The translations under genes were made by a program, and so were the position numbers. 64,000 bases of DNA. Source: Synergistaceae bacterium. Its GTDB lineage: Bacteria > Synergistota > Synergistia > Synergistales > Aminobacteriaceae. The DNA is taken from contig JAHDKT010000026.1 in NCBI GenBank assembly GCA_018436725.1, positions 1-64,000 on the forward strand, given 5' to 3'. The notes beneath the pieces are model-generated. The model saw nothing but the letters and a program-made list of their open reading frames with translations. It was not told the DNA's origin and ran no database searches. Positions 1 to 64,000 of the stretch are shown one piece after another. How positions within the stretch are numbered: the first letter of the stretch is position 1; the number at the start of each line of letters is the position of its first letter.

Positions 1-542
1 CCGAACAGACTCGAAAGCTTTACCATATGATTCGCCCCCTTGGTGGATTTGAGATCTTGTTGCTTTGTGGTGAATCAATGATATCTCAAAAACACCGGGG
101 GCTTTTTAATTTTCCTCAAAACCTATTTTGGACAAGAGTGAATTATTACAGAAAAAATAGGGAAAGCAAACACAATCTTCAACGGCTCATCCAGGGGGAC
201 AAATATTTCTTCCCCTTGGATACGCGTTAAAACATGCATACATTTTCTTGCCGAGTACCTCCAGCAAGAAAAACTTTTCCCGGAAAAATATTATATTCCT
301 TCTTAATCAACAAGTGCTATTTCCCATTCTATACAATCTACAGAGCTATACTACACCAAATAAAAGATAAAAAGAAGCTTTCAAGACGAAATTAGAGACT
401 AATGAATTAGAACACATCATTTGATTGTCCGGTAAAAAACACAAATTTCAAAAAGCGCAAAACTATCGCTTTCCATGAACACCGCCAACTTAGGCCCGAG
501 TTGACGTCCCTTCAGGAAATGCTCGAATTGGCTTCGATCCGA

Positions 543-1586
543 TCAACCGGATTCAGAGCTGTAGCCAGCTTTCTTCTGCCCTCTTCCGCGAATCGCCTCT
601 TTCTTCTCCTCCGCCCCGCCTCCGAACCCGCCGCTCAGATACCCCTTCACCGTGAAGTCCGCCTTCCGGCACTCCTGGACGAAACGGGTCGTCCAGTCGC
701 CCGCGAGGCGCTGGAGGGCGTGGCGTTCTCTTCGGAGGCATCGGTTCCGCAGAGGGTGGGAGGCGAACTCGGTGACGACGTTGAAGAGGGCGTAGGCGTT
801 CTCGCCGAACTCTTCGCAGGCGCGATCGCAGAGGTCTTCGGCGTGCTGTTTCAGCGCTTCCCACTCCGCAAGCAGCGGCGCGTTCCCCTCCTTCTGTTCG
901 GGTGCGCGGAGCAGCAGAACTTTCTGGAAGAGCGGGAGGATATCGGCGCGGGGAACCCCGCACGCGCGCAGCGTCTCCAACGATTCGAGGAGGCTGTTTC
1001 TGAGTTCTTTAAGAGAATCCTTCGCCACGAGGAATGTGATCTCTTCCTTTATCTCCTTGCGGGAGTGGGGGTAGCTGAAGCGGATGACCGAGCGGGGGAG
1101 GATCAGACCGTTGCCGCACACCTTGCGGAAGTAGCCGACGTTGAAGGAGAGCGCCCGCTGCCCGTTGTAGCTGTTGGTGACGCGGACGAAGGGGCCGAAT
1201 ACGTCCTTGGCGCCTCCCTTGGGAAAAAAGCTGAAATCCGATGCGGTGCGCTTGTGTTGAAGGTCGATGTAGCAGTGACCTCCGCTCTCCGGAGCGTCCA
1301 CTTTGTGCAGTTCCCACTCGTCGGGCTTCGTATGGGGAAAGACCGCCGAGGCGCACCGGTACGCCCAGTCAAGGGCCTGCCGGTTGTCCACCAGGCGATA
1401 GTCGCGCCCGACCACGCCGACCACGCGGTTTTCCCGCGTGTTGACGATGGCCTTCTTGTCGCGCACGGCAAGGCGCTTCGCCGCCCCTCCCTCGCCGATT
1501 TCCGCGAACACGGGAAACGCCTCCACCGGAAACAGCACGTCTTCAAGAGCCGCCAAACGGGACACGGTCTTCACTCCTCGCTTCAA
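543..1586 (-). CDS. DUF932-like phage/plasmid-associated protein (function unknown)
   Basis: 347-aa ORF. The block ...RVTNSYNGQRALSFNVGYFRKVCGNGL... resembles the conserved core of the DUF932 family as I recall it. Last gene of a three-gene minus-strand operon, with only 35 nt to the upstream RHH gene. Confidence 0.45.
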   Translation of the reverse strand: MKRGVKTVSRLAALEDVLFPVEAFPVFAEIGEGGAAKRLAVRDKKAIVNTRENRVVGVVGRDYRLVDNRQALDWAYRCASAVFPHTKPDEWELHKVDAPESGGHCYIDLQHKRTASDFSFFPKGGAKDVFGPFVRVTNSYNGQRALSFNVGYFRKVCGNGLILPRSVIRFSYPHSRKEIKEEITFLVAKDSLKELRNSLLESLETLRACGVPRADILPLFQKVLLLRAPEQKEGNAPLLAEWEALKQHAEDLCDRACEEFGENAYALFNVVTEFASHPLRNRCLRRERHALQRLAGDWTTRFVQECRKADFTVKGYLSGGFGGGAEEKKEAIRGRGQKKAGYSSESG

Positions 1587-1620
1587 GTCGAATTTCGCCT
1601 TCTACCAGAGGAGGAGCGAA

Positions 1621-1803
1621 TCAGTCGATCCGCCCCTCCTCGATGAACCTTTCTATCAGTGCGCGCACAACGGAGTTCGCCGAATACATCGCGCCCGGAC
1701 GCTCTTCGTTCAATGTCTCCACCGCCCTGTACAGGTCGCGTTTCATCTTCTCGGGAAGACGGATTAAAAGAGTGGTGCTGTCCTTGGCGTACTGATTCGG
1801 CAT
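1621..1803 (-). CDS. ribbon-helix-helix (Arc/MetJ/CopG-type) DNA-binding protein
   Basis: 60-aa ORF with an N-terminal beta-strand (TLLIRLPEKMKRDLYRAVE), typical of RHH repressors. Sits between the Ro60-like gene and the DUF932 gene with short gaps. Confidence 0.55.
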   Translation of the reverse strand: MPNQYAKDSTTLLIRLPEKMKRDLYRAVETLNEERPGAMYSANSVVRALIERFIEEGRID

Positions 1804-1817
1804 GGCGCTTCCCCCCT

Positions 1818-3335
1818 CTATTCGAGGGCGCGGACAATCTCCACGAGGTCTCCGTACCCGCGGATCGAGTCGGCGATGAACGAAACGATGCGATCCGACC
1901 AGCCGTAACAGTAAAAAGTGTTTTCGTCTTCGGGCGGAACCATGGCGAACTGGTACGGAGAGACGTTTATCACGAAAACACGGGTTTCGGCGTTGACCTT
2001 CCTGCGGTACCCTTTAAGAACGTTGAAAAACGGGGAGCCCGTGTTCTGCTGCTCGTCGGTGACGATAACGATGGTGTCGCAGAATACGCGGGAAGCGATC
2101 ATCTCGCGTACTGAAACGCCGGTATTGGTGCCTCCCGAGGCTTCGATCCGCGATGCGGCGGCGAGGATGGACTCTCCGGGCCGCGTTGCGAAGGGGATGG
2201 ATTCTGTGTTGAAGAGGCGGATGAACGTGTCGCCTTCCGACTTCCGCAGTATGGAGAGCGCGAGCAGCGCCCCGGCTTGGAGCATCTGTCCGCTCATGGA
2301 GCAGGAGATGTCGAGCAGAACGGCTGTTCTTCCGGGAATTTCGGGAAGAGCGTCCGCGGAGAGTTCGACGGCCTTTTCGAGGGCGCGGCGAAGCCAGGGA
2401 ACGTCGACCATTGACCATGCGGAGGCGAAACGGAACGGGAGAATCTTCGCTTTGCGGATGGTTTCCGGGTTGGAAAAGCGTTCCTCGATCCCTGGCTGAG
2501 GTTCCGCTTGTGTGAAGACACCGTTGCGGGCGAGGGTGGCGAGGTGCCGCAACAGGGAGAACAAAGTCATGTCCGGCAGAAGCGCCCTCCAGAGTTCGGG
2601 CGACATGCTCTCCACCGAACCGGTGAGCGCGTTCCACGGAATCCGCCCTGCGCGGATCAGTTCGACGGCTTCGGAGAGATTCTCGCGGACATCGAGCCTC
2701 TTGAGCTTCTCGAATGCGGCAATGCGCGGAAGCAGACGAGGGTCGGGGCCGTCCGGACCGCTTTTTCCGGCGATGTACCGAAAGAGGGCCTGCACGGTTT
2801 CGTTCCCCGGCTTCGGGTGATAGACGCGGAGCAGATCTTTCAGAGAGTAGCCCCGTCCTTCCCCGCTGTATTTGAGCGCCTCGTACTCGTCGAGCCGCTC
2901 CAGACGCGCGCAGGCGAGCTTCTTGACCAGCCTGCCGCCCTGCCCTCTTCCCAGGGATTGCAAGGCGAGGGTGAACTCGACAAGATCGGCGACGGTGATG
3001 ACGACGCGGTCGAAAACGAGGGCGAAACGGCGGGGGGCGGCGAGGGAGAGCACGGCGAGGCCGATCAGGGGCTGCAGGCGCATGAACCCCTCGTTGCGGG
3101 CATAGACAAGGGCGCGGGCCATGAAGTCGGGATTTTCGTCGGCGGCGAAACGGTGCAGCGCAAGCGCGTGCTCGCCCAGCATCTCCTCGGACGCGTAGAA
3201 AACGCCGGAGATTGTGTTGACGAGCAGCATCCGGAGGTACTCCTCCCGCCAGTCGCGCTCGAACGCCGGATATTTCTCGCAGTTCAGCGGAAAAGCCGCG
3301 GTTCTCCCTTTCAGGACTTCCAGCGCATGCCCCAT
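1818..3335 (-). CDS. rsr: Ro60-related TROVE-domain protein with C-terminal vWA domain (Rsr-like)
   Basis: Long ORF; start set at the internal ATG (MGHALEVLKGRTAAF...). The N-terminal roughly 350 aa are TROVE-like and the C terminus carries a MIDAS-type motif (LLDISCSMSG = DxSxS) of a von Willebrand A domain. This is the Ro60/Rsr architecture. Confidence 0.7.
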   Translation of the reverse strand: MGHALEVLKGRTAAFPLNCEKYPAFERDWREEYLRMLLVNTISGVFYASEEMLGEHALALHRFAADENPDFMARALVYARNEGFMRLQPLIGLAVLSLAAPRRFALVFDRVVITVADLVEFTLALQSLGRGQGGRLVKKLACARLERLDEYEALKYSGEGRGYSLKDLLRVYHPKPGNETVQALFRYIAGKSGPDGPDPRLLPRIAAFEKLKRLDVRENLSEAVELIRAGRIPWNALTGSVESMSPELWRALLPDMTLFSLLRHLATLARNGVFTQAEPQPGIEERFSNPETIRKAKILPFRFASAWSMVDVPWLRRALEKAVELSADALPEIPGRTAVLLDISCSMSGQMLQAGALLALSILRKSEGDTFIRLFNTESIPFATRPGESILAAASRIEASGGTNTGVSVREMIASRVFCDTIVIVTDEQQNTGSPFFNVLKGYRRKVNAETRVFVINVSPYQFAMVPPEDENTFYCYGWSDRIVSFIADSIRGYGDLVEIVRALE

Positions 3336-3566
3336 CGCGATCACCTCTTGCCGTGAATTTTTGAACAGGTATCCGAAGAAAAAAAGGAACCCGCGAGGAA
3401 TATTGGGCGAGGTCAACCTTGTGGGCGGGAAACCCGCGCATACAAGGCTATTTCGAAGTATCCCCGCCCGGCGCCTCAACGAATTCCGCAAAGAGTATAT
3501 AGGGTATATTAATACCTGTCAAGGGGGGAGGAGAAATTTTTCTCCACTCCCCAGGCAGAAAAAAGC

Positions 3567-3595
3567 GTTGACACTTCCGTACAGGAGCCGTACAA
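3567..3595 (+). promoter_or_regulatory. sigma70-like promoter (TTGACA-17 nt-TACAAT) upstream of the tacA-like antitoxin gene
   Basis: ttgaca cttccgtacaggagccg tacaat lies about 20 nt upstream of the ATG at 3616. Both hexamers are consensus. Confidence 0.5.
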
Positions 3596-3615
3596 TCATC
3601 GCGGAGGTGTTCCTC

Positions 3616-3903
3616 ATGGAGAAAACATCAGTGAAAGAAAGCCGGATCGAAGCCCGCATTCCCTCCGATCTCAAGAAACGCCTCGCCAGGGCTGCGGCCC
3701 TGCAAGGGCGCACCCTCTCCGACTTCGTCGTCTCCGCGGCGGCGGAGGCCGCGCGCCGCACCATCGAAGAAGAAACGCTGCTGCGCCTGTGCGAAGAGGA
3801 CAGCCGTGCGCTGGCGCTCGACCTCTGCGCCCCCGAAAGGGAGCCCTCCCCCAGGCTGCGTGTCGCAGCGGCCCGCTACGATGCTGCGAAGCAGCCGGAA
3901 TGA
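3616..3903 (+). CDS. tacA: DUF1778-family RHH antitoxin (TacA-like)
   Basis: 95-aa product with the DUF1778 pattern R..DLK..L..AA...G.TLSDFVV..A. The stop overlaps the downstream toxin start (ATGA). Confidence 0.8.
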   Translation: MEKTSVKESRIEARIPSDLKKRLARAAALQGRTLSDFVVSAAAEAARRTIEEETLLRLCEEDSRALALDLCAPEREPSPRLRVAAARYDAAKQPE

Positions 3904-4397
3904 GCTGGAGATGCGTCCCGCTTTCGTCCGCGCATGATCGCAAGACGTTCGCGTGCGGCGTGGCGGAGCTTGACGAGTATTTTCGAAATCGTGCCGGGCA
4001 GGATCAGAAGAGAGGCTTCGCCTCGGTCTACGTCGCCGAATCCGAAACCGGCAAGAAGGACGCCGTCTGCGGCTACTACACTCTCTCCGCAGCAGGCGTC
4101 CTTCTTGAGAATCTTCCCGAGGCTCTGAAGGCAAAAATGCCGAGATACCCCTCCGTCCCGGCGGTTCGACTTGGAAAACTCGCCGTCTCGCTCGACTGCC
4201 GGGGGCAAGGTCTTGGAGAATATTTGCTCATCGACGCAATACGCAGAAGCCTGTCCGCCGCTGTAGGGTGGACTCTTTTCGTCGTGGACGCCAAAGACGA
4301 GAGCGCCCGGTGTTTTTTCCTGCACTTCGGATTCACTCCCCTTCCCAAGGAAGAGCGAACGCTCTACCTTCGGCGCAAGGATATCGAAAAATTGTAG
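3900..4397 (+). CDS. tacT: GNAT-family acetyltransferase toxin (TacT-like)
   Basis: The start overlaps the antitoxin stop. The N-terminal motif HDRKTFACGVAELDEYFRNRAGQDQKRGFASVYV matches TacT/AtaT-type GNAT toxins. A GNAT core with LGKLAV...GQGLG follows. Confidence 0.8.
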   Translation: MSWRCVPLSSAHDRKTFACGVAELDEYFRNRAGQDQKRGFASVYVAESETGKKDAVCGYYTLSAAGVLLENLPEALKAKMPRYPSVPAVRLGKLAVSLDCRGQGLGEYLLIDAIRRSLSAAVGWTLFVVDAKDESARCFFLHFGFTPLPKEERTLYLRRKDIEKL

Positions 4398-4530
4398 CCG
4401 TCTACCAATGAGCTTTCAATACCTTCCGCGCCGTCGTACGCGCGCAAGCCGTTCGGCGTTGTCGTCGTAGTAGCCGAGGGTTTGCGAGTCCATGCGAGAC
4501 CGTCTCCGCCTGCGCTGCCGCTTTCGATCG

Positions 4531-5519
4531 TCAGGAATCCCCTACATCTTCGACGAACTCGTAGCTTCCGTGCCACTCGCCGTAGCTTTCGGAGAAGATG
4601 CCGTTCCTCTCGGCGCCGGCATACTCTTTCCGGCCCGGAAGAATCCGGACGGCGACTATTCCCTCCTCTTCCTGGCGGAGCACCCCGGCATGCACTGCAG
4701 CGACCGCAAGGCTCGAGTCGTCGGTGTAAACGCCGTCTCCCCAGATGTTGCCGTGCGCCGTTCCCCGAACGCGGAAACGGAACACTTCGCCGTTCCGTCC
4801 TCGGAAGGATTCCAGATTCCCGGGATCGTCCGGAACCGTTCCATCCGCAACGGAAATGTCCGAGGAAACTTCGACTCCCAGCTCCCTGAGGCGATCCTTC
4901 GCGATCCCTTCAAGGAAGTCCCCCGTGTTTCCGCTCTGCTCCAGATAGGCCGTATACGCCGCTATCGCCTTCTCCTTTTGTCCGGTGCGCTCCATAGCCC
5001 TGCCGTAGCCGATGAAGTGGTCGAGCAGGTGCGCCGTCTTCGGGTCGGGAATGACTTCGTCGTAGAGGGCCGCAGCCTTCTCCCACATCTCCTCCTGCTC
5101 GTACAGAAAGAGAAGGCGCTGTTTCACAAGGGGGAGTCCGGGAGTGGAAAACATGGAGAACTTGTCGTCCAGTACGCGGGAGCCCGGGTAGCGCGCCAGA
5201 TACTGCTCCAGCAACGCGACGGCGTCCTTGTTTCTGGGCGGATCGAACGCCTGCATGTACATGTTGCTCAGCATCCAGTAGGCCTCTTCGGCGCGCCGCA
5301 CGCGGGGAGCTTTTTCGATAACCTCCAGGAAGAGAGGCTCGATTCCTTGAACATCCTGATCGTCCTTGGCGGCTATCCGATTGAAGAGCGTCCTCGCGAG
5401 CTTCTGCTGCTCGATAAGAGGCAACTCCTCCGCGAATACGCTCCCGACGCCCCACGATACCGAAACCGCCACGAAGAGCAGAGAGAGCGCGATGCAGATG
5501 AACACACGCAATACCCTTC
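4531..5519 (-). CDS. secreted TPR-repeat protein with C-terminal LCCL domain
   Basis: GTG start preceded by GGGAGG. Signal peptide (RVLRVFICIALSLLFVAVSVSWG). TPR-like helical middle region. C-terminal LCCL-like block (GTAHGNIWGDGVYTDDSSLAVAAVHAGVL). Confidence 0.6.
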
Positions 5520-6256
5520 TTTTCACACAAAACACCTCCCTTTCAGCCTGAACACCCCTTGCACACCGGTATTCTTCGCTCCCCAACCTGTCTTTCCAGC
5601 AAAAGCCCGGAATCCCTTCACTGCGGGCGGGGATGAACGACACTTCGGAGCCCGCGCCTTGCGGACAGCTGAATAGTACGATTTTTCCGACGAAAAATCA
5701 ACAGATTACGCGCAGATGCATACTCTTCATGGTATTTTCGACAGTCTTCTTGCAACACACCGCCCAAATTCTTCTGAATCGAGTAGGAGGGAGCGGCTAG
5801 CCCCCGTCCTCTCACACCACCGTGCGTACCGTTCGGTATACGGCGGTTCACGGAGTTTAACCTGTAGACAGAACCGAACTCGGACTGAACAGGCCTTGGG
5901 ATTCGAAGTATTGGATTCCGAAGGCTTTGTTTTATTGGGGCGTTCGCGCCAACCGCCAGTATCCTTTGCGCGATCCGCTGATTTTGACGGCCCATTCATA
6001 CGGTATCCCTCGGGCCATCAGCTCCCGCCGTCGTGTCTTTGTCTTTAAAAAACGTCATATCCGGTCATACTCAAAAGAGAATCACCCTCGATATGGAGAA
6101 CAAGCGTTGCCCATGCGACCTCGCGCCCAGACCGTCTTTCCTCGTCACGCGGCGCAACAGGCGCAAGCCGATCCTCTCGAAGAGCAGTTCCGCATCACCC
6201 GACTCGCGGTCCACGTGGAGCCTCCCATCCGGGATATAGTCATATGCAATTCGTCT

Positions 6257-8134
6257 TCACCTCATTTTCTTTTCGAAGCGGAAGAAATAATCTCCGCCTA
6301 CCATATCTTCAGGCGAATCGGGGTCTTTGTGCCGGGGATTGAAGAATTCCACTATGTGAAAGCCGCATCGATTCACATAAAAATGAATATTTCGCTTTTC
6401 AAAATACGGGGTAACGGTTTCCCAAACTTTTGTGTCAGGATGCAGCTTTTCAACTTCTTTCCAAATAGCCTGTCCCACACCACGACTCTGCGTTCCATAT
6501 TTTACATAGAGGAAATCAAGATGATTGCGTTGTGCTTCTTTGTCGATTACAACGATAGCTCCACCAACCATTTCACCATTCACAACCGCTTTGTAAGCAA
6601 ATGCCCCTTTTTTTGATAATGCAATGTCGATGTCCTTTTCAGGAAGTATCTCCACATCCAAGTCAGAAACCTCTGCCGCTATTCCTTTTTGAAAAGCCTC
6701 TTGCATATCCTTTTTGTATTCTGTCAAATCTTCTTGACTGACAGGTACCAACTTAAAATTCATATATGATGCTCCTTTTACAGGATACTGATACTTTTTT
6801 CGTTTTACGATAAGGAACACTGCTGTAAGCACAACCGCCATCACTTCAGCTGCAACAATGGAAATCCAAATACCATCAATTTGCCAAATCATTGGGAGAA
6901 GCAAAACAGAGCCGAGTTGGAACACCAATGTACGCAAGAAAGCAATCAAGGCGGAGGTTAGTCCGTCGTTCAGAGCAGTAAAGAAACCTGAACCGAAAAT
7001 GGCAAAACCCATAAAGGGAAATGCAATGGCGAAAATACGGAATCCGGAAACAGTCAAATTCATCAGCTCTTTGTCGTAACCCACGAATATTTGAGCCAAC
7101 GGAACAGCAAGCAGCTGTGCGGCAGTTACCATAACGAGCCCACCAACACCAAGCAGTCGAAGGCTTTTTTTTAAAAGTCCCTTGAGTTCGTCGTGATTTC
7201 TTGCTCCATCGTGATAAGCGAAAACAGGTGCTACACCTACAGAGTAACCTATAAAGGCAGCCGAAAAAACCATGCTGACAAACATCATGACACCATAAGC
7301 TGCCACACCGTTTTCCCCGGCGAATTTCAGAAGCTGTATGTTATAGAGCATTCCCACGATACTCATGGAAACATTGTTCATGAATTCGGAAGATCCGTTG
7401 GTACAAGCCTTGAAAATTGTCTTGCCATAAAAGCTGGTTTTGCCGAGGCGAAGAATACTGCTGTTTTTCCGAGAAAAATAGACAACAGGAATAATGCCGC
7501 CTATAAACTGGCTGACAGCCGTAGCAATAGCCGCTCCTGCCAGCTTATATTCCAGCGGAAGAAGAATCACCAAAAAAGCATCCAAAACCATATTGGCAAC
7601 ACCGGCCGCACCCGTCACGAAAAGGCCGAACCCAGGCTTTTCCGCCGCTACAAAAAAGCTTTGAAACACAAGTTGCAACACAAAAAACGGTAAAGTTGTA
7701 AGAATGATTCGTCCATAAACAACACAATGCTCAAGCAGCTCTTCTTTTGCACCAAGCAGCGCGGCAATGGGACGAATAAATACAAATCCCGATATGGTGA
7801 AGAGGACACCAAGAACAAAAGCCACATACACAAACAGGGAGAAATATCTGTTCGCCTTTTCCTTGTCACCCGCACCGAAGGCGTTGGCAACAATGGCGGT
7901 TCCTCCGGCGCCGAACATGAAGCCAACAGTTGCCACGATCATCAAAAATGGCATGATCAGATTGACTGCGGAAAATGCCACTTTGCCTGCATAATTCGAG
8001 ACAAAGAATCCGTCCACCACACTGTAAATGGATGTAAAAATCATCATAGCAATGGACGGAAGTGTAAATTTTATCAGCTTACCGTAGGTGAAACGATCCG
8101 AAAGCTGTATCGTCATGATTTCCTGCCAAACCAA
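6257..8134 (-). CDS. MATE-family efflux transporter fused to a C-terminal GNAT acetyltransferase domain
   Basis: 625 aa. About 12 TM helices typical of MATE in the first 440 aa. The C-terminal roughly 170 aa has the GNAT fold signature (VGGAIVVIDK...RGVGQAIWKEVE). Lower-GC patch. Confidence 0.7.
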   Translation of the reverse strand: MVWQEIMTIQLSDRFTYGKLIKFTLPSIAMMIFTSIYSVVDGFFVSNYAGKVAFSAVNLIMPFLMIVATVGFMFGAGGTAIVANAFGAGDKEKANRYFSLFVYVAFVLGVLFTISGFVFIRPIAALLGAKEELLEHCVVYGRIILTTLPFFVLQLVFQSFFVAAEKPGFGLFVTGAAGVANMVLDAFLVILLPLEYKLAGAAIATAVSQFIGGIIPVVYFSRKNSSILRLGKTSFYGKTIFKACTNGSSEFMNNVSMSIVGMLYNIQLLKFAGENGVAAYGVMMFVSMVFSAAFIGYSVGVAPVFAYHDGARNHDELKGLLKKSLRLLGVGGLVMVTAAQLLAVPLAQIFVGYDKELMNLTVSGFRIFAIAFPFMGFAIFGSGFFTALNDGLTSALIAFLRTLVFQLGSVLLLPMIWQIDGIWISIVAAEVMAVVLTAVFLIVKRKKYQYPVKGASYMNFKLVPVSQEDLTEYKKDMQEAFQKGIAAEVSDLDVEILPEKDIDIALSKKGAFAYKAVVNGEMVGGAIVVIDKEAQRNHLDFLYVKYGTQSRGVGQAIWKEVEKLHPDTKVWETVTPYFEKRNIHFYVNRCGFHIVEFFNPRHKDPDSPEDMVGGDYFFRFEKKMR

Positions 8135-8733
8135 CTGATCGCAAAGTCTGCAACAGCCGGCGCCAAGTCCTTAATATCCCAATCGCTTGTATTTATTATT
8201 AAGTGATATGCGTCACGCCGCCCCCACTCGGCGCCCGAAAGGATTTCCCTTGTCCGAGAGCGAATCTTATCGATCTCTTTCATCCTCTGAACGAGAGCTT
8301 TTTCCGTAAGTTGTTCGCTCTCCGAAGCACGTTCCATACAACGCTTCACCTTTGCCTCCACAACAGCACAAACAAATGTATTGAACGGATTGTATTTCTT
8401 TAAAATCACATCGGCGTTTCTACCTACGATGATACAATCCTTGCCCAAGGCGGCAATGTCCTCGATCACTCTTTTTTGCTCAAGCAGAAGAGTTACCCCG
8501 CTTGTTTGCATATATGTCGCAGAACCGATAGTGCTTCGAAAAGTAATGGGGAAATTCCGCCAACCGTGATTGTGTAACCTGCCCTCTACATAATTCGGAT
8601 CAAGCCCGCTTTTTTCAGCAACAGCAGAAATAATTTCACTGTCGTAATAATCAAAGCTCATAATATCCGCAAGACGTTTTCCGAGTTCACGTCCTCCGGA
8701 GCCGAATTCACGACTTATAGTAATAATTTTCAT
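8113..8733 (-). CDS. cytidylate kinase-like family protein (P-loop NTPase)
   Basis: N-terminal MKIITISREFGSGGRELGKRLA P-loop, characteristic of the cytidylate-kinase-like family. 206 aa. Confidence 0.6.
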   Translation of the reverse strand: MKIITISREFGSGGRELGKRLADIMSFDYYDSEIISAVAEKSGLDPNYVEGRLHNHGWRNFPITFRSTIGSATYMQTSGVTLLLEQKRVIEDIAALGKDCIIVGRNADVILKKYNPFNTFVCAVVEAKVKRCMERASESEQLTEKALVQRMKEIDKIRSRTREILSGAEWGRRDAYHLIINTSDWDIKDLAPAVADFAISWFGRKS

Positions 8734-8745
8734 TGCCTCTCTCCT

Positions 8746-9189
8746 TTATAAAGCACCGATTCGCTTACGAAAACAATCCGCATATTTTTCCATCAGACGA
8801 ATGTATGTGTTGATTTCTTCTGTCGACCAAGATTCAAAAGCCTGTACTTCCGCTTCGTAGAGCTTCGCCACAGTCTTCTTCACATACTCTTTGCCCTTTT
8901 CCGTCAGGACGATTTTTTTTGCTCTGCCTGTGTACTGTTCCAGAAATAGAATGCCATCAGCCTCTAAACCTCGAATAGCCGAGTTCACCGTCTGTTTGCT
9001 GATTCCCGATTTCTTATAAATATCGCTGAGCAAACAAATTTCGCCCGCGTCGTAGATTGTATACAACACAATAGAGACGCTGTCCGTAATGCCCAGCTTT
9101 AACGATGCCTGATGATACAATGCTTCCATTTCAGAAGTCAGATAATTGATTCGATGAATTTCGTCAAATCTCTTTTGATTCATCACCAT
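8746..9189 (-). CDS. MarR-family transcriptional regulator
   Basis: 147 aa with a winged-HTH core (SQLRILLYL-type: SDIYKKSGISKQTVNSAIRGLEADGIL). Followed by a palindromic operator. Confidence 0.8.
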   Translation of the reverse strand: MVMNQKRFDEIHRINYLTSEMEALYHQASLKLGITDSVSIVLYTIYDAGEICLLSDIYKKSGISKQTVNSAIRGLEADGILFLEQYTGRAKKIVLTEKGKEYVKKTVAKLYEAEVQAFESWSTEEINTYIRLMEKYADCFRKRIGAL

Positions 9190-9196
9190 ACCTCCA

Positions 9197-9236
9197 AGTA
9201 CGATTTCGTACCTTTATTATAGTACGAAATCGTACT
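9197..9236. promoter_or_regulatory. candidate MarR operator: two inverted copies of the 14-bp palindrome GTACGAwwTCGTAC
   Basis: agtacgatttcgtac at 9197-9211 and gtacgaaatcgtact at 9222-9236 flank the spacer ctttattata, immediately upstream of the MarR start codon. Confidence 0.5.
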
Positions 9237-9276
9237 TTCATCAATAGGGTTCAAAAAAGTTACAAAAACGAAACTC

Positions 9277-9700
9277 GTGGAAAATATCCCACGAGCCGAG
9301 TCGAATGCCGGAGGCGAGGTCTTGGAGATTATTTTGCTCATCGACGCCATACGCAGAAGCCTGTCCGCTTCCGTTGGTTGGACTCGTTTCGTCGTCGACG
9401 CACAAGACGAAAACACCCCCGACGCCCCACGATACCGAGCCCACCACAAAGAGCAGAGAAAGCGAGATGCGGATGAACACACGCAATACCATTTACTACG
9501 CGATACACCTCCCTTTTCGTCCGGAGCACCCGATGCGCATTACCATACATTGCTCCCAAGCGCGTCTTTTCAGACCTGCAATCGAAACTTTTTCACTCCT
9601 GCCGGGGTCAACAACACTTCGAAACTCCTTCTTGCGACACTTAGCAGACGGTTGAAAATATGATTTTTGACGAAAAATCAATCCTTCTTCCTTCGAGTAT
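9277..9700. repeat. diverged partial duplicate of upstream DNA (about 4180-4296 joined directly to about 5446-5720)
   Basis: Nucleotide and peptide-level similarity. LLIDAIRRSLSASVGWTRFVVDAQDE here versus LLIDAIRRSLSAAVGWTLFVVDAKDE in the toxin gene. PDAPRYRAHHKEQRKRDADEHTQY here versus PDAPRYRNRHEEQRERDADEHTQY at 5446-5530. The atgatttttgacgaaaaatcaa motif recurs at 9660 and 5683. Confidence 0.7.
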
Positions 9701-9775
9701 TATCGCCCCGATACATACACTTGCCGACATTAGTACGACTTCAGAGCGAAACTCTCGCCAAGCTTCTTCCGAAAA

Positions 9776-9818
9776 CAAAGAAGCGCCGGATCTCGGGCGA
9801 GATCTCCGGCGCTTCTTT
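9776..9818 (-). terminator. hairpin terminator downstream of ahpC
   Basis: aagaagcgccggatctc-gggc-gagatctccggcgcttctt perfect stem followed by a T-rich tract on the minus strand. Confidence 0.5.
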
Positions 9819-9837
9819 TCTCTGTGTTTTTCCAGAT

Positions 9838-10404
9838 TTACAGCTTGCCTACCAGATCGATCCCCGGAGTCAGGGTGTCCGCCCCGGGCTTCCACTTGGC
9901 GGGGCAGACCTTGTCGCCGTACTTGGCGACGAACTGGGCGGCCTGCACCTTGCGGAGCAGCTCCTCGGCATTGCGGCCTATACCCATGTCGTGGATCTCG
10001 TACGCCTTGATCACCCCTTCGGGATCGACGATGAAGGTGCCGCGAAGCGCCTGTCCGTCGCTCTCGACCATCACGCCGAAGAAACGGGAAAGAACGCATG
10101 CGGGGTCGGCGAGCATGGGGTACTGTATTCTCTTGATGGTCTCCGACGCGTCGGCCCACGCCTTATGCACGAAGTGCGTATCGGTGGAGACGGAGTAGAT
10201 TTCGCAGCCGATCTCCTTGAACTGCTCGTAAAAATCGGAGAGATCGTCGAGTTCCGTGGGGCAGACGAAGGTAAAGTCCGCGGGGTAGAAGAAGAAGACT
10301 CCCCATTTACCAAGAACGGAATCCCGTGTAACTTCAGTGAACTTCCCGTTGCGATACGCCTGAACTTTGAATTCCTCCAAACGACGTCCGATCAAATTTT
10401 CCAT
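9838..10404 (-). CDS. ahpC: peroxiredoxin (alkyl hydroperoxide reductase subunit C)
   Basis: 188 aa. Peroxidatic Cys motif FTFVCPTE and resolving Cys in the C-terminal VCPAKW, both typical 2-Cys AhpC features. Confidence 0.9.
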   Translation of the reverse strand: MENLIGRRLEEFKVQAYRNGKFTEVTRDSVLGKWGVFFFYPADFTFVCPTELDDLSDFYEQFKEIGCEIYSVSTDTHFVHKAWADASETIKRIQYPMLADPACVLSRFFGVMVESDGQALRGTFIVDPEGVIKAYEIHDMGIGRNAEELLRKVQAAQFVAKYGDKVCPAKWKPGADTLTPGIDLVGKL

Positions 10405-10605
10405 AATGCACCCTCCTCGAAAAGTATGTATTTCTTATGAACCGCGGATGTGGCCGCAAGCCGCGTCCGCGGAGAGAATCCAATTAAAAGCAAGTCGATT
10501 TAAAACAACAGTTAAATGATAGTCCATGTTGTTAGGTTTGTCTACCTCAAAAAGAAGAAAAACATAAAAATGCCGGAGAAAAATTTTTCACTCTTTTCTC
10601 GATGC

Positions 10606-10662
10606 AACACGATGCGACAGAGCGCCCTCCGGTTGTCGGACCGAAGGGCGCTCTGTCGCATC
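10606..10662 (-). terminator. hairpin downstream of the flotillin gene
   Basis: cgatgcgacagagcgccct...agggcgctctgtcgcatcg, a long inverted repeat just past the stop at 10675. Confidence 0.4.
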
Positions 10663-10674
10663 GATATGTTTTCG

Positions 10675-12153
10675 CTACGCGTTCCCCGTCTCTTCTTCCG
10701 GGGGCTTCTCCCTGTGCGGGTCGGTCTCGACGGGTTCGCCCGCGTCGGCCATCCAGCGTTCCGGCCCGGCCTCGCGGGGAACGGGCCAAGGCGCTTCGTT
10801 CTTCTGTCCGCCCTTCATGTAGGCGGGCAGCTCCATTCCCGCCATCTTGAACATGTCCTGCAGCGGCGGGATGGATTTCATCAGGCCGGAGAGGAAGTTC
10901 GCGGTGGAGGTCTTGTCGCTCGTTCCTCCGGCGCTGTCCCAGACCGTGACCTTGTCGATCTTGATCCCCTTGACGGCCTCGACCTGCGTCTTCACCAGTT
11001 CGGGGAGCTTGTCGGCGATCATCATCATGATGGCCTTGTCGGTATCGCCGCCCGCTGCCTTGACCAGGCGCTCGAAGCCCTCCGCCTGTTTGACCAGAAT
11101 CTCGCGGAGTCCTTTGGCCTCGGCGTTCATCTTCGCGAAGATGGCGTCGGCCTCGCCCGCGGCCTTTCGGCGCATCTCCTCCGCGTCGGCGTCGGCGCGG
11201 ATCTGGATCTTTTCCTTCTCGATTCCGGCATACACAAGCACGTCGGCCTCCTGGGTGGCCTTCTCGCGCTTGGCGCGCGCAAGCTCGGCTTCCTCCTCCG
11301 CCTTGTACGACTCCTCCAGCGCCTTGGCCGCCTGCACCTTCTCCGCGGCTTCGGCGAGCCTGTTGGACTCCGCCTGCTTTTCGCGGCGCTCCGCCTCCGA
11401 CTGCGCGATGGTGATCTTCGACCGGTTCTCTCCCTCGACTGCGGCGGCGTTCGCCTGAGCAACCTGAATCCGCTGGTCTCTCTGCGCGTTGGCCTCGCCG
11501 ATGGCCCCGTCGCGGTCCTGCTCGGCGACGCTCTTCTTCGCGTCGTTGACGGCCTTGGCCGCCGCTTCCTTGCCGAGCGCCTGGATGTAGCCGGACTCGT
11601 CGTTGATGTCGGTGACGTTGACGTTGATCAGGCGCAGGCCGATCTTCTTCAGCTCGGCCTCCACGTTGGCGGTGACGTTGGCGAGGAACTTGTCGCGGTC
11701 GGTGTTGATCTCCTCGATATCCATGGTGGCGATGACGAGGCGGAGCTGGCCGAAGATGATGTCTTTGGACAGCTCCTGTATCTCCGCGAGCTGGAGCCCC
11801 AGAAGTCGCTCGGCGGCGTTCTGCATGATGCCCGGCTCGGTGGAGATGCCGACCGTGAAGCGCGAGGGGACGTCGACGCGGATGTTCTGCTTGCTGAGCG
11901 CGTTTCTGAGGTTGACTTCGATGGAGAGCGGCGTCAGGTCGAGGAACTGGTAGGCCTGAATGACGGGCCAGATGAACGCGGCGCCTCCGTGGATGCACTT
12001 GGAGGACTGGTGCTGTCCGTCGATCGTCCCCACCTTTCCGTAGACCACGAGGATCTTGTCGGAGGGGCACTTCTTGTAACGAGCGAAGAGCGCGGCTACG
12101 GTGGTGAAGATGATGACGACTATCAGGGTGATCAGAATCAGACCGAATGTCAT
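10675..12153 (-). CDS. flotillin-family SPFH/band-7 protein
   Basis: 492 aa. N-terminal TM helix, SPFH domain, long Ala/Glu-rich coiled-coil (EA repeats) and flotillin C-terminal region. RBS AAGGAGAGG. Confidence 0.85.
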   Translation of the reverse strand: MTFGLILITLIVVIIFTTVAALFARYKKCPSDKILVVYGKVGTIDGQHQSSKCIHGGAAFIWPVIQAYQFLDLTPLSIEVNLRNALSKQNIRVDVPSRFTVGISTEPGIMQNAAERLLGLQLAEIQELSKDIIFGQLRLVIATMDIEEINTDRDKFLANVTANVEAELKKIGLRLINVNVTDINDESGYIQALGKEAAAKAVNDAKKSVAEQDRDGAIGEANAQRDQRIQVAQANAAAVEGENRSKITIAQSEAERREKQAESNRLAEAAEKVQAAKALEESYKAEEEAELARAKREKATQEADVLVYAGIEKEKIQIRADADAEEMRRKAAGEADAIFAKMNAEAKGLREILVKQAEGFERLVKAAGGDTDKAIMMMIADKLPELVKTQVEAVKGIKIDKVTVWDSAGGTSDKTSTANFLSGLMKSIPPLQDMFKMAGMELPAYMKGGQKNEAPWPVPREAGPERWMADAGEPVETDPHREKPPEEETGNA

Positions 12154-12184
12154 AGGTATCCTCTCCTTTCAGATGTCGGACGTG

Positions 12185-12790
12185 TTACGCCTTCTCGACC
12201 AGCAGCACGCCGTTGCCGGCGACCTCCGCAACCCGCACTGCGGTCCCTCTTGGAAGCGCCTCCCCCGCCGTCACGGCGTCGATCTCGCGAAGCGAGCCCT
12301 GCAGCGTGATGGAGATCTTCCCCCGTCCCGAGCGGCCTCCGGGGATGGGGATGTAGACCTCCCCCGTTCCGCCGATCGCGTTGTTGACGTCCATCGTGCC
12401 GCTCTGCGCCAGCCGCGTGATGGAGACGAAGAGCAGCGCGACGAGCAGCATGACCCCGCCCGCGATGAGCAGAGAGCCGAAGAGGACGAGGTATTCGCCC
12501 GCCCCGGCGTTGTGGAGCGTGATGCCGCTCCAGCCGAAGACCGTGAAGAAGGTGATGAAGTTCTTCACGGTGAAGATGCGGAAACCGCTCGCCTCGCCCG
12601 CCTCTCCGTCTCCGTCCGAGTCGAGGCCCTCTCCTCCGTCGCCTTCCACGCCGCCGTCCGCGTCCTCCCCGCCCATGCCCGTGAAGGTAAGCACGAGCTG
12701 AATAAAGAAGAGCACGGTAAAGGGAATCGCGATATACCAGAAGATTTTTTCAAACATGATCATGCCGCTCCACCACTCGCCCAATCGCAC
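12185..12790 (-). CDS. NfeD-like membrane protein (flotillin-associated, OB-fold C-terminus)
   Basis: TM helices, then an acidic Gly/Asp-rich linker, then a C-terminal beta-rich OB-like domain (GEVYIPIPGGRSGRGKISITLQGS...GTAVRVAEV). Exact start uncertain (GTG, TTG and ATG candidates between 12757 and 12790). Immediately upstream of the flotillin gene. Confidence 0.65.
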   Translation of the reverse strand: MRLGEWWSGMIMFEKIFWYIAIPFTVLFFIQLVLTFTGMGGEDADGGVEGDGGEGLDSDGDGEAGEASGFRIFTVKNFITFFTVFGWSGITLHNAGAGEYLVLFGSLLIAGGVMLLVALLFVSITRLAQSGTMDVNNAIGGTGEVYIPIPGGRSGRGKISITLQGSLREIDAVTAGEALPRGTAVRVAEVAGNGVLLVEKA

Positions 12791-12821
12791 CGCCTCCTTT
12801 GCGCTGCCTGAATGTATGTCG

Positions 12822-14252
12822 TTAACTGCGGATTCGCAGGCTGAACTTGACGACGACCTCTTCGTCGGGTTTTGCGGGAACGTCGAAGCGGAGCGTGAAG
12901 GCGTCGGCCTGTTCGTACGGATGGGTCGATGCGATCACTTCCCAGTCCCCCCAGACGGGTTCCAAGAAGGAGACGACGACGGACTCCTCCTTCTTGCGGT
13001 TTCTGACGACCAGCTCCCACGACGTCTCGTAGAGGTTGTCGGCCAGCTTCCTGTAGCGCGTCTGCCGGCGTTCGGCGACCACGTCGAACGCCTCGCCCAC
13101 CCTCAGGCGGACCTCCTCGTTGCGCGGCGTGTGCTCGATGCGGTCCTCGCCGATGAACTGGAGGCTGCCTTGGGAGTCTTTCTTGTACAGCCTGATGATC
13201 CCCTTGGGAAGCGGCATGCCGAGGTTGTTCTCCTCGGAATTTTTAAAGGAGATGACGACGTCCACCTTCTGTTTCAGCAGCCCCCGCTGGAGCGACGAGG
13301 TGAAGTAGTGCCGTTCGCCGCGGGTGATGTACTCCTTGCCGATCTTCGTCCCGAACGCTTCGAGCAGGCTGATCTGCTTGGTCTGGTTGTTCCCTATCGT
13401 CGTCTTCCGCGACAGGTTGTAGATGTGGTATTCGAAAAATGATTCTTCCACGAAGGAGGGCGCAGCCTCCGGAACCGGCATTCCCATCCCCCGGTACATG
13501 GGGGGAGGAACGACGTCGGCGATCGTCTGCACTTCTCCCGCGATCAGTTTGAGCGTCGCGTCCCGGTACGCCGCGCCGCTCCTGTTGTTCAGGGTGACCC
13601 ACCCGGTGAGGTCGGCGGCGGTGTCGGCGTCGTCGAGGACGAAGATGTAGTCCGCCTTCCACGTCATCCCCTTCGTCAGGTAGGAGACCTCGACGTCGTG
13701 CTTCTCCTTCGCGGAGTTGGCATAGAGCCACGCCAAGGTGGGGCGCGCATAGAGGTTGTCCGGTATGGAGGGGACGATCTTCAGCCCGGGGTAGTTCAGG
13801 TAGATCTGGCCGCCGATGTCGAAGACGAGCCCGTTGTTCGTGCTCAGCAGCGTGCCCTCGACGATCTCCTTCTTCCCCTGGTAGTCGTTCCATACCTCGA
13901 TCTTCACCGTGCGCCCGACGAACTTCTCCAGCAGCTTCTCCGGGCTGATGAGGTCGTACTCGTAGTTCTGCTCGAGAATCGCCAGCGAGCGGGGATCGTT
14001 GAGCGACTTCACATGCACCGTTTCCGGCCTGATGGCGGAAGCCACGTCCATGAAACGCAGCTCACCCTGTCCCTCTTTAAGCAGGATGCTCCTGACGTCC
14101 TTCACAAGGGCGAGATCCGTGTTGTACACCGTGACCTCTACCCCCGTCCGATCGGCTTCCGAGCTCGAAACCACCTCCGCCCCGAGTGCAGGCAGGGCGG
14201 AAAAGAAGACGAGCAGGAAGAAACACAGGAACAGGATGTGTACGCTTTTCAT
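12822..14252 (-). CDS. secreted DUF4139-family protein
   Basis: 476 aa with signal peptide. N-terminal and C-terminal conserved blocks resemble the DUF4140/DUF4139 (mucoidy-inhibitor-like) family. Same operon as nfeD and flotillin. Confidence 0.5.
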   Translation of the reverse strand: MKSVHILFLCFFLLVFFSALPALGAEVVSSSEADRTGVEVTVYNTDLALVKDVRSILLKEGQGELRFMDVASAIRPETVHVKSLNDPRSLAILEQNYEYDLISPEKLLEKFVGRTVKIEVWNDYQGKKEIVEGTLLSTNNGLVFDIGGQIYLNYPGLKIVPSIPDNLYARPTLAWLYANSAKEKHDVEVSYLTKGMTWKADYIFVLDDADTAADLTGWVTLNNRSGAAYRDATLKLIAGEVQTIADVVPPPMYRGMGMPVPEAAPSFVEESFFEYHIYNLSRKTTIGNNQTKQISLLEAFGTKIGKEYITRGERHYFTSSLQRGLLKQKVDVVISFKNSEENNLGMPLPKGIIRLYKKDSQGSLQFIGEDRIEHTPRNEEVRLRVGEAFDVVAERRQTRYRKLADNLYETSWELVVRNRKKEESVVVSFLEPVWGDWEVIASTHPYEQADAFTLRFDVPAKPDEEVVVKFSLRIRS

Positions 14253-14313
14253 TTGTCAAACCTCCCCTTTTTCCACAATGCTAGGAACACACGTTTTGTT
14301 CACCGCTCTCCGA

Positions 14314-15513
14314 CTACGTCGCACCCGCGGATTCCGCGAGAGCGTCGAGCAGGAAGAGCACACGCATTAAATAGAGCAGCACGCCGCCGTTCGCGGCGAG
14401 GATGACGCCGATGAGCAGTCCGGGGATGATCCCGGGCGCGAGCATCGACGAGCCGAACATCGCCGAGAGTCCCCCCAGGGCGATCTGCGTGGAGTACAGT
14501 TTGACGAGGAGCGACGGAACCGGTGTGGAGGGCAGCATCTTCCGCGTCTTCACCAGCGAGGGGAGCGCCTTCGCCAGCGTGAGGCCTCCGTTCAGGATGT
14601 TGAGCACGCCGACGAGGAGCGTCAGCGGGGCGACCAGGATGTCCGGCACGATGCAGGAGACGATGCCGAGTCCGGCGAACAACACGCCGAGGTACACGAC
14701 GAGCCAAGAACGAGGGAATGCGCCGATGGGGGTATTCCCCGCCGCAAGCATCTGCACCGAGAAGACGACCATCAGCAGGCCGAGCTGCGCGCTTCCCGAG
14801 AAGGGGAGCAGGCCGAGGTTCACGGGCAGGAGCAGGGCTCCGAGGAGCATCATGAAGACGCCGGTGAGCATGAGCATCGCCTTGTCGAAGGGGAGCCCGC
14901 CCTTCTCTCCCGCATCCGCGGAAGCCTCTGGGTACTCCGTGTACACGGCGGCGAGGACGCGCGAGAGATTCAGTATCGCCGCGCCGTAGAGGAGAACCGC
15001 CGTCGCAGTGCCGTACCCGGACAGAAAGTCCGGCCTGTGCACGAGCAGTCCGGAGAGCATGGACAGCGCATAGACCGCGCCGCACGCGAAGGGCAGGGGC
15101 CGGAGCACGCCCCCGACGCGCAACCACAAGCGGAGTTTTTCCTTGGAGAAGAGCATCTGAAGCAACAGGAGCGCCCCTCCGGGTCCGAGGCAGACGACCA
15201 GCATCCACCGAGCGAGCATGTTCGGTATTCCGGGGATGAAGCAGGTCACGATCCCGATAGAGGCGACCGAAACGCCGACGCCGAGCAGCGCGTTCGACAC
15301 GGGAAGCTCGCCGAAAGGCGTCTTCCCGAGCATGACGGTCTGCAGGGCGAAGAAGAAGAGCAGAAGACCGTACAGGCCGTTCTCATAGTACGGCAGCAGG
15401 CCCGCGTACACCGGGAAGAGCAGGATTCCGGCGATGAACACCGTCATTCCGGCGATGAACAGCAAGACGGTTTCCAGCGGCAGGCACACGATATCGAAGA
15501 GTCCGCGACGCAT
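14314..15513 (-). CDS. polytopic integral membrane protein (unknown function)
   Basis: 399 aa, about 10-12 hydrophobic helices, no recognisable catalytic motif. First gene of the flotillin operon. Confidence 0.5.
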   Translation of the reverse strand: MRRGLFDIVCLPLETVLLFIAGMTVFIAGILLFPVYAGLLPYYENGLYGLLLFFFALQTVMLGKTPFGELPVSNALLGVGVSVASIGIVTCFIPGIPNMLARWMLVVCLGPGGALLLLQMLFSKEKLRLWLRVGGVLRPLPFACGAVYALSMLSGLLVHRPDFLSGYGTATAVLLYGAAILNLSRVLAAVYTEYPEASADAGEKGGLPFDKAMLMLTGVFMMLLGALLLPVNLGLLPFSGSAQLGLLMVVFSVQMLAAGNTPIGAFPRSWLVVYLGVLFAGLGIVSCIVPDILVAPLTLLVGVLNILNGGLTLAKALPSLVKTRKMLPSTPVPSLLVKLYSTQIALGGLSAMFGSSMLAPGIIPGLLIGVILAANGGVLLYLMRVLFLLDALAESAGAT

Positions 15514-15551
15514 CGGATCAAGCCTCCTTTCTTCAGAGAAGGGGACGCGCC

Positions 15552-16358
15552 CTAATAGTACGTCCCCTTCGTCCTGTAGTTCTCCCGGCGCTCGGCGGCC
15601 AACTTCCGTGCGAAGACGTCGTACTCATCCCTGCGCTCCCTGTAGGTCGCGTCGAAATCGCGCATCGTCTGCGGGAAGATGATCAGGAGGGATTTCTTCT
15701 CCACCTCCGTCAGAATGTACTCGACCGCGTCGTCCACGCGGACGGCGTCCGGAGGCGGCGGAACGTCCCCGAAGATCGCGGTGGCCACGTTGCCGGGGCA
15801 GAAGACGCTGAAGTTCAGCCCCTCCGTCTCCAGCTCGTACTGCAGGCTCTCCGTCATGGAGATCACGGCGGCTTTCGTGGCGGCGTAGACCGCCTGGTAC
15901 GGAATGGGCACCCGCCCCGTGATGGAGCCGGTATTCACGATATGCCCGAAGCCCTGCTCGCGCATGAGGGGAATCGCGCCGTACGTGCCGTAGACGACGC
16001 CCATCAGGTTGAGATCCACGACGAACTTCCATATCTCGAAGGTGATCTTCTCGGTGGGAAGCGTCATGCCTATCCCCGCGTTGTTGAAGACGAAATCGAG
16101 ATGCCCTTCGAACGCTTTCGCCCTGGAGACGAGTTCGGCGACCTGTTCCTGCTTGGTCACGTCGGCGAGTACGGGGAAGACCTTTCCGGGATACTGTTCG
16201 TTCAGGCGCTTCGACTCCCGCGTGAGGTTCTCCTCCTTGACGTCGCCCATGAAGACGGCGGCGGCGCCCTTCGCCAGCAGATGCTCGACGAGCCCCAGAC
16301 CGATTCCCGAGGCGGCTCCCGTCACCGCGGAGACCTTGTTCTCATAATATCCGGCCAT
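15552..16358 (-). CDS. SDR-family NAD(P)-dependent oxidoreductase
   Basis: Start at MAGYYENK. TGAASGIG Rossmann motif, NNAG, catalytic YxxxK (YAATK), about 268 aa. Confidence 0.85.
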   Translation of the reverse strand: MAGYYENKVSAVTGAASGIGLGLVEHLLAKGAAAVFMGDVKEENLTRESKRLNEQYPGKVFPVLADVTKQEQVAELVSRAKAFEGHLDFVFNNAGIGMTLPTEKITFEIWKFVVDLNLMGVVYGTYGAIPLMREQGFGHIVNTGSITGRVPIPYQAVYAATKAAVISMTESLQYELETEGLNFSVFCPGNVATAIFGDVPPPPDAVRVDDAVEYILTEVEKKSLLIIFPQTMRDFDATYRERRDEYDVFARKLAAERRENYRTKGTYY

Positions 16359-16375
16359 CACATACACTCCCTTCT

Positions 16376-17182
16376 TTACGGCAGCATTTTCGAGTCGCCC
16401 ACGTTGAGCCTGGCGGTTCCCTTCACCATCTTCGCGCCCGTATACTGTACGACCGGCAGTCCGGCCAGCTCTCCGACGATCCTGCACTGGAGCGGATGCT
16501 GCTCGTAGGTGAGCGGCGTCCAGCGGATCGATCCCTCGCCCGTCCACACCCGCCGGACCACCATCTCCTGCGGATAGAGCGTCGCATGGCTCAGCGTCGC
16601 GCCCCCCTTGCCGAGGTTGGGCAGGTATCGCCAACCGAAGAAATTCACCTTCGGATTTTTGTTGACCTCGGCGATCTGCTCTTCGTCGAGTTCTCCCTGT
16701 CGTGTAAGTTCGAGGGAGAGGAACGTGTTGCTCTCGTAGCTCGCGGACGTGAACCAGCGCTCGCCTACGCGGCGTTCCGAGGCGATGTCCGCGAAGATCT
16801 TCGGCATGCCGTCTTCCTCGCGCCCGCCGATGATCGGGCACGCCTTGTTCTCCCAGATGACCAGCACGTACTCGCCGACGAGCCCTTCGGAATTTCCTTC
16901 GTACCGGACCGGAACGCTCGCTTGAATCAAGCGATACTCGCCCCCGGCCATCCAGTCGACATCGCGGCAGTTGGCGTACTGCACGTTCACCATCGGTTCG
17001 AGCATCTCGAAATCCCGGGGGATGAAGCGCAGCAGCGCGTCCGCCTCCGTCCGGAACGAAACGCAGATGCACGTCATGTCGCCGTAGACCGTCCGCACCG
17101 GGTAGAACGGGTCGCCTCCGAAATGCACCGGCATCTTGTAGACGTAGTTTTCGTTGAACCTGAACAGGCCTCGCATTCCCAC
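16376..17182 (-). CDS. acetoacetate decarboxylase-family (ADC-like) protein
   Basis: 268 aa. Size and beta-rich sequence pattern are consistent with the ADC family. Weak assignment made from memory of the family. Confidence 0.4.
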   Translation of the reverse strand: MGMRGLFRFNENYVYKMPVHFGGDPFYPVRTVYGDMTCICVSFRTEADALLRFIPRDFEMLEPMVNVQYANCRDVDWMAGGEYRLIQASVPVRYEGNSEGLVGEYVLVIWENKACPIIGGREEDGMPKIFADIASERRVGERWFTSASYESNTFLSLELTRQGELDEEQIAEVNKNPKVNFFGWRYLPNLGKGGATLSHATLYPQEMVVRRVWTGEGSIRWTPLTYEQHPLQCRIVGELAGLPVVQYTGAKMVKGTARLNVGDSKMLP

Positions 17183-17231
17183 CCCTCCATTCGAAGAATA
17201 TATTCATCTATTATACTCTTTTTGCTACAAC

Positions 17232-17270
17232 AAAAAGAGCGCATCCTAAAAATTCGGACACGCTCTTTTT
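17232..17270 (-). terminator. intrinsic terminator downstream of recQ
   Basis: The agagcg...cgctct stem is flanked by A-run and T-run (aaaaagagcg...cgctcttttt). Confidence 0.5.
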
Positions 17271-17295
17271 CCGACTGCGTCTCGACCGGCGGCAA

Positions 17296-19140
17296 CTACT
17301 TCATCGAAGCGGATGCAGACGCGTGTTCCCGGAGCAGTTCCAGAAAGGCCGCGCCGTACTTCTCCCGCTTGGCGTACCCCACGCCGCTCACCTGGAGCAG
17401 TTCGTCCGGCGTCTGCGGCAGCTTCTCGCACATGTCGCGAAGCGTCGCGTCGGCGAAGACCACGAAGGCGGGGACGCCCTGCGCGCTCGCGATCTCTTTT
17501 CGGAGGGCGCGCAGCTTGTCGAAGAGTTCGAGGTCGCTCGGCTCCATGAGCATGCTCGGTTTCTTCGATTCGGCGACAAGCGGCTTCGGTTCTTCCTTCG
17601 CCACGGGCATCATGAGTTTTTCTCCCCGGAAGAGCACGCCCCTGGCGGCCTGCGTCGTCTTCACCACGGGGAACTCGTCGTCCGTTATCGTGATGTACCC
17701 CCTCGCGAGCAGAAAGTCGATCTTCGCGCGCAGAGAACGCTCGCTCTCGTCCTTCATGATGCCGTAGGTGGAAAGCTCGTCGAGGCCCAGCTTGAGCACG
17801 CGCTCGCTTTTGCTCCCGCGCAGCGTGCCGATGAGCAGCGAGACTCCGTAGCGCTCCTTCATCCTGAGCACGCAGGAGAGAATCTTCTGCGCGGGGATGG
17901 TGATATCCTCCTGCTCGAAGTCGCGGAGGCAGTTGGAGCAGTGGCCGCAGGCCGCGGGGGACTCGTCCCCGAAATAGGTCAGGATGGCGGCCCGGAGACA
18001 GTCCGTCGTGTGGCAGTAGGCGACCATCTTGCGCAGCCTGTTCCGCTCGGATTCGCGCACCTTCTTCAGCGTCTCCTCGTCCAGTTCTTCGTTCTCGCGC
18101 TCCTTTTCGATGAAGAACTGATTCGTGAGCACGTCCTGCCCGCCGTAGAAGAGCACGCACTCCGCGGGGGAGCCGTCCCGTCCGGCGCGCCCCGCCTCCT
18201 GGTAGTAGCTCTCCATGTTCTTCGGCATGTTGTAGTGGAGCACGTACGCGACGTTCGACTTGTCGATCCCCATTCCGAAAGCGTTGGTCGCCACCATGAT
18301 CCGCGCGTCGTCGGCCTGGAAGCGGTCCTGGTTCTCGCGCCGCTCCTCCTGCGTCAGTCCGGCGTGGTAGCGCGTCGCGGAGTACCCCGCGTCGCGGAGC
18401 GTCTCGCAGACCTCGTCGACGGTCTTGCGCGTCAAGCAGTAGACGATGCCGCTCTTCTCGCTGCGGCTGCGCAGAAAGTCCTTCAGCGCCGCCGGTTTGC
18501 TCTTCGGCGACTGTACTTCGAAGTAGAGGTTTTTGCGGTCGAAACCCGTAGTGACGACGTGCGGAGCGCGGAGGTTCAACAACTGGACGATGTCGTCGCG
18601 CACCTGCGGCGTCGCCGTGGCGGTGAAGGCCCCGAGCACGGGGCGGAGCGGGAGCGAGTGAATAAACTCGCCGATCTTCAGGTAGCTCGGGCGGAAGTCC
18701 TGCCCCCACTGCGAGACGCAGTGCGCCTCGTCGACGGCGACGAACGGGATGGAAGCGCCTCGGGCAAACTCCATGAAATCCTCCGTCGCGAGGCGTTCCG
18801 GCGCGACGTAGAGCAGCGTGTACTTCCCCGCGCGGGCGTTGCGGAGGACGGTCTTCATCTGGGGGAACGTGAGCGTGCTGTTGAGAAACGCGGCGGCCAC
18901 ACCCGACTGACGGAGCGCGCTCACCTGGTCCTTCATCAGGGAGATCAGCGGGGAGACGACCAACGAGACACCCTCGAAGAGGAGCGACGGGATCTGGAAG
19001 CAGAGCGACTTTCCCGCCCCCGTCGGCATGATCCCCACCGCGTCGCGCCCGTCGAGCAGCGCGTCGATGACCTCCTCCTGCCCGGAGCGGAAGCCCCCGA
19101 AGCCAAAGTACTCCTTCAGCACGACGTGCTTGTTGCGCAT
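17296..19140 (-). CDS. recQ: ATP-dependent DNA helicase RecQ
   Basis: 614 aa. Walker A GAGKS, DEAH box (VAVDEAHCVSQWGQDFRP), Zn-binding Cys cluster, RQC and HRDC regions. Confidence 0.9.
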   Translation of the reverse strand: MRNKHVVLKEYFGFGGFRSGQEEVIDALLDGRDAVGIMPTGAGKSLCFQIPSLLFEGVSLVVSPLISLMKDQVSALRQSGVAAAFLNSTLTFPQMKTVLRNARAGKYTLLYVAPERLATEDFMEFARGASIPFVAVDEAHCVSQWGQDFRPSYLKIGEFIHSLPLRPVLGAFTATATPQVRDDIVQLLNLRAPHVVTTGFDRKNLYFEVQSPKSKPAALKDFLRSRSEKSGIVYCLTRKTVDEVCETLRDAGYSATRYHAGLTQEERRENQDRFQADDARIMVATNAFGMGIDKSNVAYVLHYNMPKNMESYYQEAGRAGRDGSPAECVLFYGGQDVLTNQFFIEKERENEELDEETLKKVRESERNRLRKMVAYCHTTDCLRAAILTYFGDESPAACGHCSNCLRDFEQEDITIPAQKILSCVLRMKERYGVSLLIGTLRGSKSERVLKLGLDELSTYGIMKDESERSLRAKIDFLLARGYITITDDEFPVVKTTQAARGVLFRGEKLMMPVAKEEPKPLVAESKKPSMLMEPSDLELFDKLRALRKEIASAQGVPAFVVFADATLRDMCEKLPQTPDELLQVSGVGYAKREKYGAAFLELLREHASASASMK

Positions 19141-19141
19141 A

Positions 19142-20057
19142 CTACTTTTCCACCTCGTCGAGGGCGAGGGCGAGGGCGCCGCAGACTCCCGCGTCGGCTC
19201 CGAGAGAGGGGGGGACGATGTACCCGTCGATGCCCTCTTCGAGAGCGTGGGAGACGATGTACCCGTCGAGGACGTCCCTTACCTCCGCGCGGACCATCCC
19301 GAAGAAGCGCTCGATCCCGAGAAGGCCGCCGTTCGGGACGCTCCCGCCGAGGATGATCCGCCGGGGCGAGAGCGCGCAGACGACGTTGGCGAGGGCCAGC
19401 GCGACGTAGCGGGTCTCGAAGCGCCATGCGGAAGAGTCCGGGGAGATCTCCTCGGCGGGCGTTCCTGTCCGCTTCTTCATGGCGGGACCGGAGCAGAGCC
19501 CCTCCCAGCAGTCGCCGTGGAACGGGCAGACTCCCTCGAAGGCGTCGCCCGGAATCCTGGGGATGCGCATGTGCCCCATCTCGGGGTGGACGAGGCCGTG
19601 GACGAGCCGTCCGCCCGCCATCACCCCGGCGCCGATGCCGGTGCCGATGGTGATGTAGACGAAGTCGTCCAACCCTGCGGCGGCCCCCCAGCGCCGCTCG
19701 CCGAGCGCCGCGGCGTTCACGTCCGTGTCGAAGGCGACGGGTATGGAGGGAAAGGCGCGCCGCACCGTCCCGAGAATATCGGTATGCCGCCATCCTGCCT
19801 TCGGCGTCGTGGTGATGAAACCGTAGGTGGACGATGAAGGGTCAAGGTCCACCGGGCCGAACGAGCCTATGCCTATGGCGTACAGCGCGCCACGGCGCGT
19901 CTCTTCCTCGCGGAACCATTCCGTCGCGACGGAAAGAGCGGCGTCGGGATCGCTCCCTGAAGGGAAGACGGCCCGGCTCAGATCGCCCGGCCCGCTCCCC
20001 GCCGCGCAGACGATCTTCGTCCCCCCGGCCTCTATTCCCCCGACAAGGGGTTGTCCA
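19142..20057 (-). CDS. ROK-family sugar kinase (glucokinase/fructokinase-like)
   Basis: Start at MNGQPL with RBS AAGGAGG. N-terminal GIEAGGTK. ROK zinc motif (C-x-C-G-x(2)-G-C-x-E: CPFHGDCWEGLCSGPA). Confidence 0.8.
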
Positions 20058-20207
20058 TTCATCGAAAAAGCCTCCTTCTTAAGTACAGTGCATACGCGCG
20101 TTCTTCTCTGCGGCGCTTCGAGAATACGGGACGGCGCACGGTTCTCCACCGCCCTGCGGACAAAGCGTATATCCGGCGCCATTTTGAGAGCGTCGACTGC
20201 TCCCTGT

Positions 20208-20777
20208 TCAGTTCGCGCAGCAGCGCCCCTCCACCAGCATGGCCTTCGCCAGTTCGTCGGCCTTCCTCTTGCCCTTAAGAAGTTCCACGAGGGCCAGCGC
20301 GAAGTCCATGGCGACGCCGGGGCCCGCAGCGGTTATGAGCTTTTCGCCCGCACATAGACGCTCCTCGGTACAGTTGATCTCGTCGAGGCGGCGTCTGAAG
20401 GCCGGATGGCAGGATGTCTTCTCGTCGCCGAGCAGTCCCAGGGGGTGCAGCACCACCGCCGGAGCCGCGCAGATGGCCGCGATGGCTCGCCCCTCCGCCC
20501 GCTGCTTCTTCAGCATATCGCCGAGCAGCGCGGAGGCCGCGAGGTTCGCCGCCCCCGGCATTCCCCCCGGAATCACGATCAGGTCGAAGGTCCGTCCGGC
20601 GACCTCGGCAAGCGTCATATCGGCCTGAACCGAAATACCGCGGGCCCCCTTCACCATAAGCCCCTCCAGCGACGCGACCGTCACGTCGACATCGGCCCTC
20701 CGCAGCACGTCGATCGGCGCGATCGCCTCGATCTCCTCGAATCCCTCGGCAAGCACCGTAAGCACAGTCTTCGCCAT
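20208..20777 (-). CDS. DJ-1/PfpI (ThiJ) family protein
   Basis: Start at MAKTVL with RBS AAGGAGG. Nucleophile elbow AAICAAP. About 190 aa. Confidence 0.85.
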   Translation of the reverse strand: MAKTVLTVLAEGFEEIEAIAPIDVLRRADVDVTVASLEGLMVKGARGISVQADMTLAEVAGRTFDLIVIPGGMPGAANLAASALLGDMLKKQRAEGRAIAAICAAPAVVLHPLGLLGDEKTSCHPAFRRRLDEINCTEERLCAGEKLITAAGPGVAMDFALALVELLKGKRKADELAKAMLVEGRCCAN

Positions 20778-20921
20778 CGTCGCTCCTCCTTCTCGATAGA
20801 ATTGATCATACTGAACCCGGCTTTTCGTTCTATTATACCCGAGCGCACCTCTCTCCACCGTTCGCGGATGATACAATGATGAAGCGCAGTGCGCACTTTT
20901 TCAGGAAAGGGACGGTACGGC

Positions 20922-21818
20922 ATGACGAAAGAACGAATCGGATTCATCGGCCTAGGCATCATGGGGAAGCGCATGGCGCTGAACCTGCTCAAGGCGGGGT
21001 ACTCCATGACCATCCGCAGCGGCAGCGAAGAGACCCGGAACGAGTTCGCCGCGAAGGGCGTCCGGGTGGCGCGGACTCCCGCCGATGTGGCTGCCGAAAG
21101 CGACGTGATCATCACCATGCTTCCGGGATCTCCCGAGGTGGAGGAGGTCGTCCTGGGAGATCACGGTATCATCCGCACGGTCCGGGAGGGGAGCGTCTGC
21201 ATCGACACGAGTTCCATCGATCCGGTGACGTCGGTACGCATCGCCTCGGAGCTGCGGAAGAAAGGCGTCTCCATGCTCGACGCCCCGGTCAGCGGCGGCC
21301 AGGAGAAGGCGGAATCAGGCACGCTCTCCATCATGGCAGGAGGCGACGAAAAGGTCTTCGAGCGCTGCCGGGGCATTCTGCGGGCGATGGGCAAGGACGT
21401 CGTCCTCGTGGGCTGCTCGGGGGCGGGGCAGATCGCCAAGCTGGTGAACCAGTGCATCGTCGCCGTCAACATGGCGATCGTGGGCGAGGCCATGTGCCTC
21501 GGGAAGAAGGCCGGAGTGGACCCGCGGAAGATCTTCGAGGCCATACGGGGAGGGCTCGCCGGAAGCCAGTGCATGACGGACAAGGCGCCGCGCATGTTCA
21601 CCGGAGACTACGCCCCCGGCGGAAAGATGTGGCTCCACGTCAAGGATCTGAAGAACGTGATGACCGCGTGCCATGAATACGATGTCGCCATGCCGCTGAC
21701 CGAGAGCGTTCTGAAGATGATGGAGGAGGTCGTGCGGGACGCGGGTCCGGACACCGACCACGGAGGCGTCGCCAAGTACTTCGAAAAGCTCAACGGCGTC
21801 TCGCTGGTGACGGAATAG
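20922..21818 (+). CDS. garR: NAD(P)-dependent 3-hydroxyacid dehydrogenase (HIBADH/tartronate-semialdehyde reductase family)
   Basis: GFIGLGIMG Rossmann motif. Catalytic Lys region (GxxGxGxxxKxxxN: GAGQIAKLVNQ). About 298 aa. Confidence 0.8.
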   Translation: MTKERIGFIGLGIMGKRMALNLLKAGYSMTIRSGSEETRNEFAAKGVRVARTPADVAAESDVIITMLPGSPEVEEVVLGDHGIIRTVREGSVCIDTSSIDPVTSVRIASELRKKGVSMLDAPVSGGQEKAESGTLSIMAGGDEKVFERCRGILRAMGKDVVLVGCSGAGQIAKLVNQCIVAVNMAIVGEAMCLGKKAGVDPRKIFEAIRGGLAGSQCMTDKAPRMFTGDYAPGGKMWLHVKDLKNVMTACHEYDVAMPLTESVLKMMEEVVRDAGPDTDHGGVAKYFEKLNGVSLVTE

Positions 21819-21996
21819 GGAGTGCCGCTGCCGGCGTCAGAACCGGGAAGGCTTCAGTCTACGCACACCGCTCGTCCGTCTTGACCTGCATGCTCAAACC
21901 GGTTGCATTTTTACCGTTTTAGGCAAATATCGGTAAAATTTAGGACCGGGTGATGTTAAATGCTGGAAACAGTACAGTCCCTGATTCTCAGCGTCG

Positions 21997-22812
21997 TTAG
22001 TTTGCTCCGCTTTTCATCCCCAGCAGCGGGGAGGGCTCGCCGTGCCAGGTCACCAGGATGTGCGTCCTCGCCCTTGTCGCGGCGACGTGGAGCAGAGAGC
22101 GCTCGCGGGTTTCCAGCTCGTCCATCATCAGCGGATCCTCCTGCTCCCGCCGCGACTTCGGCGGGACGCCGGCCTCGTCGCGGTTCTCCGGCCCTCCGGC
22201 CTCCAGCTTCACAAGAGGAAGACCTCGCCCGGCAAGCGCCTCGCGATAACGTTCAAGAAGCGCCCGCGAGCGGACGACCAGGCAGACGTCCTTCAACCAC
22301 TCCCCTTTGGACTCGATCTCCTTCAGGAACCCGGCCAGAAAATCCGCCTCCTCGTCGAACGAGCCGAATCCCTCCAGACGCGGCTCCTGACCGCGCAGCA
22401 GCGAACGGTACCTCTGGAGGTCGTCCTCCCCTCCCTCCAGATCGTCGAGAGGCCGCCCGTCCAGCACATAGGTGTTTCCCGAATCCGGGTGCAGCACGAT
22501 GCCGCGGTAGGCGTCGTCGATCCGCACGGAACGGAGCTTCTTGCCCTTCGCGTCGCGGATCTTCTCGAAGTTGATCCCCGGAAAGTCCGGCCGCTCGCTG
22601 AAGCGCCTGATGAACTCCAGCACCTTCTCCTGCCGGGCGCGCGGCATCTTGAAGAGCGACGGAAAGCAGTCCCTGGAGACTGCGACGTTCGGTGTGAAGT
22701 TCATACTCTTCGGCCCTTCGGGAGAGAATATAAGTTGATCACTCGTTTGTTTCCGCCACAACGGTCCTGTCGCCTGGATCCGAGCATCCTGTTTCAATAT
22801 CGCAATACCCAA
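21997..22812 (-). pseudogene. remnant of a UvrD/Rep-type helicase (C-terminal motif VI only, no ATPase core)
   Basis: The C terminus (LLHVAATRARTHILVTWHG) matches SF1 helicase motif VI (LLYVAxTRAk..L.l). No Walker A or B anywhere in the 271 aa. The N-terminal region is unrelated. Confidence 0.35.
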
Positions 22813-22881
22813 CCGGAAAAAGCTTTGTTCTCACTCCAGTTCATTGCCACGATGTGATCACAAAGAAAGGATGTGTCTCCG

Positions 22882-22983
22882 ATGAGAATATGCGATTCGT
22901 CGATCCGCGTCCGCATGGATAGCGAGACAAAACAAAAAGCCTCCGCCGCGCTGGAGGAAGCATTCAAGGAGCTGGGGATCTAG
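22882..22983 (+). pseudogene. dinJ: DinJ/RelB-like antitoxin remnant (internal in-frame deletion)
   Basis: The 33-aa product joins a DinJ-like N-terminal strand (IRVRMDSETKQKASAAL) directly to the DinJ C-terminal tail (EEAFKELGI, compare E. coli ...DDLFDKLGI). The middle roughly 50 aa is missing. Confidence 0.5.
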
Positions 22984-22984
22984 C

Positions 22985-23270
22985 GTGCTTTCCATACGTT
23001 ATTCCGGACGTTTCGAACGCGATGTGCGCCGCCTGGAGAATCGAGGCGAAGTGATGGAAAAACTCAAGGTGGCCATGCGACTCTTGGCGCAGCAAGAGAG
23101 CTTGCCCGCCGCATACGGAGATCACCCCTTGAAAGGGGAATGGAAATGATATCGGGATATCCACATCGAACCCGATTGGATTCTGATATATCGAATCGTC
23201 GGAACCGCGTTGCTTCTGGTTGACTCCGGGGCGCATGCCGATCTCTTCGATAAATTGGATATGGTGTGCT
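22985..23270 (+). pseudogene. yafQ: YafQ/RelE-family toxin interrupted by in-frame TGA at 23147-23149
   Basis: GTG start 1 nt after the dinJ stop. VLSIRYSGRFERDV...AAYGDHPLKGEWK then TGA then YRDIHIEPDWILIYRIV, versus E. coli YafQ ...AVYKDHPLQGSWKGYRDAHVEPDWILIYKL. The stop sits exactly where Gly (GGA) is expected. Confidence 0.6.
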
Positions 23271-23490
23271 CTTGCACGGCAACAAGACGATGTCTCCCTC
23301 ATGCGGATGAAGGTTTCCCGGCTATACGGGCTGTAGAGGAGGATCTCTCTCGAGTAGGCGCTCTCGACGCCGTACTTGTCGCAGACAAACTCCGCTTCAC
23401 CCAAAATTCTTTTTCCATTCGCGTTCGAGCGCGGCCGCGCCGGAGGAAGCGCATCTGCACCTCCGGCGCGGCTTGTGGTCGTCCGCTCCT

Positions 23491-25110
23491 CTACTTGACG
23501 CCTCCGAGGATCGCCATGGCGCGGGCGAGAATCTTGGTTGCTTCCATCATGCCGTCGATCGAAAGGCTCTCGTTCGGCTCGTGCATTCCGGTTCCGCCCT
23601 CGATTCCCCAGGCCGCCATGCGGTAGCCGAAGGGCGTTCCTTTGGCGTCCACGGGCTCGTTCCTCCATGCGCTGGCATAGGTGCCGCCGTAGGTGATCGA
23701 AGGTTCGCGATCCTTGCCCGTCACTCCCGCGTACGCGGCGCGCAGCGTGACGACGATCTCGGAGTCCCACGGGATGGTGTAGGGCTTGCCGCCGCCGGTG
23801 ACGTGGACTTCCTTCCCCTCGCCCATCTCGAAGCCCTTCGCGGCGAAGGCGGCGGTGACCTTCTCCTTGATCTCCTGCCCGGTGTAGTGCTTCACGTCGT
23901 GGACTTTGAGGTCGGCGCCCGAGTCCGGGTAGCGGATGTTTACATGGAATGTGAGTTCTGCGGCCTTCAGTTCGACGAGCCCCATGTTGACGGTGATGAT
24001 GTCGTCGAACTCTATGCCGCCCTGCTTGATTCCAAGGGCTTCGCCGTCGGCGGTGTCGACGCCGATGAGGTCGACCAGCCGGGCGGCGTGCGCGCCCCAG
24101 CTCTCCTCGGCGCCGATCTTCGACAGAATGGCGAGCGTACGGACGTTGGCGTTCCGTCCTTTCCACGCCTGGCCGGAGTGCGCCGCTACGCCGTTGACGT
24201 CGATGAAGACGTTTTTGCCCTCGTTCCGGACCTTGACGTCGCTCTTCCAGGGCTGTTCCGCGACGAACGCGGCTACCGAGGCGGCCAGCGCTTCCGCGCT
24301 CTTTTCATCCGCCGCTTCGAGAACGGCGTTGCACTGGTCGGAGACCGCGTTGCGCGCCGTGCCGCCCTTGAGCGAGGCGAGGCGGATCGCTTTCGACGCC
24401 TCGACGGGGAGCTTTCCGGCGACGTTGACGCCGGTCTTTTCAATGTAGGTGACGGCGAAGCTGCCGGAGTCGGGGGAGAATCCGAGCACCGGCCACTCCT
24501 CCTTGCCCTCCTTGCAGAGCTTCGCATACTCGGCGACGCAGCTCCAGCTCTTTCCGTCGCTGCCGCTTCCGTCCTCGGAGGTGCCGAAGAAGATGCGGAT
24601 GCGGCGGTTCAGAGACAGTCCGGCGTCGTTGATCGCCTTGAGCGCATACATGGATGACACGGCCGGCCCCTTGTCGTCGAATGCGCCGCGGCCGATGAGC
24701 TTTCCGTCCACGATCTTCCCCTCGAACGGTCCGGCCAGAGTCCAGAGTTCGAGGTTGCCCTCGGGAACGGTATCGAGGTGGACAAGCACCATCACCATCT
24801 CGGGTGCGCTCTCCGGGCCGGTCTCGAGGTACCCGAACCGATACTCGGGGTGCTTATGGGCGCGGAAACCCATCTGCCGCCCCAGTTCGAGCGCATAGTC
24901 CAGAACCTGCTTCACGCCTTCGGAAGGCGTTGTAGGGGAACCGTGATTGTAGCTTTTGATCTGAATGATTTCCTGAACCGACTTGATCTGCGCATCCCGC
25001 GCAGCGTCGATCTTTCCGTCGAGGACGTCCTCCCAGGAAACGGCAAGAAGGACGGAAGCGCTGCACAGCACAAGAAAAAACGAAAACACGAAACGCATGA
25101 ATCGCACCAT
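23491..25110 (-). CDS. secreted M20-family dipeptidase (Sapep/PepV-like)
   Basis: 539 aa with signal peptide. M20 metal-binding motifs (HLDTVP, GRGAFDDKG, EE in GTSEDGSG region). Confidence 0.75.
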   Translation of the reverse strand: MVRFMRFVFSFFLVLCSASVLLAVSWEDVLDGKIDAARDAQIKSVQEIIQIKSYNHGSPTTPSEGVKQVLDYALELGRQMGFRAHKHPEYRFGYLETGPESAPEMVMVLVHLDTVPEGNLELWTLAGPFEGKIVDGKLIGRGAFDDKGPAVSSMYALKAINDAGLSLNRRIRIFFGTSEDGSGSDGKSWSCVAEYAKLCKEGKEEWPVLGFSPDSGSFAVTYIEKTGVNVAGKLPVEASKAIRLASLKGGTARNAVSDQCNAVLEAADEKSAEALAASVAAFVAEQPWKSDVKVRNEGKNVFIDVNGVAAHSGQAWKGRNANVRTLAILSKIGAEESWGAHAARLVDLIGVDTADGEALGIKQGGIEFDDIITVNMGLVELKAAELTFHVNIRYPDSGADLKVHDVKHYTGQEIKEKVTAAFAAKGFEMGEGKEVHVTGGGKPYTIPWDSEIVVTLRAAYAGVTGKDREPSITYGGTYASAWRNEPVDAKGTPFGYRMAAWGIEGGTGMHEPNESLSIDGMMEATKILARAMAILGGVK

Positions 25111-25520
25111 TCGACACTCCTTTCACGATCGCAGCGTTGCATTGAAACGGATTGCACACTCTCCCCGCGCAGTCGGACACCCCTCCTTTCAGGGTCGCGC
25201 AGGGTGTTTGCGAACGGACGGAACGACCTCGCTCTCGGAACGCCGGCGAAGCTCCCCGCCGCAGCGACGCAGGCCGCCATGTGAAGGGCGGATCGCCCGT
25301 GCACGCTGCATTGCGCACAAGAATCTTTTGCCTGTATCAAGCTTATATTCTGTCCACGCTCTTTGTCAAGCATCCCCTCCGCGCCATGGATTCACCGGGA
25401 AATATGTCCGGACGTCCCTCTGTTCAACGGCCGACGACGTTCTTCAACACCTCCGGCATGGTATGATACGTGTGCAACACAATGCTTCGTCGAGGAAGCT
25501 TTTATAAGGAGAGATACATC

Positions 25521-25958
25521 ATGTTCGAAACCGTTCTTGTCGTCCTGATCGGGTTGGCGGGCGGCGTCGCCGTGGGGCTTCAGTCACCGCTCGCCGGAGC
25601 TATGGGACAGAGAATAGGCCCGACCGCGAGCAGCCTGATCATCCATCTGGGGGGACTGTTTCTCTCTTTGCTCCTGCTCTGGTTCAGAGGGGGAGAACGG
25701 ATTCAGCACTGGCAGTCGCTGCCATGGTTCATGCTCGCAGCCGGGGGGCTGAGAGTCGTTCTTTTCCAGACGATCAACGTCACGCTCCCCCGCCTCGGGG
25801 CGACCGCCATGGTGACGTTGATCATCGCGGGGCAGCTGGTAACGGGCGTTCTGATCGATTCGCAGGGGTGGCTCGGAGTCGCGGCGCGCCCGCTCGAACC
25901 GGTCAGGGCGGCGGGCGTCCTCCTGCTGCTCGCAGGGGGCTGGTTGATCGTGCGATAG
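25521..25958 (+). CDS. small DMT-superfamily membrane protein (DUF606/YdcZ-like)
   Basis: 145 aa, four to five TM helices, RBS AAGGAGAG. A truncated paralog recurs at 44233-44603. Confidence 0.65.
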   Translation: MFETVLVVLIGLAGGVAVGLQSPLAGAMGQRIGPTASSLIIHLGGLFLSLLLLWFRGGERIQHWQSLPWFMLAAGGLRVVLFQTINVTLPRLGATAMVTLIIAGQLVTGVLIDSQGWLGVAARPLEPVRAAGVLLLLAGGWLIVR

Positions 25959-25973
25959 GGCGGGGAAGACGAC

Positions 25974-27596
25974 ATGGACATCTCTCTGCGGGAGCTGCTG
26001 GCGATGCCGGCGCTGAAGGGGATCAGGATTCTCGCTGGGGAGCGCGGCCTCGACAGACGCCGGGTCTCCTCGGTGACGGTGATGGACGCGCCCGATCCGT
26101 ACCAGTGGATACAGGGCGGCGAACTCGTCGTCACCTCCGGCTATATCTTCCGCGACGCCCCTCTTTCCATCCTCGACGCCATCGAAAAGCTCAACGGGAA
26201 AGAGTCGTCCGGCTTCGGGATCAAAGTGCAGCGCTACGTCAAGACGGTGCCTCCCGAGGCGCTCGCCCTGGCGGACACGCTCCACTTCCCGCTGCTCGAC
26301 ATCCCCTTCTCCTTCGCCTTCCGCGACGTGATCGATCCGGTGCTCACCTCCATCGTCAACCGCCAGGCGCGGCAGATCAAATTTTCCGAGCAGGTGCTCT
26401 CGTCGTTCTCGACGATGGTCACCAGGGGCGCGAGCGAGGAGGAGATCTGCGCCAGTCTGCGGAAGTTCGCCAAGTGCGACCTCGCCTTCTGCGACACCAC
26501 GTTCGGCACGTTCTGCTTCGCCGCGGCCGATGAGTTCGTTCATATCGTCCGGAGCACGCCCCTCTCCGACCTTTTCCGTCAGTTCCTCTCGGTGAAGATC
26601 GCCATCGGCGAGCGTGTATACGGCTATCTCGTCTTTCATCGCCCCCCATCGGTTCCTACCCATGACGACTGGTTCATACCCGTGAGCCACGCCCGGACGG
26701 CTCTGCTGCTGCGCCTCCAGAAGCGTCTCGCCCATGCGGAGACGGAGCGGCGCTACAGGAGCGAGTTCGTGCTCGACATCCTGAACAAGAACCTCCGGTT
26801 CGAGAAGGAGCTGTGGAACCGGGCCGCCCTGCTCGACTGGGACATCGAAGGCCCCAGATACGTCGCCGTCGTCGACATCGACAACTACAAACGCCAGTTC
26901 GAGGACGTCGCCGTACGGGATGCTCTGCGCAGCATCGAGGAGACCAAGCGGCGCATCTACACGATCTCGAACACCGTCATCCGCTCGGCCTTCCCGAGGG
27001 TTCCCTTCACCGAGATGAGCGACTCCGTGGCGTACATCCTTGCCGCACCGCTCGGAGAGAGCGCCGCCGTGGGCGACCTTCAGCCCGTGCTGAAGACGTT
27101 GCAGGACGAGGTCTTCGGCGCGACCGGAAAGAGCGTGACCATCGGCGTCGGCAGGGTCAAACCGTCCGTCCTTCAGTCCTCCGAAAGCTACGACGAAGCG
27201 CGCAGGGCGCTGGAAATGATCCGCTCCGCACAAGGGCCCGGCAGAATCGCCTTCTGGAACCGACTCGGGGTGAACAAGCTCCTCTTCAGCCTCTCCGACG
27301 CCGCCGCCGCCGAGGACTTCTGCCGCGAGATGCTCTCCCCGCTGCTCGACCTCGACGAGACGCATCGGGAGACGATGCTGAAGACGCTTTCGGCGCTCGC
27401 GGAGTGCAACTGGTCCGTAAAGGAGAGCGCGCGCCTCCTCTCCGTTCACGAGAATACCGTCAAGTACCGCTACAAGAGGGTCCGAGAGCTGCTCGACTTC
27501 GACCCCGACTCCTCCGAGGACCGCCTCCGCATGGCGCTCGCCCTGAAGATCCTCTCTCTCGGCATCTCCGCCGCCTGTTCGATAAAAACAAAATAA
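25974..27596 (+). CDS. PucR/CdaR-family transcriptional regulator
   Basis: 540 aa. N-terminal purine-catabolism-regulator-like domain. C-terminal PucR HTH (LKTLSALAECNWSVKESARLLSVHENTVKYRYKRVRELL). Confidence 0.8.
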   Translation: MDISLRELLAMPALKGIRILAGERGLDRRRVSSVTVMDAPDPYQWIQGGELVVTSGYIFRDAPLSILDAIEKLNGKESSGFGIKVQRYVKTVPPEALALADTLHFPLLDIPFSFAFRDVIDPVLTSIVNRQARQIKFSEQVLSSFSTMVTRGASEEEICASLRKFAKCDLAFCDTTFGTFCFAAADEFVHIVRSTPLSDLFRQFLSVKIAIGERVYGYLVFHRPPSVPTHDDWFIPVSHARTALLLRLQKRLAHAETERRYRSEFVLDILNKNLRFEKELWNRAALLDWDIEGPRYVAVVDIDNYKRQFEDVAVRDALRSIEETKRRIYTISNTVIRSAFPRVPFTEMSDSVAYILAAPLGESAAVGDLQPVLKTLQDEVFGATGKSVTIGVGRVKPSVLQSSESYDEARRALEMIRSAQGPGRIAFWNRLGVNKLLFSLSDAAAAEDFCREMLSPLLDLDETHRETMLKTLSALAECNWSVKESARLLSVHENTVKYRYKRVRELLDFDPDSSEDRLRMALALKILSLGISAACSIKTK

Positions 27597-27776
27597 GAGC
27601 GCATATTTGTCTTTCAAGGACATTGTTCTCCTTCAACACATCGCTTATGATGTATTCTGCTTCGTGCAGCGTGTCGGTACGACCGCGGCACACAGAGAGC
27701 GAACGTGACGGGGCGCGCCCTTTCATTTTTCCGTCGAACGCGCTCCCCGGACTCATTTCGAGAAGGAGGGGTTGAG

Positions 27777-28982
27777 GTGGCGGACTTTCGCGCATCCGCG
27801 CAGAAGCTTCAGCAGCAGATAACGTCCTGGAGACGGGATCTGCACAAGATTCCCGAGACGGGGGTGGACACCCCGCAAACGGAGGCGTACATCTGCGCCG
27901 AGCTGGACAAGATGGGGGTCTCCTACCGCAGAGGCCTCGGCGGACACGGCATCGTAGCCCTCGTCGAGGGAAAACACAAGAAGAAGGTCTTCGCGATCCG
28001 CGCGGATATCGACGGCCTTCCGATCAAAGAGGAGACGGGGCTTCCCTTCGCCTCCGGGAACGGGTGCATGCACGCTTGCGGCCACGACGCGCACGCGGCG
28101 ATGGGGCTTGCCTCGGTGAAGCTGCTGAACGACGTCCGGGGAGAGATCGACGGCTCGGTGCTCGTCGTATTCCAGCCCGGCGAAGAGGGGTGTCCGGACG
28201 GCCCCGGCGGAGCGAAGCGGATGCTCGACGACGGCGCCTTCGAGGATCCGAAGCCGGACGCGATGGTGGGGCTGCATACGGGCTCCATCTGGAAGGATTT
28301 CGTCCCCGGCGAGATAGGCTACCGTCCGGGCAGCATCATGGCATGCATGGACCGCTTCGAGATCCTCGTCAAGGGGAAGGGCTCGCACGGGGCGTACCCC
28401 CAGGGCTCCGTGGACACGATCTCCATCGCGGGGCAGATGATCTGCGAGCTGCAGACGATCGTGAGCCGCGAGGTCGACCCGCAGGAGCCGTGCGTGATCA
28501 GCCTCGGGGAGATCCACGCGGGAAGCGCCTTCAACATCATCCCCGGAGAGTGCCGCATCACCGGCACGGTCCGGGCCTTCAACCAGGAGATGCGGGAGTT
28601 CCTGGCCCGCCGTATCGGCGAGGTCGCCTCGGCGGTGGCCTCCGGAATGCGGGGGAGCGTCGAATTCTCGTACGGCTGGCACGGCCCCGCGCCCGTGGTG
28701 AACGACCCCGTCATGACTGAGGAACTTCGCCTGGCGGCGGAGAAGGTCGTCGGCCCCGAGAAGGTCCGTGAAATTTCGCGCCCCTCGATGGGCGGCGAGG
28801 ACATCGCCTTCTTCCTCGAAAAGGCCCCCGGCACGTTCTTCTTCTTACCCGGCTGCAACGAGGCGAAGGGGCAGACGTGGCCGCACCACAACAGCCGCTT
28901 CGACATCGACGAGGACGTCCTCTGGATCGGTCCGGCCGTCATGGCCACGATGGCCGTCGACTGGCTGAAAAAACAGGCGTAG
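27777..28982 (+). CDS. M20D-family amidohydrolase (N-acyl-L-amino acid amidohydrolase/hippuricase-like)
   Basis: GTG start after AAGGAGGGG. Motifs HACGHDAH and GEEG plus a dimerisation lid. A partial paralog at 44665-45300 starts with ATG at the equivalent codon. Confidence 0.85.
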   Translation: MADFRASAQKLQQQITSWRRDLHKIPETGVDTPQTEAYICAELDKMGVSYRRGLGGHGIVALVEGKHKKKVFAIRADIDGLPIKEETGLPFASGNGCMHACGHDAHAAMGLASVKLLNDVRGEIDGSVLVVFQPGEEGCPDGPGGAKRMLDDGAFEDPKPDAMVGLHTGSIWKDFVPGEIGYRPGSIMACMDRFEILVKGKGSHGAYPQGSVDTISIAGQMICELQTIVSREVDPQEPCVISLGEIHAGSAFNIIPGECRITGTVRAFNQEMREFLARRIGEVASAVASGMRGSVEFSYGWHGPAPVVNDPVMTEELRLAAEKVVGPEKVREISRPSMGGEDIAFFLEKAPGTFFFLPGCNEAKGQTWPHHNSRFDIDEDVLWIGPAVMATMAVDWLKKQA

Positions 28983-29040
28983 CGTGTAGTGAAAGGGAGT
29001 CCCCTGCGGGCTCCCTTTTCCGATGAAGGGGGGAAGGAAC

Positions 29041-30132
29041 ATGCTCAAGAATCGGTTGAAGGAGCTGCTGAAGGAGCTGACGTCGATTCACGGCGTCTCG
29101 GGACGCGAGCAGAAGATCGTCGCCGCGCTCGCGGAGAAGCTGGGGCCGCTCGCGGACGAGATGACGGTGGACAACTGGGGCAATATCGTCGCCGTGCGGA
29201 ACGGCGGACAGCCGGGACCGAAGGTGATGGTGGCGGCGCACGCCGACGAAATCGGCCTGTGCGTCAAGAACATCCTGCCGAACGGCTTCATCCTGATGAG
29301 CCGCATCGGCGTCGTCAGCGACCTGCTGCTCCAGGGGCGGCGCGTGCGCGTCAACGGAACCGTCCCCGGAATCCTCGGCATCAAGGCGGGACATCTGATG
29401 AGCCCGGAAGAGCGTACCAAGGTGAAGCCGATGAACGAGTGCTACATCGACGTCGGCGCGTTTTCTAAGGAAGAGGTCCTCTCCATGGGGATCCGCGTAG
29501 GCGACCGCATCTCCTTCGAAGGGGACTTCATGGAGATGCACAACCCCGATCTTGTCTGTTCCAAGGCGGTCGACGACCGCATCGGCTGCTCCATCATCGT
29601 CGCCCTCTTCGAGGAGCTGCGGGGGCAGAGCTTCCCCGGTACGCTCTGCGGCGTGATCACGGTCCAGGAGGAGATCGGCCTCAGAGGGGCCGCCATGATC
29701 AGCGGGAAGGTCGCGCCGGACTACGCCATCGCCCTCGACACGATTCCGAGCGGCGATACCCCCGACGTGAGCTACGATCGACAGCTCCCGGTGCGCCTCG
29801 CCGGCGGACCGGCCGTCGCGCTTCTCGACGGTTACGATTCGGCGTTCATCTCCAACGTGGTGCACCCCAAGGTGCAGCGAATCCTGGAGGAGGCCGCCGC
29901 GCGGGCGGGCACGCCGCTGCAGATGGTGACGCTGGGCGGCGAGGTCTACACCACCGACGCGGCCAACATCTCGCTCGAGGGGAACGGGATTCCCGTGGGC
30001 CTGCTGCTGACGCCCCGCAGGTACTCCCACTCTCCGGTGGAGCTGCTGCATATGAACGACCCGGTCTGCGTGGTCAACGTACTCAAAGAGGTCGTCCTGA
30101 AGAACGGATCGGTCTCCCTGAGCTTCATTTAG
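29041..30132 (+). CDS. M42-family aminopeptidase (FrvX/glutamyl aminopeptidase-like)
   Basis: About 363 aa. HADEIG, DDRIGC and EEIGLRGA motifs typical of M42. Confidence 0.85.
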   Translation: MLKNRLKELLKELTSIHGVSGREQKIVAALAEKLGPLADEMTVDNWGNIVAVRNGGQPGPKVMVAAHADEIGLCVKNILPNGFILMSRIGVVSDLLLQGRRVRVNGTVPGILGIKAGHLMSPEERTKVKPMNECYIDVGAFSKEEVLSMGIRVGDRISFEGDFMEMHNPDLVCSKAVDDRIGCSIIVALFEELRGQSFPGTLCGVITVQEEIGLRGAAMISGKVAPDYAIALDTIPSGDTPDVSYDRQLPVRLAGGPAVALLDGYDSAFISNVVHPKVQRILEEAAARAGTPLQMVTLGGEVYTTDAANISLEGNGIPVGLLLTPRRYSHSPVELLHMNDPVCVVNVLKEVVLKNGSVSLSFI

Positions 30133-30186
30133 CCTGTTCCACGGGACGACAGACATCCCGTTCTCTATAATCGAGGAGGTGGGGCA

Positions 30187-31428
30187 ATGGCGCTTGAGAT
30201 CAACGCTCGTCGCCTGATGAGCCATCTTGAGGAACTGAGCAGCTTCAACCGCACCCCCGGCGAGGGGGTCACCCGTTTTTCGTACTCCGCGGAGGACGGG
30301 GAGGCGAGGAAGTATCTGCTGTCGCTCTTCAACGCAGCGGGGCTCGGCGTTTCGGTGGACGGGGTCGGCAACATCCGGGCCCGTCTGGAGGGCTCCCGCC
30401 CGGACGCTCCGGTCGTCCTTTCGGGTTCGCATATCGACACGGTGCTTCACGGCGGAGAATACGACGGCGCGGTGGGAACGCTCGGCGCGCTGGAGGCTGT
30501 GCAGACCGTGGCGGAGAGCGGCGCGCCGCACAGTCACCCCATAGAAGTGATCGTCTTCGCGGAGGAGGAGGGTTCCAACTTCGGCTCCACGCTGTCGGGG
30601 AGCAAGGCCCTCGTCGGGAAGTACGGCGTCGACGAGATGAAGAAGCTGAAGAATCCCGAAGGAAAGACGATGTACGACATGGCTCGGGACGCGGGGTACG
30701 ACCCCGACTCGATGCCGTCGCATCTACTCCGCCCCGAACTCGTGAAGGCCATGATCGAGCTGCATATCGAGCAGAGCGTGGTGCTGGAATCGAAGGGAAT
30801 TCCCGTGGGCATCGTCCAAGCCGTCGCGGGGATCAAGGCGCTCGAGATCCGACTGAAGGGAGTTTCAAACCATGCGGGTGCGACCCCGATGAATCTCCGG
30901 CAGGACCCCATGGTGGCGGCGGCGCATCTGATCGCGCAGGTCGAAACGCTGGCGAAAGGTACCGGGACGGGCTCGACAGTGGCTACCGTCGGCAGAATCC
31001 AGTGCTTCCCCAACGTCTCGAACATCATTCCGGGCGAGGTCCGCTTCTCCATCGACATCCGCGATACGGTCCGGTCGGGTATCGAATCGGTCGTGGACGG
31101 AATGGCGGTGCTCGCGCCGGCGACCGCCGTCTCCAGAGGGCTCGCGCTGGAAATCGTCCCCGTCTCGGAGTCGGCTCCGGTGGCGCTGGACTCCGGCGTG
31201 CTCTCGGTCATCGAGGCGTGCGCGAAAAAACAGGGGACGCCGTATCACAGGATGAACAGCGGCGCGGTACACGACGCATGTATGTTCGCTCCCCTCGTTC
31301 CCACGGGAATGATATTCGTCCCCAGCAGAGGGGGCAGAAGCCATGTTCCGGAGGAGCACACGGCCCCGGAAGAAATTGCGAAGGGCGCGGCGCTCCTTGC
31401 CGAAACGCTGCTCGAACTTGCACGATGA
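30187..31428 (+). CDS. Zn-dependent M20-family hydrolase of the allantoate amidohydrolase / N-carbamoyl-L-amino-acid hydrolase family
   Basis: 413 aa. SHIDTV, EEEGSNFG and HAGATPM motifs typical of AllC/AmaB-type amidohydrolases. Confidence 0.75.
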   Translation: MALEINARRLMSHLEELSSFNRTPGEGVTRFSYSAEDGEARKYLLSLFNAAGLGVSVDGVGNIRARLEGSRPDAPVVLSGSHIDTVLHGGEYDGAVGTLGALEAVQTVAESGAPHSHPIEVIVFAEEEGSNFGSTLSGSKALVGKYGVDEMKKLKNPEGKTMYDMARDAGYDPDSMPSHLLRPELVKAMIELHIEQSVVLESKGIPVGIVQAVAGIKALEIRLKGVSNHAGATPMNLRQDPMVAAAHLIAQVETLAKGTGTGSTVATVGRIQCFPNVSNIIPGEVRFSIDIRDTVRSGIESVVDGMAVLAPATAVSRGLALEIVPVSESAPVALDSGVLSVIEACAKKQGTPYHRMNSGAVHDACMFAPLVPTGMIFVPSRGGRSHVPEEHTAPEEIAKGAALLAETLLELAR

Positions 31429-31533
31429 AAGGCGGTGATGGATGGCCGATACACGGTGCGACGAGAGAATCGACGATCGCTGTAGAGACTCCACGAGTGA
31501 ACGGCGCAAGCGCTTCGGAGAAGACGGAGCGGC

Positions 31534-32274
31534 ATGTCGTTCTGCGAAAGAGACAACGGAGAGGAAAGAGAGGTGTCTGTCTTGGATGAAGTGTTGAAGG
31601 TAGCAAACTCCATGGGGGCATGGATCACGGCCGCCCCCATAGTCATCATCGCTCTTGTGCAGGTGCTCCTGTACTACCGTCAGATCTACCACGCGGCGGA
31701 CGCGGTCAACCTGAAGCCCGAACAGCTCCGCAAAGCGTTCCACACCGGCATGGTCACGTCCATCGGGCCCGTGGTGGCTATTTTCATCATCATGGTCGGA
31801 CTGATGTCCGTCATAGGCGCGCCCATGGCGTGGATGCGCCTGTCGGTCATCGGCGCGGCGCCCACGGAGTTGACCGCGGCCACGCTCGGCGCGGACGCTA
31901 TGGGAGTGAAGTTCGGCGGGGAAGGGTACAACCTTCAGGTCATGGCCGTCTCCTGGTGGACGATGGCGATCAACGGCGTGGGCTGGCTGCTCCTCGTCGG
32001 CCTCTTCGCCCACAAGCTGGAGGACGTGCGCGAGAAGGTCGGCGGCGGCGATACGAAGTGGCTGGGCATTCTCTCGGTCGCGGCCATGATCGGCGTCTTC
32101 GGCTACCTGAACAGCAGGAATCTCACCAAAATCAGCGGCCCGTTCGTCGCGGCGGTCGTCGGCGCCCTCTCCATGGTCGTCCTGCTCCAGGTCGCGAAGA
32201 AGATGCCCAAGATCAAGGAGTACACTCTCGGCATAGCCATGCTCGTCGGCATGTTCGCCGCGATGTTCTACTAG
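31534..32274 (+). CDS. integral membrane protein (unknown; first of a pair)
   Basis: Hydrophobic multi-helix protein. Exact start uncertain (ATG 31534 or downstream TTG/ATG). Confidence 0.45.
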   Translation: MSFCERDNGEEREVSVLDEVLKVANSMGAWITAAPIVIIALVQVLLYYRQIYHAADAVNLKPEQLRKAFHTGMVTSIGPVVAIFIIMVGLMSVIGAPMAWMRLSVIGAAPTELTAATLGADAMGVKFGGEGYNLQVMAVSWWTMAINGVGWLLLVGLFAHKLEDVREKVGGGDTKWLGILSVAAMIGVFGYLNSRNLTKISGPFVAAVVGALSMVVLLQVAKKMPKIKEYTLGIAMLVGMFAAMFY

Positions 32275-32284
32275 AGAAGGAGAG

Positions 32285-32971
32285 GTGACTGAAATGGCAG
32301 CAGAGCAGATCAACGAACAGAAGTACCACGAAGTATGGACGACGCCGGTGATCAAGATCGGCGTGATCACCATGCTCCTGGCCTCGGGCCTGAGCTTCAT
32401 TCCCCTGATCTACCTGTACATGGTCCACGGCGTCCTTCCCCCCTTCGCGCAGGCGATGACGGCATGGGTGCTGGTCGCGTCGGTCTTCGGCGCTTTCTAC
32501 GTCGTCGAGCCGATATCCTACTACCCCATCCTGGGGTTGGCGGGGACATACATCTCCTTCCTCAGCGGCAACATCTCGAACCTCCGGCTCCCCTGTTCCG
32601 CCATGGCGCAGGAGGTCGTGGGCGTCGAAGAGGGAACCAAGCAGGCCGAGATCATCGGCACCATGGGCATCATCGGCTCGGTGGTGGTGAACCTCGTGGG
32701 CGTCACCCTCGCGGCGTTCGTCGGCACGTGGCTCATCGGCCTCTTCCCGCAGTTCGTGGCCGACGCCTTCAGACAGTACACCGCTCCGGCGATCTTCGGC
32801 GCGGTCTTCGGCCAGTTCGCCATGCGGCAGCCGAAACTGGCTCCGTTCGCCCTCGCCATTCCGATGACGCTGCTCTACTTCAAGATGCCCATCTGGCTCG
32901 TCATCCTTGCGGCGGTCTTCGGAACCATCGCGATCTCCAGAATTTTCTACAAAATGAAGATCATCCACTAA
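32285..32971 (+). CDS. integral membrane protein (unknown; second of a pair)
   Basis: 228 aa, multi-pass. Separated from the preceding gene by 10 nt. Probably a two-subunit transporter associated with the amidohydrolase cluster. Confidence 0.45.
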   Translation: MTEMAAEQINEQKYHEVWTTPVIKIGVITMLLASGLSFIPLIYLYMVHGVLPPFAQAMTAWVLVASVFGAFYVVEPISYYPILGLAGTYISFLSGNISNLRLPCSAMAQEVVGVEEGTKQAEIIGTMGIIGSVVVNLVGVTLAAFVGTWLIGLFPQFVADAFRQYTAPAIFGAVFGQFAMRQPKLAPFALAIPMTLLYFKMPIWLVILAAVFGTIAISRIFYKMKIIH

Positions 32972-33221
32972 AGCGCAGGGGAAGCTTCACGACACGCACG
33001 CACCGGGGAACACGCGTCGAGGCGAGCACATGCTCTCCTCGACGCGTGTTTTCGGCGGTTCCATCGCTCCATTGATATCAGGTAGACTTATCGTCCCTCT
33101 TCGCCTTGTCCCGGACGGTAAGCAAGAGGAGAGAGGAAGAGTTTTGCCGTTATGCAGAACTGTGCATAACGGCGATTCCTTTGTCCGTATCGGCCGGCAC
33201 GGACTGCCCCTTTTCAAGACT

Positions 33222-33251
33222 GATCAAAACGCGGCGCGTTGCGCGCCGCGT
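33222..33251 (-). terminator. terminator downstream of the MCP gene
   Basis: gcggcgcg-ttg-cgcgccgc hairpin followed by gttttgat on the minus strand. Confidence 0.4.
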
Positions 33252-33287
33252 TCGCCGTCGTCATCCTCGCGCTCTCTCAGCGCTTCT

Positions 33288-35294
33288 TCAACGCCGGACC
33301 TTGCTCTCCTGCGTCACTTTGAAGCGCGCGACCGCCTGCTGCAACATTTCGCCCAGGTTCACAAGTTCTTCCGAAGCCGCCGCGATCGCCTCCACTACCT
33401 TGCTCTGCTCCTGCATCGAACGGTTCACTCCGCCGACCTGCTCCGCGATCTCGACGCTCGACTTCGACACGCCGTCCATGCCCGCCGTCATCTCCTCCGC
33501 GCTCGCCGATTGCTCCTCCACCGTCGCCGCTATGGTCTGGATGTTCTCCGTCACGTTGTTCATCCGCTTCACAACGTCGCGTATGACTCCGCTCGTCTCG
33601 GAGGCCTTCTTTACGAGTTCCTGGAGGATCTTCGACGACCCCTCGGAGTCCTTCAGCGCGCTCTCCGTCCGCGAGATGATCTCCCCTATCAGCTTCCCGA
33701 CCTCGCCCGCCGCCCGGTTCGACTCCTCCGCCAGCTTGCGGACCTCTTCGGCGACGACTGCGAATCCGCGCCCGGCCTCCCCTGCGCGCGCGGCCTCGAT
33801 CGCCGCGTTCAACGCCAGCAGGTTCGTCTGGTCGGCGATCTGCGTAATAGTAACCACGAATCCGGAAATGTTCTTCACCGTCCCGGAAAGATTCGCCACC
33901 GCGCTTCCGACCTGCTCGCCCGCCTTCGCCGTCTTCGTGATCATGACGGCCATCTCCTCGACCGAGTCGCCGCCCTTCTGCGCGGCCTCGGAAACCGCAA
34001 CGGCGCCTTCGCCCGCCTCGGACGCCGCCTGCGCCGCCGCCTGCGCGCCGGAGGCGACTTCCTCGACGCCCGCGTTCGTCTCCTCGACCGCCGCGGCCGC
34101 GTTCTCGGTCTGCGCGCTCGTCTTCTCCGTGATCGCCAGCACTTCCTCTATAGCGGCCGTCGACTCCTCGGCGGCTGCGCTCAGATCCTCCGCCTTGGCC
34201 AGCACGTGCTGCGCCGTCTCAAGAATCTCGCGGATGGAGCCGGAGACGAGCGTGATCATCGAATTGACAGACCCCACCAGGAGGTTGATCTCTTTCATGC
34301 CGCTTTTCAGTTCGACAGTCGAGGTCAGGTCGCCTTTTGAGACTGCGTCCATCTTCTCGGCGATGATCTTGACCGGCTTGGCGATGCTTTTCGCCACCCA
34401 GAGCGAAATCAGCACCACGACGAGCGCGATCACCGCCACGGAGATCCAGATGGCATTCCGGATAGCCCGCACCGGCGCAAGAAACTCCTGAATCGGCGTG
34501 GTGACGGCGGCGAGCCACCCCGTGCCGTGGACGGGCGCGTACGCGTTCATCTGGTCTCTACCGTTGAAGAAATACTCAATCCTTCCGGCTCTGCCCGCAA
34601 GACCGTCGCGCATGGCGTTCGCCAGCTCCGAGGCGACTCGCTCGCTCTCGACCGTCAGGCTGAGCTTGCCCAGCAGATCGACCACCGGATGAGCGACGAG
34701 CACGCCGGACTTGTCGATGAGATAGGCGTACCCGCTCCGCCCCCAGACGAGAGAGGATATCTCCTTGGAGATCGTCTCCAAGGACTCCGACGCCACAAGC
34801 ACCCCGACCACTTTCCCGTCGACGACGATGGGAGAAGCGTAGAAAACCGTCATCGCTCCCGTAAGCCTGTGAACGACCGGTTCAGAGATTACCGACCTTT
34901 TCTCCTTGACCGCACGGATGAAGTATTCTCTGTCTTTGATATTTATTTCCTGAGGGCCGAGTCGAACATCGTTGATGGCGCCGTCAAGGGTTGCGACGAA
35001 AATATTCCCAAAATTATACTGATCGTACAGCGGAAGGAGAGACGGCTGCTGTTCCGCCCAGTTCATCGACCGAACGACATGTCGCTCCGCCTGCGTCGTT
35101 AAAATAATAGACCGCTCGCGAAGATAGGCGTCCACCTTCTCGGAAAGGCCCAAGGCGAGCGCGTCACCCTCCTTCCATGCCGCATCGATGATCGCCGTCT
35201 GCGATCTGTTCATGGCGATCAGGCCGACGACGGCCACCGCCGAAAGCGAAACGACAAGAAATATCCCGATGAGTCTACCACGAAGCGTATTCAT
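33288..35294 (-). CDS. methyl-accepting chemotaxis protein with periplasmic dCache-type sensor
   Basis: Start at MNTLRGRL with RBS AAGGAGG. TM, about 270-aa periplasmic domain, TM, HAMP, then Ala/Glu-rich MCP signalling domain with the highly conserved hairpin region. Confidence 0.9.
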
Positions 35295-35955
35295 ATCGTA
35301 CCCCTCCTTTTCGGAATCAGGCTTGTGAAAGAGCGTTCCCGTCACGCCGTTCTTCTTTGCGCAGACTCCGCTGAGTTTCGAGTCCACATCCCCTTCTCTC
35401 CTAGACGATTCTCATCGTTTCCGCCTTTCAGCGATCCTAACCGAGAACGGATCGCCTATAACGACAAACCCGACGTCCTTTCGACGTTGAGCGGGGCGGC
35501 GATATTCTATTCATAGCGAGTCCAAAGGATCATCGGAGCATTAGTATGCGCTCTAAGGGAGGAAGAAACATCGAAAAGACCTACAGTTCTTCAACTGGAA
35601 AACTTTACAGTTGACAATTCAGCAACTTTCCTTGAAAATCCGAATGCGACAATGGCGCAGTTCCGCAGGATATGGATCGGGCGCCGCTCTCGCTCGCGAA
35701 CCCGCTTCCCGAGAAAATCCCGATCGTCTTTCGGCGAAAGGAGCGGAGATAGTCGGATTGCGGACCTCCTTAGGGCCGGGAGTAAGCAGATCGCCCGTAG
35801 TGAAGGCGTCGCCGGGATTCAAGAAAGGATTCGCTTACGTCAAGGAAGCACTCGCAGATTCAGGGGCAAACTGCGAGGCCGCGTTTTTCGCCGGAGGAAC
35901 GACCTCTCCTCTTTCTTGATCGGCGTCGTAAGGGCAATGCGAACAAATCCTGGCA

Positions 35956-36468
35956 TCAAAAGACACAGTTCGCCTCTTTCAGCCTGGATAGCAGTCGTGC
36001 GGCGAGCAGACCGACCGCAAGACCGGTTGCTGCGCCCGCGGCAAGCAGCACGGGAAGGTAGACGAGAAGGGGGCGGATATCCCCCACCAGAAGGGCAACG
36101 ACCGAAAACTGCCCGATATTGAACGCGAACGCTCCTCCGGCGCTCACCCCGGCTATCGAAAATGCGTCGATACACCGGAGCGTCGCCATGCTTCCGACGG
36201 CGATCAGCCCGCCTCCCAGGCTACATAGAAAGGCGAAGACGTTTCCCGTGAAGAGAAGCGTCAGGAGCACTCTGCAAAGAACGACAAGAAGAGCGGCCCT
36301 CGCCCCTAAAAGGTAGAGGGCCGTGACTACGAAAATGTTCGCGAAGCCGAGCCTGACACCCGGAAGCGGCAGCGACGGGAGCAGATTCTCAAGCATTCCG
36401 GTCGCGAAGGCGAGCGCCGTCAGCAAACCGACGATCCCCGCGCGACCACCCCTAATCGGAGGGCGCAT
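35956..36468 (-). CDS. Gx transporter family membrane protein (heptaprenyl-diphosphate-synthase component-I-like)
   Basis: 170 aa, five TM segments, glycine-rich. Overlaps the upstream NusG-II gene. This pairing is typical. Confidence 0.65.
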   Translation of the reverse strand: MRPPIRGGRAGIVGLLTALAFATGMLENLLPSLPLPGVRLGFANIFVVTALYLLGARAALLVVLCRVLLTLLFTGNVFAFLCSLGGGLIAVGSMATLRCIDAFSIAGVSAGGAFAFNIGQFSVVALLVGDIRPLLVYLPVLLAAGAATGLAVGLLAARLLSRLKEANCVF

Positions 36469-36862
36469 CGAACTCCGTCTCCCCGCTTCCGATGACCTTC
36501 AGGACGAGCCTGTTCGGAAGACAGACTGTCGCCTCCCCAGGATGCTTGATCCAGCCCGTCCGCACGCAGCGGCCGTCGGGGCAGTCGGAACGAAGCATCC
36601 GGATTCGTCCGCCTTCGCTACGGATGACGACATCCCCCCCGGCGCTGCCGGTCAGCGAGTATTCGGACGGAGTTCCTCCCTTGGAAAGCGGGAAAGTATG
36701 CACCACCTCGCCGCCAACCGTCAGAATCGCCGAACGCTCTCCATTTCCCGGCGCAAGACTCCTCCATGCGAAGAGCACCAGAGCAAACAGCAGGAGTCCA
36801 CCGACAAGCAGGAGATCTCTTAAATCAATACTTTCCACATCGGAGAGAGATAGCCGGACCAT
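36452..36862 (-). CDS. NusG domain II-containing (DUF1312) membrane-anchored protein
   Basis: N-terminal TM, then a beta-rich domain with a CxxxxC pair (DCPDGRC). Start at 36862 or 36883. Confidence 0.6.
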   Translation of the reverse strand: MVRLSLSDVESIDLRDLLLVGGLLLFALVLFAWRSLAPGNGERSAILTVGGEVVHTFPLSKGGTPSEYSLTGSAGGDVVIRSEGGRIRMLRSDCPDGRCVRTGWIKHPGEATVCLPNRLVLKVIGSGETEFDAPSD

Positions 36863-36921
36863 TGCGTTAACCACCATACCCAACTAAGCATCGGGCGACA
36901 CCCGAAGACCTCATATTCATA

Positions 36922-38307
36922 TCACTTGGTATATATTTCGAGCAATTTATGCCTCTCGCTATTATAGAGCTTTGAAATAAGCTCGCCGAAGAGAAAAGAC
37001 ACGTTTACACCCTGTCCGCCGTTATAACCGAGTGCATAGAAGATGTTTTTATGCCTTCCGGTGATCCCGATCCTTTCGCTCTTGCTCCTGGTTTCGCAAA
37101 TAATACCGTTCCACGTGTTTTCAATACGGATACCTTTGAGCGATGGATAGAGTTCGGAGAGTCGTTTAGCGATCTGGGCCTCGATCGTCCGGAGATCGCC
37201 GGGATACAGGAGACTTTCGTCGTCGTTGTACTCCACGCTGCCGCCGCCGATGACGATGCGACGGTCTTTGGTGATGATCATGTGGAAGGTGGCGTCCGAA
37301 TCCGTACCGGCGTATTGGTCGTCGTACCATGCAATGTGATCTTTCCAACCAAGGCTCCGGTATTGTTCCTCGCTCAACGGCGCGGTAACGGCTACTTGAG
37401 TATGGGCGGGCTCGATGTCATTCGCCAGAAAGTTCAAGGTAGCCGCAGCGTAGGCGTTGGCAGCGATAACAATACTTTTCGCCTTGACCTTGTATCTATT
37501 GCCTTTGGCGACAACCGGAAGCTCGATGATCTTCCCCTCGTTATAACCCCACACAGTACTGTTCTCGTAGATGACAACCCCGGCATCTTCGGCCAGTTTC
37601 TTTAAAGCGGCCACCAGCTTGCCCGCGTTCACCATACCGCCGTTGGGATCGTAGACTGCCCCGAGAAGTCCGGGGGATCCCAGCATACCGATTGCTTTCT
37701 CCCGCTCCCAGAATTCGATAGGCATGCCCATTTCCCGGGCAGCGGCTGCGTATTGCCGAAAATCGGCCAGGTTCTCCCGATCGAAGATACCCAGGCTTTG
37801 GCCGTTGAGTACAAACTCTGGATCTATGCCGGAGGATTCGGCCAGAGCCTTAAAGCGTTTCATGCCGGCGACCGTGATGTCATAGATCTCCTTATGATGA
37901 GCCTTGTTCGCTCCCATCACGAAGCCACCCTCGCTGTAAGTCTGGGCAAGAACAAGACCTCCGTGACGTCCGGAGGCTCCGCTGCCGACTCGCCCGGCCT
38001 CGAAGATCACCACTTCAAGCGCGGGATTGGATTTCTTGATGTGATAGGCAGCGGACAGCCCCGTATAGCCGCCACCGATAACCGCCACATCGACGCTCAG
38101 GTTTTTATCCAAAGCGGGATTGACCCGAGGAAGAAACTGCGCCCAGTAACTTTCGTTTTTATCGAAAATCATCGACTCGTCGAGATCGACGCCCTCCGCG
38201 AAACCTCCTGAAGCCAGCAGGATTAAAAAAAGAAGCGACAAGAACGCCTGCAAGCGATGCTTTCGCAAAATTTCGGACGCCCTAAATAGCATGCCGATAG
38301 TTCGCAT
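36922..38307 (-). CDS. secreted FAD-dependent oxidoreductase (DAO family)
   Basis: Signal peptide, VAVIGGGYTGLSAAYHI dinucleotide-binding motif, about 460 aa. Low-GC patch. The ORF could extend to 38406. Confidence 0.7.
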   Translation of the reverse strand: MRTIGMLFRASEILRKHRLQAFLSLLFLILLASGGFAEGVDLDESMIFDKNESYWAQFLPRVNPALDKNLSVDVAVIGGGYTGLSAAYHIKKSNPALEVVIFEAGRVGSGASGRHGGLVLAQTYSEGGFVMGANKAHHKEIYDITVAGMKRFKALAESSGIDPEFVLNGQSLGIFDRENLADFRQYAAAAREMGMPIEFWEREKAIGMLGSPGLLGAVYDPNGGMVNAGKLVAALKKLAEDAGVVIYENSTVWGYNEGKIIELPVVAKGNRYKVKAKSIVIAANAYAAATLNFLANDIEPAHTQVAVTAPLSEEQYRSLGWKDHIAWYDDQYAGTDSDATFHMIITKDRRIVIGGGSVEYNDDESLLYPGDLRTIEAQIAKRLSELYPSLKGIRIENTWNGIICETRSKSERIGITGRHKNIFYALGYNGGQGVNVSFLFGELISKLYNSERHKLLEIYTK

Positions 38308-38485
38308 TGGAATACCCCCCTTTTTTCCGCATAGCCGAAATCCGACGGCAACCAAGTCTATGTGACGTTTTGAAGCCCTCCTGGATACTTGTTTTTCTAT
38401 CGTCATGCAATAGCAGATCAGACTATCGACACATTATGAAGGCTTTGCATGTTTGCGTCTTTGCGAGTTTCTTATTTAATTTTCA

Positions 38486-39059
38486 TTATTTTGCAATTAT
38501 AGCGTTTTTGGGAAAGAAGTCAAGGTTTATAACATTGATGTAGTTCCGCTTGCTGCCCGCCGCCTCTACGTTCATCGGGCATCGGGCCAGGAGCGAGCTG
38601 AGCAGTTCGTTCCTGGCGGACTGTCGCTGGGAGATGCTTTCGATAGTCGTAGTGCTCGGGATCGTTCCGGGAGAGAAGAGTTCCAGCCTGTCCGCAAAAA
38701 CGTGAAGTCGAATCTTGGAGCCGTAGATCGAGTAGTCCCGGCGAGCGACAGCGTTGGTCACCGCCGCGAAGACTGCGTTCATCGAAAACTGCGGCGTTTC
38801 GATTCTATTGGGAGTTTTTTACGGCGAGCCCCCGCGTGTTTCGTTCGACGAATTTGCAAGCCTCCCTTATTTGAACGTCCAGCGGGCCGACGACGTCCTT
38901 CGCGTCCAGTTGGTACGCGGCGTTCCGCTCGGCGCCGGGATAGCATACGGCTTGAATGAGGGCGCTGGAAAGGTACGATTCCGGCGCGTCCGAAGCCATG
39001 AGAATACCGCTCACCGTCGCTCGAATGCTTTCGTTTTCGTCTTTGGCGATCAGCCTCAT
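38486..39059 (-). pseudogene. frameshifted remnant of an ATP-binding (HATPase_c_4/AlbA_2-type) putative regulator gene
   Basis: Two adjacent ORFs in different frames. The second contains AVTNAVARRDYSIYGSKIRLHVFADRLELFSPG, the hallmark HATPase_c_4 motif (..NAlvHRDY...i.v..f.drieiiSPG). Confidence 0.5.
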
Positions 39060-39501
39060 CTTCCCTAGAAAATCCCGATCCGCCTTCGGTGAAAGCAGCT
39101 ATTCGGGCTTTTTTCATTCTCGTACATCATCGACCTCCGTTGTCGCGTCTTCTCGCGTCTTCTCGCGCCTTCTCGCGTACATTCATTTCGAGCTGTCGTC
39201 GGGACTCCATCCTCAGGCTTATGCCTTGTCGTTGCGTGTCGTTGCGGATGGCGGGGCGGACGTAATCCCGTCCGAACCACAATATGCAGACTCCCGACGC
39301 TAGTCAAACGTTTTTTCGTGCCCCGCCCGGCCTCCCGAGGCGCACACCCACCACCTTTTTCCCGCCTGCGAAATTCGAGTATGGACAAAATTTATAATAT
39401 GCCGTACTATCTTTGCAAAGCATCGGCCGCTAATTGAACATAATATTCTGTCCAATAAGAGCCGTTTTGTGTATATTCTAATATTTTAGGAGGGTGTCGT
39501 T

Positions 39502-40095
39502 ATGAGTCTTGAATTCGACGAGAAGCTGTCGCATCTGGAGAAGCCGTCTCGGGCGGACGTGCCCGACGAGCATATGAAGATCTACGAGGAAAACGTGGCG
39601 TCCATGGAGAAAAACTGGGGGTTCATCAACAACCTCTTCAAGGTGCTCCCCCTCAATTCGTCCCAGTACATGGGCTTCCTCCATTTCAAGGCCTCTCTTT
39701 TCACCCCCGAGACCTGCTACCTGAGCAACGCCGACAAGGAGATGATCGGCCTGGTCGTTTCCTCCACCAACGGCTGCAACTACTGCCTGACCACCCACAG
39801 CGACTACCTCCGCGGCATGACGAACGACCCCGTGTGGGTCGACCAGCTCACCTACAACTACCGCGCGGCCAAGCTGACGGAAAAACAGCGCGCCCTCTGC
39901 GACTACGCCTATTTCGTCACCGCCTATCCCAGAGAGATCACCACGGAACAGGTGGACAAGCTCCGGGAGGCCGGCTTCAACGACCACGAGATTCTCGAGG
40001 CCGCCTACGTGGCGGGTTTTTTCAACTACACGAACCGCTGGGTGAGCACCATCGAGCCTCTGGCGAACCCGGGACACTACAGCCACAACCGCTGA
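39502..40095 (+). CDS. carboxymuconolactone decarboxylase-family / peroxidase-related (AhpD-like) protein
   Basis: 197 aa. Tandem CMD-like helical repeats with CxxC-like NGCNYCLTTH motif. Confidence 0.7.
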   Translation: MSLEFDEKLSHLEKPSRADVPDEHMKIYEENVASMEKNWGFINNLFKVLPLNSSQYMGFLHFKASLFTPETCYLSNADKEMIGLVVSSTNGCNYCLTTHSDYLRGMTNDPVWVDQLTYNYRAAKLTEKQRALCDYAYFVTAYPREITTEQVDKLREAGFNDHEILEAAYVAGFFNYTNRWVSTIEPLANPGHYSHNR

Positions 40096-40107
40096 CGGGC
40101 GGACATC

Positions 40108-42051
40108 ATGGAGTACAAACGCCTGTTTGAAAAGGGAAGAATCGGCAATCTGACACTCCGGAACCGCAGCGTCATGAGCCCCATGGCGACCGATTTCGCC
40201 GACCACGACGGAACCGTCTCCATGAAGCTGCTCCGGTACTACCAGGAGCGCGCCAGAGGCGGCATCGGCCTGATCATCAACGAGTACACCGGAGTGGACC
40301 ACGTGGACAGCGTTCCGTCGCCCCATAACCTTCGCGCGTCGGCCGACTGGCACATCGCGGGGCTGGAAAGCCTCGTGGATGCCGTGCACGCCTACGGGGC
40401 GCTCATCTTCGCCCAGATTCACCACGGCGGCTCCACGTCGAAGCCCGCGCTGAGCGGCAGGCAGTCGCTGAGCGCGAGCGACGTGCCCGCCGCCCCCGGA
40501 GCGCCCGCGCCCAGGGCCATGACCATCGAGGAGATCAAGGCGGTTCAAAAAAAATTCACGGACGCCGCCGTGCGCTGCAAAAAGGCGGGGTACGACGGCG
40601 TAGAGCTTCACGGCGCCCACTCCTATCTCATCGGGCAGTTCTTCAGCCCGTACTACAACAAGCGAACCGACGAGTACGGCGGCGGCTTCGAAAACCGCAT
40701 GCGGTTCACGGGAGAGATCATCGACGGCATCCGGGCCGCCCTCGGCAGCGGATTTCCCCTTTCGGTGAGGATAAGCGGCGACGAGATGACGCCCGGGGTT
40801 CCCGGCGCCCTGACCCTCGAGGACGGACTTCGGATAGGGAAATACCTGGAAGAGAAGGGAATCGACGTCCTGAACGTGAGCAACGGAAGCGCGCTCAACG
40901 GCAACGCGAACTGCGACCCCTACTCCTACGCGCCGGGCTGGAAGAAGCATGTGGCGAAGGCCTTCAAGCAGGCCCTGAAGATTCCCATAATCGCGACGAA
41001 CACCATCAAGGATCCCGCCTTCGCCGAATCGCTTCTCGAAGAAGGGGTGTGCGACTTCGTGGGCCTCGGTCGCTCGCAGTTCGCCGATCCCGACTTCATG
41101 AAGAAGGCGAAGGAGGGGCGGGAGGACGAAATCCGCCAGTGCATCGGCTGCATGGTCTGTCGGGAGCGCCTTCTGGCGAAGGGGCAGACGGCGGTGTGCG
41201 CCGTCAATCCGCGCATGGGGCGGGAGTATCTTTATCCCGACTACCCGAGGAACGGCTCGGGGAGGACGGTCTGCGTCGCCGGCGGAGGACCGGGAGGCAT
41301 GGAGGCGGCCAGGGTGCTGGCAGAACGGGGATTCGCCGTGACGCTGATCGAGAAGCGTCCGGACCTCGGGGGCGCCCTCCTCCTGGCGGACAAACCGCCC
41401 CACAAGGAGCTGATCACCCGTCTCATACGCACGATGAAAAGAGAACTCGAAGTTCTGGGGGTGAACGTGGTCTGCGGAACGGAGGCCACTCCCGAACGTG
41501 TGAAAAAGTATGCGCCCGAGGCCGTCTTCATCGCCACTGGCGCGGTTCCACTGATCCCGAAGATTCCGGGAGTCGATCTCCCGAACGTGTGCACCGCAGA
41601 CGACGTGGTGGAGGGAAAGGCGCGCCCCGCAGGGCGCGTGGCTGTGATCGGCACCGGAATGACGGGGCTCGAGACCGCCGAGATGCTCGGAGCGGCGGGG
41701 TGCGATCTGCTGCTCGTGGAGATGCTCCCCGATATCGGGCCGGGAATCTTCCCCGTGATCAGGAACGATATTCTGGGCCGCGTCATGGCCATGAAGCCCG
41801 AGGTATACGCCGGACACAAGCTCGTGGAAATCCTTCCCGACGGCATCCGCATGACCCGCGCCGACGGCGCGGTCGTGGAGGCCGATATCGACGCCGTGGT
41901 GCTCTCCCTCGGCATCCGCCCGACCAGGAACGTCGTGGAAGCGTTCGAGGCGGCGTTCGAGCGCGTTATCCCCGTGGCGGACGCCGCCACGCCCGGCAGA
42001 ATCTACGAGGCCACGAAGGACGCCTTCGACAAGGCGTATCATTTCGAGTAA
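40108..42051 (+). CDS. Old-Yellow-Enzyme-family FMN oxidoreductase fused to FAD/NAD(P)-binding domain (2-enoate reductase / 2,4-dienoyl-CoA-reductase-like)
   Basis: 647 aa. N-terminal OYE TIM barrel (HGAHSYLIGQFFSP). 4Fe-4S Cys cluster (CIGCMVCRE...C). C-terminal GGGPGG dinucleotide-binding domain. Confidence 0.85.
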   Translation: MEYKRLFEKGRIGNLTLRNRSVMSPMATDFADHDGTVSMKLLRYYQERARGGIGLIINEYTGVDHVDSVPSPHNLRASADWHIAGLESLVDAVHAYGALIFAQIHHGGSTSKPALSGRQSLSASDVPAAPGAPAPRAMTIEEIKAVQKKFTDAAVRCKKAGYDGVELHGAHSYLIGQFFSPYYNKRTDEYGGGFENRMRFTGEIIDGIRAALGSGFPLSVRISGDEMTPGVPGALTLEDGLRIGKYLEEKGIDVLNVSNGSALNGNANCDPYSYAPGWKKHVAKAFKQALKIPIIATNTIKDPAFAESLLEEGVCDFVGLGRSQFADPDFMKKAKEGREDEIRQCIGCMVCRERLLAKGQTAVCAVNPRMGREYLYPDYPRNGSGRTVCVAGGGPGGMEAARVLAERGFAVTLIEKRPDLGGALLLADKPPHKELITRLIRTMKRELEVLGVNVVCGTEATPERVKKYAPEAVFIATGAVPLIPKIPGVDLPNVCTADDVVEGKARPAGRVAVIGTGMTGLETAEMLGAAGCDLLLVEMLPDIGPGIFPVIRNDILGRVMAMKPEVYAGHKLVEILPDGIRMTRADGAVVEADIDAVVLSLGIRPTRNVVEAFEAAFERVIPVADAATPGRIYEATKDAFDKAYHFE

Positions 42052-42093
42052 GCGGGAATTCCCCCGCCTGATAGCAAAGCAACGATCAACAAT

Positions 42094-42399
42094 ATGGACG
42101 CCGAGGGGAACGCCCATTACCCGGGGTGGGATCTCGAAACGGTGAAATGGCTGTGCGCGGAGCGGAGCATCGGCTCCATCGGCCACGAAACGCCGGACAC
42201 GAACCCCGCCTGCCGACAGCGCGACATCGGCTTCGCCGCCGAGGACTACATCCTCCGGCAGGACAAAACCCAGGTCGAGCTGCTGTGCAACCTCGACAAA
42301 GTACCGCCCGCAGGAGCGATCATCTTCTGCATGTTCCCCAAACTGAAGGGCGGCACGGGCTTCCCGGCCAGATGCTTCGCCGTCTGCCCGGCTGAATGA
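42094..42399 (+). pseudogene. C-terminal fragment of a cyclase-family (kynurenine-formamidase-like) protein
   Basis: The 101-aa ORF corresponds to only the last third of cyclase proteins (..IGSIGHETPDT......PKLKGGTGFPARCFAV). The N-terminal His-rich metal site is missing. The upstream gene ends 42 nt before. Confidence 0.45.
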
Positions 42400-42449
42400 T
42401 CCTCTACGGTGCGGGGCGCTTCTCCTCCGTGCCGACCGCAAAAAAACAG

Positions 42450-42492
42450 GGGCGCTCCCGCTTGCGACGGAACGCCCCTGTTCATTGAACAC
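42450..42492 (-). terminator. intrinsic terminator downstream of the SLH/OmpM-like gene
   Basis: aaaaaaacaggggcg...cgcccctgtt. GC stem followed by TTTTTTT on the minus strand. Confidence 0.55.
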
Positions 42493-42514
42493 CGAAACGT
42501 TTTTCTACCTCGAG

Positions 42515-43987
42515 TTAAAAAGATATGGATGTACGCAGCCGAATCATATGGTCGTCCTTCTGTGTCCATAAAGCGGCATTATCGAATTCGATCTTGTCGT
42601 ACAACAACTCGAACTGCAGGGAGGGCGAGTATAAATAACGAACGCCCAACATCCAGTTCGTGTGGTCCGCCATACCGTCTGCGGAAACGTCGTATTTCAC
42701 GTCGAGATAACGGAAAAAAGTAACCCATCGCTCGGACCACTCCTGTTCCGCAGCGATCAAAAGATAGTTCATCCCGTTGTTTCGCGTAGGATCGTCGATG
42801 CCGAAAGCAGGACTCGCCGCTGAGTCTTCCGCGATTTGCTCAGCGTAGGCGAGGCCGTTGATATGCGTCATGAACGTAGGATCGAGCTTGGCATACTCGA
42901 TCCACAAGCTCGAGTACTTCAACGTATCCCGCCCGATATCGAGAATCGCCTTGTACGCCTTGGGGGAGTCGTCCAGTCCGTTGTTCGCGGCCGCCCAATC
43001 ATACTTGTTCGCCGCGTACATACCACGCAATGCAATATCCGGGGTGAAATTCACTCCGAAGTCGATCCAGTATGATTGTACTTTTTCCAGTTCCGCATTG
43101 GAACCAAGCTTGAACTCCTTTACGAGTCCGTTGACGCTCATAGAAAGTTCTTCGTTGAAATCCAACCGCATTCGCGCACCGTAGATATCCTGTTCGCCTT
43201 CTTCGCTAGGATCGTCGTAATGCCCCCACAAAAGCGCGAACGCTCCCATTCCGAACTGCTTGTCGAACACCATGCCTTCGATGTTGTCGTTAAGAAACCA
43301 CGCATCGTCGCCATAGGCGTCGTTATACAGGCCTTCTTCCCAAACGATGCCATCCGTACGACCGAACTTGGCTGTAATCTCCCAAGGAAAATTCACGGTG
43401 ATGAAATTCTCTTTCCAATAAAGTCCTGATGAATTTCTTCTGGCAAGAAGGGCGCTGTAGGTTACTTTTTCGTCGATGCGCCGTACCAATTGAATCCAAT
43501 TGTCGTCGAAGCGCATAGAAAGGTCTTGTTTACCTTCTTCCGTATACGAACCGCCCTCGAGGTCGGCCCATTTCCAGTCCATTCGGAAAGAACCGCTGAT
43601 CGACCAACCCCCTAATTTTTCTTCGAGAACGGCAAGACGTCCGTCCACTTTATTCACCTTTACACCGAGCGCATCAAGCTCGTCCTTGAACTCGACGACC
43701 AGCCTTTTCAGCATTTCGACATCCTGTCGATCCGCTTTTTCCGCATCCATCGCAGCGAGAACCCTGGCCGTCGCGGAAGCGGCCTCATAACGAGTCATCG
43801 GTTGAGCGCCCTTATAGGTTCCATCGGGATAACCGGACAAAAATCCCTTTGCCGCAAGCTGGGCAATGGAGTCGTAAGCCCAATGCCCGTTCGGTACATC
43901 CATAAAAGGATTGGTTGCCGCGAGAGAAGGAAAGGAGAAAAACACGACGCTTAAAAATATCGCACCGAAGAGAAATCTCTTATTCAT
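42515..43987 (-). CDS. S-layer-homology (SLH) domain outer-membrane protein, OmpM-like porin
   Basis: Start at MNKRFLFGAIFL (signal peptide). N-terminal SLH motif (FMDVPNGHWAYDSIAQLAAKGFLSGYPDGTYKG), coiled-coil linker, then roughly 350-aa beta-barrel-like region with alternating aromatic residues. Lower-GC. Confidence 0.8.
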   Translation of the reverse strand: MNKRFLFGAIFLSVVFFSFPSLAATNPFMDVPNGHWAYDSIAQLAAKGFLSGYPDGTYKGAQPMTRYEAASATARVLAAMDAEKADRQDVEMLKRLVVEFKDELDALGVKVNKVDGRLAVLEEKLGGWSISGSFRMDWKWADLEGGSYTEEGKQDLSMRFDDNWIQLVRRIDEKVTYSALLARRNSSGLYWKENFITVNFPWEITAKFGRTDGIVWEEGLYNDAYGDDAWFLNDNIEGMVFDKQFGMGAFALLWGHYDDPSEEGEQDIYGARMRLDFNEELSMSVNGLVKEFKLGSNAELEKVQSYWIDFGVNFTPDIALRGMYAANKYDWAAANNGLDDSPKAYKAILDIGRDTLKYSSLWIEYAKLDPTFMTHINGLAYAEQIAEDSAASPAFGIDDPTRNNGMNYLLIAAEQEWSERWVTFFRYLDVKYDVSADGMADHTNWMLGVRYLYSPSLQFELLYDKIEFDNAALWTQKDDHMIRLRTSISF

Positions 43988-44150
43988 CGATTTTCCATCT
44001 TCTTTCTTGAAATAATCTTTAATGTTTACAAACCAACCATACGCCACGCCTCGAATCGCAGGAGACGTATCCCGTGCGCGGCAGAATTCCCCAAGGAATA
44101 CCCCCCTTCGCCCTTTTCAACTACGCGTCATCCAAACATGTACATTTTGC

Positions 44151-44208
44151 TGGTATTCTGCGCGCCGGTTAGTTAGATAAATCTAACTAACCGGCGCGCA
44201 GAATACCA
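44151..44208. repeat. perfect 58-nt palindrome (28-nt arms, 2-nt centre)
   Basis: tggtattctgcgcgccggttagttagat aa atctaactaaccggcgcgcagaatacca, exact reverse complement arms. Confidence 0.9.
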
Positions 44209-44232
44209 CAACTTTTGCCATCCGTCAATCAT

Positions 44233-44603
44233 TTCTTATCAGGGCGCTGGGACAGCGGATCGGCCCCACCGCGAGCAGCACGACCCTGCACCTCTCCGGG
44301 TTGCTGCTCTCGCTGTTTCTGCTCTGGTGCGGAGGGGGAGAACGGATTCAGGAGTGGTATACGGCGCCGTGGTACATGCTTGCCGCAGGATGCCTGGGGG
44401 TGGCGCTGTTCCGGACGATCAACGTGACGCTCCCCTGTCTGGGCGCGACGGCCATGGTGACCCTGATCATCGTCGGGCAGCTGTTGACGGGCGTCCTGAT
44501 CGACGCGCAGGGGTGGCTGGGGACGGCGGCGCGACCGTTCGACATGTTCAGGGCGGCGGGCGTGCTTCTGTTGCTCGCCGGAGGCTGGCTGATCGTCCGG
44601 TAG
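44233..44603 (+). pseudogene. 5'-truncated paralog of the DMT membrane-protein gene at 25521-25958
   Basis: Alignable from codon about 26 onward (QRIGPTASS...GGWLIVR). Identical C-terminus. No start codon or RBS at the truncation point. Confidence 0.6.
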
Positions 44604-44664
44604 AATTTTTTCGGCAGCGTTTATAACGAGACATCAAGAGGTATAGAACAAAGGAGATGGTACG

Positions 44665-45300
44665 ATGGCGGACTTTCGCGCTTCGGCGCAGCGGCTTCAT
44701 CAGCGGATAACAACATGGCGGCGGGATCTGCACGGGATTCCCGAGACGGGAGTGGACACCCCGCAGACGGAGGCGTATATCTGCGCCGAGCTGGACAAAA
44801 TAGGCGTCTCCTACCGCAAGGGGCTCGGCAAACACGGCGTCGTCGCGCTCGTCGAGGGAAAGCATAAAAACAGGGTCTTCGCGATCCGCGCGGACATGGA
44901 CGGCCTTCCCATCAAGGAAGAGACGGGGCTTCCCTTCGCCTCGCAGAACGGTTGCATGCACGCATGCGGGCACGATGCGCACGCGGCGATGGGACTGGCC
45001 TCGGTGAAGCTGCTGCACGACGTCCGGGAGAAGATCGAGGGCTCGGTGCTCGTCGTCTTCCAGCCCGGCGAAGAGGGGTGCACCGACGGCCCCGGCGGAG
45101 CGAAGCGGATGCTCGACGACGGCGCGTTCGACGATCCGAAACCGGACGCGATGGTCGGCCTGCATACCGGCTGCAACGAGGCGAAGGGACAGACGTGGCC
45201 GCACCACAACAGCCGCTTCGACATCGACGAGGACGTCCTCTGGATCGGACCGGCCGTCATGGCGACGATGGCCTTCGACTGGCTGAAGAAACAGGCGTGA
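44665..45300 (+). pseudogene. internally deleted paralog of the M20D amidohydrolase gene at 27777-28982
   Basis: 211 aa versus 401 aa. Colinear through ...DAMVGLHTG, then jumps in-frame to CNEAKGQTWPHHNSRFDIDEDVLWIGPAVMATMA. The deletion removes the lid domain and one metal ligand region. Confidence 0.65.
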
Positions 45301-45428
45301 CGGTTTTCCGGAAAGAGTCGTGCGCTTTTCGAGCGTCCACACTGGAATGAAAGAAGCCGGGAACCACCCCCTCGCGGACTCTCGGCTTCTTTTTTCAACG
45401 TTCTTTCAAGCCTTGCAACGAAGGCGGT

Positions 45429-46688
45429 CTAGTTGCGCCCCCCTTTCGCGCGCACGCAGAGAAGAGGAAGAAGCGCCAACAGGAAGAACGCCGGGAAACC
45501 CGCGCTGTTGCAGCCGCCTCCCGAGTCGCCCGGAGCCGGATTGACCGGCGCGTCGACGACCACGAAGGAGTAGAAGTTGCCTCCGAGCGCGGCCGGGCCG
45601 AACTCCCACGACTCCGCTCCCTTGTAGGCCATCAGGCGAGTCCCCGCGGCGAACCAGAGAATGCCGTCCACATTGTCGTACTCCATGCGCCACGTAAATC
45701 CTGGACCGCTTGGATCTCTGTACACTTCGCCGACGTTTCCCGCGGCGAGTCCCTGGAGCGTCGTCTTGAAAATCCGGCTGTCGAACTGCGACCACGTCGC
45801 GTCGTAGGCTCCGGCGAAGACATAGACGTCGCCGTTCGCGGCGAAGGCCAGATCGCGGAAGTCGTACCCCCAGGCGTCGGGGAGAGCCGCCGCGGAAGCG
45901 TCGCTGGCCTTAAGGAGCGTCTCCACGGCGAGCGTGTTCGGGTGCACCCTCTGTATCATGGAGTCCGGGTTGAAGTCCCCGCCCTTTTGCATGCCGCCGT
46001 TGCCGACGACGTAGAGCATGCCGTTGTACGCCTTGATCGAGAGGGCGTTCTTGCCGACGTTCGCCGTAGCCATTACATTCAAGTCTCCGTCCAGCTTCAC
46101 GACTTTTCCGTCGGCGTATTCGAGCGAACTCCAATCGCCCTTCACCTCGTTGAAAAGAGCGAACAGGTAGTCGCCGACCCGCACGATCCCCTCGCCGTGG
46201 ACGTCGTACCCCGCGGTTCCGCTGAATGCGAACGAGGAGACCTCGCCGTATTCGTCGCTCCGCGTATCGATTTTCGAGACCTTCGCATTGTCGTAATCCA
46301 CGACGTACAGATACCGCCCCATCGCCGCCGCTCCGCGGCTGTTCGAAAACGAACGCCACCGCGCCTCTTTCAACGGCGCCCGATATTCTCCGCGCGCGTC
46401 GTATATCCAGACCGTGTCGGACTGTCCGCGCGCGTACTGGGCGAGGAGAACGCGCAGAGCGTTCTCCTCGTTCCTGAATCCGTAGACCTGATGATCCCCT
46501 CCGAGATTCGTCACGACGTTCTTCACCGGCGTTCCGGGAACGCCCGAAGCCGACACCGGAACTCGCCCCATGCTCCCCGAGGCGTACGTATCGTCCACCA
46601 CGGTGTAGACGACGCTCCCCCATGCGGCGATCGGGACCAGCAACACCGCGAGCAGCGTAATGAGCGCGCACCATCTTCTTTTCACCAT
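45429..46688 (-). CDS. secreted beta-rich protein with Synerg-CTERM-like C-terminal sorting tail (possible B12-capture protein)
   Basis: Signal peptide. Repeated blade-like segments (YVVDYDN, LYVVGNGG, DVYVFAG). C-terminal DSGGGCNSAGFPAFFLLALLPLLCVRAKGGRN resembles the GGGC-hydrophobic-basic tripartite Synergist-CTERM motif. Immediately downstream of btuB. Confidence 0.55.
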   Translation of the reverse strand: MVKRRWCALITLLAVLLVPIAAWGSVVYTVVDDTYASGSMGRVPVSASGVPGTPVKNVVTNLGGDHQVYGFRNEENALRVLLAQYARGQSDTVWIYDARGEYRAPLKEARWRSFSNSRGAAAMGRYLYVVDYDNAKVSKIDTRSDEYGEVSSFAFSGTAGYDVHGEGIVRVGDYLFALFNEVKGDWSSLEYADGKVVKLDGDLNVMATANVGKNALSIKAYNGMLYVVGNGGMQKGGDFNPDSMIQRVHPNTLAVETLLKASDASAAALPDAWGYDFRDLAFAANGDVYVFAGAYDATWSQFDSRIFKTTLQGLAAGNVGEVYRDPSGPGFTWRMEYDNVDGILWFAAGTRLMAYKGAESWEFGPAALGGNFYSFVVVDAPVNPAPGDSGGGCNSAGFPAFFLLALLPLLCVRAKGGRN

Positions 46689-46775
46689 TTTCCAACCCCT
46701 CCGTTTCAGGATTCATTCATCTCCATCGCCCTTTGCCGCGTTGTTTTTCCGTCGTTGCTCGCCTCCTTGTCTCCG

Positions 46776-48758
46776 TCAGAAGTTCCAGTGGAGCGTGAGA
46801 TACAACGTCCTCCCCCGAAGCGGGTAGTAAAGCGTTCGATCCGGTCCGGAGCCTCCTCCGAGACGCAGCGTTTCCGGCCCTCGGTCGAAGAGATCGTCCA
46901 CTCCCGCGACGACGCGGAGTCCGTCGGCAAGGTCGTACTTCCCTCCGACGCCTACGGTGAAAAGATTGCCCGACCGGATTGTTTCGGCGCTGTCGAAGTA
47001 CATCTCCCCGATATAGCGAAGCTCCGTAAAGAGGCTGCCCCTCCCGTCGGAGAGCGTTCTGGAAAGCCTGAGCAGCCCCTCCCATTCCGGACGATTGGGA
47101 AGGCGCTTCCCCTGCCTGTAGTCGCCGGGCGTCTCGTTCACCGCGTCCATCCAAGTGCACGAGGCGAAAAGTCCCCACGCTCCCCGTTCGATGGTCGACT
47201 CCAGCTCGACGCCCCGCACGCGCGCCTCGCCGACGTTCTGGTACACGCCGTAGCGGGGGCTCGTCATCACGAATTCGATCAGGTCGTTCGAACGTCTGGC
47301 GAAGAACGTCGCGCCGGCCGCGACGAGAAGATCGCCGACCGCGCCGCGCCACCGGACGCCGACATCCGCCTGGGTTCCGTCCTCCCATAACAGATCGGGG
47401 GCCGGTCGGATGCCCGCGCCGTCTCCGTAGCGCTCGTAGATGTTCGGCGCCCGGTTGTACGAACCGAAAGAGGCGCGCCAGCTCCAGCCGTTTTTCAGCT
47501 CGCGGATCACCCCGGCCCCCCATGAGAACTTGCCCTCTCCGTCGAGAACGTTCCAGCGAAGCACGGGCGTCAGCAGAAAATTCCCGGTTCCGTCGAGAGC
47601 GATCATATCCTGCAGGTGAATGTTCAGGCTCTCCTGCGCGAACGAATCCAGTCCGCCCAGCCCCTGGACGACATCGCCGCGCACGTCGAGCGTCTCGCGG
47701 GAGTAGTCGAGCAGCAGCTCCGCGAAGTGAGACTCCCCGATCGCAAGGGAAGCGTCCACGGCGAATCCCGCGCGCTGGGCGCGATACTCGTTATGCCGCT
47801 CCCCCCGGCCGCCGATCATGTCGTCCGGATCGTCGTACGTTTTCGTCTGCTCCAGCCACTCCGCCCTCCACCCCCACTCGACGTCTCCGGCGGTCTGCCT
47901 GCGCCCTACGGCGAGGCTCCACTGCCGTGTGTCCAGCTCTGCCCCGCAGGGCTCCTGCGCGCCGGGACGGTCGAAACCCGGAGCGGGAAGCGGCAGGGCC
48001 CGGTCGTCCTCTCTCCATGAAAACCGGGCGTGCCAGCTCTCGTCCTCCCACTTCATCAGCAGGTTCGTGCGCGAAAAGGAGTTGTTCCGCCGCTTCGCCT
48101 CGTAATCGTCCTCCGGCGTGTACGGAGTGTCGTTGTCGTTCCAGTATGAGAAATCTCCGTCGCTTCGTTCATGGGCGACGCCGAGGGAGAACGCGCCCCC
48201 GCCGAGCGGCCTGCTCCAGAAGAGTCCGCTCCGCGCTCCGCCGTAGGAGGAGACGCCGAGCGTCAGACTCGCTTCGGAGCCCTTCGGCTTCCTGGTGACG
48301 ATATTGATGACGCCGCCCATGGCCGCGCGGTTGAAACGAGAGGGAACGTACCCGCGATAGACCTCGATCCGCTCGACGTCGTCGACGGGAATCGCGGAGA
48401 GATCCACTGCGGATTCGCTCCCCAGATTCGCCAGCGTTCCGTCGATATAGACCGCCACCTGCGCCGACGTGCTTCCCCTGACGGAGGCCACGGTGTAGGC
48501 GCCGCGCCCTCGCGCCTCGACGACATGAAGGCCCGGAACGCGCTTCAGAAGATCGGGCAGACTCTTCTGCTCGCCCTGCATCTCCTCGGGACGCACCACC
48601 GTCACCGCCCCCGGAGAGAAGACCTCCTCCTCCAGCGGCGAGGCGACGACATGCTGCTCCGGCAAGAGCACCTCCGCCGCCGAGACCGGAGAAAGCGCCG
48701 CCGCGGCAAGGCAGAGAAAAAGCGCCCCCGCCCGCGTACACACTCTCATCGCGTTCAT
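46776..48758 (-). CDS. btuB: TonB-dependent outer-membrane receptor (cobalamin-type, BtuB-like)
   Basis: Start at MNAMRVCTRAG (signal peptide). TonB box region, plug and 22-strand barrel, C-terminal aromatic residue (..TLHWNF). Preceded by a cobalamin riboswitch. Confidence 0.8.
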   Translation of the reverse strand: MNAMRVCTRAGALFLCLAAAALSPVSAAEVLLPEQHVVASPLEEEVFSPGAVTVVRPEEMQGEQKSLPDLLKRVPGLHVVEARGRGAYTVASVRGSTSAQVAVYIDGTLANLGSESAVDLSAIPVDDVERIEVYRGYVPSRFNRAAMGGVINIVTRKPKGSEASLTLGVSSYGGARSGLFWSRPLGGGAFSLGVAHERSDGDFSYWNDNDTPYTPEDDYEAKRRNNSFSRTNLLMKWEDESWHARFSWREDDRALPLPAPGFDRPGAQEPCGAELDTRQWSLAVGRRQTAGDVEWGWRAEWLEQTKTYDDPDDMIGGRGERHNEYRAQRAGFAVDASLAIGESHFAELLLDYSRETLDVRGDVVQGLGGLDSFAQESLNIHLQDMIALDGTGNFLLTPVLRWNVLDGEGKFSWGAGVIRELKNGWSWRASFGSYNRAPNIYERYGDGAGIRPAPDLLWEDGTQADVGVRWRGAVGDLLVAAGATFFARRSNDLIEFVMTSPRYGVYQNVGEARVRGVELESTIERGAWGLFASCTWMDAVNETPGDYRQGKRLPNRPEWEGLLRLSRTLSDGRGSLFTELRYIGEMYFDSAETIRSGNLFTVGVGGKYDLADGLRVVAGVDDLFDRGPETLRLGGGSGPDRTLYYPLRGRTLYLTLHWNF

Positions 48759-48789
48759 ACGCACCACCCCTTTTTTCTTCCGAACATAG

Positions 48790-49045
48790 AAAAAAGGAGG
48801 AGACCGCCGGAATACGGTCCCCTCCTTCCGCAAGTACAGGCTTCCGGAAAAAGCGAAAAGACCGCCTCTCACCCGCGTGATCGACGAAAAAACAGGCTTT
48901 CGGCAGGTCTTCCGACTCTCGGTCATCCTACTCCCGCGTCTTCCCGCCCGAGGGCAGTGACGTCGTGCGGTTTCGTCCCGATTACGGCGGCGGGGCCGTT
49001 CCGGTTTCGCACCGGATTCCCTTCTCCGAAATCCTTCGATATTCG
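48790..49045 (-). ncRNA. cobalamin (B12) riboswitch with terminator expression platform, leader of btuB
   Basis: Minus-strand leader reads AGGGAATCCGGTGCGAAACCGGAACGGCCCCGCC...CGTCACTGCCCTCGGGCGGGAAG...GGAAGACCTGCCG. These parallel the E. coli btuB leader blocks (AGGGAATCCAGTGCGAATCTGG...ACACTGCCATTCGGTGGGAAG...GAAGACCTGCCG) and the B12-box. A ggagg(g)gaccg/cggtctcctcc hairpin plus TTTTTT follows at 48790-48830. Confidence 0.7.
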
Positions 49046-49089
49046 GTTGCGTTTCGCCGGGCTGCACGCTTTCCCCGGCCGTCCGGCGG

Positions 49090-49842
49090 TCAACGCAGAC
49101 GAAAAACAATGCTCGCCCGAGCGCGTATCTCTCCCGGAGCATCGAACGTCCAGAGCTTCGCCGCGTTCACCGCCGCCTCGTCCAGCCTGGAGAATCCGCT
49201 GCTCGTCGAAACCGCGACATCCACAGTCCGCCCCGAACGTATGGTCAGCAACAGATGCACAACGCCCTCTTCTTTTCGCCTTCGCGAGAAGAGAGGATAT
49301 TCCGGAGCGGTTCTCGACAGAATCCGGAGCGTCTCCACATCCACGGGCTCCCCGCGCACGCCCCCCGTCGTGGAGATCGCGCCCGCTCCGCTCCGCGCTT
49401 CCGTCTTCGTCCCGGCCGCCGTTTCGGAGGAGAGCGCGTCCGCTCCCGGACGGGGGGCGCCGGAGAGAGGCTCGTCAAGCGTTTTCTTCGGCTGCGCGCG
49501 CGGAGGTTGCTCCGGCTCGCTCTTCGCCTTCGGCGCGGCGGCTTTTTTCGCCCCGCCGCTCCGTGCGGGCTTCTTCTCCGATTTCGAAGGGAGAACGGCG
49601 GCCGGCTGCTCCTTTTGCGTCGTCTTCTCCTCTTTCTTCACCGGACGAACACTCTCGGGCGCTGGATCAGCCTTCGGGATCGGGAGCGCTTCCGCGGAAC
49701 CTTCCGAAATACGCGGAGCTCCATGGAGCACGACGCGGAACACTTCCGGCGGGTCCGCGTGCTCGACGTCGACCCCCGGCAACAGAAAGAGGAGCGAGTG
49801 GAGCGCGAGACTTACGCTCAGAGCGGCGATCCACCTTCTCAT
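49090..49842 (-). CDS. tonB: energy transducer TonB
   Basis: N-terminal TM anchor, Pro/Lys/Glu-rich spacer, C-terminal TonB domain (RILSRTAPEYPLFSRRRKEEGVVHLLLTI...). Start overlaps the exbD stop. Confidence 0.7.
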   Translation of the reverse strand: MRRWIAALSVSLALHSLLFLLPGVDVEHADPPEVFRVVLHGAPRISEGSAEALPIPKADPAPESVRPVKKEEKTTQKEQPAAVLPSKSEKKPARSGGAKKAAAPKAKSEPEQPPRAQPKKTLDEPLSGAPRPGADALSSETAAGTKTEARSGAGAISTTGGVRGEPVDVETLRILSRTAPEYPLFSRRRKEEGVVHLLLTIRSGRTVDVAVSTSSGFSRLDEAAVNAAKLWTFDAPGEIRARASIVFRLR

Positions 49843-50225
49843 CGAGCGCCGTCTCCTTGCAGGGCGAGCCCCGTCGAAACGATCCCCTCGCGTCGAAGCA
49901 CGTCCAGCACCTCCGCGACCACGCCGTACGGCGCTTCGCGATCTCCCGCCAACAGAATATCCCGCCGCGCCGCCGCGGCCGCCGCCGCGAGAGGAGCGAG
50001 CTCTTCCATTCGCGTCTCCCTGTCGCCCCAGAGCACGCTCCCGTCCTTCCTCACCGTGAGCAGAAGGGCGTTCTCCTCCGTTTTTGCAACGGCTTCGCCG
50101 ACCGGAAGATCCACCTCGATGCGCCCCTGAAGAAAGTTCGCGGTCAGGACGAAGAAGATGATCAGCATGAAGAGCACGTCGATCAGCGGCGTGATATCAA
50201 GCTCCGGCCGACGACGGCGTCTCAT
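49839..50225 (-). CDS. exbD: biopolymer transport protein ExbD/TolR
   Basis: 128 aa. Single TM (ITPLIDVLFMLIIFFVL), then a periplasmic domain. Confidence 0.8.
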   Translation of the reverse strand: MRRRRRPELDITPLIDVLFMLIIFFVLTANFLQGRIEVDLPVGEAVAKTEENALLLTVRKDGSVLWGDRETRMEELAPLAAAAAAARRDILLAGDREAPYGVVAEVLDVLRREGIVSTGLALQGDGAR

Positions 50226-50860
50226 GGCGCGCCCTTCCCTCGGAGGCCGGCGTTCGCCGGAGCCGGGAAACGCTCCCGGATCAAAAAGTCCGCGCCCCTC
50301 CTGAGACACTCCTCCTGGGAGTCGACGCGGCTGGACAGAAAGCCGTGGAGGAAGAGCGCGGGAATGGCGACGGAGAGCCCCGCGACGGTCGTAAAGAGCG
50401 CCTTCCAGATTCCGCCCGTCACCGCCGTAGCGGTGATCCGCCCTCCGGAATGCAGCCCGGCGAACATCTCCATCATGCCGAGCACCGTGCCCAGCAGCCC
50501 CAGAAGCGGCGCGATCCTCCCCGTCATCTCCAGAAAGAGCAGGCGCTTCTCCCACCGGTAGACCTCGCGGCGAACCTCCTGCTCCACCAGCACGCCCATC
50601 CCCTCGCGGTCGACGTCCCAGTGGGTCAGCGCGGCCTGAAAGATACGGTGCAGCGAGCTGTTCGAAGCGAAGACGACTCCGCGGGCGTCCTCCGCTCTCC
50701 CCGATGCGCACGCGGCCGCGAACTCCGCCTCCAGTCGCTCGGGGTTCGTTGAAGCCCGCCGGAAGAAAAGCAGCCGCTCCACGATCACGGCGACCGCCGC
50801 CACGGAGAGAGCGGCCAGCACCCACATCAAAAAACCTCCGGCCTCGAAGTACGACAGCAT
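50222..50860 (-). CDS. exbB: MotA/TolQ/ExbB proton channel
   Basis: Start at MLSYFEAGG preceded by GGAGG (alternative ATG at 50875). Three TM helices with the conserved TxxxGLxGTVxGM motif. Confidence 0.8.
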   Translation of the reverse strand: MLSYFEAGGFLMWVLAALSVAAVAVIVERLLFFRRASTNPERLEAEFAAACASGRAEDARGVVFASNSSLHRIFQAALTHWDVDREGMGVLVEQEVRREVYRWEKRLLFLEMTGRIAPLLGLLGTVLGMMEMFAGLHSGGRITATAVTGGIWKALFTTVAGLSVAIPALFLHGFLSSRVDSQEECLRRGADFLIRERFPAPANAGLRGKGAP

Positions 50861-50883
50861 GGTCCCCACCTCCATTGCGTTCT

Positions 50884-51861
50884 CTACCTTCTCTTCCTCA
50901 GCAGCAGCCAGAGGAAGAAAAACGATCCGATGCTCGACGTGAGCGCGCCCACCGGAATCTCCGCCGGCGCCCAGAGCGTCCGGGCGGCGGTGTCGCACAG
51001 CACGAGAAAACCTCCTCCGAAGAGCAGCGAGGCTCCGCACAGCCGGGAGTGGTCCGACCCCACCAGAGATCGGCAGATATGAGGAACCATGAGCCCGACG
51101 AATCCGATAGGGCCGCAGAGGGCCACGTTCACGCCGACGGCCAGCGAAACCGCCAGAAAGAGCAGACGCCGCATCCTCTCCGCGGGAACGCCTCTGCTCA
51201 AGGCGAGTTCCTCGCCGCAGACGAAAAGATTCAACTCCCGCGAGCACAGGCGCGCCGTGCAGAATATCAGGAGCAGTCCGGGCAGAGCCGCGCGCACCGA
51301 GTCGAACCCCGCGGTCTGGATGCCCCCCATCGACCACCGCATGATTCTGAAGGTGTCGACGTATCCGCCGCCGTACTGCACGATCATGTTCAGGCTGCCG
51401 AAGAGAAAGCTGATCGCGATTCCCGCCAGCAGCAGCGTTCCCTCCGACATCCCCCCTCCGCGCAGCGTGCCCGCGGCGTAGATGACGGCCGTCGCGAGCA
51501 TCGCTCCCAGAAACGCGGATGTGGAAAGGGCCGAGAACAGTCCGAAGACGGTGAAGGAGAAGCCGAAGCGTATGGAGAGCACCGCGCCGAACGCCGCTCC
51601 CGTGGACACGCCCAGCATATCGGGAGAAGCCAGATCGTTGCGGAAGAGCGCCTGAAACACCATGCCGCAGAGGGAGAGCGTCGCTCCGGTGATCCACCCA
51701 AGGAGCACCCGCGGAAGGCGCAGCTCCCAGAAGATGCGCCCGCCGTTGCCGCCGCTCCGCAAAATGTCTTCCCAAGAGACGGAGTGCATCCCGACGAACG
51801 GAGCGACGGCGACGCAGAGCAGCGAGAAGAGCAGAACGGCGGGCAAAGCGAAGCGCTTCAT
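50884..51861 (-). CDS. btuC: FecCD/BtuC-family ABC permease (cobalamin/iron-chelate type)
   Basis: About 325 aa, 10 TM helices. Overlaps the upstream ATPase gene by 4 nt. Confidence 0.85.
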   Translation of the reverse strand: MKRFALPAVLLFSLLCVAVAPFVGMHSVSWEDILRSGGNGGRIFWELRLPRVLLGWITGATLSLCGMVFQALFRNDLASPDMLGVSTGAAFGAVLSIRFGFSFTVFGLFSALSTSAFLGAMLATAVIYAAGTLRGGGMSEGTLLLAGIAISFLFGSLNMIVQYGGGYVDTFRIMRWSMGGIQTAGFDSVRAALPGLLLIFCTARLCSRELNLFVCGEELALSRGVPAERMRRLLFLAVSLAVGVNVALCGPIGFVGLMVPHICRSLVGSDHSRLCGASLLFGGGFLVLCDTAARTLWAPAEIPVGALTSSIGSFFFLWLLLRKRR

Positions 51862-52646
51862 AACACCAGACCTCGCGGGGCGACGTACGGAACGCGCACC
51901 CCGTCTCCGCCGAAGGAGTGAAACTCGGTGTCGAAGATCTCGCGGAGCAGTCCGGCGTCCAAAAAGTCGTCCGTCGCGCCATCCCGGAGAACTCCGCCCC
52001 CTTTCAACGCGAGCACCCTGTCCGCGCTCCGCAGCGCCAGGTTGATATCGTGCGTCACCATGAGCACCGTGATTCCCCTCTCGCGATTGACGCGCTCCAC
52101 AAGAGCGGTCATCTCCACCTGACAGCGGTAGTCCAGAAACGACGTCGGTTCGTCCAGAAAAAGCATATCCGTCGTCTGCACGAGCGCCGCGGCAAGCAGC
52201 GCCTTTTGTCGTTCGCCGCCGCTCAGCAGATGCACGGGGCGATCCTGCAGCCCCTCCAGCTCCGTCAGACGGAAGGCGTTGGCGAGGATTTCGCGGTCGT
52301 CGACGCTCTCTCCGGAAAACGCCGACTTCCACGGATAACGCGAAAGAAGCAGAAACTCCCGCACCGTGAACGGAAGCGAATCGGTCCCCGACTGGGGGAT
52401 CCACGCGATGCGTCTGGCGATCCGACGCCGGGAGAGCCCCTCCATCGGACGCCCTTCGAGCAGCACCGTTCCCGACGATGGGCGCCGCAACCCGCCGAGA
52501 CACTTGAGAAGACTGGTCTTCCCCGCCCCGTTGGGACCCACGATCGCAAGAAACTCGCCTCGCCGCACCGAGAACGAAACCCCGTCGAGAGTTCGCGTCC
52601 CTCCAAGAACGAGGCCGAGAGCGCGGGCCTCCAGAAGAGGCGTCAT
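51858..52646 (-). CDS. btuD: ABC transporter ATP-binding protein (BtuD/FecE-like)
   Basis: Walker A GPNGAGKTS, signature LSGGERQ, Walker B LFLDEPT, H-loop. Confidence 0.85.
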   Translation of the reverse strand: MTPLLEARALGLVLGGTRTLDGVSFSVRRGEFLAIVGPNGAGKTSLLKCLGGLRRPSSGTVLLEGRPMEGLSRRRIARRIAWIPQSGTDSLPFTVREFLLLSRYPWKSAFSGESVDDREILANAFRLTELEGLQDRPVHLLSGGERQKALLAAALVQTTDMLFLDEPTSFLDYRCQVEMTALVERVNRERGITVLMVTHDINLALRSADRVLALKGGGVLRDGATDDFLDAGLLREIFDTEFHSFGGDGVRVPYVAPRGLVL

Positions 52647-53563
52647 GGAATCCACTCGATCTCCGGATGAAGAATTTCCGCGAAGGCGCGCAGAATCCGC
52701 CCTATTCTCGGCCCCGGACGGAGAAAGAGCGTCCCTTCCAGAATATGCACCCGCCCCTCCGTTACCGCGGGAACCTTCGCGCTCTCCGTCCACTGCCGCA
52801 CAAGACGCTCTCGGTCGAAAACATATTCGGCGTCGACCGGCTCCATCGAGTGGTAGAAGTTCCTGTCGCCGATCAAATCGACGATCACCTCCGGATTCAG
52901 CGAGAACAACCCTTCGACGGAGAGCAGCGGATAGTCCGCGCCGCCCGGCCCCACCGCGTTCGCGCCGCCCGCGAGTTCGATCAGCTCGTTGTAGAACGTA
53001 GCTCTCCCGGCCGCGTAAAAAGAGGTGATACGCGGCTCCGAAAGCTCCCTGGAAACGGCGAGCAACACCCGGGGACGGCTCGCCGTCGCGGCGACCTTCT
53101 CCGCGAGAGCGGCGATCTCCGCGCGCATCTTCCCGATCAACGCCGCGGCCGCCGCCTCTTCGCCGCACGCGCGGCCCAGCGCCTCGACCGAGAGAAGCAC
53201 CTCCTCCACCGAATTCTGCTTCAGCAGCACGTACGGAATCCCCAACCGCTCGATCTGCGGAAGGAACTGGAGATGAAGATCCTGAAAGACGATCAGGTCC
53301 GTTTCCGCGGCGAGAAGAGCTTCGAGATTGAGCGCGGCGAATCCTCCCAACCGCGGCTTCGTTCGCGCCTCCGGAGGCGTGTCGCAGAAATCGGTGACGC
53401 CGACGAGCCGATCTCCCAGTCCCAATGCGAAAAGGAACTCCGTCCCCACCGGAGAGAGCGACACGATCCGACGCAGCGCCCCCGACAGGGACGTCGCGAA
53501 AAAGAACACGAAAAGCAGCGCAAGGAGCGCTCCTCCCGTTCGAACTTTAAACCACGCTCGCAT
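52643..53563 (-). CDS. btuF: periplasmic substrate-binding protein, class III (BtuF-like cobalamin binding)
   Basis: Signal peptide. Two-lobed class III SBP pattern (IVSLSPVGTEFLFALGLGDRLVGVTDF...). RBS GGGGGAGG. First gene of the operon under the second riboswitch. Confidence 0.75.
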   Translation of the reverse strand: MRAWFKVRTGGALLALLFVFFFATSLSGALRRIVSLSPVGTEFLFALGLGDRLVGVTDFCDTPPEARTKPRLGGFAALNLEALLAAETDLIVFQDLHLQFLPQIERLGIPYVLLKQNSVEEVLLSVEALGRACGEEAAAAALIGKMRAEIAALAEKVAATASRPRVLLAVSRELSEPRITSFYAAGRATFYNELIELAGGANAVGPGGADYPLLSVEGLFSLNPEVIVDLIGDRNFYHSMEPVDAEYVFDRERLVRQWTESAKVPAVTEGRVHILEGTLFLRPGPRIGRILRAFAEILHPEIEWIP

Positions 53564-53584
53564 CACGGCATTCCTCCCCCAAAA

Positions 53585-53775
53585 AAAGAGGAGACCGCAC
53601 GGGCCTCCTCGAATAAACACCAACCTACAGGGTGATACATGCCCGCGCACAACACCCGTGCGCTCTCCGTGATTTTCTGGCTTCCGAAAAAATTTTCGGT
53701 TACAGTGGCGGGGCCGCTCCGGACTTGCACCGGATTACTCCGCGGAGAACGCGTATTCAATTGCATTGAATTCTA
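53585..53775 (-). ncRNA. second cobalamin riboswitch with terminator, leader of btuFDC-exbBD-tonB
   Basis: Minus-strand leader contains AATCCGGTGCAAGTCCGGAGCGGCCCCGCCACTGTAACCG....CGGAAGCCAG (B12 box GCCACTG). A gaggaggcc...cggtctcctc hairpin plus TTTTTTT lies just before the RBS. Confidence 0.65.
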
Positions 53776-53949
53776 GGCCTTCTTACTTCGCGCGTCAACT
53801 GCGAAGAAGACCACGCGGTCGAAAAACAGAAAGGAGCGGTGCTCTTTTCTGTCGAATTTTCACCTAAAGCCGCCGATGATTCTCGGTCGTTTCGACTTGA
53901 AATATGCTACGATAGAAAACAAAACCACGCCGAGGAAGGATCATTCCCG

Positions 53950-55476
53950 ATGAGCAAAAAGCACCTCACGAACGGAAACGGAGCTTCAGTCGGCCTCGAT
54001 ATCGCGTCGCTTTCGGGGCATCTCTGGGAGTCCGCCAACATCCTGCGCGGCGCGGTGGACGCAGCCGACTTCAAGACGTACATCTTTCCGCTGCTCTTCT
54101 TCAAACGCATTTCGGACGTCTTCGACGAAGAGTACGCCGCCGCCATGGAGAAATCCGGCGGCGACGAGGAGTTCGCCGGGTTTCCCGAAAACTACCGCTT
54201 CCAGGTGCCGGAGGGGTGTCACTGGAAGGATGTCCGCGCCCGGAGCGAGAATATCGGGCACGCCCTGCAAAAAGCCATGCGCTGCATCGAGCAGGCCAAC
54301 CCCGAGACGCTGCACGGCATCTTCGGCGACGCCCAATGGACGAACAAAGAGCGCCTCCCCGACCCCCTTCTCAAGGATCTGATCGAGCACTTCTCCTCCC
54401 TCGACATGGGAAACGTCCGCTGCAGGGCCGACGTTCTCGGGCAGGCCTACGAATACCTGATCAAGAAGTTCGCCGACCTCGCCAACAAAAAGGCCGGAGA
54501 ATTCTACACCCCCCGCCCCGTCGTCTCTCTGATGGTGCGCATCCTCTCGCCGGAAGCGGGGGAAACCGTCTACGACCCCGCGTGCGGAACCGGCGGAATG
54601 CTTCTCGAAGCGCTGCACCACGTCAAGGAACGCGGCGGCGACGAAAACCTCATGCTGGGCAAGCTCTACGGGCAGGAGAAGAACCTGACCACCAGCGCCA
54701 TCGCGCGGATGAACCTCTTTCTTCACGGCGCGGAGGACTTCCATATCGCCCGCGGCGACACCCTCAGAAATCCGGCGTTCTACTCCGGAGACAGCCTCGC
54801 CGCCTTCGACTGCGTCATCGCCAATCCTCCCTTCTCCCTCGAAAAATGGGGAGAGGACGTCTGGATCAACGACCCGTACGGGCGCAACTTCGCGGGGCTT
54901 CCACCCGCCTCCACAGGAGACTTCGCATGGGTGCAGCACATGATCAAGTCCATGGCCCTCAAGAGCGGCCGCATGGCCGTCGTCCTTCCTCACGGCGTCC
55001 TCTTCCGCATGTCCAGAGAAGGAGCCATCCGGCGCGCGCTGCTGGAAATGGACCTTCTCGACGCCGTGATCGGCCTCGGACAGAACATCTTCTACGGAAC
55101 CGGGCTCGCCCCCTGCATCCTGGTCTTCCGCCACAGAAAGAAAGAAGAGCGCCGAGGCAGGGTGCTCTTCATCGACGCCTCCAAGGAGTACAAGACGGGC
55201 CGGGCCCAGAACGAACTGCTGCCCGAGCACGTCGAAAACATTCACCGCCTGTACGAGGAGTATCGGGATGTCGAAGGGCTCTGCCGGGTTGCCGAACTCG
55301 CCGAAATCCGCGAGAGCGACTTCAACCTGAACATCCCCCGCTACGTGGAGCCGCTGATCGAAGAGGAGACCGTCACTCTCGAGGAGGCCGTCGCCGGTCT
55401 CAAGGAGTCCCTTGCCGCCGCGTACGCCGCCGAGGACCGTCTGAAAGAGCTGCTGACCATGGAGGGAATGCTGTGA
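53950..55476 (+). CDS. hsdM: Type I restriction-modification DNA methyltransferase subunit M (copy 1)
   Basis: 508 aa. N-terminal HsdM N domain. AdoMet motif (DPACGTGGML). Catalytic NPPF. C-terminal helical HsdM tail. Confidence 0.9.
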   Translation: MSKKHLTNGNGASVGLDIASLSGHLWESANILRGAVDAADFKTYIFPLLFFKRISDVFDEEYAAAMEKSGGDEEFAGFPENYRFQVPEGCHWKDVRARSENIGHALQKAMRCIEQANPETLHGIFGDAQWTNKERLPDPLLKDLIEHFSSLDMGNVRCRADVLGQAYEYLIKKFADLANKKAGEFYTPRPVVSLMVRILSPEAGETVYDPACGTGGMLLEALHHVKERGGDENLMLGKLYGQEKNLTTSAIARMNLFLHGAEDFHIARGDTLRNPAFYSGDSLAAFDCVIANPPFSLEKWGEDVWINDPYGRNFAGLPPASTGDFAWVQHMIKSMALKSGRMAVVLPHGVLFRMSREGAIRRALLEMDLLDAVIGLGQNIFYGTGLAPCILVFRHRKKEERRGRVLFIDASKEYKTGRAQNELLPEHVENIHRLYEEYRDVEGLCRVAELAEIRESDFNLNIPRYVEPLIEEETVTLEEAVAGLKESLAAAYAAEDRLKELLTMEGML

Positions 55477-57014
55477 AGAAGAGCCGACCCATCACGCACG
55501 CCGAACTCGAATCCTACCTCTGGGGAGCGGCCGTACTGCTGCGCGGCTATATCGACGCGGGCGACTACAAGCAGTTCATCTTCCCGCTGCTCTTCTACAA
55601 GAGGCTGTGCGACGTCTACGACGAAGAGCTGGCCGAAGCGCTGGAGACGTCCGGCGGCGACATCGAGTACGCCTCGCTTCCGGAGCAGCACCGCTTCCAG
55701 ATCCCCGAAGGCGCGCACTGGAACGACGTCCGCACCGAGGTCCGCAACGTCTGAAAGGCTATTCAGAACGCTCTCCGCGCCATCGAAAAAGCGAACCCGG
55801 ACACGCTCTTCGGGGTCTTCGGCGACGCCCAATGGACCAACAAGGACCGCCTTCCGGACCACATGCTCCGCGAACTGATCGAGCACTTCAGCTCCCGGAC
55901 GCTCTCCATCGCCAACTGCCCCGAGGACGAACTCGGCACAGGGTACGAATTCCTGATCAAGAAGTTCGCCGACGACTCCGGACACACCGCAGCGGAGTTC
56001 TACACCAACCGCACCGTGGTCCACCTGATGACCGAGATGCTCGAACCGCTCTCCGGAGAATCCATCTACGACCCCACCTGCGGATCGGCCGGAATGCTCC
56101 TCTCGGCCGTCGCGTACCTTAAGCGCCGGCGGAAGGAGTGGCGGAACCTGCGCCTCTTCGGCCAGGAGAAGAACCTCCTGACCTCCGCCATCGGCAGAAT
56201 GAACCTCTTCCTGCACGGCGTCAAGGACTTCAGCGTCGTTCGGGGCGACACCCTGACGAACCCCGCCTTCGTCGAGGGCGACCGACTCATGCGGTTCGAC
56301 GTGGTGCTCGCCAATCCGCCCTACTCCATCAAACAGTGGGACCGCGACGCATGGAGCGCCGATCCGTGGGGGCGGAACATCTACGGCGCCCCGCCGCAGG
56401 GGCGCGCCGACTACGCCTTCTGGCAGCATATCGTCCGGAGCATGAAGCCCGACACCGGCCGCTGCGCCATCCTCTTTCCGCACGGCGTGCTCTTCCGCGA
56501 CGAAGAAGCCGCCATGCGCGAAAAGCTGATCGACCACGACGTGCTGGAGTGCGTGCTCGGCCTCGGGCCGAACCTCTTCTACAACTCCCCCATGGAGGCC
56601 TGCGTCGTGATCTGCCGCATGAACAAACCGCCGGAGCGAAGAGGCAGGGTCCTCTTCATCAACGCGGTGAACGAAGTCGCCCGCGAACGAGCGCAGAGCT
56701 TCCTGAGCGAAGAGCACATCGAAAAGATCGTCGAGGCCTACCGGACGTACGAGAATCGCGAGGGGTTCGCCCGCGTGGCCGAAAACGGCGAGATTCGGGC
56801 CAACGGCGGCAAACTCAGCCTTCCGCTCTATGTGCGAGGCGCCGACGGAAACGGCAACGGAGCGGGCGAACGCGTCGGCCTCAAGCAGTCGATAGCGGAG
56901 TGGCTGGAAAGCTCCGCCGCCCTGCGGGAGTCGATGGACGAGCTTTTCGCTCTGCTTGAAGAGCAGACGCGACCGGACGACGGCGAATTTGCGAAAGGAG
57001 GACGTCTGCGATGA
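55473..57014 (+). pseudogene. hsdM: Type I R-M methyltransferase subunit M paralog (copy 2) with in-frame TGA at 55752-55754
   Basis: GTG start overlapping the hsdM1 stop, preceded by GGAGGG. About 50% identical to copy 1 along its full length (DPTCGSAGML, NPPYS). A single TGA replaces the Gly aligned to hsdM1 ...SENIGHALQKA (VRNV*KAIQNALRA). Confidence 0.65.
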
Positions 57015-58186
57015 GCGCGCGATCCCTGAAGCCCGGCTGGAGGATGGTCACGTTCGGGGATGTCGTGAAGAACGTGAACATGGTCGAGCGCGATCCCGTA
57101 TCCAAAGGTATCGAGCGGATCGTCGGACTGGAGCACATCGACCCGGAGAATCTGCATATTCGGCGATGGAGTTCCGTTGAAGAGGGAACGTCCTTTACTC
57201 GTAAATTCGTCCCCGGCCAGACTCTTTTCGGGAAGCGGCGCGCCTATCAGCGGAAAGTCGCCTTTGCCGAGTTCGAAGGCATCTGCTCCGGCGATATTCT
57301 GACCTTCGAACCGAAGAGCACGGACGCGCTGCTGCCAGAACTGCTGCCTTTCATATGTCAGACCGACGCCTTCTTCGAGCACGCGCTCAACACCTCGGCG
57401 GGTTCTCTTTCTCCAAGGACCAGTTGGTCGGCGTTGCAGGGCTTCCAATTCCCGCTGCCGCCGCTCGATGAGCAGAAGCGCATCGCCGAAATCCTGTGGG
57501 CGGCGGATGAGGCGGTGGAAGCGTATACCATTGCCTACAATAAGCTTGTCAAGTTGTCCGAGGCGATTGTTGAGTGCGATATTTGTTCAATGTTGTACCC
57601 TTGGCAGCCACTTGGCTCTGTATTAACGGCCATTCTGGCTGGGAAAAGTGTTGTTGGAAGCACTATGCCAGCTAAGCCTAATGAATACGGTGTCCTTAAA
57701 GTTAGCGCTGTTGGGGCAACAGGATTTAAACCTGATGAGAACAAACGCCTTCTTAGATCTGAAGATTTTTTACACCGATATAGAATTAATAATGGCGCCC
57801 TGTTAATAACTAGATGTAATACAACTGCTCTTGTGGGTAGAGTTTGCATTGTGCAAAGCGACTTTCATCACTTGATGTTATGCGATAAAACGTTACAACT
57901 TATTCTAGATGAAAATATAGTTAATATTCGGTTTGTTTATGAAGCTTTGCGTTCTCATCGTGTAAGAACTCAAATTGCTGGACTTGCCACTGGCACAGGT
58001 GGCGCTATGAAAAATCTTTCTCAACAAGATCTTCGTTCACTTTTAATTCCATTGCCATCCAAAGAAAGTCAAAATATAGCCATACACAAAGTTTCTCAAA
58101 TCGCGAAGCAAAAAGATATTATCTCCGGATGGATCGCTAGATTGGTTGATTTGAAAAAGCAGGTTACGAGGACGCTAATATGCTGA
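57011..58186 (+). CDS. hsdS: Type I R-M specificity subunit S
   Basis: 391 aa. Two target-recognition domains separated by a conserved central helix (PPLDEQKRIAEIL). Start overlaps the hsdM2 stop. Sharp GC drop after about 57540 (TRD2). Confidence 0.85.
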   Translation: MSARSLKPGWRMVTFGDVVKNVNMVERDPVSKGIERIVGLEHIDPENLHIRRWSSVEEGTSFTRKFVPGQTLFGKRRAYQRKVAFAEFEGICSGDILTFEPKSTDALLPELLPFICQTDAFFEHALNTSAGSLSPRTSWSALQGFQFPLPPLDEQKRIAEILWAADEAVEAYTIAYNKLVKLSEAIVECDICSMLYPWQPLGSVLTAILAGKSVVGSTMPAKPNEYGVLKVSAVGATGFKPDENKRLLRSEDFLHRYRINNGALLITRCNTTALVGRVCIVQSDFHHLMLCDKTLQLILDENIVNIRFVYEALRSHRVRTQIAGLATGTGGAMKNLSQQDLRSLLIPLPSKESQNIAIHKVSQIAKQKDIISGWIARLVDLKKQVTRTLIC

Positions 58187-58289
58187 TATAAAATGATTTC
58201 TTAATAATTCTACATTTTATTGTTTTTTTAATTTTTTGCTTAAATCAAAGCGTGGTTGCTGGATATTTTATATACAGGGAGGTTCTCAA

Positions 58290-60866
58290 ATGGCGTTTAA
58301 AATCCCCGCAAAGCTACTAGTGTCCATCGCAGACCCGGAATCGTTGTTCCGTGACCTGAGGGATCGGGCGGTAGAAGGCCTTCTTGCTCAGCAGGCAGAC
58401 ATGCTTCGAAAATACATGGAGCATGTTGATGCGCATGATATTGCGCTTGAGCTACCTACCGGCAGCGGGAAAACCTTAGTTGGTCTTCTTATAGCAGAAT
58501 GGCGCAGAAGAACAAGGCAGGAAAGATGTCTACTACTTTCCCCAACTAAACAACTCGTCCATCAGATCTTCGAACAGGCCAAAGGGAAGTATGGAATTAA
58601 TACACTCGATTTTTCCGGCTCCAAGCATAACTACACAGCACCCGATAAATCCGCATTTAAAAACTGTGAAGCTATAGGCATTGCCACATATAGCGCCTTT
58701 TTCAACACAAATACTTTTTTTAGTGATGCTCATACGCTTATTTTTGATGATGCACACGCTGCTGAGACTTATGTGTCAAACTTGTGGTCTTTGGAAATAC
58801 ATCGTTCTAAAGATGAAATGATATTTAACGCTATCTGGAAAATAATCGAGCCCTATACAACAGAAAACGAGCAACTCTGTTATGACCAAGACACTGATGG
58901 GGGGATTGATACTTCGTTTGTCAATAAGATTCCCACTCCTTATTTTCTAGAATGCAAGACCGCGCTGGCGATTGTATTGAATGATGCGTCCAGAAGAGGT
59001 GAAAAATATGAGGAGTACAGCTACCGATGGCTTATGATTAAAGACCACCTTCATGCATGTCACCTCTATTACACCAGTAATTCAATTCTTATTCGTCCTC
59101 TTATACCACCTACAAAGAGCTTTAAGCCTTTCCTAGATGCGAATCAGCGCATTTATATGTCAGCCACTCTCGGGGAAGGTGGAGATCTTGAACGAATATT
59201 CGGCCGGAAAACAATTACACGGATTCCCGCCCCAGATGGATGGGACAAGCAGGGAATCGGCAGGCGTTTTTTTGTCTTTCCTATGCGAAAATGGGATGAT
59301 AAAGATTCATTAAATTTTGCACTTTCTTGGATCTCTAAATTTGATAGAGTTCTTGTGCTTACTCAAAGCAATCGAGATGCAGAGATAGTAAAGCAGTCTA
59401 TTAAACAAATCGAAGCTCTAAAGAATCATTCGATTTTCGATGCTACGGAACTGGAGCTATCTAAGAAGATTTTCACTCAGAAGGACTCCGCTATCGCGAT
59501 TTTGGCGAATAGGTATGACGGAATCGATCTAATCGGAGACGAATGTAGATACTTGATAGTCTATGGCCTTCCAGAATCAACAAATCTCCAAGAACGTTTT
59601 ATCATCAGTCGATTAGGGGCATCTGTTCTTTTTGATGTACGCATCCGTACTAGAATAACCCAAGCTGTAGGACGATGCACCCGCTCATCAAGTGATTATG
59701 CGCTTGTAGTGGTCATTGGCGAGAAAGCGAATCAATATTTTCACATGCCAGAAAAAAGAGCGGTTTTGCATCCGGAACTTCAAGCAGAAGTAAATTTTGG
59801 CATTGAGCAGTCAATAGTTGGAGATGTCTGTGAACTAGAGGATAATATTAATTCATTTATCATGCATGATTCTGAGTGGAAATCCGCTGATAATTATATA
59901 TTAGAAACAAGAGACAAATTAAAACAATTACCGATATCTTCAGCAAGCCAGCTTGGGAAAGCAGTCGTTAGTGAAGTTGCATTTAATGATGCGCTTTGGT
60001 TTGGGAAGTTTGACGTTGCTCTCTCATCAGCAAAAGATGTGCTTGCCTGCCTTGCAGGTGGACATGAACTGAAGGGCTATTCCGCTCTCTGGAATTACCT
60101 CGCAGGTTCCGCAGCGTATCAAGAAGAGGAAAAGGATATAGCAAAGGAGCATTTCTCTGCGGCGTTTTCATGTGTTAGCACATTGCCATGGCTTAGGCAA
60201 ATTCAGAAGTTGACTTCTAACCGATTGCCACAAACACCAATGATTATTATGCATGAAGCACGTATTGAGCGCATAGAGCACATACTTGAAAAGTTTGGAA
60301 AAATAAATAGTGTTAAAATAGAGAGGTATTTTAACTCAATCAGAGATGGGCTTTCAAGCACTCAATCACAACCTTTTGAAGAAGCTCAAGTTAAAATTGG
60401 ACTGCTTTTAGGGTTTATAGCTGGAAAAACCGAAAATTCAGGCGATCCAGATCCATGGTGGATAATAGGTAAAGAAGGCATTGTTTTTGAAGACTACACT
60501 GCAACGGGAGAGAAGCCAATTATTTCTAAAGAGAAAACATTGCAAGCAAAGGCCCATCCTGATACCCTTAAAAAAACGCATCCTCATGTAAATTTCAGCG
60601 TTGTATTATGCTCTACATCAAGGACATTACATTATGCCGCAGAACCTCATACAGAAGGCGTTTATTTCATTCATAAAGATGAGTTTTGTGAGTTCTCTGA
60701 ACAATGTTTTAAGCTCATCCGTAGTCTTTGGGATACATTTCAATCATCTGGAAATATGCGTTGGCGAGAGGATGCCGCGGAAAAAATACATTCAGCCGGA
60801 TTAGAAAACGAAGACATCTTGTCATTTTTGAGAAATACACAGCTTGCTTCATTAGTGAAAGGTTAA
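58290..60866 (+). CDS. SF2 (Rad3/DinG/DEAH-like motifs) helicase-family protein with about 390-aa C-terminal domain of unknown function, embedded in the Type I R-M operon
   Basis: Start at MAFKIP with GGGAGG RBS. Walker A LPTGSGKT (about aa 55). Motif II FDDAH (about aa 165). Motif III MSATL (about aa 313). Motif VI QAVGRCTRS (about aa 483). The C-terminal half has no recognisable family. About 40% GC versus about 65% for hsdM and hsdR. Confidence 0.65.
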   Translation: MAFKIPAKLLVSIADPESLFRDLRDRAVEGLLAQQADMLRKYMEHVDAHDIALELPTGSGKTLVGLLIAEWRRRTRQERCLLLSPTKQLVHQIFEQAKGKYGINTLDFSGSKHNYTAPDKSAFKNCEAIGIATYSAFFNTNTFFSDAHTLIFDDAHAAETYVSNLWSLEIHRSKDEMIFNAIWKIIEPYTTENEQLCYDQDTDGGIDTSFVNKIPTPYFLECKTALAIVLNDASRRGEKYEEYSYRWLMIKDHLHACHLYYTSNSILIRPLIPPTKSFKPFLDANQRIYMSATLGEGGDLERIFGRKTITRIPAPDGWDKQGIGRRFFVFPMRKWDDKDSLNFALSWISKFDRVLVLTQSNRDAEIVKQSIKQIEALKNHSIFDATELELSKKIFTQKDSAIAILANRYDGIDLIGDECRYLIVYGLPESTNLQERFIISRLGASVLFDVRIRTRITQAVGRCTRSSSDYALVVVIGEKANQYFHMPEKRAVLHPELQAEVNFGIEQSIVGDVCELEDNINSFIMHDSEWKSADNYILETRDKLKQLPISSASQLGKAVVSEVAFNDALWFGKFDVALSSAKDVLACLAGGHELKGYSALWNYLAGSAAYQEEEKDIAKEHFSAAFSCVSTLPWLRQIQKLTSNRLPQTPMIIMHEARIERIEHILEKFGKINSVKIERYFNSIRDGLSSTQSQPFEEAQVKIGLLLGFIAGKTENSGDPDPWWIIGKEGIVFEDYTATGEKPIISKEKTLQAKAHPDTLKKTHPHVNFSVVLCSTSRTLHYAAEPHTEGVYFIHKDEFCEFSEQCFKLIRSLWDTFQSSGNMRWREDAAEKIHSAGLENEDILSFLRNTQLASLVKG

Positions 60867-60877
60867 TAGGGCCGCCC

Positions 60878-63811
60878 ATGTTTAACGAAGAAAACACCGT
60901 CGAGCAGTTGATTCTCGATGCGCTTCGCGGCGGAGCGTCTTACAGCAGAGTCGCGGGGCGGAGCGGCGGCTCGGGAGAGTGGCGCTTCATCCCCTCCGAC
61001 GAGCTGCGGCGCTCCTCCTCCGACGTGCTGGTGGAGCCGATGCTCTACGATGCCCTCCTTCGCCTCAACCCGGAGATCGAAGCGCAGCCGAATCGCGCGG
61101 ACGAGGTGCTCTACCGATTGCGCGCCATTCCCCTTTCGGTGCAAAGCGAGGGGCTTGTCCGCTCCAACGAGCTGTTTGCGGAGTGGCTCCGCGGCGAGAA
61201 GTCCATGCCCTTCGGCGAACGCGGCGAACATACCCCCGTCCGCCTGATCGACTTCGAAGACCTCTCCAACAACGAGTACGTGGTCACGAATCAGTGGGTC
61301 TATCCCGTCAAGGAAGGGGGAAAGCGCTTCGACATCGTCCTTCTGGTCAACGGAATACCGCTCGTGATCGGCGAGGCGAAGACGCCGGTGCGCCCCGCCG
61401 TGACATGGATCGACGGCGCCTCCGACATCCACGACGCCTACGAAAAGAGCGTGCCGCAGATGTTCGTTCCCAATGTCTTTTCCTTCGCCACCGAGGGAAA
61501 GCGCTTCCGCTACGGCACGGTTCGGATGCCGCTCGATATCTGGGGCCCGTGGCACGACGGCGACAAGTCCGAGGGCAGCCTGGCGGACGTGCGGCGCTCC
61601 GCCCGTTCGATGCTCCGTCCTTCGGTCGTTCTGGACCTCCTGCGGAACTTCACGCTCTTCGCCACGGACAAAAGACACAGCCGCATCAAGATCATCGGCC
61701 GCTATCAGCAGTACGAGGCCGCCAACCTTATCGTCGAGCGCGTGGTCCGGGGCTCCCCGAAGAAGGGGCTGATCTGGCACTTTCAAGGTTCGGGGAAGTC
61801 GCTCCTGATGGTCTTCGCGGCGCAGAAGCTGCGGATGCACCGCGAGCTGGGCAACCCCACGGTGATGATCGTGGTGGACAGGATCGACCTCGACACCCAG
61901 ATCACCGCCACCTTCAACGCCGCCGACATTCCGAACATGATCGGAGCCTCCGCCCGGAACGAGCTTCACGACCTGCTGGCCGCGGACACGCGCAAGATCA
62001 TCATCACCACCATTCACAAGTTCGCCGAGACGGGCGGACGGCTGAACGAGCGTTCGAACATCATCGTGATGGTGGACGAGGCGCACCGCACCCAGGAGGG
62101 CGACCTCGGACGCAGGATGCGCGAGGCCCTCCCCAACGCCTTTCTCTTCGGCCTGACCGGAACGCCGATCAACAAGCGGGACAGGAACACCTTCTGGGCA
62201 TTCGGCGCGGAGGAGGACGAACAGGGGTACATGAGCCGCTACTCCTTTCAGGACTCCATCCGGGACAAGGCCACGCTCCCGCTGCATTTCGAGGCGGTGG
62301 ACGTCAAGCTGCACATCGACAGGGTAGCCATCGACGAAGCCTACGCACGCATGACCGACCAACTGAGCGAAGAAGACCGCGACGACCTCGCGAAGCGCGC
62401 CGCGAAGATGGCGGTGCTCATCAAGGCCCCGGAACGGGTGAACGCGATCTGCCGGCATATCGTCGGACACTTCGCGGAGAAGGTGGAGCCGAACGGCTTC
62501 AAGGCGCAGGTGGTCACGTTCGACCGGGAGTGCTGCGTGCTGTACAAGAGGGCGATGGACGAGCTGATCGGGCCGGACGCAAGCGCCGTCGTGATGAGCA
62601 CGCAGGGCGGCAAAGCCGATAATTACGCCGGGTGGAAGCTGGGGAAAGACGAGGAGGAGCGTCTTCTCGACCGCTTCCGCGATCCGAACGATCCGCTCAA
62701 GTTCCTGATCGTCACTTCCAAGCTGCTGACCGGGTTCGACGCCCCCATCCTGCAGACGATGTATCTGGACAAGCCGATGAAGGACCACAGTCTTCTGCAG
62801 GCCATCTGCCGGACGAACCGCGTCTACTCCGGCAAGACGCACGGCCTGATCGTGGATTACCTGGGCATCTTCGACGACGTGGCGAACGCCCTCGACTTCG
62901 ACGAAAAGTCCGTCCAGCGAGTTGTGACCAATCTCGAAGAGGTCAAGGCGGAACTTCCCGGAATCGTGGAGCGCTGCCTCGCCTTCTTCCCGGGAACGGA
63001 CCGTTCCGTCGGCGGGTACGAGGGGCTGATCGCCGCGCAGGACTGTCTGCCGAACAACGAAATCAAGGACAGGTTCGCCGCCGAATTCTCGGTGCTCTCC
63101 AGGCTCTGGGAGGCACTCTCCCCGGACCCCGTACTCGCTCCGTTCGAGAAGGACTACAAGTGGCTGACGCAAGTTTACGAATCGGTAAAGCCCCTGAGCG
63201 GCAAAGGCAAGCTGCTCTGGCACGCGCTCGGGGCCAAGACCATCGAACTGGCCCACAGGAACGTCCATCTGGAGACGGTGCGCGACGACCTCGAAACGCT
63301 TGTGATGGACGCGGATATTCTGGAGGAGTTCCTGAAGAACAAGAAGGGGAAGGAGAAAGAGATCGAGATCAAGCTCATCGCGCGGCTTCGGAAGCACAGG
63401 GGCAATCCGAAGTTCATCGCGCTCGGCGAGCGGCTCGAAAAGCTGAAGGAGCGGCACGAACAGGGACTGCTCAACAGCCTGGAGTTTTTGAAGGAGCTGC
63501 TCGCTCTGGCGAAGGAGGTCGTGCAGGCCGAGAAGGAAGTCGACCCCGTCGAGGAGCGGAAGGATGCCAAGGCCGCCCTCTCCGAACTGTTCGCCGAGGT
63601 GAAAAACGTGAACACCCCGGTGATGGTGGAGCGCATCGTGAACGACATCGACCAGATCGTGCGGGTGGTCCGCTTCCCTGGATGGCAGGACACCACCGAG
63701 GGAAAGCGCGAAATCCAGAAGGCTCTGCGCGAGCTGCTCTACGTCAAGTACAAGATCAAAGACGCGGACCTCTTCGAGAGGGCGTTCCAGTACATCAGGC
63801 AGTATTACTGA
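60878..63811 (+). CDS. hsdR: Type I R-M restriction subunit R (HsdR)
   Basis: Start at MFNEENTVEQ. N-terminal nuclease domain (DIVLLVNGIPLVIGEAK = PD-(D/E)xK). Walker A GSGKS, DEAH (VMVDEAHRTQ), helicase C motifs (TGFDAP...QAICRTNR). About 977 aa. Confidence 0.9.
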   Translation: MFNEENTVEQLILDALRGGASYSRVAGRSGGSGEWRFIPSDELRRSSSDVLVEPMLYDALLRLNPEIEAQPNRADEVLYRLRAIPLSVQSEGLVRSNELFAEWLRGEKSMPFGERGEHTPVRLIDFEDLSNNEYVVTNQWVYPVKEGGKRFDIVLLVNGIPLVIGEAKTPVRPAVTWIDGASDIHDAYEKSVPQMFVPNVFSFATEGKRFRYGTVRMPLDIWGPWHDGDKSEGSLADVRRSARSMLRPSVVLDLLRNFTLFATDKRHSRIKIIGRYQQYEAANLIVERVVRGSPKKGLIWHFQGSGKSLLMVFAAQKLRMHRELGNPTVMIVVDRIDLDTQITATFNAADIPNMIGASARNELHDLLAADTRKIIITTIHKFAETGGRLNERSNIIVMVDEAHRTQEGDLGRRMREALPNAFLFGLTGTPINKRDRNTFWAFGAEEDEQGYMSRYSFQDSIRDKATLPLHFEAVDVKLHIDRVAIDEAYARMTDQLSEEDRDDLAKRAAKMAVLIKAPERVNAICRHIVGHFAEKVEPNGFKAQVVTFDRECCVLYKRAMDELIGPDASAVVMSTQGGKADNYAGWKLGKDEEERLLDRFRDPNDPLKFLIVTSKLLTGFDAPILQTMYLDKPMKDHSLLQAICRTNRVYSGKTHGLIVDYLGIFDDVANALDFDEKSVQRVVTNLEEVKAELPGIVERCLAFFPGTDRSVGGYEGLIAAQDCLPNNEIKDRFAAEFSVLSRLWEALSPDPVLAPFEKDYKWLTQVYESVKPLSGKGKLLWHALGAKTIELAHRNVHLETVRDDLETLVMDADILEEFLKNKKGKEKEIEIKLIARLRKHRGNPKFIALGERLEKLKERHEQGLLNSLEFLKELLALAKEVVQAEKEVDPVEERKDAKAALSELFAEVKNVNTPVMVERIVNDIDQIVRVVRFPGWQDTTEGKREIQKALRELLYVKYKIKDADLFERAFQYIRQYY

Positions 63812-64000
63812 TGCGGTGCGTTCGGTGAATTCGCGAAGTGAAGTCGCGGGTAGCACCGAAACAAGTTGAGAAGGAGCGGGATGCTTGAATATGGAAGCTG
63901 AGATATTTTTGCGATTCTCCGCGAAAGATTCTCCGCGAAAGACTTGCGGGAATAAATAAACTATGATAAAAAATACGTGAAAAAGTTTTCCGAAGACCTA

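What the first reader, a model, noticed from the sequence alone, without database searches (positions are those of the whole stretch)
45429..46688. Secreted beta-propeller-like protein with Synerg-CTERM tail co-transcribed with btuB under a B12 riboswitch: BtuG analogue?
The gene lies immediately downstream of the riboswitch-controlled btuB on the same strand (88-nt gap). It has a signal peptide, repeated blade-like motifs and a C-terminal GGGC-hydrophobic-basic sorting signal. In Bacteroides, a surface-exposed beta-propeller lipoprotein (BtuG) captures B12 for BtuB. This could be an analogous, convergent surface B12-binding protein anchored by a different sorting system. It would be the first such protein in this lineage.
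Basis: inference. Interest (0 to 1): 0.7.

Follow-up and report, generated by a model that had tools for sequence, protein, structure and literature searches.

The report
BtuG-like B12-capture propeller in Synergistota
The gene after the riboswitch-controlled vitamin B12 outer-membrane transporter encodes a seven-bladed propeller whose closest structural match is BtuG, the Bacteroides surface protein that captures B12, but it sits in a different phylum and uses a different surface anchor, which suggests that B12 capture at the cell surface is not confined to Bacteroides.

Summary
ORF 45429-46688 (-) encodes 419 aa: a signal peptide, a propeller of 28 strands, and a Synerg-CTERM tail that scores above the curated cut-off. 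It lies 87 nt after a BtuB-like receptor. That receptor follows a 97-bit cobalamin riboswitch with a terminator.

The receptor-propeller pairing under a cobalamin riboswitch recurs in relatives of 23-98% identity. These come from Synergistota and Sporomusaceae, and include giant Sporomusa autotransporters with this propeller at the N-terminus. One paralogue has a receptor partner but no riboswitch.

The most likely function is a surface B12-binding lid for BtuB, anchored by its C-terminus instead of an N-terminal lipid. B12 binding, complex formation and surface exposure are untested. The papers I read state that BtuG, and lipoprotein-capped receptors in general, are exclusive to Bacteroidetes. 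I rate this a new variant of a known kind.

The parts
53770..53798 (-). Sigma-70-like promoter candidate for the whole btu operon (TTGACG-17-TAGAAT).
   Evidence: Consensus scan, 10 of 12 matches. This is a pattern match only.
53673..53736 (-). Leading cobalamin-type riboswitch aptamer (partial model match) upstream of btuF.
   Evidence: RF00174, 36.6 bits, above the gathering score. The equivalent place in L002 scores as the AdoCbl family RF01482 at 53.6 bits.
53588..53610 (-). Terminator-like hairpin with T-run between the leading aptamer and the btuF start. It is the likely expression platform.
52643..53563 (-). btuF-like periplasmic corrinoid-binding protein.
   Evidence: NCBIfam BtuF (NF002894) E 2.7e-20, below the cut-off. 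TroA_like is above its cut-off. Collinear with the Peripla_BP_2 gene of L002.
51858..52646 (-). btuD-like ABC ATPase.
   Evidence: Best hit is corrinoid ABC transporter ATPase, E 3e-59, below the cut-off.
50884..51861 (-). btuC-like ABC permease.
   Evidence: Best hits are BtuC permease models, E 8e-62, below the cut-off.
50222..50860 (-). exbB/tolQ-family energiser subunit.
   Evidence: MotA_ExbB in L002.
49839..50225 (-). exbD/tolR-family subunit.
   Evidence: ExbD in L002.
49090..49842 (-). tonB.
   Evidence: TIGR01352 TonB C-terminal domain, 42.4 bits, above the cut-off.
48885..49045 (-). Second, internal full-length cobalamin riboswitch aptamer directly upstream of btuB.
   Evidence: RF00174, 97.2 bits, E 5e-23. 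It lies in a stretch of about 250 nt that is absent from the 89%-identical relative L002. L003 also shows no aptamer at this place, and its tonB-receptor gap is 74 nt.
48792..48829 (-). Intrinsic terminator (16-bp stem then TTTTTT). It is the expression platform of the internal riboswitch.
46776..48758 (-). BtuB-like TonB-dependent outer-membrane receptor (660 aa).
   Evidence: Plug plus barrel domains. Best NCBIfam match is TonB-B12. Closest PDB sequence is E. coli BtuB.
46617..46688 (-). Signal peptide of the target protein (aa 1-24, predicted cleavage AWG|S, no lipobox).
   Evidence: Read from the sequence. The same pattern is present in the orthologues.
45558..46616 (-). Seven-bladed beta-propeller domain (aa 25-377), BtuG-like.
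45432..45524 (-). Synerg-CTERM sorting signal (aa 389-419). It has a Gly/Ser cluster, the invariant Cys393, a Leu-rich transmembrane segment with Pro408, and a basic end.
   Evidence: TIGR04564, 24.6 bits against a 22.5 cut-off. The motif is conserved in the orthologues. It fits the description in bioRxiv 10.1101/2023.06.07.544157.
45359..45371 (-). Weak terminator-like hairpin after the target gene. It may mark the end of the operon.
   Evidence: pattern match only. Collinearity with L002 ends near 45460.

Best explanation
The gene encodes a distant relative of BtuG, the Bacteroides surface protein that captures vitamin B12. It most likely acts as the extracellular partner, or lid, of the BtuB receptor encoded just upstream.

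Shown here:
- It is a Sec-signal-bearing seven-bladed propeller whose best structural and profile matches are BtuG.
- It is the last gene of a btuF-btuD-btuC-exbB-exbD-tonB-btuB operon.
- Two cobalamin riboswitches sit in that operon, and the second, with a terminator, lies directly before btuB.
- Relatives in two phyla keep the receptor-propeller pair behind a cobalamin riboswitch.

Inferred steps:
1. When B12 is scarce the riboswitch terminators are not formed, so btuB and the propeller gene are transcribed together.
2. The protein is exported by Sec and held in the inner membrane by its C-terminal helix.
3. The predicted Synerg-CTERM protease MrtS cleaves it near Cys393, probably with modification of that Cys, and a type II secretion system moves it to the cell surface. 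This route comes from Haft's in-silico model, not from any test here.
4. On the surface, one face of the propeller binds corrinoids tightly. The propeller docks on BtuB and hands the ligand over.
5. TonB-ExbBD then drives import, and BtuFCD completes uptake.
For: Fold:
- The model is confident (pLDDT 84, pTM 0.82) with 28 strands.
- Foldseek ranks cobalamin-bound BtuG structures at 10 of its first 12 places.

Sequence:
- A profile of the 15 closest relatives finds only BtuG1 chains among 177,635 PDB sequences (E 8e-6). The match lies over the family's most conserved motif, VGKNA...YV..GG.Q..G..N.
- The broad profile gives E 3e-8.
- hhalign against BtuG1 fragments gives 90.5% probability and E 1.3e-6.

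Context:
- The operon genes are annotated, and the riboswitches and terminators.
- There is no terminator-like hairpin in the 87-nt gap.
- Receptor-propeller adjacency behind a cobalamin riboswitch is seen in the window, L007, L002, L003, L006, L012 (Anaerospora), L013, L014, L015 and L017 (Sporomusa aerivorans), down to 23% identity and with different flanking genes.
- In L023 a riboswitch sits directly before the propeller gene.

Anchor:
- Synerg-CTERM scores above its cut-off.
Against: - No binding, localisation or interaction data exist.
- The protein does not match Pfam PF16819 (DUF5074), the family that BtuG1 fragments carry.
- Identity to BtuG is only 14-16%.
- Designed Kelch repeats score as well as BtuG against the broad profile, because their repeats sum.
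- Published BtuG1 B12-contact residues could not be mapped confidently. The hhalign register outside residues 119-259 is unreliable, and a manual extension of the alignment puts non-charged residues of this protein opposite BtuG1 Arg244 and Glu249.
- One paralogue (L025) pairs with a receptor without any riboswitch, and a branch without signal peptides has no receptor neighbour. The fold alone therefore does not guarantee a B12 role.
- The surface-sorting route for Synerg-CTERM is itself only predicted in silico.
Confidence: 0.7

Rival explanations
1. It is a surface accessory or lid of the TonB-dependent receptor that does not bind free B12 itself. It might stabilise the receptor, shield it from phages and colicins, or dock a corrinoid-carrying protein or vesicle.
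For: Receptor adjacency is the most general feature of the family. It also holds for a paralogue without a riboswitch (L025). Known BtuG1 contact residues are not demonstrably conserved.
Against: Of the thirteen family contexts examined, ten lie behind a cobalamin riboswitch with an adjacent receptor and one more has a riboswitch directly before the propeller gene. The best structural matches are the B12-bound BtuG proteins. Conserved polar and aromatic residues sit in the same class of loops that carry BtuG1's contacts; this last point is inferred.
Confidence: 0.15
2. It is an exported enzyme with a lactonase-like or YVTN-type propeller that acts on corrinoids or another substrate, for example by remodelling cobamides before uptake.
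Against: No enzyme family matches by sequence. BtuG outranks all enzymes by both structure methods and is the only significant profile hit with the orthologue profile. The C-terminal surface anchor and the giant autotransporter fusions suit a binding module.
Confidence: 0.07
3. It is an unrelated surface-layer or adhesin-type propeller that happens to lie next to btuB.
Against: The pairing with a receptor behind a cobalamin riboswitch is kept across two phyla while the flanking genes change. Chance adjacency cannot explain that.
Confidence: 0.03

Closest known systems
BtuG1/BtuG2/BtuG3 of Bacteroides thetaiotaomicron (surface B12-binding lipoprotein lids of BtuB; Pfam PF16819; PDB 8blw, 8ptf, 8bn0, 3dsm)
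   Same: Both are seven-bladed propellers, and BtuG is the best structural match. There is weak but specific profile similarity. Both are encoded next to btuB in B12-riboswitch loci, and both are exported with a membrane or lipid anchor.
   Different: Identity is 14-16%, and there is no PF16819 match. The phylum is Synergistota, with relatives in Sporomusaceae, not Bacteroidota. This protein has a signal-peptidase-I type signal plus a C-terminal Synerg-CTERM anchor, where BtuG has an N-terminal lipobox Cys and the Bacteroidota lipoprotein export signal. It is about 50 residues longer. B12 binding and complex formation are not shown.
E. coli YncE and the YVTN / 'YncE family' propellers
   Different: No significant sequence match was found. 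YncE is periplasmic and has no known B12 role (own knowledge). It has no C-terminal sorting signal.
Synerg-CTERM proteins (TIGR04564) and the predicted MrtS plus type II secretion sorting system (Haft, bioRxiv 10.1101/2023.06.07.544157)
   Same: The tail matches the model above its cut-off and has the described features: a Gly/Ser cluster, an invariant Cys, a Leu-rich helix with Pro, and a basic end.
   Different: That work defines a sorting signal, not a function. The passages read assign no cargo a role in nutrient uptake.
Other Bacteroides surface B12 binders (BtuH; BtuJ/DUF4465) and lipoprotein lids of TonB-dependent transporters (SusD-like and others)
   Same: The general logic is the same: an extracellular binder feeds a TonB-dependent transporter.
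   Different: The folds are unrelated: beta-jelly roll for BtuJ, a novel globular fold for BtuH, helical for SusD. No sequence or structural match to them was seen here.

Membership tests
BtuG (Bacteroidota surface B12-binding lid of BtuB) | Seven-bladed beta-propeller fold closest to solved BtuG structures. | tested here: met
BtuG (Bacteroidota surface B12-binding lid of BtuB) | Match to the family's sequence model (Pfam PF16819/DUF5074, carried by BtuG1 fragments). | tested here: not met
   No PF16819 hit at E <= 1 for the window protein. Only 1 of 108 family members hits it weakly, E 0.0086.
BtuG (Bacteroidota surface B12-binding lid of BtuB) | Remote sequence homology detectable by profile methods. 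| tested here: met
   Orthologue profile against PDB sequences: only BtuG1 is significant, E 8e-6. Broad profile: E 3e-8. hhalign: 90.5% probability, E 1.3e-6 over 123 columns. The match covers about 2-3 blades only.
BtuG (Bacteroidota surface B12-binding lid of BtuB) | Encoded next to btuB in a B12-riboswitch-controlled locus. | tested here: met
   Window. Relatives.
BtuG (Bacteroidota surface B12-binding lid of BtuB) | N-terminal lipobox cysteine followed by the Bacteroidota lipoprotein export signal. | tested here: not met
   The N-terminus ends AWG|SVVYT with no lipobox Cys. The feature is described in PMC6143338. Anchoring here is by C-terminal Synerg-CTERM.
BtuG (Bacteroidota surface B12-binding lid of BtuB) | Conservation of the published B12-contact residues (BtuG1 Phe60, Glu139, Arg141, Arg244, Glu249, Tyr290). 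| tested here: inconclusive
   The BtuG1 numbering was reconstructed from fragments and agrees with four of the five residues I checked (Phe60, Arg141, Arg244, Glu249); the fragment sequence has Gln where Glu139 is reported. hhalign places the conserved HGE(166) opposite the Glu139/Arg141 region. The register outside residues 119-259 is unreliable, and no 3D superposition was possible.
BtuG (Bacteroidota surface B12-binding lid of BtuB) | Binds cobalamin with pM-fM affinity and forms a stable capped complex with BtuB. | not testable with these tools
   This needs biochemistry, or a multimer prediction with coordinates.
Synerg-CTERM sorting-signal proteins (TIGR04564) | HMM score above the curated cut-off at the extreme C-terminus. 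| tested here: met
   24.6 bits against 22.5, aa 389-413.
Synerg-CTERM sorting-signal proteins (TIGR04564) | Gly/Ser cluster ending in an invariant Cys, a Leu-rich transmembrane segment with an invariant Pro, and a basic cluster. | tested here: met
   SGGGC393-NSAGFPAFFLLALLP408LLCVRAKGGRN. Gly392, Phe398 and the Cys-containing motif are conserved in the Synergistota orthologues. The feature is described.
Synerg-CTERM sorting-signal proteins (TIGR04564) | Host belongs to Synergistota. | tested here: met
   The 98%- and 89%-identical loci come from MAGs named Synergistales and Aminobacteriaceae. Source names are Synergistota or Synergistaceae.
Synerg-CTERM sorting-signal proteins (TIGR04564) | Cognate MrtS (CPBP-type protease) and dedicated type II secretion genes in the genome. 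| not testable with these tools
   Only 64 kb is available. A crude motif scan found no CPBP-like ORF in the window.
Cobalamin riboswitch regulon (RF00174) | Aptamer above the gathering score, on the same strand, upstream, with an expression platform. | tested here: met
   97.2 bits at 48885-49045 (-), with a terminator at 48792-48829.

The most novel reading that the evidence does not exclude
This protein may be the founding example of a large family with no Pfam model: at least 508 clusters at 50% identity. The family would consist of BtuG-related propellers that capture B12 at the surface of diderm bacteria outside the Bacteroidota, in Synergistota and Sporomusaceae.

The same propeller appears on at least three chassis:
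- a Synerg-CTERM anchor;
- the tip of 1,200-4,000-aa autotransporters in Sporomusa;
- a short helical tail.

If so, receptor-capping B12 capture would be widespread and possibly ancient, not a Bacteroidetes invention. It would also give Synerg-CTERM sorting its first proposed physiological cargo, which would make that pathway testable.
Probability: 0.5. Interest if true: 0.75.

Novelty: new variant of a known kind. Interest (0 to 1): 0.66.

Why it matters
Vitamin B12 is a contested nutrient in anaerobic communities. BtuG is the best-studied tool for capturing it, and binds strongly enough to strip B12 from human intrinsic factor. The BtuG papers state that BtuG, and lipoprotein-capped TonB-dependent transporters in general, are exclusive to Bacteroidetes (PMC6143338, PMC10404256).

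A BtuG-like partner of BtuB in Synergistota and Sporomusaceae would overturn that view. It would show how the same module can be mounted on the surface by a quite different sorting route. It would supply a concrete cargo for studying the still hypothetical Synerg-CTERM/MrtS pathway. It would also flag several hundred unannotated proteins as candidate corrinoid binders, which could be useful as B12 capture reagents.

Tried and rejected
- Pfam and NCBIfam scans of the protein gave nothing except the Synerg-CTERM tail. A Pfam scan of 108 family members gave only scattered weak Kelch, LVIVD and DUF5074 hits.
- Single-sequence phmmer against the PDB gave only a sub-threshold hint to BtuG1, E 0.18.
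- The afdb50 fold library was not available.
- The search for related loci failed with the broad alignments because no stretch was conserved enough. With closer alignments it returned only 6 loci per collection, so no large-scale synteny statistics could be made.
- The word-indexed homologue search with the broad profile added almost nothing. Searching with a BtuG1 fragment returned only short fragments. I stitched these into a partial BtuG1 sequence for hhalign.
- A greedy hhalign alignment to map B12-contact residues gave an unreliable register outside the core. I therefore make no residue-level claim. My manual alignment of the N-terminal motif YTVVDDTY with BtuG1 YILSEGLF60 conflicts with that register, so I dropped it.
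- I considered predicting a fused BtuB-linker-propeller complex but did not run it.
- A crude scan for a CPBP/MrtS-like gene or a second Synerg-CTERM tail in the window found none.
- The 'convergent analogue' reading was rejected in favour of distant homology.

Full report
**Observation**

The minus-strand ORF 45429-46688 encodes 419 aa. It starts with ATG, 8 nt after a GGAGGGG Shine-Dalgarno sequence. It lies 87 nt downstream of the stop codon of ORF 46776-48758. That upstream ORF has Plug and TonB-dependent barrel domains. Its best NCBIfam match is the TonB-dependent B12 receptor, below the cut-off. Its closest solved relative by sequence is E. coli BtuB, E 2e-20.

Rfam places a full cobalamin aptamer at 48885-49045 (-), 97.2 bits, E 5e-23. 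A 16-bp hairpin followed by a T-run at 48792-48829 lies between the aptamer and the btuB start. The scan reports no terminator-like hairpin in the btuB-target gap.

The N-terminus (MVKRR, a hydrophobic core, then AWG|S) is a classical signal peptide without a lipobox. The C-terminus (SGGGC-NSAGFPAFFLLALLPLLCVRAKGGRN) matches TIGR04564 Synerg-CTERM above its curated cut-off, 24.6 against 22.5 bits.

**The operon**

Upstream on the same strand lie btuF-, btuD-, btuC-, exbB-, exbD- and tonB-like genes. They are preceded by a second, weaker cobalamin-type aptamer at 53673-53736, a terminator-like hairpin, and a promoter-like site. The target is thus the last gene of a complete B12 uptake operon.

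**Fold**

Fifteen homologues were found by the indexed search. All are from Synergistota except two from Sporomusa-like bacteria. With their alignment, AlphaFold2 gave a confident model: pLDDT 84, pTM 0.82. It has 28 beta strands between residues 25 and 377, which is seven four-stranded blades, and a disordered or helical tail.

Foldseek against the PDB puts cobalamin-bound BtuG structures from Bacteroides thetaiotaomicron at 10 of its first 12 places. The best is 8ptf, E 1.3e-11, TM 0.69 normalised to the target.

**Sequence relation to BtuG**

The protein itself matches no Pfam family. A profile of the 15 close relatives, searched against all PDB sequences, returns BtuG1 chains as the only significant hits, E 8e-6. 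The alignment lies over the family's most conserved motif, VGKNA..(G)..YV..GG.Q..G..N..S....V, against BtuG1 VGRNAEDICVQNGKLYVSNSGGLDYSGPGVDTTVSVID.

A broader profile of 108 sequences improves this to E 3e-8. Designed Kelch repeats then score similarly, because their repeats sum.

I rebuilt most of the BtuG1 propeller from database fragments. Three of those fragments carry Pfam PF16819/DUF5074. The rebuilt numbering reproduces four of the five published contact residues I checked: Phe60, Arg141, Arg244 and Glu249. The fragment sequence has Gln where Glu139 is reported. Tyr290 lies outside the printed alignments and was not checked against them.

hhalign between the family and these fragments gives 90.5% probability and E 1.3e-6 over 123 columns, in blade register. 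With the narrow profile it gives 68%. I conclude that the protein is probably a very distant homologue of BtuG rather than a convergent look-alike. It is not a member of the Pfam family as currently modelled.

Residue-level conservation of the B12 site could not be settled. hhalign puts the conserved HGE(166) opposite the Glu139/Arg141 region of BtuG1. The register outside residues 119-259 is unreliable, and no coordinates were available for superposition.

As an inference only: the conserved polar and aromatic residues of the family sit in loops that follow the first strand of each blade. That is the same class of loops that carries several of BtuG1's contacts.

**Comparative context**

| Locus | Identity to window protein | Arrangement |
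|---|---|---|
| L002 (MAG) | 89% | btuF-btuD-btuC-exbB-exbD-tonB-receptor-propeller; AdoCbl-type riboswitch before btuF; flanking genes differ from the window |
| L003-L005 | 59% | Same operon; flanks differ again |
| L006 (Sporomusa-like genome) | 30% | Cobalamin riboswitch, 880-aa receptor, propeller |
| L012 (Anaerospora hongkongensis) | 29% | Cobalamin riboswitch, 911-aa ORF in the receptor position, propeller |
| L013 (metagenome) | 28% | Riboswitch, receptor, propeller |
| L014 (metagenome) | 23% | Riboswitch, 921-aa Kelch protein, receptor, propeller, then an HbpS-like gene |
| L015 (metagenome) | 36% | Riboswitch, receptor, propeller |
| L023 | 39% | Riboswitch directly before the propeller gene |

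The receptors in five of these loci (L006, L013, L014, L015, L017) have the TonB-B12 model as their best or second-best NCBIfam match, always below the cut-off.

**Size and shape of the family**

An exhaustive profile search shows the family is much larger than the indexed search suggested. There are 508 clusters at E <= 1e-3 and 155 at E <= 1e-30. Of the 162 sequences inspected:

- 89 carry Cys-containing C-terminal sorting tails;
- 9 are proteins of 1,200-4,000 aa whose ends look like autotransporter barrels;
- about 48 lack a signal peptide.

Cluster names for two of the giants (P0056, P0067) identify them as autotransporters of Sporomusa ovata and S. aerivorans. One of them (P0056, 3,216 aa) again follows a receptor behind a 110-bit cobalamin riboswitch.

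There are exceptions:

- A distant Synerg-CTERM paralogue (L025) precedes a Plug-domain receptor and has no detectable riboswitch.
- A member without a signal peptide (L016) has no receptor neighbour, although two cobalamin riboswitches lie 5.5 kb away.
- Another member without a signal peptide (P0020) sits next to an amidase gene.

The propeller family as a whole is therefore best described as partners of TonB-dependent receptors. The branch that includes the window protein is tied firmly to B12.

**Mechanism**

Shown here: the protein is co-oriented with BtuB, no terminator separates the two genes, both lie behind a B12 riboswitch with a terminator, and the protein has an export signal, a BtuG-like fold and a Synerg-CTERM tail.

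Taken from published work:

- BtuG is a surface lipoprotein that binds B12 with pM-fM affinity and caps BtuB like a pedal-bin lid. A BtuB loop dislodges the vitamin into the transporter on closure (PMC6143338, PMC10404256).
- Synerg-CTERM tails are predicted to be cut by the CPBP-type protease MrtS and delivered to the surface with a dedicated type II secretion system. The invariant Cys is possibly modified (bioRxiv 10.1101/2023.06.07.544157).

Inferred: the window protein is displayed on the outer surface through its C-terminus, binds corrinoids on one propeller face, docks on BtuB and hands over the ligand. TonB-ExbBD and BtuFCD then complete uptake. I put this at about 0.7.

The rivals, all rated lower, are a lid that does not bind B12, an exported enzyme, and a chance neighbour.

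**Novelty**

[quoted passage not shown] A 2026 review, in the passages read, mentions relatives outside Bacteroidota only for BtuH and BtuJ. Full-text searches found no paper linking BtuG to Synergistota, Negativicutes or Sporomusa. Only three papers, all on Bacteroides, mention BtuG homologues. The library is incomplete, so prior mention elsewhere cannot be excluded.

I classify the finding as a new variant of a known kind. The module and the logic are the same. The lineage is new, the sequence is below family-model detection, and the anchoring chemistry is different.

**Limits**

No experiment supports binding, localisation or complex formation. The structural margin over other propellers is small. 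Synteny statistics rest on about a dozen contexts. The sorting pathway is itself hypothetical.

Noticed in passing
window 48781-49087 (-): The full cobalamin riboswitch and terminator between tonB and btuB lie in a stretch of about 250 nt that is absent from the otherwise collinear 89%-identical relative L002, where the tonB-btuB gap is 54-84 nt. L003, whose propeller is 59% identical, shows no aptamer there and has a 74-nt gap. The stretch is present in the 98%-identical MAG locus L007. This lineage therefore has a second, internal riboswitch dedicated to btuB and the propeller gene.
   Followed up: partly
L017 2762-15651 (Sporomusa aerivorans CP156926.1); also P0067, P0088, P0106, P0120, P0138, P0149, P0155: Proteins of 1,200-4,000 aa carry the same propeller at their N-terminus and end in a motif (..RW[ST]F) that looks like an autotransporter barrel. 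Two of them are named as Sporomusa autotransporters. The one examined sits directly after a 922-aa TonB-dependent receptor behind a 110-bit cobalamin riboswitch. This may be a B12-binding head on a long stalk.
   Followed up: partly
L016 8001-9242; P0020, P0021, P0081 and about 45 other clusters: One branch of the family has no signal peptide at all, but shares the Lys/Glu-rich C-terminal helix of the Sporomusa proteins. It has no receptor neighbour. One member lies 5.5 kb from two divergent cobalamin riboswitches, between FG-GAP and Big_5 proteins. Another lies next to an Amidase_2 gene. Whether or how these are exported, and their function, are unknown.
   Followed up: partly
L025 597-2605: A distant Synerg-CTERM paralogue (P0045) precedes, rather than follows, a Plug-domain receptor, overlapping its start. 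It has no riboswitch in its 230-nt leader. Some family members may therefore serve receptors for other substrates.
   Followed up: partly
L014 210-8269: One cobalamin riboswitch heads a 921-aa Kelch/CHB_HEX_C/TIG protein, an 887-aa receptor, the propeller homologue and an HbpS-like (PF03928) gene. This suggests a larger multi-protein surface system for corrinoid capture.
   Followed up: no
L002 2612-2771 (-): In the 89%-identical relative, a 96-bit cobalamin riboswitch lies directly upstream of methylmalonyl-CoA mutase genes, which encode a B12-dependent enzyme. That is an unusual target for a B12 riboswitch. The matching leader region of the window seems to lie at its far end, around 63620-63765.
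   Followed up: no
window 53839-60866 (+): Type I restriction-modification genes (two HsdM-like methylases, an HsdS, and a helicase/restriction subunit) sit immediately upstream of the btu operon. L002 instead has the mutase genes there, so this is probably an inserted island.
   Followed up: partly
window 44665-45300 (+): A 211-aa fragment of an M20 amidohydrolase matches two separate pieces of a full-length gene in L002. Collinearity with L002 breaks just downstream of the target gene, which indicates a rearrangement and a likely pseudogene.
   Followed up: partly
window 42515-44047 (-): A 510-aa protein has a signal peptide, an N-terminal SLH domain, a coiled coil and a porin-like C-terminal part. 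It gives a weak match to the 'iron uptake porin' family. From my own knowledge, this resembles the OmpM-type outer-membrane tethers of Synergistota and Negativicutes.
   Followed up: no

What the first reader, a model, noticed from the sequence alone, without database searches (positions are those of the whole stretch)
53950..57014. Two tandem hsdM paralogs; the second is interrupted by one in-frame TGA at a conserved glycine
Type I systems normally carry one hsdM. Here two roughly 50%-identical full-length M genes are translationally coupled (GTG of copy 2 overlaps the stop of copy 1). Copy 2 is the one coupled to hsdS (ATGA overlap). Copy 2 is intact except for a single TGA (55752-55754) where the alignment with copy 1 demands Gly. 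This is either a recent inactivation, a phase-variable or read-through-regulated methyltransferase, or a sequencing error. If copy 2 is dead the system must use the uncoupled copy 1. If it is read through, the locus makes two different M subunits.
Basis: seen in the sequence. Interest (0 to 1): 0.6.

Follow-up and report, generated by a model that had tools for sequence, protein, structure and literature searches.

The report
Known two-methylase restriction system, one broken
The two tandem hsdM genes are the normal M1/M2 pair of an already described Type I restriction-modification family that makes m6A on one DNA strand and m4C on the other, and the TGA is a strain-specific single-base nonsense mutation in the m4C methylase, so the locus is an ordinary, recently broken copy.

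Summary
hsdM1 (53950-55476) and hsdM2 (55473-57014) are 51% identical. They overlap at GTGA, hsdM2 overlaps hsdS at ATGA, and hsdM2 has one in-frame TGA (55752-55754, codon 94).

The two-M layout is not unusual. It defines the m4C/m6A 'non-canonical' Type I family (Morgan et al. 2016; PacII M1M2S structure, Zhu et al. 2022). M1 best matches PacII M1 (7vru_A, E 4e-179) and M2 best matches PacII M2 (7vru_B, E 3e-193). Every published marker is present: AGEF and NPPF in M1; AAEF, NPPY and NSPME in M2; order M1-M2-S-R; a PacII-like TRD1. In 79 of 80 related genome loci, from many bacterial phyla and from archaea, an M1-type gene sits just upstream of the M2-type gene.

The TGA replaces GGA. Gly94 is invariant in 109 M2 homologues, and three 98-99% identical relatives have GGA. 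An independent assembly (Logan SRR13787013) is 100% identical over 11.1 kb and carries the TGA, so an assembly error is unlikely. I found no SECIS-like fold, no repeat tract and no recoding of TGA.

The most likely reading is a recent loss-of-function allele in an Aminivibrio-like strain. Close relatives carry other lesions in the same system. Interest is low.

The parts
53950..55476 (+). hsdM1, the M1 subunit (predicted m6A methyltransferase), intact, 508 aa. AGEF at nt 54493-54504 and NPPF at nt 54823-54834.
   Evidence: Pfam HsdM_N + N6_Mtase. Best solved-structure match is PacII M1, 7vru_A, E 4.4e-179. Motif positions. 99% identical to the M1 of L001.
55473..57014 (+). hsdM2, the M2 subunit (predicted m4C methyltransferase), 513 codons, interrupted at codon 94. 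AAEF at nt 55989-56000, NPPY at nt 56313-56324, NSPME loop at nt 56583-56597.
   Evidence: Translation. Best solved-structure match is PacII M2, 7vru_B, E 3.2e-193. 99% identical to intact P0001. Motif positions.
55752..55754 (+). In-frame TGA, a nonsense codon replacing the invariant Gly94 (GGA) of M2.
   Evidence: The window has TGA where L001, L002 and L084 have GGA, a single G>T change. Gly94 is invariant in 109 homologues. The TGA is reproduced in the independent Logan contig L085, which is 100% identical over 11,123 bp.
57011..58186 (+). hsdS, the specificity subunit, 391 aa, intact. Its N-terminal TRD1 is of the conserved PacII-like (cytosine half-site) type. It has its own strong Shine-Dalgarno sequence (AAAGGAGGA).
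   Evidence: Pfam Methylase_S. PADLOC Specificity_I, E 7e-119. Residues 1-188 align to S.PacII 7vru_C residues 1-186 at 125 bits. Upstream sequence.
58290..60866 (+). Accessory 858-aa DinG-like helicase gene in a roughly 40% GC stretch, lying between hsdS and hsdR. It matches PADLOC phage-defence candidate PDC-S28. It is not a core part of the R-M system.
   Evidence: Pfam DEAD/ResIII/Helicase_C_2. PADLOC PDC-S28, E 5e-109. GC 0.41. The same gene, about 72% identical, sits in the same position in L007, L008, L009, L016, L040 and L052. It is absent from L001, L002 and L084.
60878..63811 (+). hsdR, the restriction/translocase subunit, 977 aa, intact.
   Evidence: Pfam HSDR_N, SWI2_SNF2, T1R_D3-like and ResIII. 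NCBIfam hsdR at 512 bits. 98% identical to the HsdR of L001.

Best explanation
The locus is a member of the known m4C/m6A ('non-canonical', PacII-like) Type I restriction-modification family.

In that family a heterotrimeric M1-M2-S methyltransferase puts m6A on one strand (M1, NPPF) and m4C on the other strand (M2, NPPY) of a bipartite site, and HsdR restricts unmodified DNA. The two hsdM genes are therefore the normal subunit pair, not a duplication peculiar to this genome.

In this strain, probably an Aminivibrio-like Synergistota, a single G>T substitution turned the invariant Gly94 codon of M2 (GGA) into TGA. Translation should stop after 93 residues, inside the N-terminal domain.

Published reconstitution shows that M1 binds S first and then recruits M2, and that M1+S alone gives only partial m6A and no m4C. 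From that I infer three consequences:
- The strain has lost m4C modification.
- It most likely has lost restriction as well, because the closed M1M2S clamp that HsdR needs cannot form.
- Nonsense polarity may lower expression of the downstream S, helicase and R genes.

The rest of the operon is intact and hsdM2 shows no extra decay, so the event is recent.

Shown: family membership at sequence level, the nature of the mutation, and its presence in two assemblies. Inferred: the r-/m4C- phenotype and the polarity effect.
For: **Family membership**
- M1 and M2 give reciprocal best matches to PacII M1 and M2 (7vru_A, E 4e-179; 7vru_B, E 3e-193).
- M1 and M2 are 51% identical to each other. The published range is 45-55%.
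- AGEF and NPPF are in M1; AAEF, NPPY and NSPME are in M2. These are the markers listed.
- Gene order is M1-M2-S-R with M2 next to S, as.
- S TRD1 is homologous to S.PacII TRD1.
- In 79 of 80 genome loci an M1-type gene (67-84% identical) lies upstream of the M2-type gene.

**The mutation**
- Three close relatives have GGA at the site.
- Gly94 is invariant in 109 of 109 homologues.
- Of the 12 members of the 90% cluster, only this one is truncated.
- L085, an independent Logan assembly of SRR13787013, is 100% identical and carries the TGA, with 93-aa and 383-aa ORFs called.

**Recency**
- hsdM2 against L001 has 10 synonymous and 6 non-synonymous codon differences besides the stop. hsdM1 has 15 and 5, and hsdR has 43 and 17.

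**Expected consequences**
- Published single-subunit data.

**Background of lesions in this family**
- In the 80 genome loci, 3 M2 genes are disrupted and 9 M1 genes were flagged as disrupted, of which two (L004, L028) sit at contig starts and are probably just cut off.
- Within this lineage there are three other lesions: an M1 frameshift in L002, an M1-R fusion deletion in P0125, and a 41-aa deletion in hsdS in L083.
Against: - I could not see reads. L085 may come from the same read set as the window's assembly, so a library-level artefact or a minority variant fixed by consensus is not excluded.
- No methylome or expression data exist for this strain, so the r-/m4C- phenotype is inferred from heterologous experiments on four other systems.
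- Whether HsdR can act with M1+S alone has not been tested in the literature I read.
- A second M2 gene elsewhere in the genome cannot be excluded from a 64-kb window. None is present in the window itself.
Confidence: 0.8

Rival explanations
1. Sequencing or assembly error: the true codon is GGA and hsdM2 is intact.
For: It is a single-base difference from relatives that all have GGA. The gene shows no other sign of decay.
Against: An independent assembly by a different pipeline (Logan, SRR13787013, a 23.6-kb contig) is 100% identical over 11,123 bp and has the same TGA and the same split ORFs. The 383-aa fragment is recorded from both NCBI and Logan sources. The site is not in a homopolymer or repeat.
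Confidence: 0.1
2. Recoding: the TGA is decoded, either as selenocysteine, as Gly or Trp by a variant genetic code or suppressor tRNA, or by programmed read-through. Full-length M2 would then be made, possibly at a regulated low level.
For: The frame is fully open apart from the TGA. Low-level UGA read-through occurs in bacteria generally (my own knowledge, not tested here).
Against: - The 79 nt from the TGA onward fold no better than shuffled sequence (z +1.1; 178 of 200 shuffles fold at least as well), and no Rfam element lies at the site.
- The downstream sequence is almost the same in strains with GGA (1-2 differences in the 58 nt after the codon), so nothing there evolved for recoding.
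- TGA ends about 20 of 51 likely genes in the window, including hsdM1, hsdM2 and hsdR.
- My scan found no other interrupted gene.
- There is no tRNA in the window.
- Only 1 of the 12 near-identical M2 sequences has the stop.
Confidence: 0.03
3. Phase-variable ON/OFF switch of the methyltransferase.
For: Type I systems in some bacteria are phase-variable through repeats or hsdS shuffling (titles retrieved).
Against: The change is a base substitution. No homopolymer of 6 or more bases and no simple-sequence repeat lies at or near 55752. The only tandem-repeat rows are weak two-copy 12-21-nt matches. There is no inverted hsdS copy in the window.
Confidence: 0.01
4. The lesion leaves a working system. 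Either re-initiation at ATG 55863 gives a 383-aa M2 without its N-terminal domain that still joins M1 and S through its C-terminal tail, or M1+S(+R) works as an m6A-only system.
For: The C-terminal tail that anchors M2 in the four-helix bundle is retained in the 383-aa ORF. M1+S alone gave 36-80% m6A detection in four systems.
Against: - ATG 55863 lies 37 codons downstream of the TGA, with no Shine-Dalgarno sequence upstream.
- The missing residues 1-130 include the M1-M2 interface positions whose mutation lowered methylation in PacII (D33/D36/K38, R130).
- M1 with S forms only a 1:1 heterodimer.
- Partial hemi-methylation together with an active HsdR would be self-destructive.
Confidence: 0.06

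Closest known systems
PacII and the other characterised m4C/m6A two-methyltransferase Type I R-M systems, such as DbaKI, BceNI, Mma5219I and Apa12260I (Morgan et al. 2016, PMC5100572; PacII M1M2S crystal structures 7VRU/7VS4, Zhu et al. 2022, PMC9613975)
   Same: - Two M genes about 50% identical to each other.
- M1 upstream with AGEF and NPPF; M2 downstream, next to S, with AAEF, NPPY and the NSPME loop.
- hsdR lies downstream, and an accessory ORF can sit between S and R.
- TRD1 of S is homologous to S.PacII TRD1.
- M1 and M2 give reciprocal best matches to PacII M1 and M2.
   Different: - M2 carries a nonsense codon at Gly94.
- The S subunit has its own TRD2, so the recognition sequence is not known.
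- hsdM1 and hsdM2 overlap by 4 nt here, whereas 6 of the 10 characterised systems have ORFs between the two M genes.
- A PDC-S28 helicase gene lies between S and R.
- No methylome or activity data exist for this locus.
Canonical Type I R-M systems (EcoKI, EcoR124I): M2S1 methyltransferase and R2M2S1 nuclease
   Same: The same domain families (HsdM_N and N6_Mtase, Methylase_S, HSDR_N and SWI2/SNF2) and the same overall logic. In classical genetics, loss of HsdM gives an r- m- phenotype (my own knowledge).
   Different: Canonical systems use one M gene, whose product acts as a homodimer and makes m6A on both strands. Here there are two diverged M genes, each conserved as its own orthologous group across phyla.
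Degraded or inactivated R-M loci (pseudogenised methyltransferase or restriction genes in natural isolates)
   Same: A single point lesion in an otherwise intact operon. Related genomes show other lesions in the same family: nonsense codons in M2 of L029 and L041, frameshifts in M1 of several loci, and an M1-R fusion deletion in a close relative.
   Different: Nothing distinguishes this case.

Membership tests
m4C/m6A two-methyltransferase Type I R-M (PacII-like) | Two distinct M genes in one Type I locus, 45-55% identical to each other | tested here: met
   51% identity over 490 aa. Published range quoted.
m4C/m6A two-methyltransferase Type I R-M (PacII-like) | Upstream subunit M1 has NPPF in motif IV and AGEF in the catalytic pocket | tested here: met
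   AGEF at aa 182-185 and NPPF at aa 292-295 of M1. Criteria.
m4C/m6A two-methyltransferase Type I R-M (PacII-like) | Downstream subunit M2 has NPPY in motif IV, AAEF, and the conserved N-S-P-M-E loop | tested here: met
   AAEF at aa 173-176, NPPY at aa 281-284 and NSPME at aa 371-375 of M2. Criteria.
m4C/m6A two-methyltransferase Type I R-M (PacII-like) | Gene order M1, M2, S, R, with M2 next to S | tested here: met
   Coordinates. The same order is seen in L001 and L002 and in 79 of 80 genome loci.
m4C/m6A two-methyltransferase Type I R-M (PacII-like) | Each M groups with its own subfamily (M1 with M1s, M2 with M2s) rather than with its partner | tested here: met
   M1 scores 600 bits to 7vru_A and 482 bits to 7vru_B. 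M2 scores 646 bits to 7vru_B and 447 bits to 7vru_A. Across the loci, M1-type hits are 67-84% identical, against about 50% for the cross-comparison.
m4C/m6A two-methyltransferase Type I R-M (PacII-like) | S subunit carries the conserved cytosine-recognising TRD | tested here: met
   S residues 1-188 align to S.PacII residues 1-186 at 125 bits, while TRD2 does not align. Which half-site (CCC, GCC or TCY) it reads was not resolved.
m4C/m6A two-methyltransferase Type I R-M (PacII-like) | Bipartite motif with m4C on one strand and m6A on the other | not testable with these tools
   This needs a SMRT or nanopore methylome. With M2 truncated, the expectation is no m4C.
m4C/m6A two-methyltransferase Type I R-M (PacII-like) | M1M2S heterotrimer assembles and restriction depends on HsdR | not testable with these tools
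   Biochemistry only. For PacII it is shown in the literature, and restriction is shown for DbaKI and Apa12260I.
Canonical single-M Type I R-M | One hsdM gene whose product forms the M2S1 homodimeric core | tested here: not met
   Two diverged M genes are present, and each is conserved as a separate orthologous group.
Bacterial selenoprotein gene | A SECIS stem-loop immediately 3' of the in-frame UGA, with UGA or Cys at that position in orthologues | tested here: not met
   The fold is no better than shuffled sequence (z +1.1). Orthologues have an invariant Gly. Near-identical strains have GGA.
Alternative genetic code with UGA as a sense codon (tables 4 and 25) | UGA is not used as a stop, and in-frame UGA occurs in many genes | tested here: not met
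   TGA ends about 20 of 51 likely genes. The other same-frame junctions look like separate adjacent genes.
Phase-variable methyltransferase | A simple-sequence repeat or invertible element at the switch site | tested here: not met
   No repeat tract lies at 55752, and the change is a substitution.

The most novel reading that the evidence does not exclude
The M2-null allele may not be simple decay. It could be one of several recurrent, selected ways in which this Aminivibrio lineage switches off the m4C/m6A system, alongside the M1 frameshift, the M1-R fusion deletion and the S TRD1 deletion seen in close relatives. Under this reading, M1+S would remain as a partial, one-strand m6A methyltransferase with an epigenetic role rather than a defensive one.
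Probability: 0.08. Interest if true: 0.35.

Novelty: new member of a known kind. Interest (0 to 1): 0.1.

Why it matters
It matters little. For annotation, the two hsdM genes should be labelled M1 (m6A) and M2 (m4C) of a PacII-like Type I system, and hsdM2 should be flagged as a pseudogene in this strain. That predicts the strain lacks the m4C/m6A bipartite motif and is probably restriction-deficient for this system. The only mildly useful by-product is the picture of several independent lesions in one system within one lineage, which is a small natural data set on how heteromeric Type I systems get lost.

Tried and rejected
- **Selenocysteine or programmed read-through.** I folded the 79 nt from the TGA onward and found no structure beyond shuffled controls. 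An Rfam scan found nothing at the site.
- **Alternative genetic code.** TGA is a common stop in the window. A scan for other genes interrupted by a single stop found only adjacent separate genes. There is no tRNA in the window.
- **Phase variation.** No repeat or homopolymer lies at the site.
- **Independent evidence for the TGA by exact protein look-up.** Look-ups with the 383-aa fragment, hsdS, M1 and the 93-aa fragment found nothing on record. The helicase look-up gave a contig that starts downstream of the site. The hsdR look-up finally gave L085, which covers the site.
- **Allele count in JGI metagenomes.** A degenerate K (G or T) pattern gave a single contig, and it has GGA.
- **Relaxed selection on hsdM2.** Synonymous and non-synonymous counts are not distinguishable from those of hsdM1 and hsdR.
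- **Literature search for 'two hsdM'.** It returned only papers about two HsdM subunits of ordinary systems. The 'hsdM1 hsdM2' search led to the relevant papers.
- **A second M2 copy in the window.** None found.
Full report
**1. The observation**

The region holds two full-length hsdM genes on the + strand.
- hsdM1 runs from ATG 53950 to TGA 55474-55476 (508 aa).
- hsdM2 starts at GTG 55473, so start and stop overlap as GTGA, and ends at TGA 57012-57014 (513 codons).
- The hsdS ATG at 57011 overlaps that stop as ATGA.
- The two proteins are 51% identical over 490 residues, and both have the HsdM_N and N6_Mtase domains.
- hsdM2 has one in-frame stop, TGA at 55752-55754 (codon 94). It aligns with Gly in M1.

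**2. The rest of the locus**

Downstream lie three intact genes.
- hsdS at 57011-58186 (391 aa).
- An 858-aa helicase-like gene at 58290-60866, in a stretch of about 40% GC.
- hsdR at 60878-63811 (977 aa).

Upstream, on the other strand, is a cobalamin-riboswitch-led transport operon.

**3. The two-M layout is a known family**

A search of the two proteins against solved structures gave reciprocal best matches to the two methyltransferase chains of PDB 7VRU/7VS4.
- M1 matches 7vru_A (E 4.4e-179, 600 bits). Its score to chain B is 482 bits.
- M2 matches 7vru_B (E 3.2e-193, 646 bits). Its score to chain A is 447 bits.

7VRU is the PacII M1M2S methyltransferase (Zhu et al. 2022, PMC9613975). Morgan et al. 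(2016, PMC5100572) defined the family as Type I systems with two different M subunits forming a heterodimeric M1M2S enzyme. One strand gets m6A from M1 (NPPF). The other strand gets m4C from M2 (NPPY). The gene order is M1-M2-S-R, with M2 usually next to S. M1 and M2 are 45-55% identical. More than 300 such systems were listed in REBASE at the time. Further markers are AGEF in M1, AAEF in M2, and an N-S-P-M-E loop in M2.

The window has all of them.
- M1 has AGEF at aa 182-185 and NPPF at aa 292-295.
- M2 has AAEF at aa 173-176, NPPY at aa 281-284 and NSPME at aa 371-375.
- The N-terminal TRD of HsdS aligns with TRD1 of S.PacII over residues 1-188 at 125 bits, while the second TRD does not. 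This fits the published remark that the cytosine-recognising TRDs are unusually conserved.

**4. How widespread the layout is**

A scan of one genome per species with the M2 protein gave at least 555 related stretches. I examined the 80 best. They come from Thermodesulfobacteriota, Gammaproteobacteria, Chlorobiota, Planctomycetota, Acidobacteriota, Chloroflexota, Bacillota, Spirochaetota, Verrucomicrobiota and methanogenic archaea.

- In 79 of the 80 loci an M1-type gene lies just upstream of the M2-type gene. It is 67-84% identical to the window's M1 and only about 50% identical to M2. The one exception is a 2.6-kb contig with no room upstream.
- The distance between the two genes is 30 nt or less in 24 loci, 31-500 nt in 33, and more than 500 nt in 22. 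This agrees with the published note that extra ORFs often sit between the M genes.

**5. The TGA**

An intact 513-aa protein, P0001, is 99% identical to the conceptual M2 and has Gly at position 94.

- Three near-identical loci from other samples have GGA where the window has TGA, a single G>T change. L001 is 99.3% identical over 11.6 kb. L002 and L084 are about 98% identical.
- Gly94 is invariant in an alignment of 109 M2-type homologues of 74-81% identity.
- Among the 12 members of the 90%-identity cluster, only the window's sequence is truncated.

**6. Is it an artefact?**

An exact look-up with HsdR returned L085, a 23.6-kb contig from the Logan assembly of run SRR13787013. It is 100% identical to window 52878-64000 (11,123 bp, no mismatch). 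It carries the same TGA, with 93-aa and 383-aa ORFs called on either side. The deposited contig is 158.8 kb, so this is a different assembly.

It may rest on the same reads, so it does not prove an independent sample. It does make an assembler or polishing error unlikely. The site is not in a homopolymer or repeat. I put a real allele at about 0.8-0.85 and an error at about 0.1.

**7. Recoding and phase variation**

- The 79 nt from the TGA onward fold at -18.6 kcal/mol, against a shuffle mean of -22.2 (z +1.1). There is no SECIS-like element.
- Rfam finds nothing at the site.
- The downstream sequence is almost the same in the GGA strains, with one or two differences in the 58 nt after the codon.
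- TGA ends about 20 of 51 likely genes in the window, including hsdM1, hsdM2 and hsdR.
- The other same-frame ORF junctions are adjacent separate genes, each with its own start.
- There is no repeat tract that could drive phase variation.
- The first in-frame restart is ATG 55863, 37 codons downstream, with no Shine-Dalgarno sequence. Its product would lack residues 1-130. That stretch includes the positions at the M1-M2 interface whose mutation lowered PacII activity.

**8. Likely consequence (inferred)**

In four characterised systems, M2+S gave no modification and M1+S gave only partial m6A (36-80% of sites detected) with no m4C. For PacII, M1 binds S first as a 1:1 heterodimer and then recruits M2.

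A strain making only 93 residues of M2 should therefore lack m4C and have at best partial one-strand m6A. It should lack the closed M1M2S clamp on which HsdR acts, which would make it restriction-deficient for this system. A strain that kept restriction with partial protection would damage its own DNA.

hsdS has its own strong Shine-Dalgarno sequence (AAAGGAGGA). Even so, 1.26 kb of untranslated hsdM2 message could cause polarity on S, the helicase and R. This last point is inference from general knowledge.

**9. Age of the lesion and background rate**

Against L001, hsdM2 has 10 synonymous and 6 non-synonymous codon differences besides the stop. hsdM1 has 15 and 5, and hsdR has 43 and 17. There is no sign of relaxed constraint, so the lesion is recent.

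Lesions in this family are not rare in public assemblies.
- 3 of the 80 loci have a disrupted M2: nonsense codons at Y66 in L029 and at A483 in L041, and a frameshift in L055.
- The automatic survey flagged 9 M1 genes as disrupted. Two of these (L004, L028) begin at the very start of their contig and are probably just cut off, which leaves about 7. Many of these genomes are MAGs, so some lesions may be assembly errors.

Within this lineage I saw three further lesions.
- L002 has a 1-nt deletion in hsdM1.
- A relative encodes M1 residues 1-492 fused to HsdR residues 671-977, which means a deletion of M2, S and most of R.
- L083, which is 99.98-100% identical to the window, has a 123-bp in-frame deletion in TRD1 of hsdS.

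**10. Organism**

A neighbouring oxidoreductase (40108-42048) falls in a 90%-identity cluster that includes a protein named from Aminivibrio sp.. Aminivibrio is a genus of Synergistota, family Aminobacteriaceae. One of the ten characterised systems of the family, Apa12260I, is from Aminomonas paucivorans, which I recall also being a member of Synergistota (for the system; the taxonomy is my own knowledge).

**11. Verdict**

The arrangement is a textbook member of a family described in 2016 and solved structurally in 2022. The TGA is a strain-specific nonsense mutation, and much less likely an error. There is no evidence of recoding or switching. Novelty is limited to an uncharacterised specificity. 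Interest is low.

Noticed in passing
window 58290-60866 (+): An 858-aa DinG-like helicase gene sits in a roughly 40% GC stretch between hsdS and hsdR. It matches PADLOC phage-defence candidate PDC-S28 (E 5e-109). The same gene, about 72% identical, occupies the same S-R position in PacII-like loci of distant taxa (L007, L008, L009, L016, L040, L052). It is absent from the closest relatives L001, L002 and L084.
   Followed up: partly
L002:515-1822 (corresponds to window 54135-54166): A 98%-identical relative (Logan SRR19543046) has a 3-nt deletion and a 1-nt deletion in hsdM1. The result is a frameshifted M1, called as 399 aa, while its M2 is intact. This is the opposite lesion to the window's.
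   Followed up: partly
P0125 (NCBI, 33.5-kb contig), relative of window 53950-63811: An 805-aa protein made of M1 residues 1-492 (99% identical) fused to HsdR residues 671-977 (95% identical). It implies a deletion that removed M2, S and most of R in another strain of the lineage.
   Followed up: partly
L083:994-2046 (corresponds to window 57055-57176): A contig from run SRR7110664 is 99.98-100% identical to window 56018-62071 but has a 123-bp in-frame deletion (41 aa) in TRD1 of hsdS. A 350-aa S of this kind is also recorded from NCBI and JGI sources. The contig does not reach the TGA site.
   Followed up: partly
window 53628-53762 (-): There is an AdoCbl (cobalamin) riboswitch match at 48 bits, just below Rfam's gathering score of 50 (E 8e-7). 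It lies upstream of a minus-strand operon for a periplasmic binding protein, ABC ATPase, FecCD permease, ExbB/ExbD/TonB and a TonB-dependent receptor.
   Followed up: no
window 46776-57076 compared with L001: Divergence from L001 is uneven. Chromosomal genes at 46776-50860 differ in 0-2 codons each, while hsdM1, hsdM2 and hsdR differ in 17-60 codons each, and the rise begins around 51858. This suggests the R-M cassette was exchanged by recombination between strains. hsdS shares only its conserved central region with L001.
   Followed up: partly
window about 6000-9700: A low-GC island (about 46% against about 62% elsewhere) encodes a 625-aa MATE-type transporter with a C-terminal acetyltransferase-like extension, a 206-aa cytidylate-kinase-like protein and a MarR-type regulator. 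These function labels are my reading of the translations, not a domain search. Similar sequence flanks the island near 5.5 kb and 9.4 kb.
   Followed up: no
L085:11223-15323 (beyond the window's 3' end): Downstream of hsdR the same strain encodes a DUF6998 protein and a 1021-aa protein with weak AAA_21 and faint SMC_N Pfam hits. The R-M system may therefore sit in a larger defence island.
   Followed up: no
one search hits P0015, P0039, P0040, P0050, P0060, P0072, P0078 and others: Many M2-type homologues are about 700 aa rather than about 500 aa. This is probably the M2 with an extra C-terminal TRD, or an M2-S fusion, as noted for M2.PcaI and M2.Dac11109IV by Morgan et al..
   Followed up: no

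Follow-up and report, generated by a model that had tools for sequence, protein, structure and literature searches.

In a Type I restriction-modification (R-M) operon from a Synergistaceae bacterium, hsdS and hsdR are separated by a gene whose product, judging from sequence comparisons and a predicted structure, falls within the known Hna (helicase-nuclease abortive infection) family, modeled by PADLOC as PDC-S28, as a divergent member. By the same comparisons this is a real defence gene, and the kind of system that it represents is not new. We consider it quite probable that the gene encodes a divergent Hna-family abortive-infection enzyme that is carried as cargo within a Type I R-M cassette. 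The analysis was carried out on a stretch of 64,000 nucleotides, referred to below as the window, in which the gene and its ribosome binding site are located as follows.

58290..60866, + strand, Hna-like gene, ATG start, 858 aa plus stop
58277..58282, + strand, Shine-Dalgarno sequence GGGAGG, read from the sequence, 7 nt 5′ of the ATG at 58290

The longest reading of this frame in the ORF listing extends from a TTG at 58236 to 60866 on the + strand and would encode 876 aa. The ATG at 58290, rather than this TTG, is the likely start of the Hna-like gene, because of the position of GGGAGG and because the homologues all begin with MAFK, M1 and F3 being invariant in the alignment. The original prediction made for this DNA had placed the gene at the coordinates of the ATG version, and these stand, but the length of 876 aa given there belongs to the TTG version, which is 18 codons longer. 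It had also credited the gene with a ribosome binding site of its own, which GGGAGG at 58277-58282 bears out.

The protein belongs to the Hna family

Two PADLOC models for PDC-S28 match the window protein over residues 14-854, with E-values of 5e-109 and 2e-107. When the same models were compared with Hna from Sinorhizobium meliloti, represented by residues 12-799 as rebuilt from a HMMER alignment, E-values of 1e-292 and 4e-116 were obtained. Direct comparisons with Hna agree. A phmmer search of the window protein against Hna (PDB 10UJ/9YKJ/9YHN; Hooper et al. 2026, PMC13381803) gave E 1.9e-32, a 40-sequence profile gave E 4e-65 and aligned residues 9-809 of the query with 12-799 of Hna, and BLASTP reported 25% identity over 762 aa (E 4e-39). 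The AF2 model of the window protein has a pLDDT of 87 and a pTM of 0.86, and when it was compared with the PDB using Foldseek the top three matches were Hna chains, the best being the 9yhn monomer, which matched over the whole length (E 8.5e-36, TM 0.64/0.66). The next-ranked structures, DinG and XPD, matched over the helicase core alone, with E about 1e-12 and TM about 0.35. In PADLOC, Hachiman HamB, Cas3, PbeA and type IV CasDinG gave weak local matches to the helicase core (E 1e-5 to 1e-16) and were set aside as identifications. No PrrC or RloC model was present among the PADLOC, Pfam and NCBIfam matches of the protein.

The PDC-S28 bit scores are about 350-410 for all the sampled relatives of the window clade, compared with 971 for Hna itself, and by sequence this clade is a sister to that of Hna. 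To our knowledge no member of the sister clade has been tested experimentally. PDC-S28 matches the window protein, its sampled relatives and Hna over their full lengths, but it is a bioinformatic candidate label (single gene, PADLOC-DB v2.0.0) and does not denote a mechanism. The founding Hna paper is that of Sather et al. 2023. Neither "PDC-S28" nor "Hna" occurs in the examined parts of the Payne 2024 supplements, and none of the literature searched for Hna together with hsdR describes an Hna gene lying inside a Type I R-M system.

These results bear on several of the claims that were made for this gene. It had been described as a helicase of unknown family, but its product is homologous to Hna over its full length and belongs to a family that PADLOC already models, and because both PDC-S28 HMMs match over the full length, PADLOC would already flag it. 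A new R-M-coupled defence system had also been proposed, with a helicase-dependent regulator of restriction as the alternative. The first is not supported, since the protein is a homologue of a characterised single-gene abortive-infection system for which cryo-EM structures exist, and nothing supports the second. The more general claim, that a gene of defence type lies between hsdS and hsdR, is upheld by the PDC-S28 and Hna matches and by the placement of the gene in its subclade, described below. In public annotations the homologues are named "DEAD/DEAH box helicase"; a proper annotation would be Hna-family (PDC-S28) defence helicase-nuclease. Current understanding is not overturned by any of this.

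A DinG-like helicase half without an iron-sulfur cluster

Like Hna, the window protein is a single chain of about 850 aa in which a DinG-like SF2 helicase (HEL1/HEL2) that lacks an Fe-S cluster is joined through a helical linker to a PD-(D/E)xK domain at the C-terminus. Both proteins keep the Walker A and B motifs, the Q-motif glutamine and, in the nuclease site, the P-D and the E. The principal helicase motifs, with their conservation among 152 relatives, are these.

58461..58475, + strand, Walker A GSGKT, residues 58-62 (K61); G58, G60 and K61 in 152/152, T62 in 149/152
58746..58757, + strand, motif II DDAH, residues 153-156; D153, D154 and H156 in 152/152
59661..59684, + strand, motif VI QAVGRCTR, residues 458-465, inside Helicase_C_2; Q458, G461, R462 and R465 invariant

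The SAT motif occupies residues 291-293, with S291 and T293 invariant in the 152 relatives, so that the complete SF2 set that had been read from the sequence (GSGKT, DDAH, SAT, QxxGRxxR) is present and conserved, T62 in 149/152. Pfam recognises DEAD, ResIII and Helicase_C_2 (PF13307, spanning 352-479) in the N-terminal half, in keeping with the Rad3/DinG-like character that was first ascribed to it. The cysteines are scattered across the window protein and a 4-Cys Fe-S cluster was not found; with the NCBIfam DinG and Rad3 models its scores fall far short of the cut-offs. These sequence features make the N-terminal half an SF2 ATPase that resembles DinG/XPD but lacks the Fe-S cluster. It shares the helicase core fold and Helicase_C_2 with DinG, XPD and CasDinG but differs from them in the absence of the cluster, in a reduced arch and in the addition of a C-terminal nuclease.

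In the HEL1 region of Hna a loop containing T30/D31/P34 mediates dimerisation and ATP-dependent autoinhibition (PMC13381803). Q35 of the window protein is invariant and aligns with the Q-motif Gln39 of Hna. The dimer-loop residues T30/D31/P34 correspond to V28/E29/L31, and Hna R36 falls in an Hna-specific insertion and has no counterpart. Within the window clade the loop at this position is itself conserved, R26, V28 and G30 being invariant. Since neither the dimer-loop residues nor R36 keep their identity, ATP-dependent autoinhibition through dimerisation may differ from that of Hna.

A predicted nuclease domain with a probably relocated lysine

The last part of the protein had been described as about 390 aa that match nothing that could be named. 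The C-terminal region aligns with the PD-(D/E)xK NUC domain of Hna, and in the predicted model DSSP assigns helices to residues 693-706 and 747-763 and strands to 710-712, 723-726, 729-737 and 768-775. By this alignment the C-terminus is a predicted PD-(D/E)xK nuclease of the Hna type, with the following features.

60366..60866, + strand, C-terminal region aligned to the Hna NUC domain (alignment; DSSP on the model)
60447..60452, + strand, P720-D721, aligned with Hna P712-D713 (metal-binding Asp); conserved in 152/152
60489..60497, + strand, E734-D735-Y736, aligned with Hna E727-C728-K729; E734 in 152/152, Tyr at the canonical Lys position
60534..60536, + strand, K749, probably the catalytic lysine in a relocated position, where the helix that follows beta-3 begins; Lys in 145/152

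D713 and E727 of Hna have been the subjects of mutagenesis, and K729 is essential, since K729A abolishes nuclease activity (PMC13381803). This lysine is in place in Hna, whereas the window protein has Y736 together with K749. Across the 152 relatives residue 736 is H in 91, Y in 51, K in 7 and N in 3, and when Hna is included, all 153 sequences carry a lysine either at 736 or at 749, never at both and never at neither. D735, Q752 and H756 are nearly invariant across the 152 sequences, which derive from many phyla. Because of the covariation of positions 736 and 749 and the placement of K749 in the predicted secondary structure, the catalytic lysine of the ExK triad is most likely supplied by K749 in the window clade, and the active site is, to judge from its conservation, a variant one and not an absent one. 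A PD-(D/E)xK signature had been guessed near residue 700. Its core, GDPDPWW..IVFEDY, is sound and contains D721 and E734, but the terminal "EK" (E741-K742) is not, as it is K749 that is conserved. The relocated lysine (Y/H736 with K749) could mark a mechanistically distinct nuclease, and a sister clade of Hna in which this residue has probably moved provides a clean natural experiment for the relation of structure to function in Hna.

The host operon and the edges of the insertion

The order hsdM1-hsdM2-hsdS-ORF-hsdR had been proposed for this operon and is confirmed by the coordinates of the reading frames and by Pfam.

53950..55476, + strand, hsdM1; a GTG at 53839 opens the ORF and the ATG at 53950 is the likely start; Pfam HsdM_N and N6_Mtase
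about 55473..57014, + strand, hsdM2; Pfam N6_Mtase; one in-frame TGA at 55752-55754
57011..58186, + strand, hsdS; Pfam Methylase_S
58187..58289, + strand, AT-rich spacer of 103 nt, from the hsdS stop to the Hna-like ATG
60867..60877, + strand, junction TAGGGCCGCCC, 11 nt, aligned with loci L169 and L166
60878..63811, + strand, hsdR, 977 aa; Pfam HSDR_N, SWI2_SNF2 and T1R_D3-like

The spacing of these genes had been called tight, which is correct for the overlap of hsdM2 with hsdS and for the 11 nt that separate the Hna-like stop from the hsdR ATG, but not for the 103-nt spacer between hsdS and the Hna-like gene. This spacer may hold an internal promoter; a scan of the AT-rich segment found a weak promoter-like match at 58093-58122. 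There are no terminator-like sites on the + strand across hsdS, the Hna-like ORF and hsdR. Because hsdM2 contains a nonsense codon, the host operon may be decaying, and the small HTH regulator of the sister cassettes is missing from that of the window. Long + strand ORFs 5′ of hsdM1 (48171-53672) are without Pfam hits and were discounted as probable shadow ORFs of transport genes on the minus strand.

The GC content of the Hna-like ORF is 0.412 (GC3 0.35), and the values for hsdM1, hsdM2 and hsdR are 0.611, 0.640 and 0.621, respectively, with GC3 of 0.80-0.86. The large difference that had been pointed out is thus real, although it amounts to 20-23 points and not to 25. The change in composition sets in within hsdS, near position 57560. 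GC content is 0.58 in the 5′ half of this gene (target recognition domain TRD1) and 0.40 in the 3′ half (TRD2), and on this compositional argument TRD2 arrived together with the Hna-like gene. hsdS is intact across the shift, since the PADLOC model Specificity_I covers residues 1-389 of 392 (E 7e-119). In related cassettes as well, hsdS and the Hna-like gene are lower in GC. Alignment with L169 and L166 identifies GGCCGCC[C/A]ATG as the native hsdS/hsdR junction sequence, and its retention at 60867..60877 therefore marks the right-hand edge of the insertion. Unlike related cassettes, the window has no hsdR-5′ remnant in the 58187..58289 spacer, and the only direct repeat detected around the insertion, a 24-nt match of 79%, resembles one expected by chance.

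The Hna-like gene as cargo

Comparison of related loci indicates that the Hna-like gene is a swappable cargo of a widely shared, two-hsdM Type I cassette. In L169, hsdR is 98% identical to that of the window, no Hna-like gene is present and hsdS directly abuts hsdR; the identity to the window sets in some 8-10 nt ahead of the ATG of hsdR. Cassettes of the same R-M family are bare in L166-168, contain a SLFN_AlbA_2 gene between hsdM2 and hsdS in L163-165 and contain an AAA_13 gene at this second position in L161/162. A 98%-identical hsdR thus occurs without the gene, and cassettes of this R-M family have different cargo or are empty; both facts lead us to regard the gene as cargo rather than as an integral partner. 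HsdR homologues with 82-98% identity are found in many taxa. The cassette, whose HsdR is about 82% identical across many taxa, may be described as an unusually conserved and promiscuous scaffold with at least two cargo slots, and is useful as such for finding embedded defence genes.

The placement of the gene is strongly conserved among its near relatives. In the close subclade, defined by at least 62% identity to the window protein, hsdR is directly 3′ of the Hna-like gene in 20 of the 25 loci that have at least 0.8 kb of downstream flank, which answers in the affirmative the question of whether homologues recur between hsdS and hsdR. The order M1-M2-S-X-R is repeated in about 20 independent assemblies, and placement at this junction is absent among 125 more distant relatives. 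In most of the cassettes the TGA of the Hna-like gene overlaps the hsdR ATG (ATGA). At least three types of junction exist in the subclade: an hsdR-5′ remnant upstream (L001-type), a 40-nt perfect direct repeat (L092) and neither of these (the window). Hna-like proteins that remain 79-85% identical accompany two HsdR lineages sharing only about 50% identity. A subclade at this junction, with duplications of the hsdR 5′ end, shows in concrete terms how Type I operons acquire cargo. For some close-clade members (L090, L091, L010, L098 and L008) no Type I genes are detectable nearby, and elsewhere the neighbours of Hna-like genes include AbiEii, SIR2, HepT/MNT, RhuM and a PLD-helicase.

The sister clade comprises at least 727 clusters (50% identity, E ≤ 1e-30) from many phyla. 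The taxonomic distribution of the family is patchy, and 169 records are from plasmids. A metagenome scan with the single protein as query returned no relative, and one with an alignment as query did return relatives.

It has been reported that defence genes may be discovered by their embedding in Type I R-M operons, and the hsdS-hsdR site has been proposed to be a recombination hotspot (bioRxiv 10.1101/2024.01.29.577857). The system described there resembles that of the window in its insertion site and in consisting of an independent defence module inside a Type I operon, and differs in its cargo and in that the window cassette has two hsdM genes.

Proposed mode of action

Hna from S. meliloti has been shown by experiment to be a 3′-5′ ssDNA exonuclease that causes abortive infection and is activated by phage SSB (PMC13381803). 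By analogy, the window protein is probably an Hna-like abortive-infection ssDNA exonuclease. In an uninfected cell the ATP-bound protein, probably dimeric, would be kept inactive, as the biochemistry of Hna suggests (PMC13381803). Upon infection a phage cue, for example phage SSB on ssDNA, would free the nuclease, which would digest DNA from 3′ single-stranded ends so that the infection aborts. We suppose that a low-GC donor supplied both the gene and the 3′ half of hsdS (TRD2), and that the gene was inserted at the hsdS/hsdR junction of the promiscuous two-hsdM cassette, with which it is probably co-transcribed. Behind restriction, the protein would then form a second line of defence, of the abortive kind.

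Alternative explanations

PrrC is an ABC-ATPase-like anticodon nuclease that cuts tRNA-Lys and is kept latent by its R-M complex. The window gene has the same position, between hsdS and hsdR, as prrC in the prr locus (EcoprrI), and shares with PrrC and RloC the property of an abortive-infection-type effector layered on restriction, although its product has no homology to these proteins. One may therefore ask whether it is a guard of this sort, silenced by HsdMSR and released when a phage anti-restriction factor blocks the complex, or alternatively an enzyme that processes DNA ends or ssDNA made by HsdR. The strong conservation of placement in the subclade and its absence from the distant relatives point in this direction, as do the different modes of entry into this junction, at least three in number, the occupation of two divergent HsdR lineages by similar Hna-like proteins and the ATGA overlap, which suggests translational coupling. 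On the other hand, a recombination hotspot combined with co-inheritance could explain the conserved placement. The cassette of L169 does without the gene, the scaffold elsewhere has unrelated cargo or none, some close-clade members are away from detectable Type I genes, and the characterised Hna, described as a lone single effector, acts alone (PMC13381803). We regard a guard function as unlikely. If it were true, the protein would be a PrrC-style partner, translationally coupled to hsdR, with a DNA exonuclease as effector in place of a tRNA nuclease, and its repeated entry at the junction would reflect selection for partnership and not a passive hotspot.

The remaining explanations appear to us still less probable than a guard. 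That the protein has lost its nuclease activity with the ExK lysine, and persists as an ATPase or translocase with a role such as sensing or the regulation of restriction, is suggested by the inactivity of Hna K729A and by the tyrosine at the aligned position, 736. This is very unlikely, because D721 and E734 show no variation and D735, Q752 and H756 almost none, and because a lysine is always found at 736 or 749, the pattern expected of a maintained, relocated site and not of decay. A housekeeping repair helicase like DinG or YoaA, located by chance beside an R-M system, would account for the generic Pfam helicase domains, if these are taken alone, and for the public label, and a housekeeping match in the C-terminal domain had been named as the finding that would count against a defence role. 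That domain proves instead to be the Hna nuclease, and Hna is the best Foldseek match in the PDB, with a TM of 0.64-0.66 in place of about 0.35 for DinG and XPD. Together with the missing Fe-S cluster, the patchy taxonomic distribution, the foreign composition, the plasmid records and the neighbouring defence genes, this effectively refutes the repair helicase, and we can give it hardly any credence. Finally, the abrupt change in GC at both ends might suggest a chimeric assembly, in which a low-GC segment was mis-joined into a high-GC operon, as had been feared at the outset. The probability of this is negligible. Intact genes contain or border both junctions, hsdS is full length over the shift, about 20 independent assemblies share the gene order, in related cassettes too hsdS and the Hna-like gene are lower in GC, and a public fragment (P0241) has 100% identity with residues 525-858. 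The preferred explanation, that of a divergent Hna-family enzyme carried as cargo, describes a protein that shares 25% identity with Hna, belongs to a sister clade, has an altered dimer loop and is embedded in a Type I operon.

The gene and its operon

The open reading frame at 58290 to 60866 on the plus strand is real, but the 876 aa originally ascribed to it require the TTG at 58236, which opens the longest ORF (58236 to 60866, plus strand); from the ATG at 58290 to the stop at 60866 the product is 858 aa. The gene does have the ribosome binding site claimed for it, a GGGAGG at 58277-58282, 7 nt before the ATG, and all homologues of the protein start with MAFK, M1 and F3 being invariant. For these two reasons the ATG at 58290 is the likely start. 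The flanking genes are as follows.

Genes of the Type I restriction-modification (R-M) operon
hsdM1, plus strand, Pfam HsdM_N and N6_Mtase
hsdM2, plus strand, Pfam N6_Mtase
57011-58186, plus strand, hsdS, Pfam Methylase_S
60878-63811, plus strand, hsdR, Pfam HSDR_N, SWI2_SNF2 and T1R_D3-like

The predicted contrast in composition was borne out, with 41.2% GC (GC3 0.35) in the ORF and 61-64% (GC3 0.80-0.86) in hsdM1, hsdM2 and hsdR. The fall in GC starts within hsdS at about 57560 (58% in its 5' half, 40% in its 3' half), and the low-GC stretch stops no more than 11 nt from the hsdR ATG. The tight spacing reported earlier holds on the hsdR side (11 nt), but on the hsdS side an AT-rich spacer of 103 nt intervenes and that junction is not tight. 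No terminator-like sites were found on the plus strand between hsdS, the ORF and hsdR.

The window protein belongs to the Hna family

The original prediction placed the helicase in no known family, and here it must be corrected. Both PDC-S28 models of PADLOC-DB match residues 14-854 (E 5e-109 and 2e-107), and a sequence search of the PDB returned one strong full-length match (E 1.9e-32), the 845-aa chain of 10UJ/9YKJ/9YHN, which are cryo-EM structures of Sinorhizobium meliloti Hna (Hooper et al. 2026, PMC13381803). With a 40-homologue profile the match to Hna reaches E 4e-65 and aligns query residues 9-809 to Hna 12-799, nuclease domain included. Hna 12-799, rebuilt from this alignment, scored E 1e-292 and 4e-116 against the same two PDC-S28 models and, because it matches the same models as the window protein, the profile comparison identifies PDC-S28 as the Hna family. 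An AlphaFold2 model of the window protein, built from a 40-sequence alignment, was confident (pLDDT 87, pTM 0.86), and its top PDB matches were the monomer and dimer chains of Hna over the whole length (E 8.5e-36, TM 0.64/0.66). The SF2 motif set noticed at the outset is present and is invariant in 152 relatives. No cysteine cluster was found in the window protein, which is consistent with Hna, a protein without an Fe-S domain.

The window protein is only 25% identical to Hna (BLASTP). All the relatives sampled, which are 38-72% identical to it and include proteins from Stenotrophomonas, Pseudomonas, Lysinibacillus and a Phycisphaerae metagenome-assembled genome (MAG), score about 350-410 bits on both PDC-S28 models, as against 971 for Hna, and this difference places the window protein in a large sister clade of Hna. 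A word-indexed search listed 4786 relatives, all of about 860 aa and annotated solely as 'DEAD/DEAH box helicase'; an exhaustive search of 50%-identity cluster representatives gave 727 at E <= 1e-30, and 169 plasmid records carry a relative. To our knowledge no member of the sister clade has been characterised experimentally.

The position of the catalytic lysine

In Hna, P712/D713/E727 and K729 have been mutated, and K729A is nuclease-dead (PMC13381803). Hna D713 and E727 align to D721 and E734 of the window protein, and each of these is unchanged in 152/152 relatives, which come from 160 loci. The tentative PD-(D/E)xK assignment of the segment GDPDPWW..IVFEDY was correct. The signature lysine had been sought in the wrong place, at E741-K742; the conserved lysine lies elsewhere. 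Hna K729 aligns to Y736, a position occupied across the clade by His (91), Tyr (51), Lys (7) or Asn (3), while residue 749, at the start of the helix after beta-3, is Lys in 145, His in 6 and Asp in 1.

Putative catalytic lysine sites and their cross-tabulation
60495-60497, plus strand, codon 736
60534-60536, plus strand, codon 749
736 Tyr with 749 Lys: 51 sequences
736 His with 749 Lys: 91 sequences
736 Asn with 749 Lys: 3 sequences
736 Lys with 749 His: 6 sequences, probably one lineage
736 Lys with 749 Asp: 1 sequence
736 Lys with 749 Glu: 1 sequence (Hna itself)

Lysine thus occupies either 736 or 749, never both and never neither, in 153/153 Hna-family sequences, which are related by descent. 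This regularity suggests that the catalytic lysine has moved in most of the clade and that the nuclease has not been lost. A relocated catalytic lysine is a known kind of variation among PD-(D/E)xK enzymes. The Hna dimer-loop residues T30/D31/P34 and R36 do not keep their identity in the window protein.

Placement between hsdS and hsdR

Relatives of the window Hsd proteins were placed by tblastn in 160 fetched loci. Among close-subclade loci (identity of at least 62%), 25 were informative, with 0.8 kb or more of sequence beyond the Hna-like gene, and in 20 of these hsdR begins within 700 nt downstream; it is usually 78-81% identical to the window hsdR. In these loci hsdS lies directly upstream of the Hna-like gene with both hsdM genes beyond. 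These loci come from a Gammaproteobacteria MAG, Desulfobacula, Geopsychrobacteraceae, Malonomonas, Geomesophilobacter and many metagenomes. Among distant relatives (<54% identity) the arrangement was found in 0/125; in 15/125 a related Type I gene of some kind lies within 8-10 kb. The recurrence of homologues between hsdS and hsdR, raised in the original prediction, is therefore confirmed for the close subclade. Its exceptions still have mostly defence surroundings.

Other surroundings of the Hna-like gene in close-subclade loci
L002: hsdS, DUF5655/NucS_C-like gene, Hna-like gene, RhuM, in that order
L097: AbiEii upstream, hsdR downstream
L098: SIR2_2 gene downstream
L090: HepT/MNT pair upstream
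L008: RNase_T gene upstream; DUF5655 gene and PLD-helicase-DUF3427 gene downstream
L091 and L010: transporter genes upstream

In three otherwise unlike loci (L002 2188-3126, L100 4305-5270, L008 13318-14232) the Hna-like gene has as neighbour a gene for a protein of about 310 aa that combines NucS_C-like and DUF5655 domains; this gene could be a partner or a further embedded candidate for defence.

Insertion junctions

Locus L169 has an HsdR 98% identical to that of the window, and its hsdS 3' end directly abuts hsdR. Nucleotide identity with the window begins at GGCCGCC[A/C]ATG, some 8-10 nt ahead of the hsdR start codon. From this comparison of junctions, the window insertion spans mid-hsdS to just before hsdR, and the Hna-like gene, judged by sequence, is dispensable cargo and not a component of the cassette. 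A low-GC donor gave the target recognition domain TRD2 of hsdS, the spacer and the Hna-like gene together. The sister cassettes likewise have less GC in hsdS and the Hna-like gene than in hsdM and hsdR (e.g., 0.48 vs 0.60 in L006); among the cassettes compared, the contrast is strongest in the window.

In most sister cassettes, the stretch of roughly 108 nt that precedes the Hna-like Shine-Dalgarno sequence reproduces almost exactly the opening of the bare-cassette hsdR, about its first 34 codons. This remnant starts from the hsdR ATG, between hsdS and the Hna-like gene, at 9860-10000 in L001 and at the same position in L006, L007, L081-L084, L086, L088, L096, L101 and L158. The functional hsdR of these cassettes lies downstream; it begins divergently at the 5' end, and its ATG and the Hna-like TGA overlap as ATGA. 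The remnant looks like the scar of an insertion into hsdR and may serve as a leader ORF. In L092, where HsdR is of a different Type I lineage (only about 50% identical to the window's) and the Hna-like protein is 79-85% identical to those of L001-type loci, the 2.7-kb Hna-like insert is bounded on both sides by the hsdS/hsdR junction and hsdR start, repeated directly and without mismatch over 40 nt (4056-4113, 6771-6828). The window has neither the hsdR 5' duplication nor the 40-nt repeat. Within the subclade its Hna-like protein stands apart: it shares about 71% identity with the other members, and they share 79-93% with one another. Junction types number at least three and HsdR lineages two, so the link between this subclade and the hsdS/hsdR junction has arisen repeatedly.

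Mechanism and alternatives

Architecture, conserved ATPase and nuclease sites and operon placement are observed features of the window gene. By analogy with Hna, the enzyme would be a Mg/Mn-dependent 3'-5' ssDNA exonuclease that is kept off by ATP binding, probably through dimerisation, and infection would free the nuclease, leading to abortive infection. The known trigger of Hna is phage SSB (PMC13381803).

The main competing explanation is that the Hna-like protein is functionally coupled to the Type I enzyme in the manner of PrrC. Its repeated and clade-specific placement at hsdS/hsdR speaks for coupling, as does the ATGA overlap with hsdR in sister cassettes, but the signs that the gene is cargo which the cassette can do without weigh against it, and we consider coupling improbable. 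A nuclease-dead regulator is unlikely, D721 and E734 being invariant and a lysine always present at 736 or 749. It is also unlikely that the protein is a housekeeping DinG; DinG, XPD and CasDinG match the AlphaFold2 model in the helicase core only (E about 1e-12, TM about 0.35). An assembly chimera is unlikely as well, and a public protein fragment, P0241, is 100% identical to residues 525-858.

PrrC is a known independent defence module embedded in a Type I R-M operon, and such embedding is established. DarTG2 lies between hsdS and hsdR, a site put forward as a hotspot (PMC12255303), and a 'guilt-by-embedding' screen of Type I R-M operons led to a set of 145 PADLOC PDC candidates. Because embedding is established and Hna has been characterised structurally and biochemically, the window protein is a divergent Hna-family member in an already known kind of location. 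The novelty is modest and resides in the apparent relocation of the lysine, in how faithfully the subclade keeps to the hsdS/hsdR junction, and in the scars left by hsdR-5' duplication.

The cassette and its other cargo

HsdR of the cassette keeps about 82% identity across very distant taxa, among them Oleidesulfovibrio alaskensis, Desulfomicrobium, Desulfarculus, Geobacter, Achromobacter and a Synergistaceae MAG, and the two-hsdM cassette looks unusually promiscuous and conserved. GC3 of hsdR, 0.86 in the window and between 0.58 and 0.85 in the sister cassettes, is high and in every case above that of the adjacent hsdS and cargo.

Cassette forms
L166-168: bare cassette of HTH_17, hsdM1, 75-aa ORF, hsdM2, hsdS and hsdR, with hsdS overlapping hsdR
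L163-165: 438-aa SLFN_AlbA_2 gene between hsdM2 and hsdS (e.g., L163 6523-7839)
L161/L162: 775-aa AAA_13 gene between hsdM2 and hsdS, 5512-7839

The hsdM2/hsdS interval is thus a second cargo slot, and L004 and L005 have about 1.8-2.7 kb extra there besides the Hna-like gene. The first gene of sister cassettes encodes a small HTH_17 regulator, and where genes were called (L161-L168) the 75-aa ORF separates hsdM1 from hsdM2. By tblastn, L001 has the regulator and gave no match to the 75-aa ORF, and window 53640-55480 gave no match to either; there hsdM2 begins at the hsdM1 end. The window hsdM2 has a single in-frame TGA at 55752-55754 (...VRNV*KAIQNAL...), with the frame open on either side, and its counterpart in sister cassettes is apparently full-length (504-528 aa in called genes). 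The TGA could be a nonsense mutation leaving the R-M system defective, a sequencing error or a site of read-through.

A GC dip at 53250-54000 marks the left edge of the cassette. Ordinary transport genes adjoin it on the minus strand at 46779-53650 (periplasmic binding protein, ABC ATPase, ExbB, ExbD, TonB-dependent receptor); long plus-strand ORFs over this interval had no Pfam match and are probably shadow ORFs. In L161/L162 the region downstream of hsdR (12093-17077) encodes a C5 DNA methylase, a HATPase_c_3 protein and a Vsr endonuclease and holds one unannotated ORF, and transposase and integrase genes follow; it resembles a second module for restriction or defence, carried by a mobile island.
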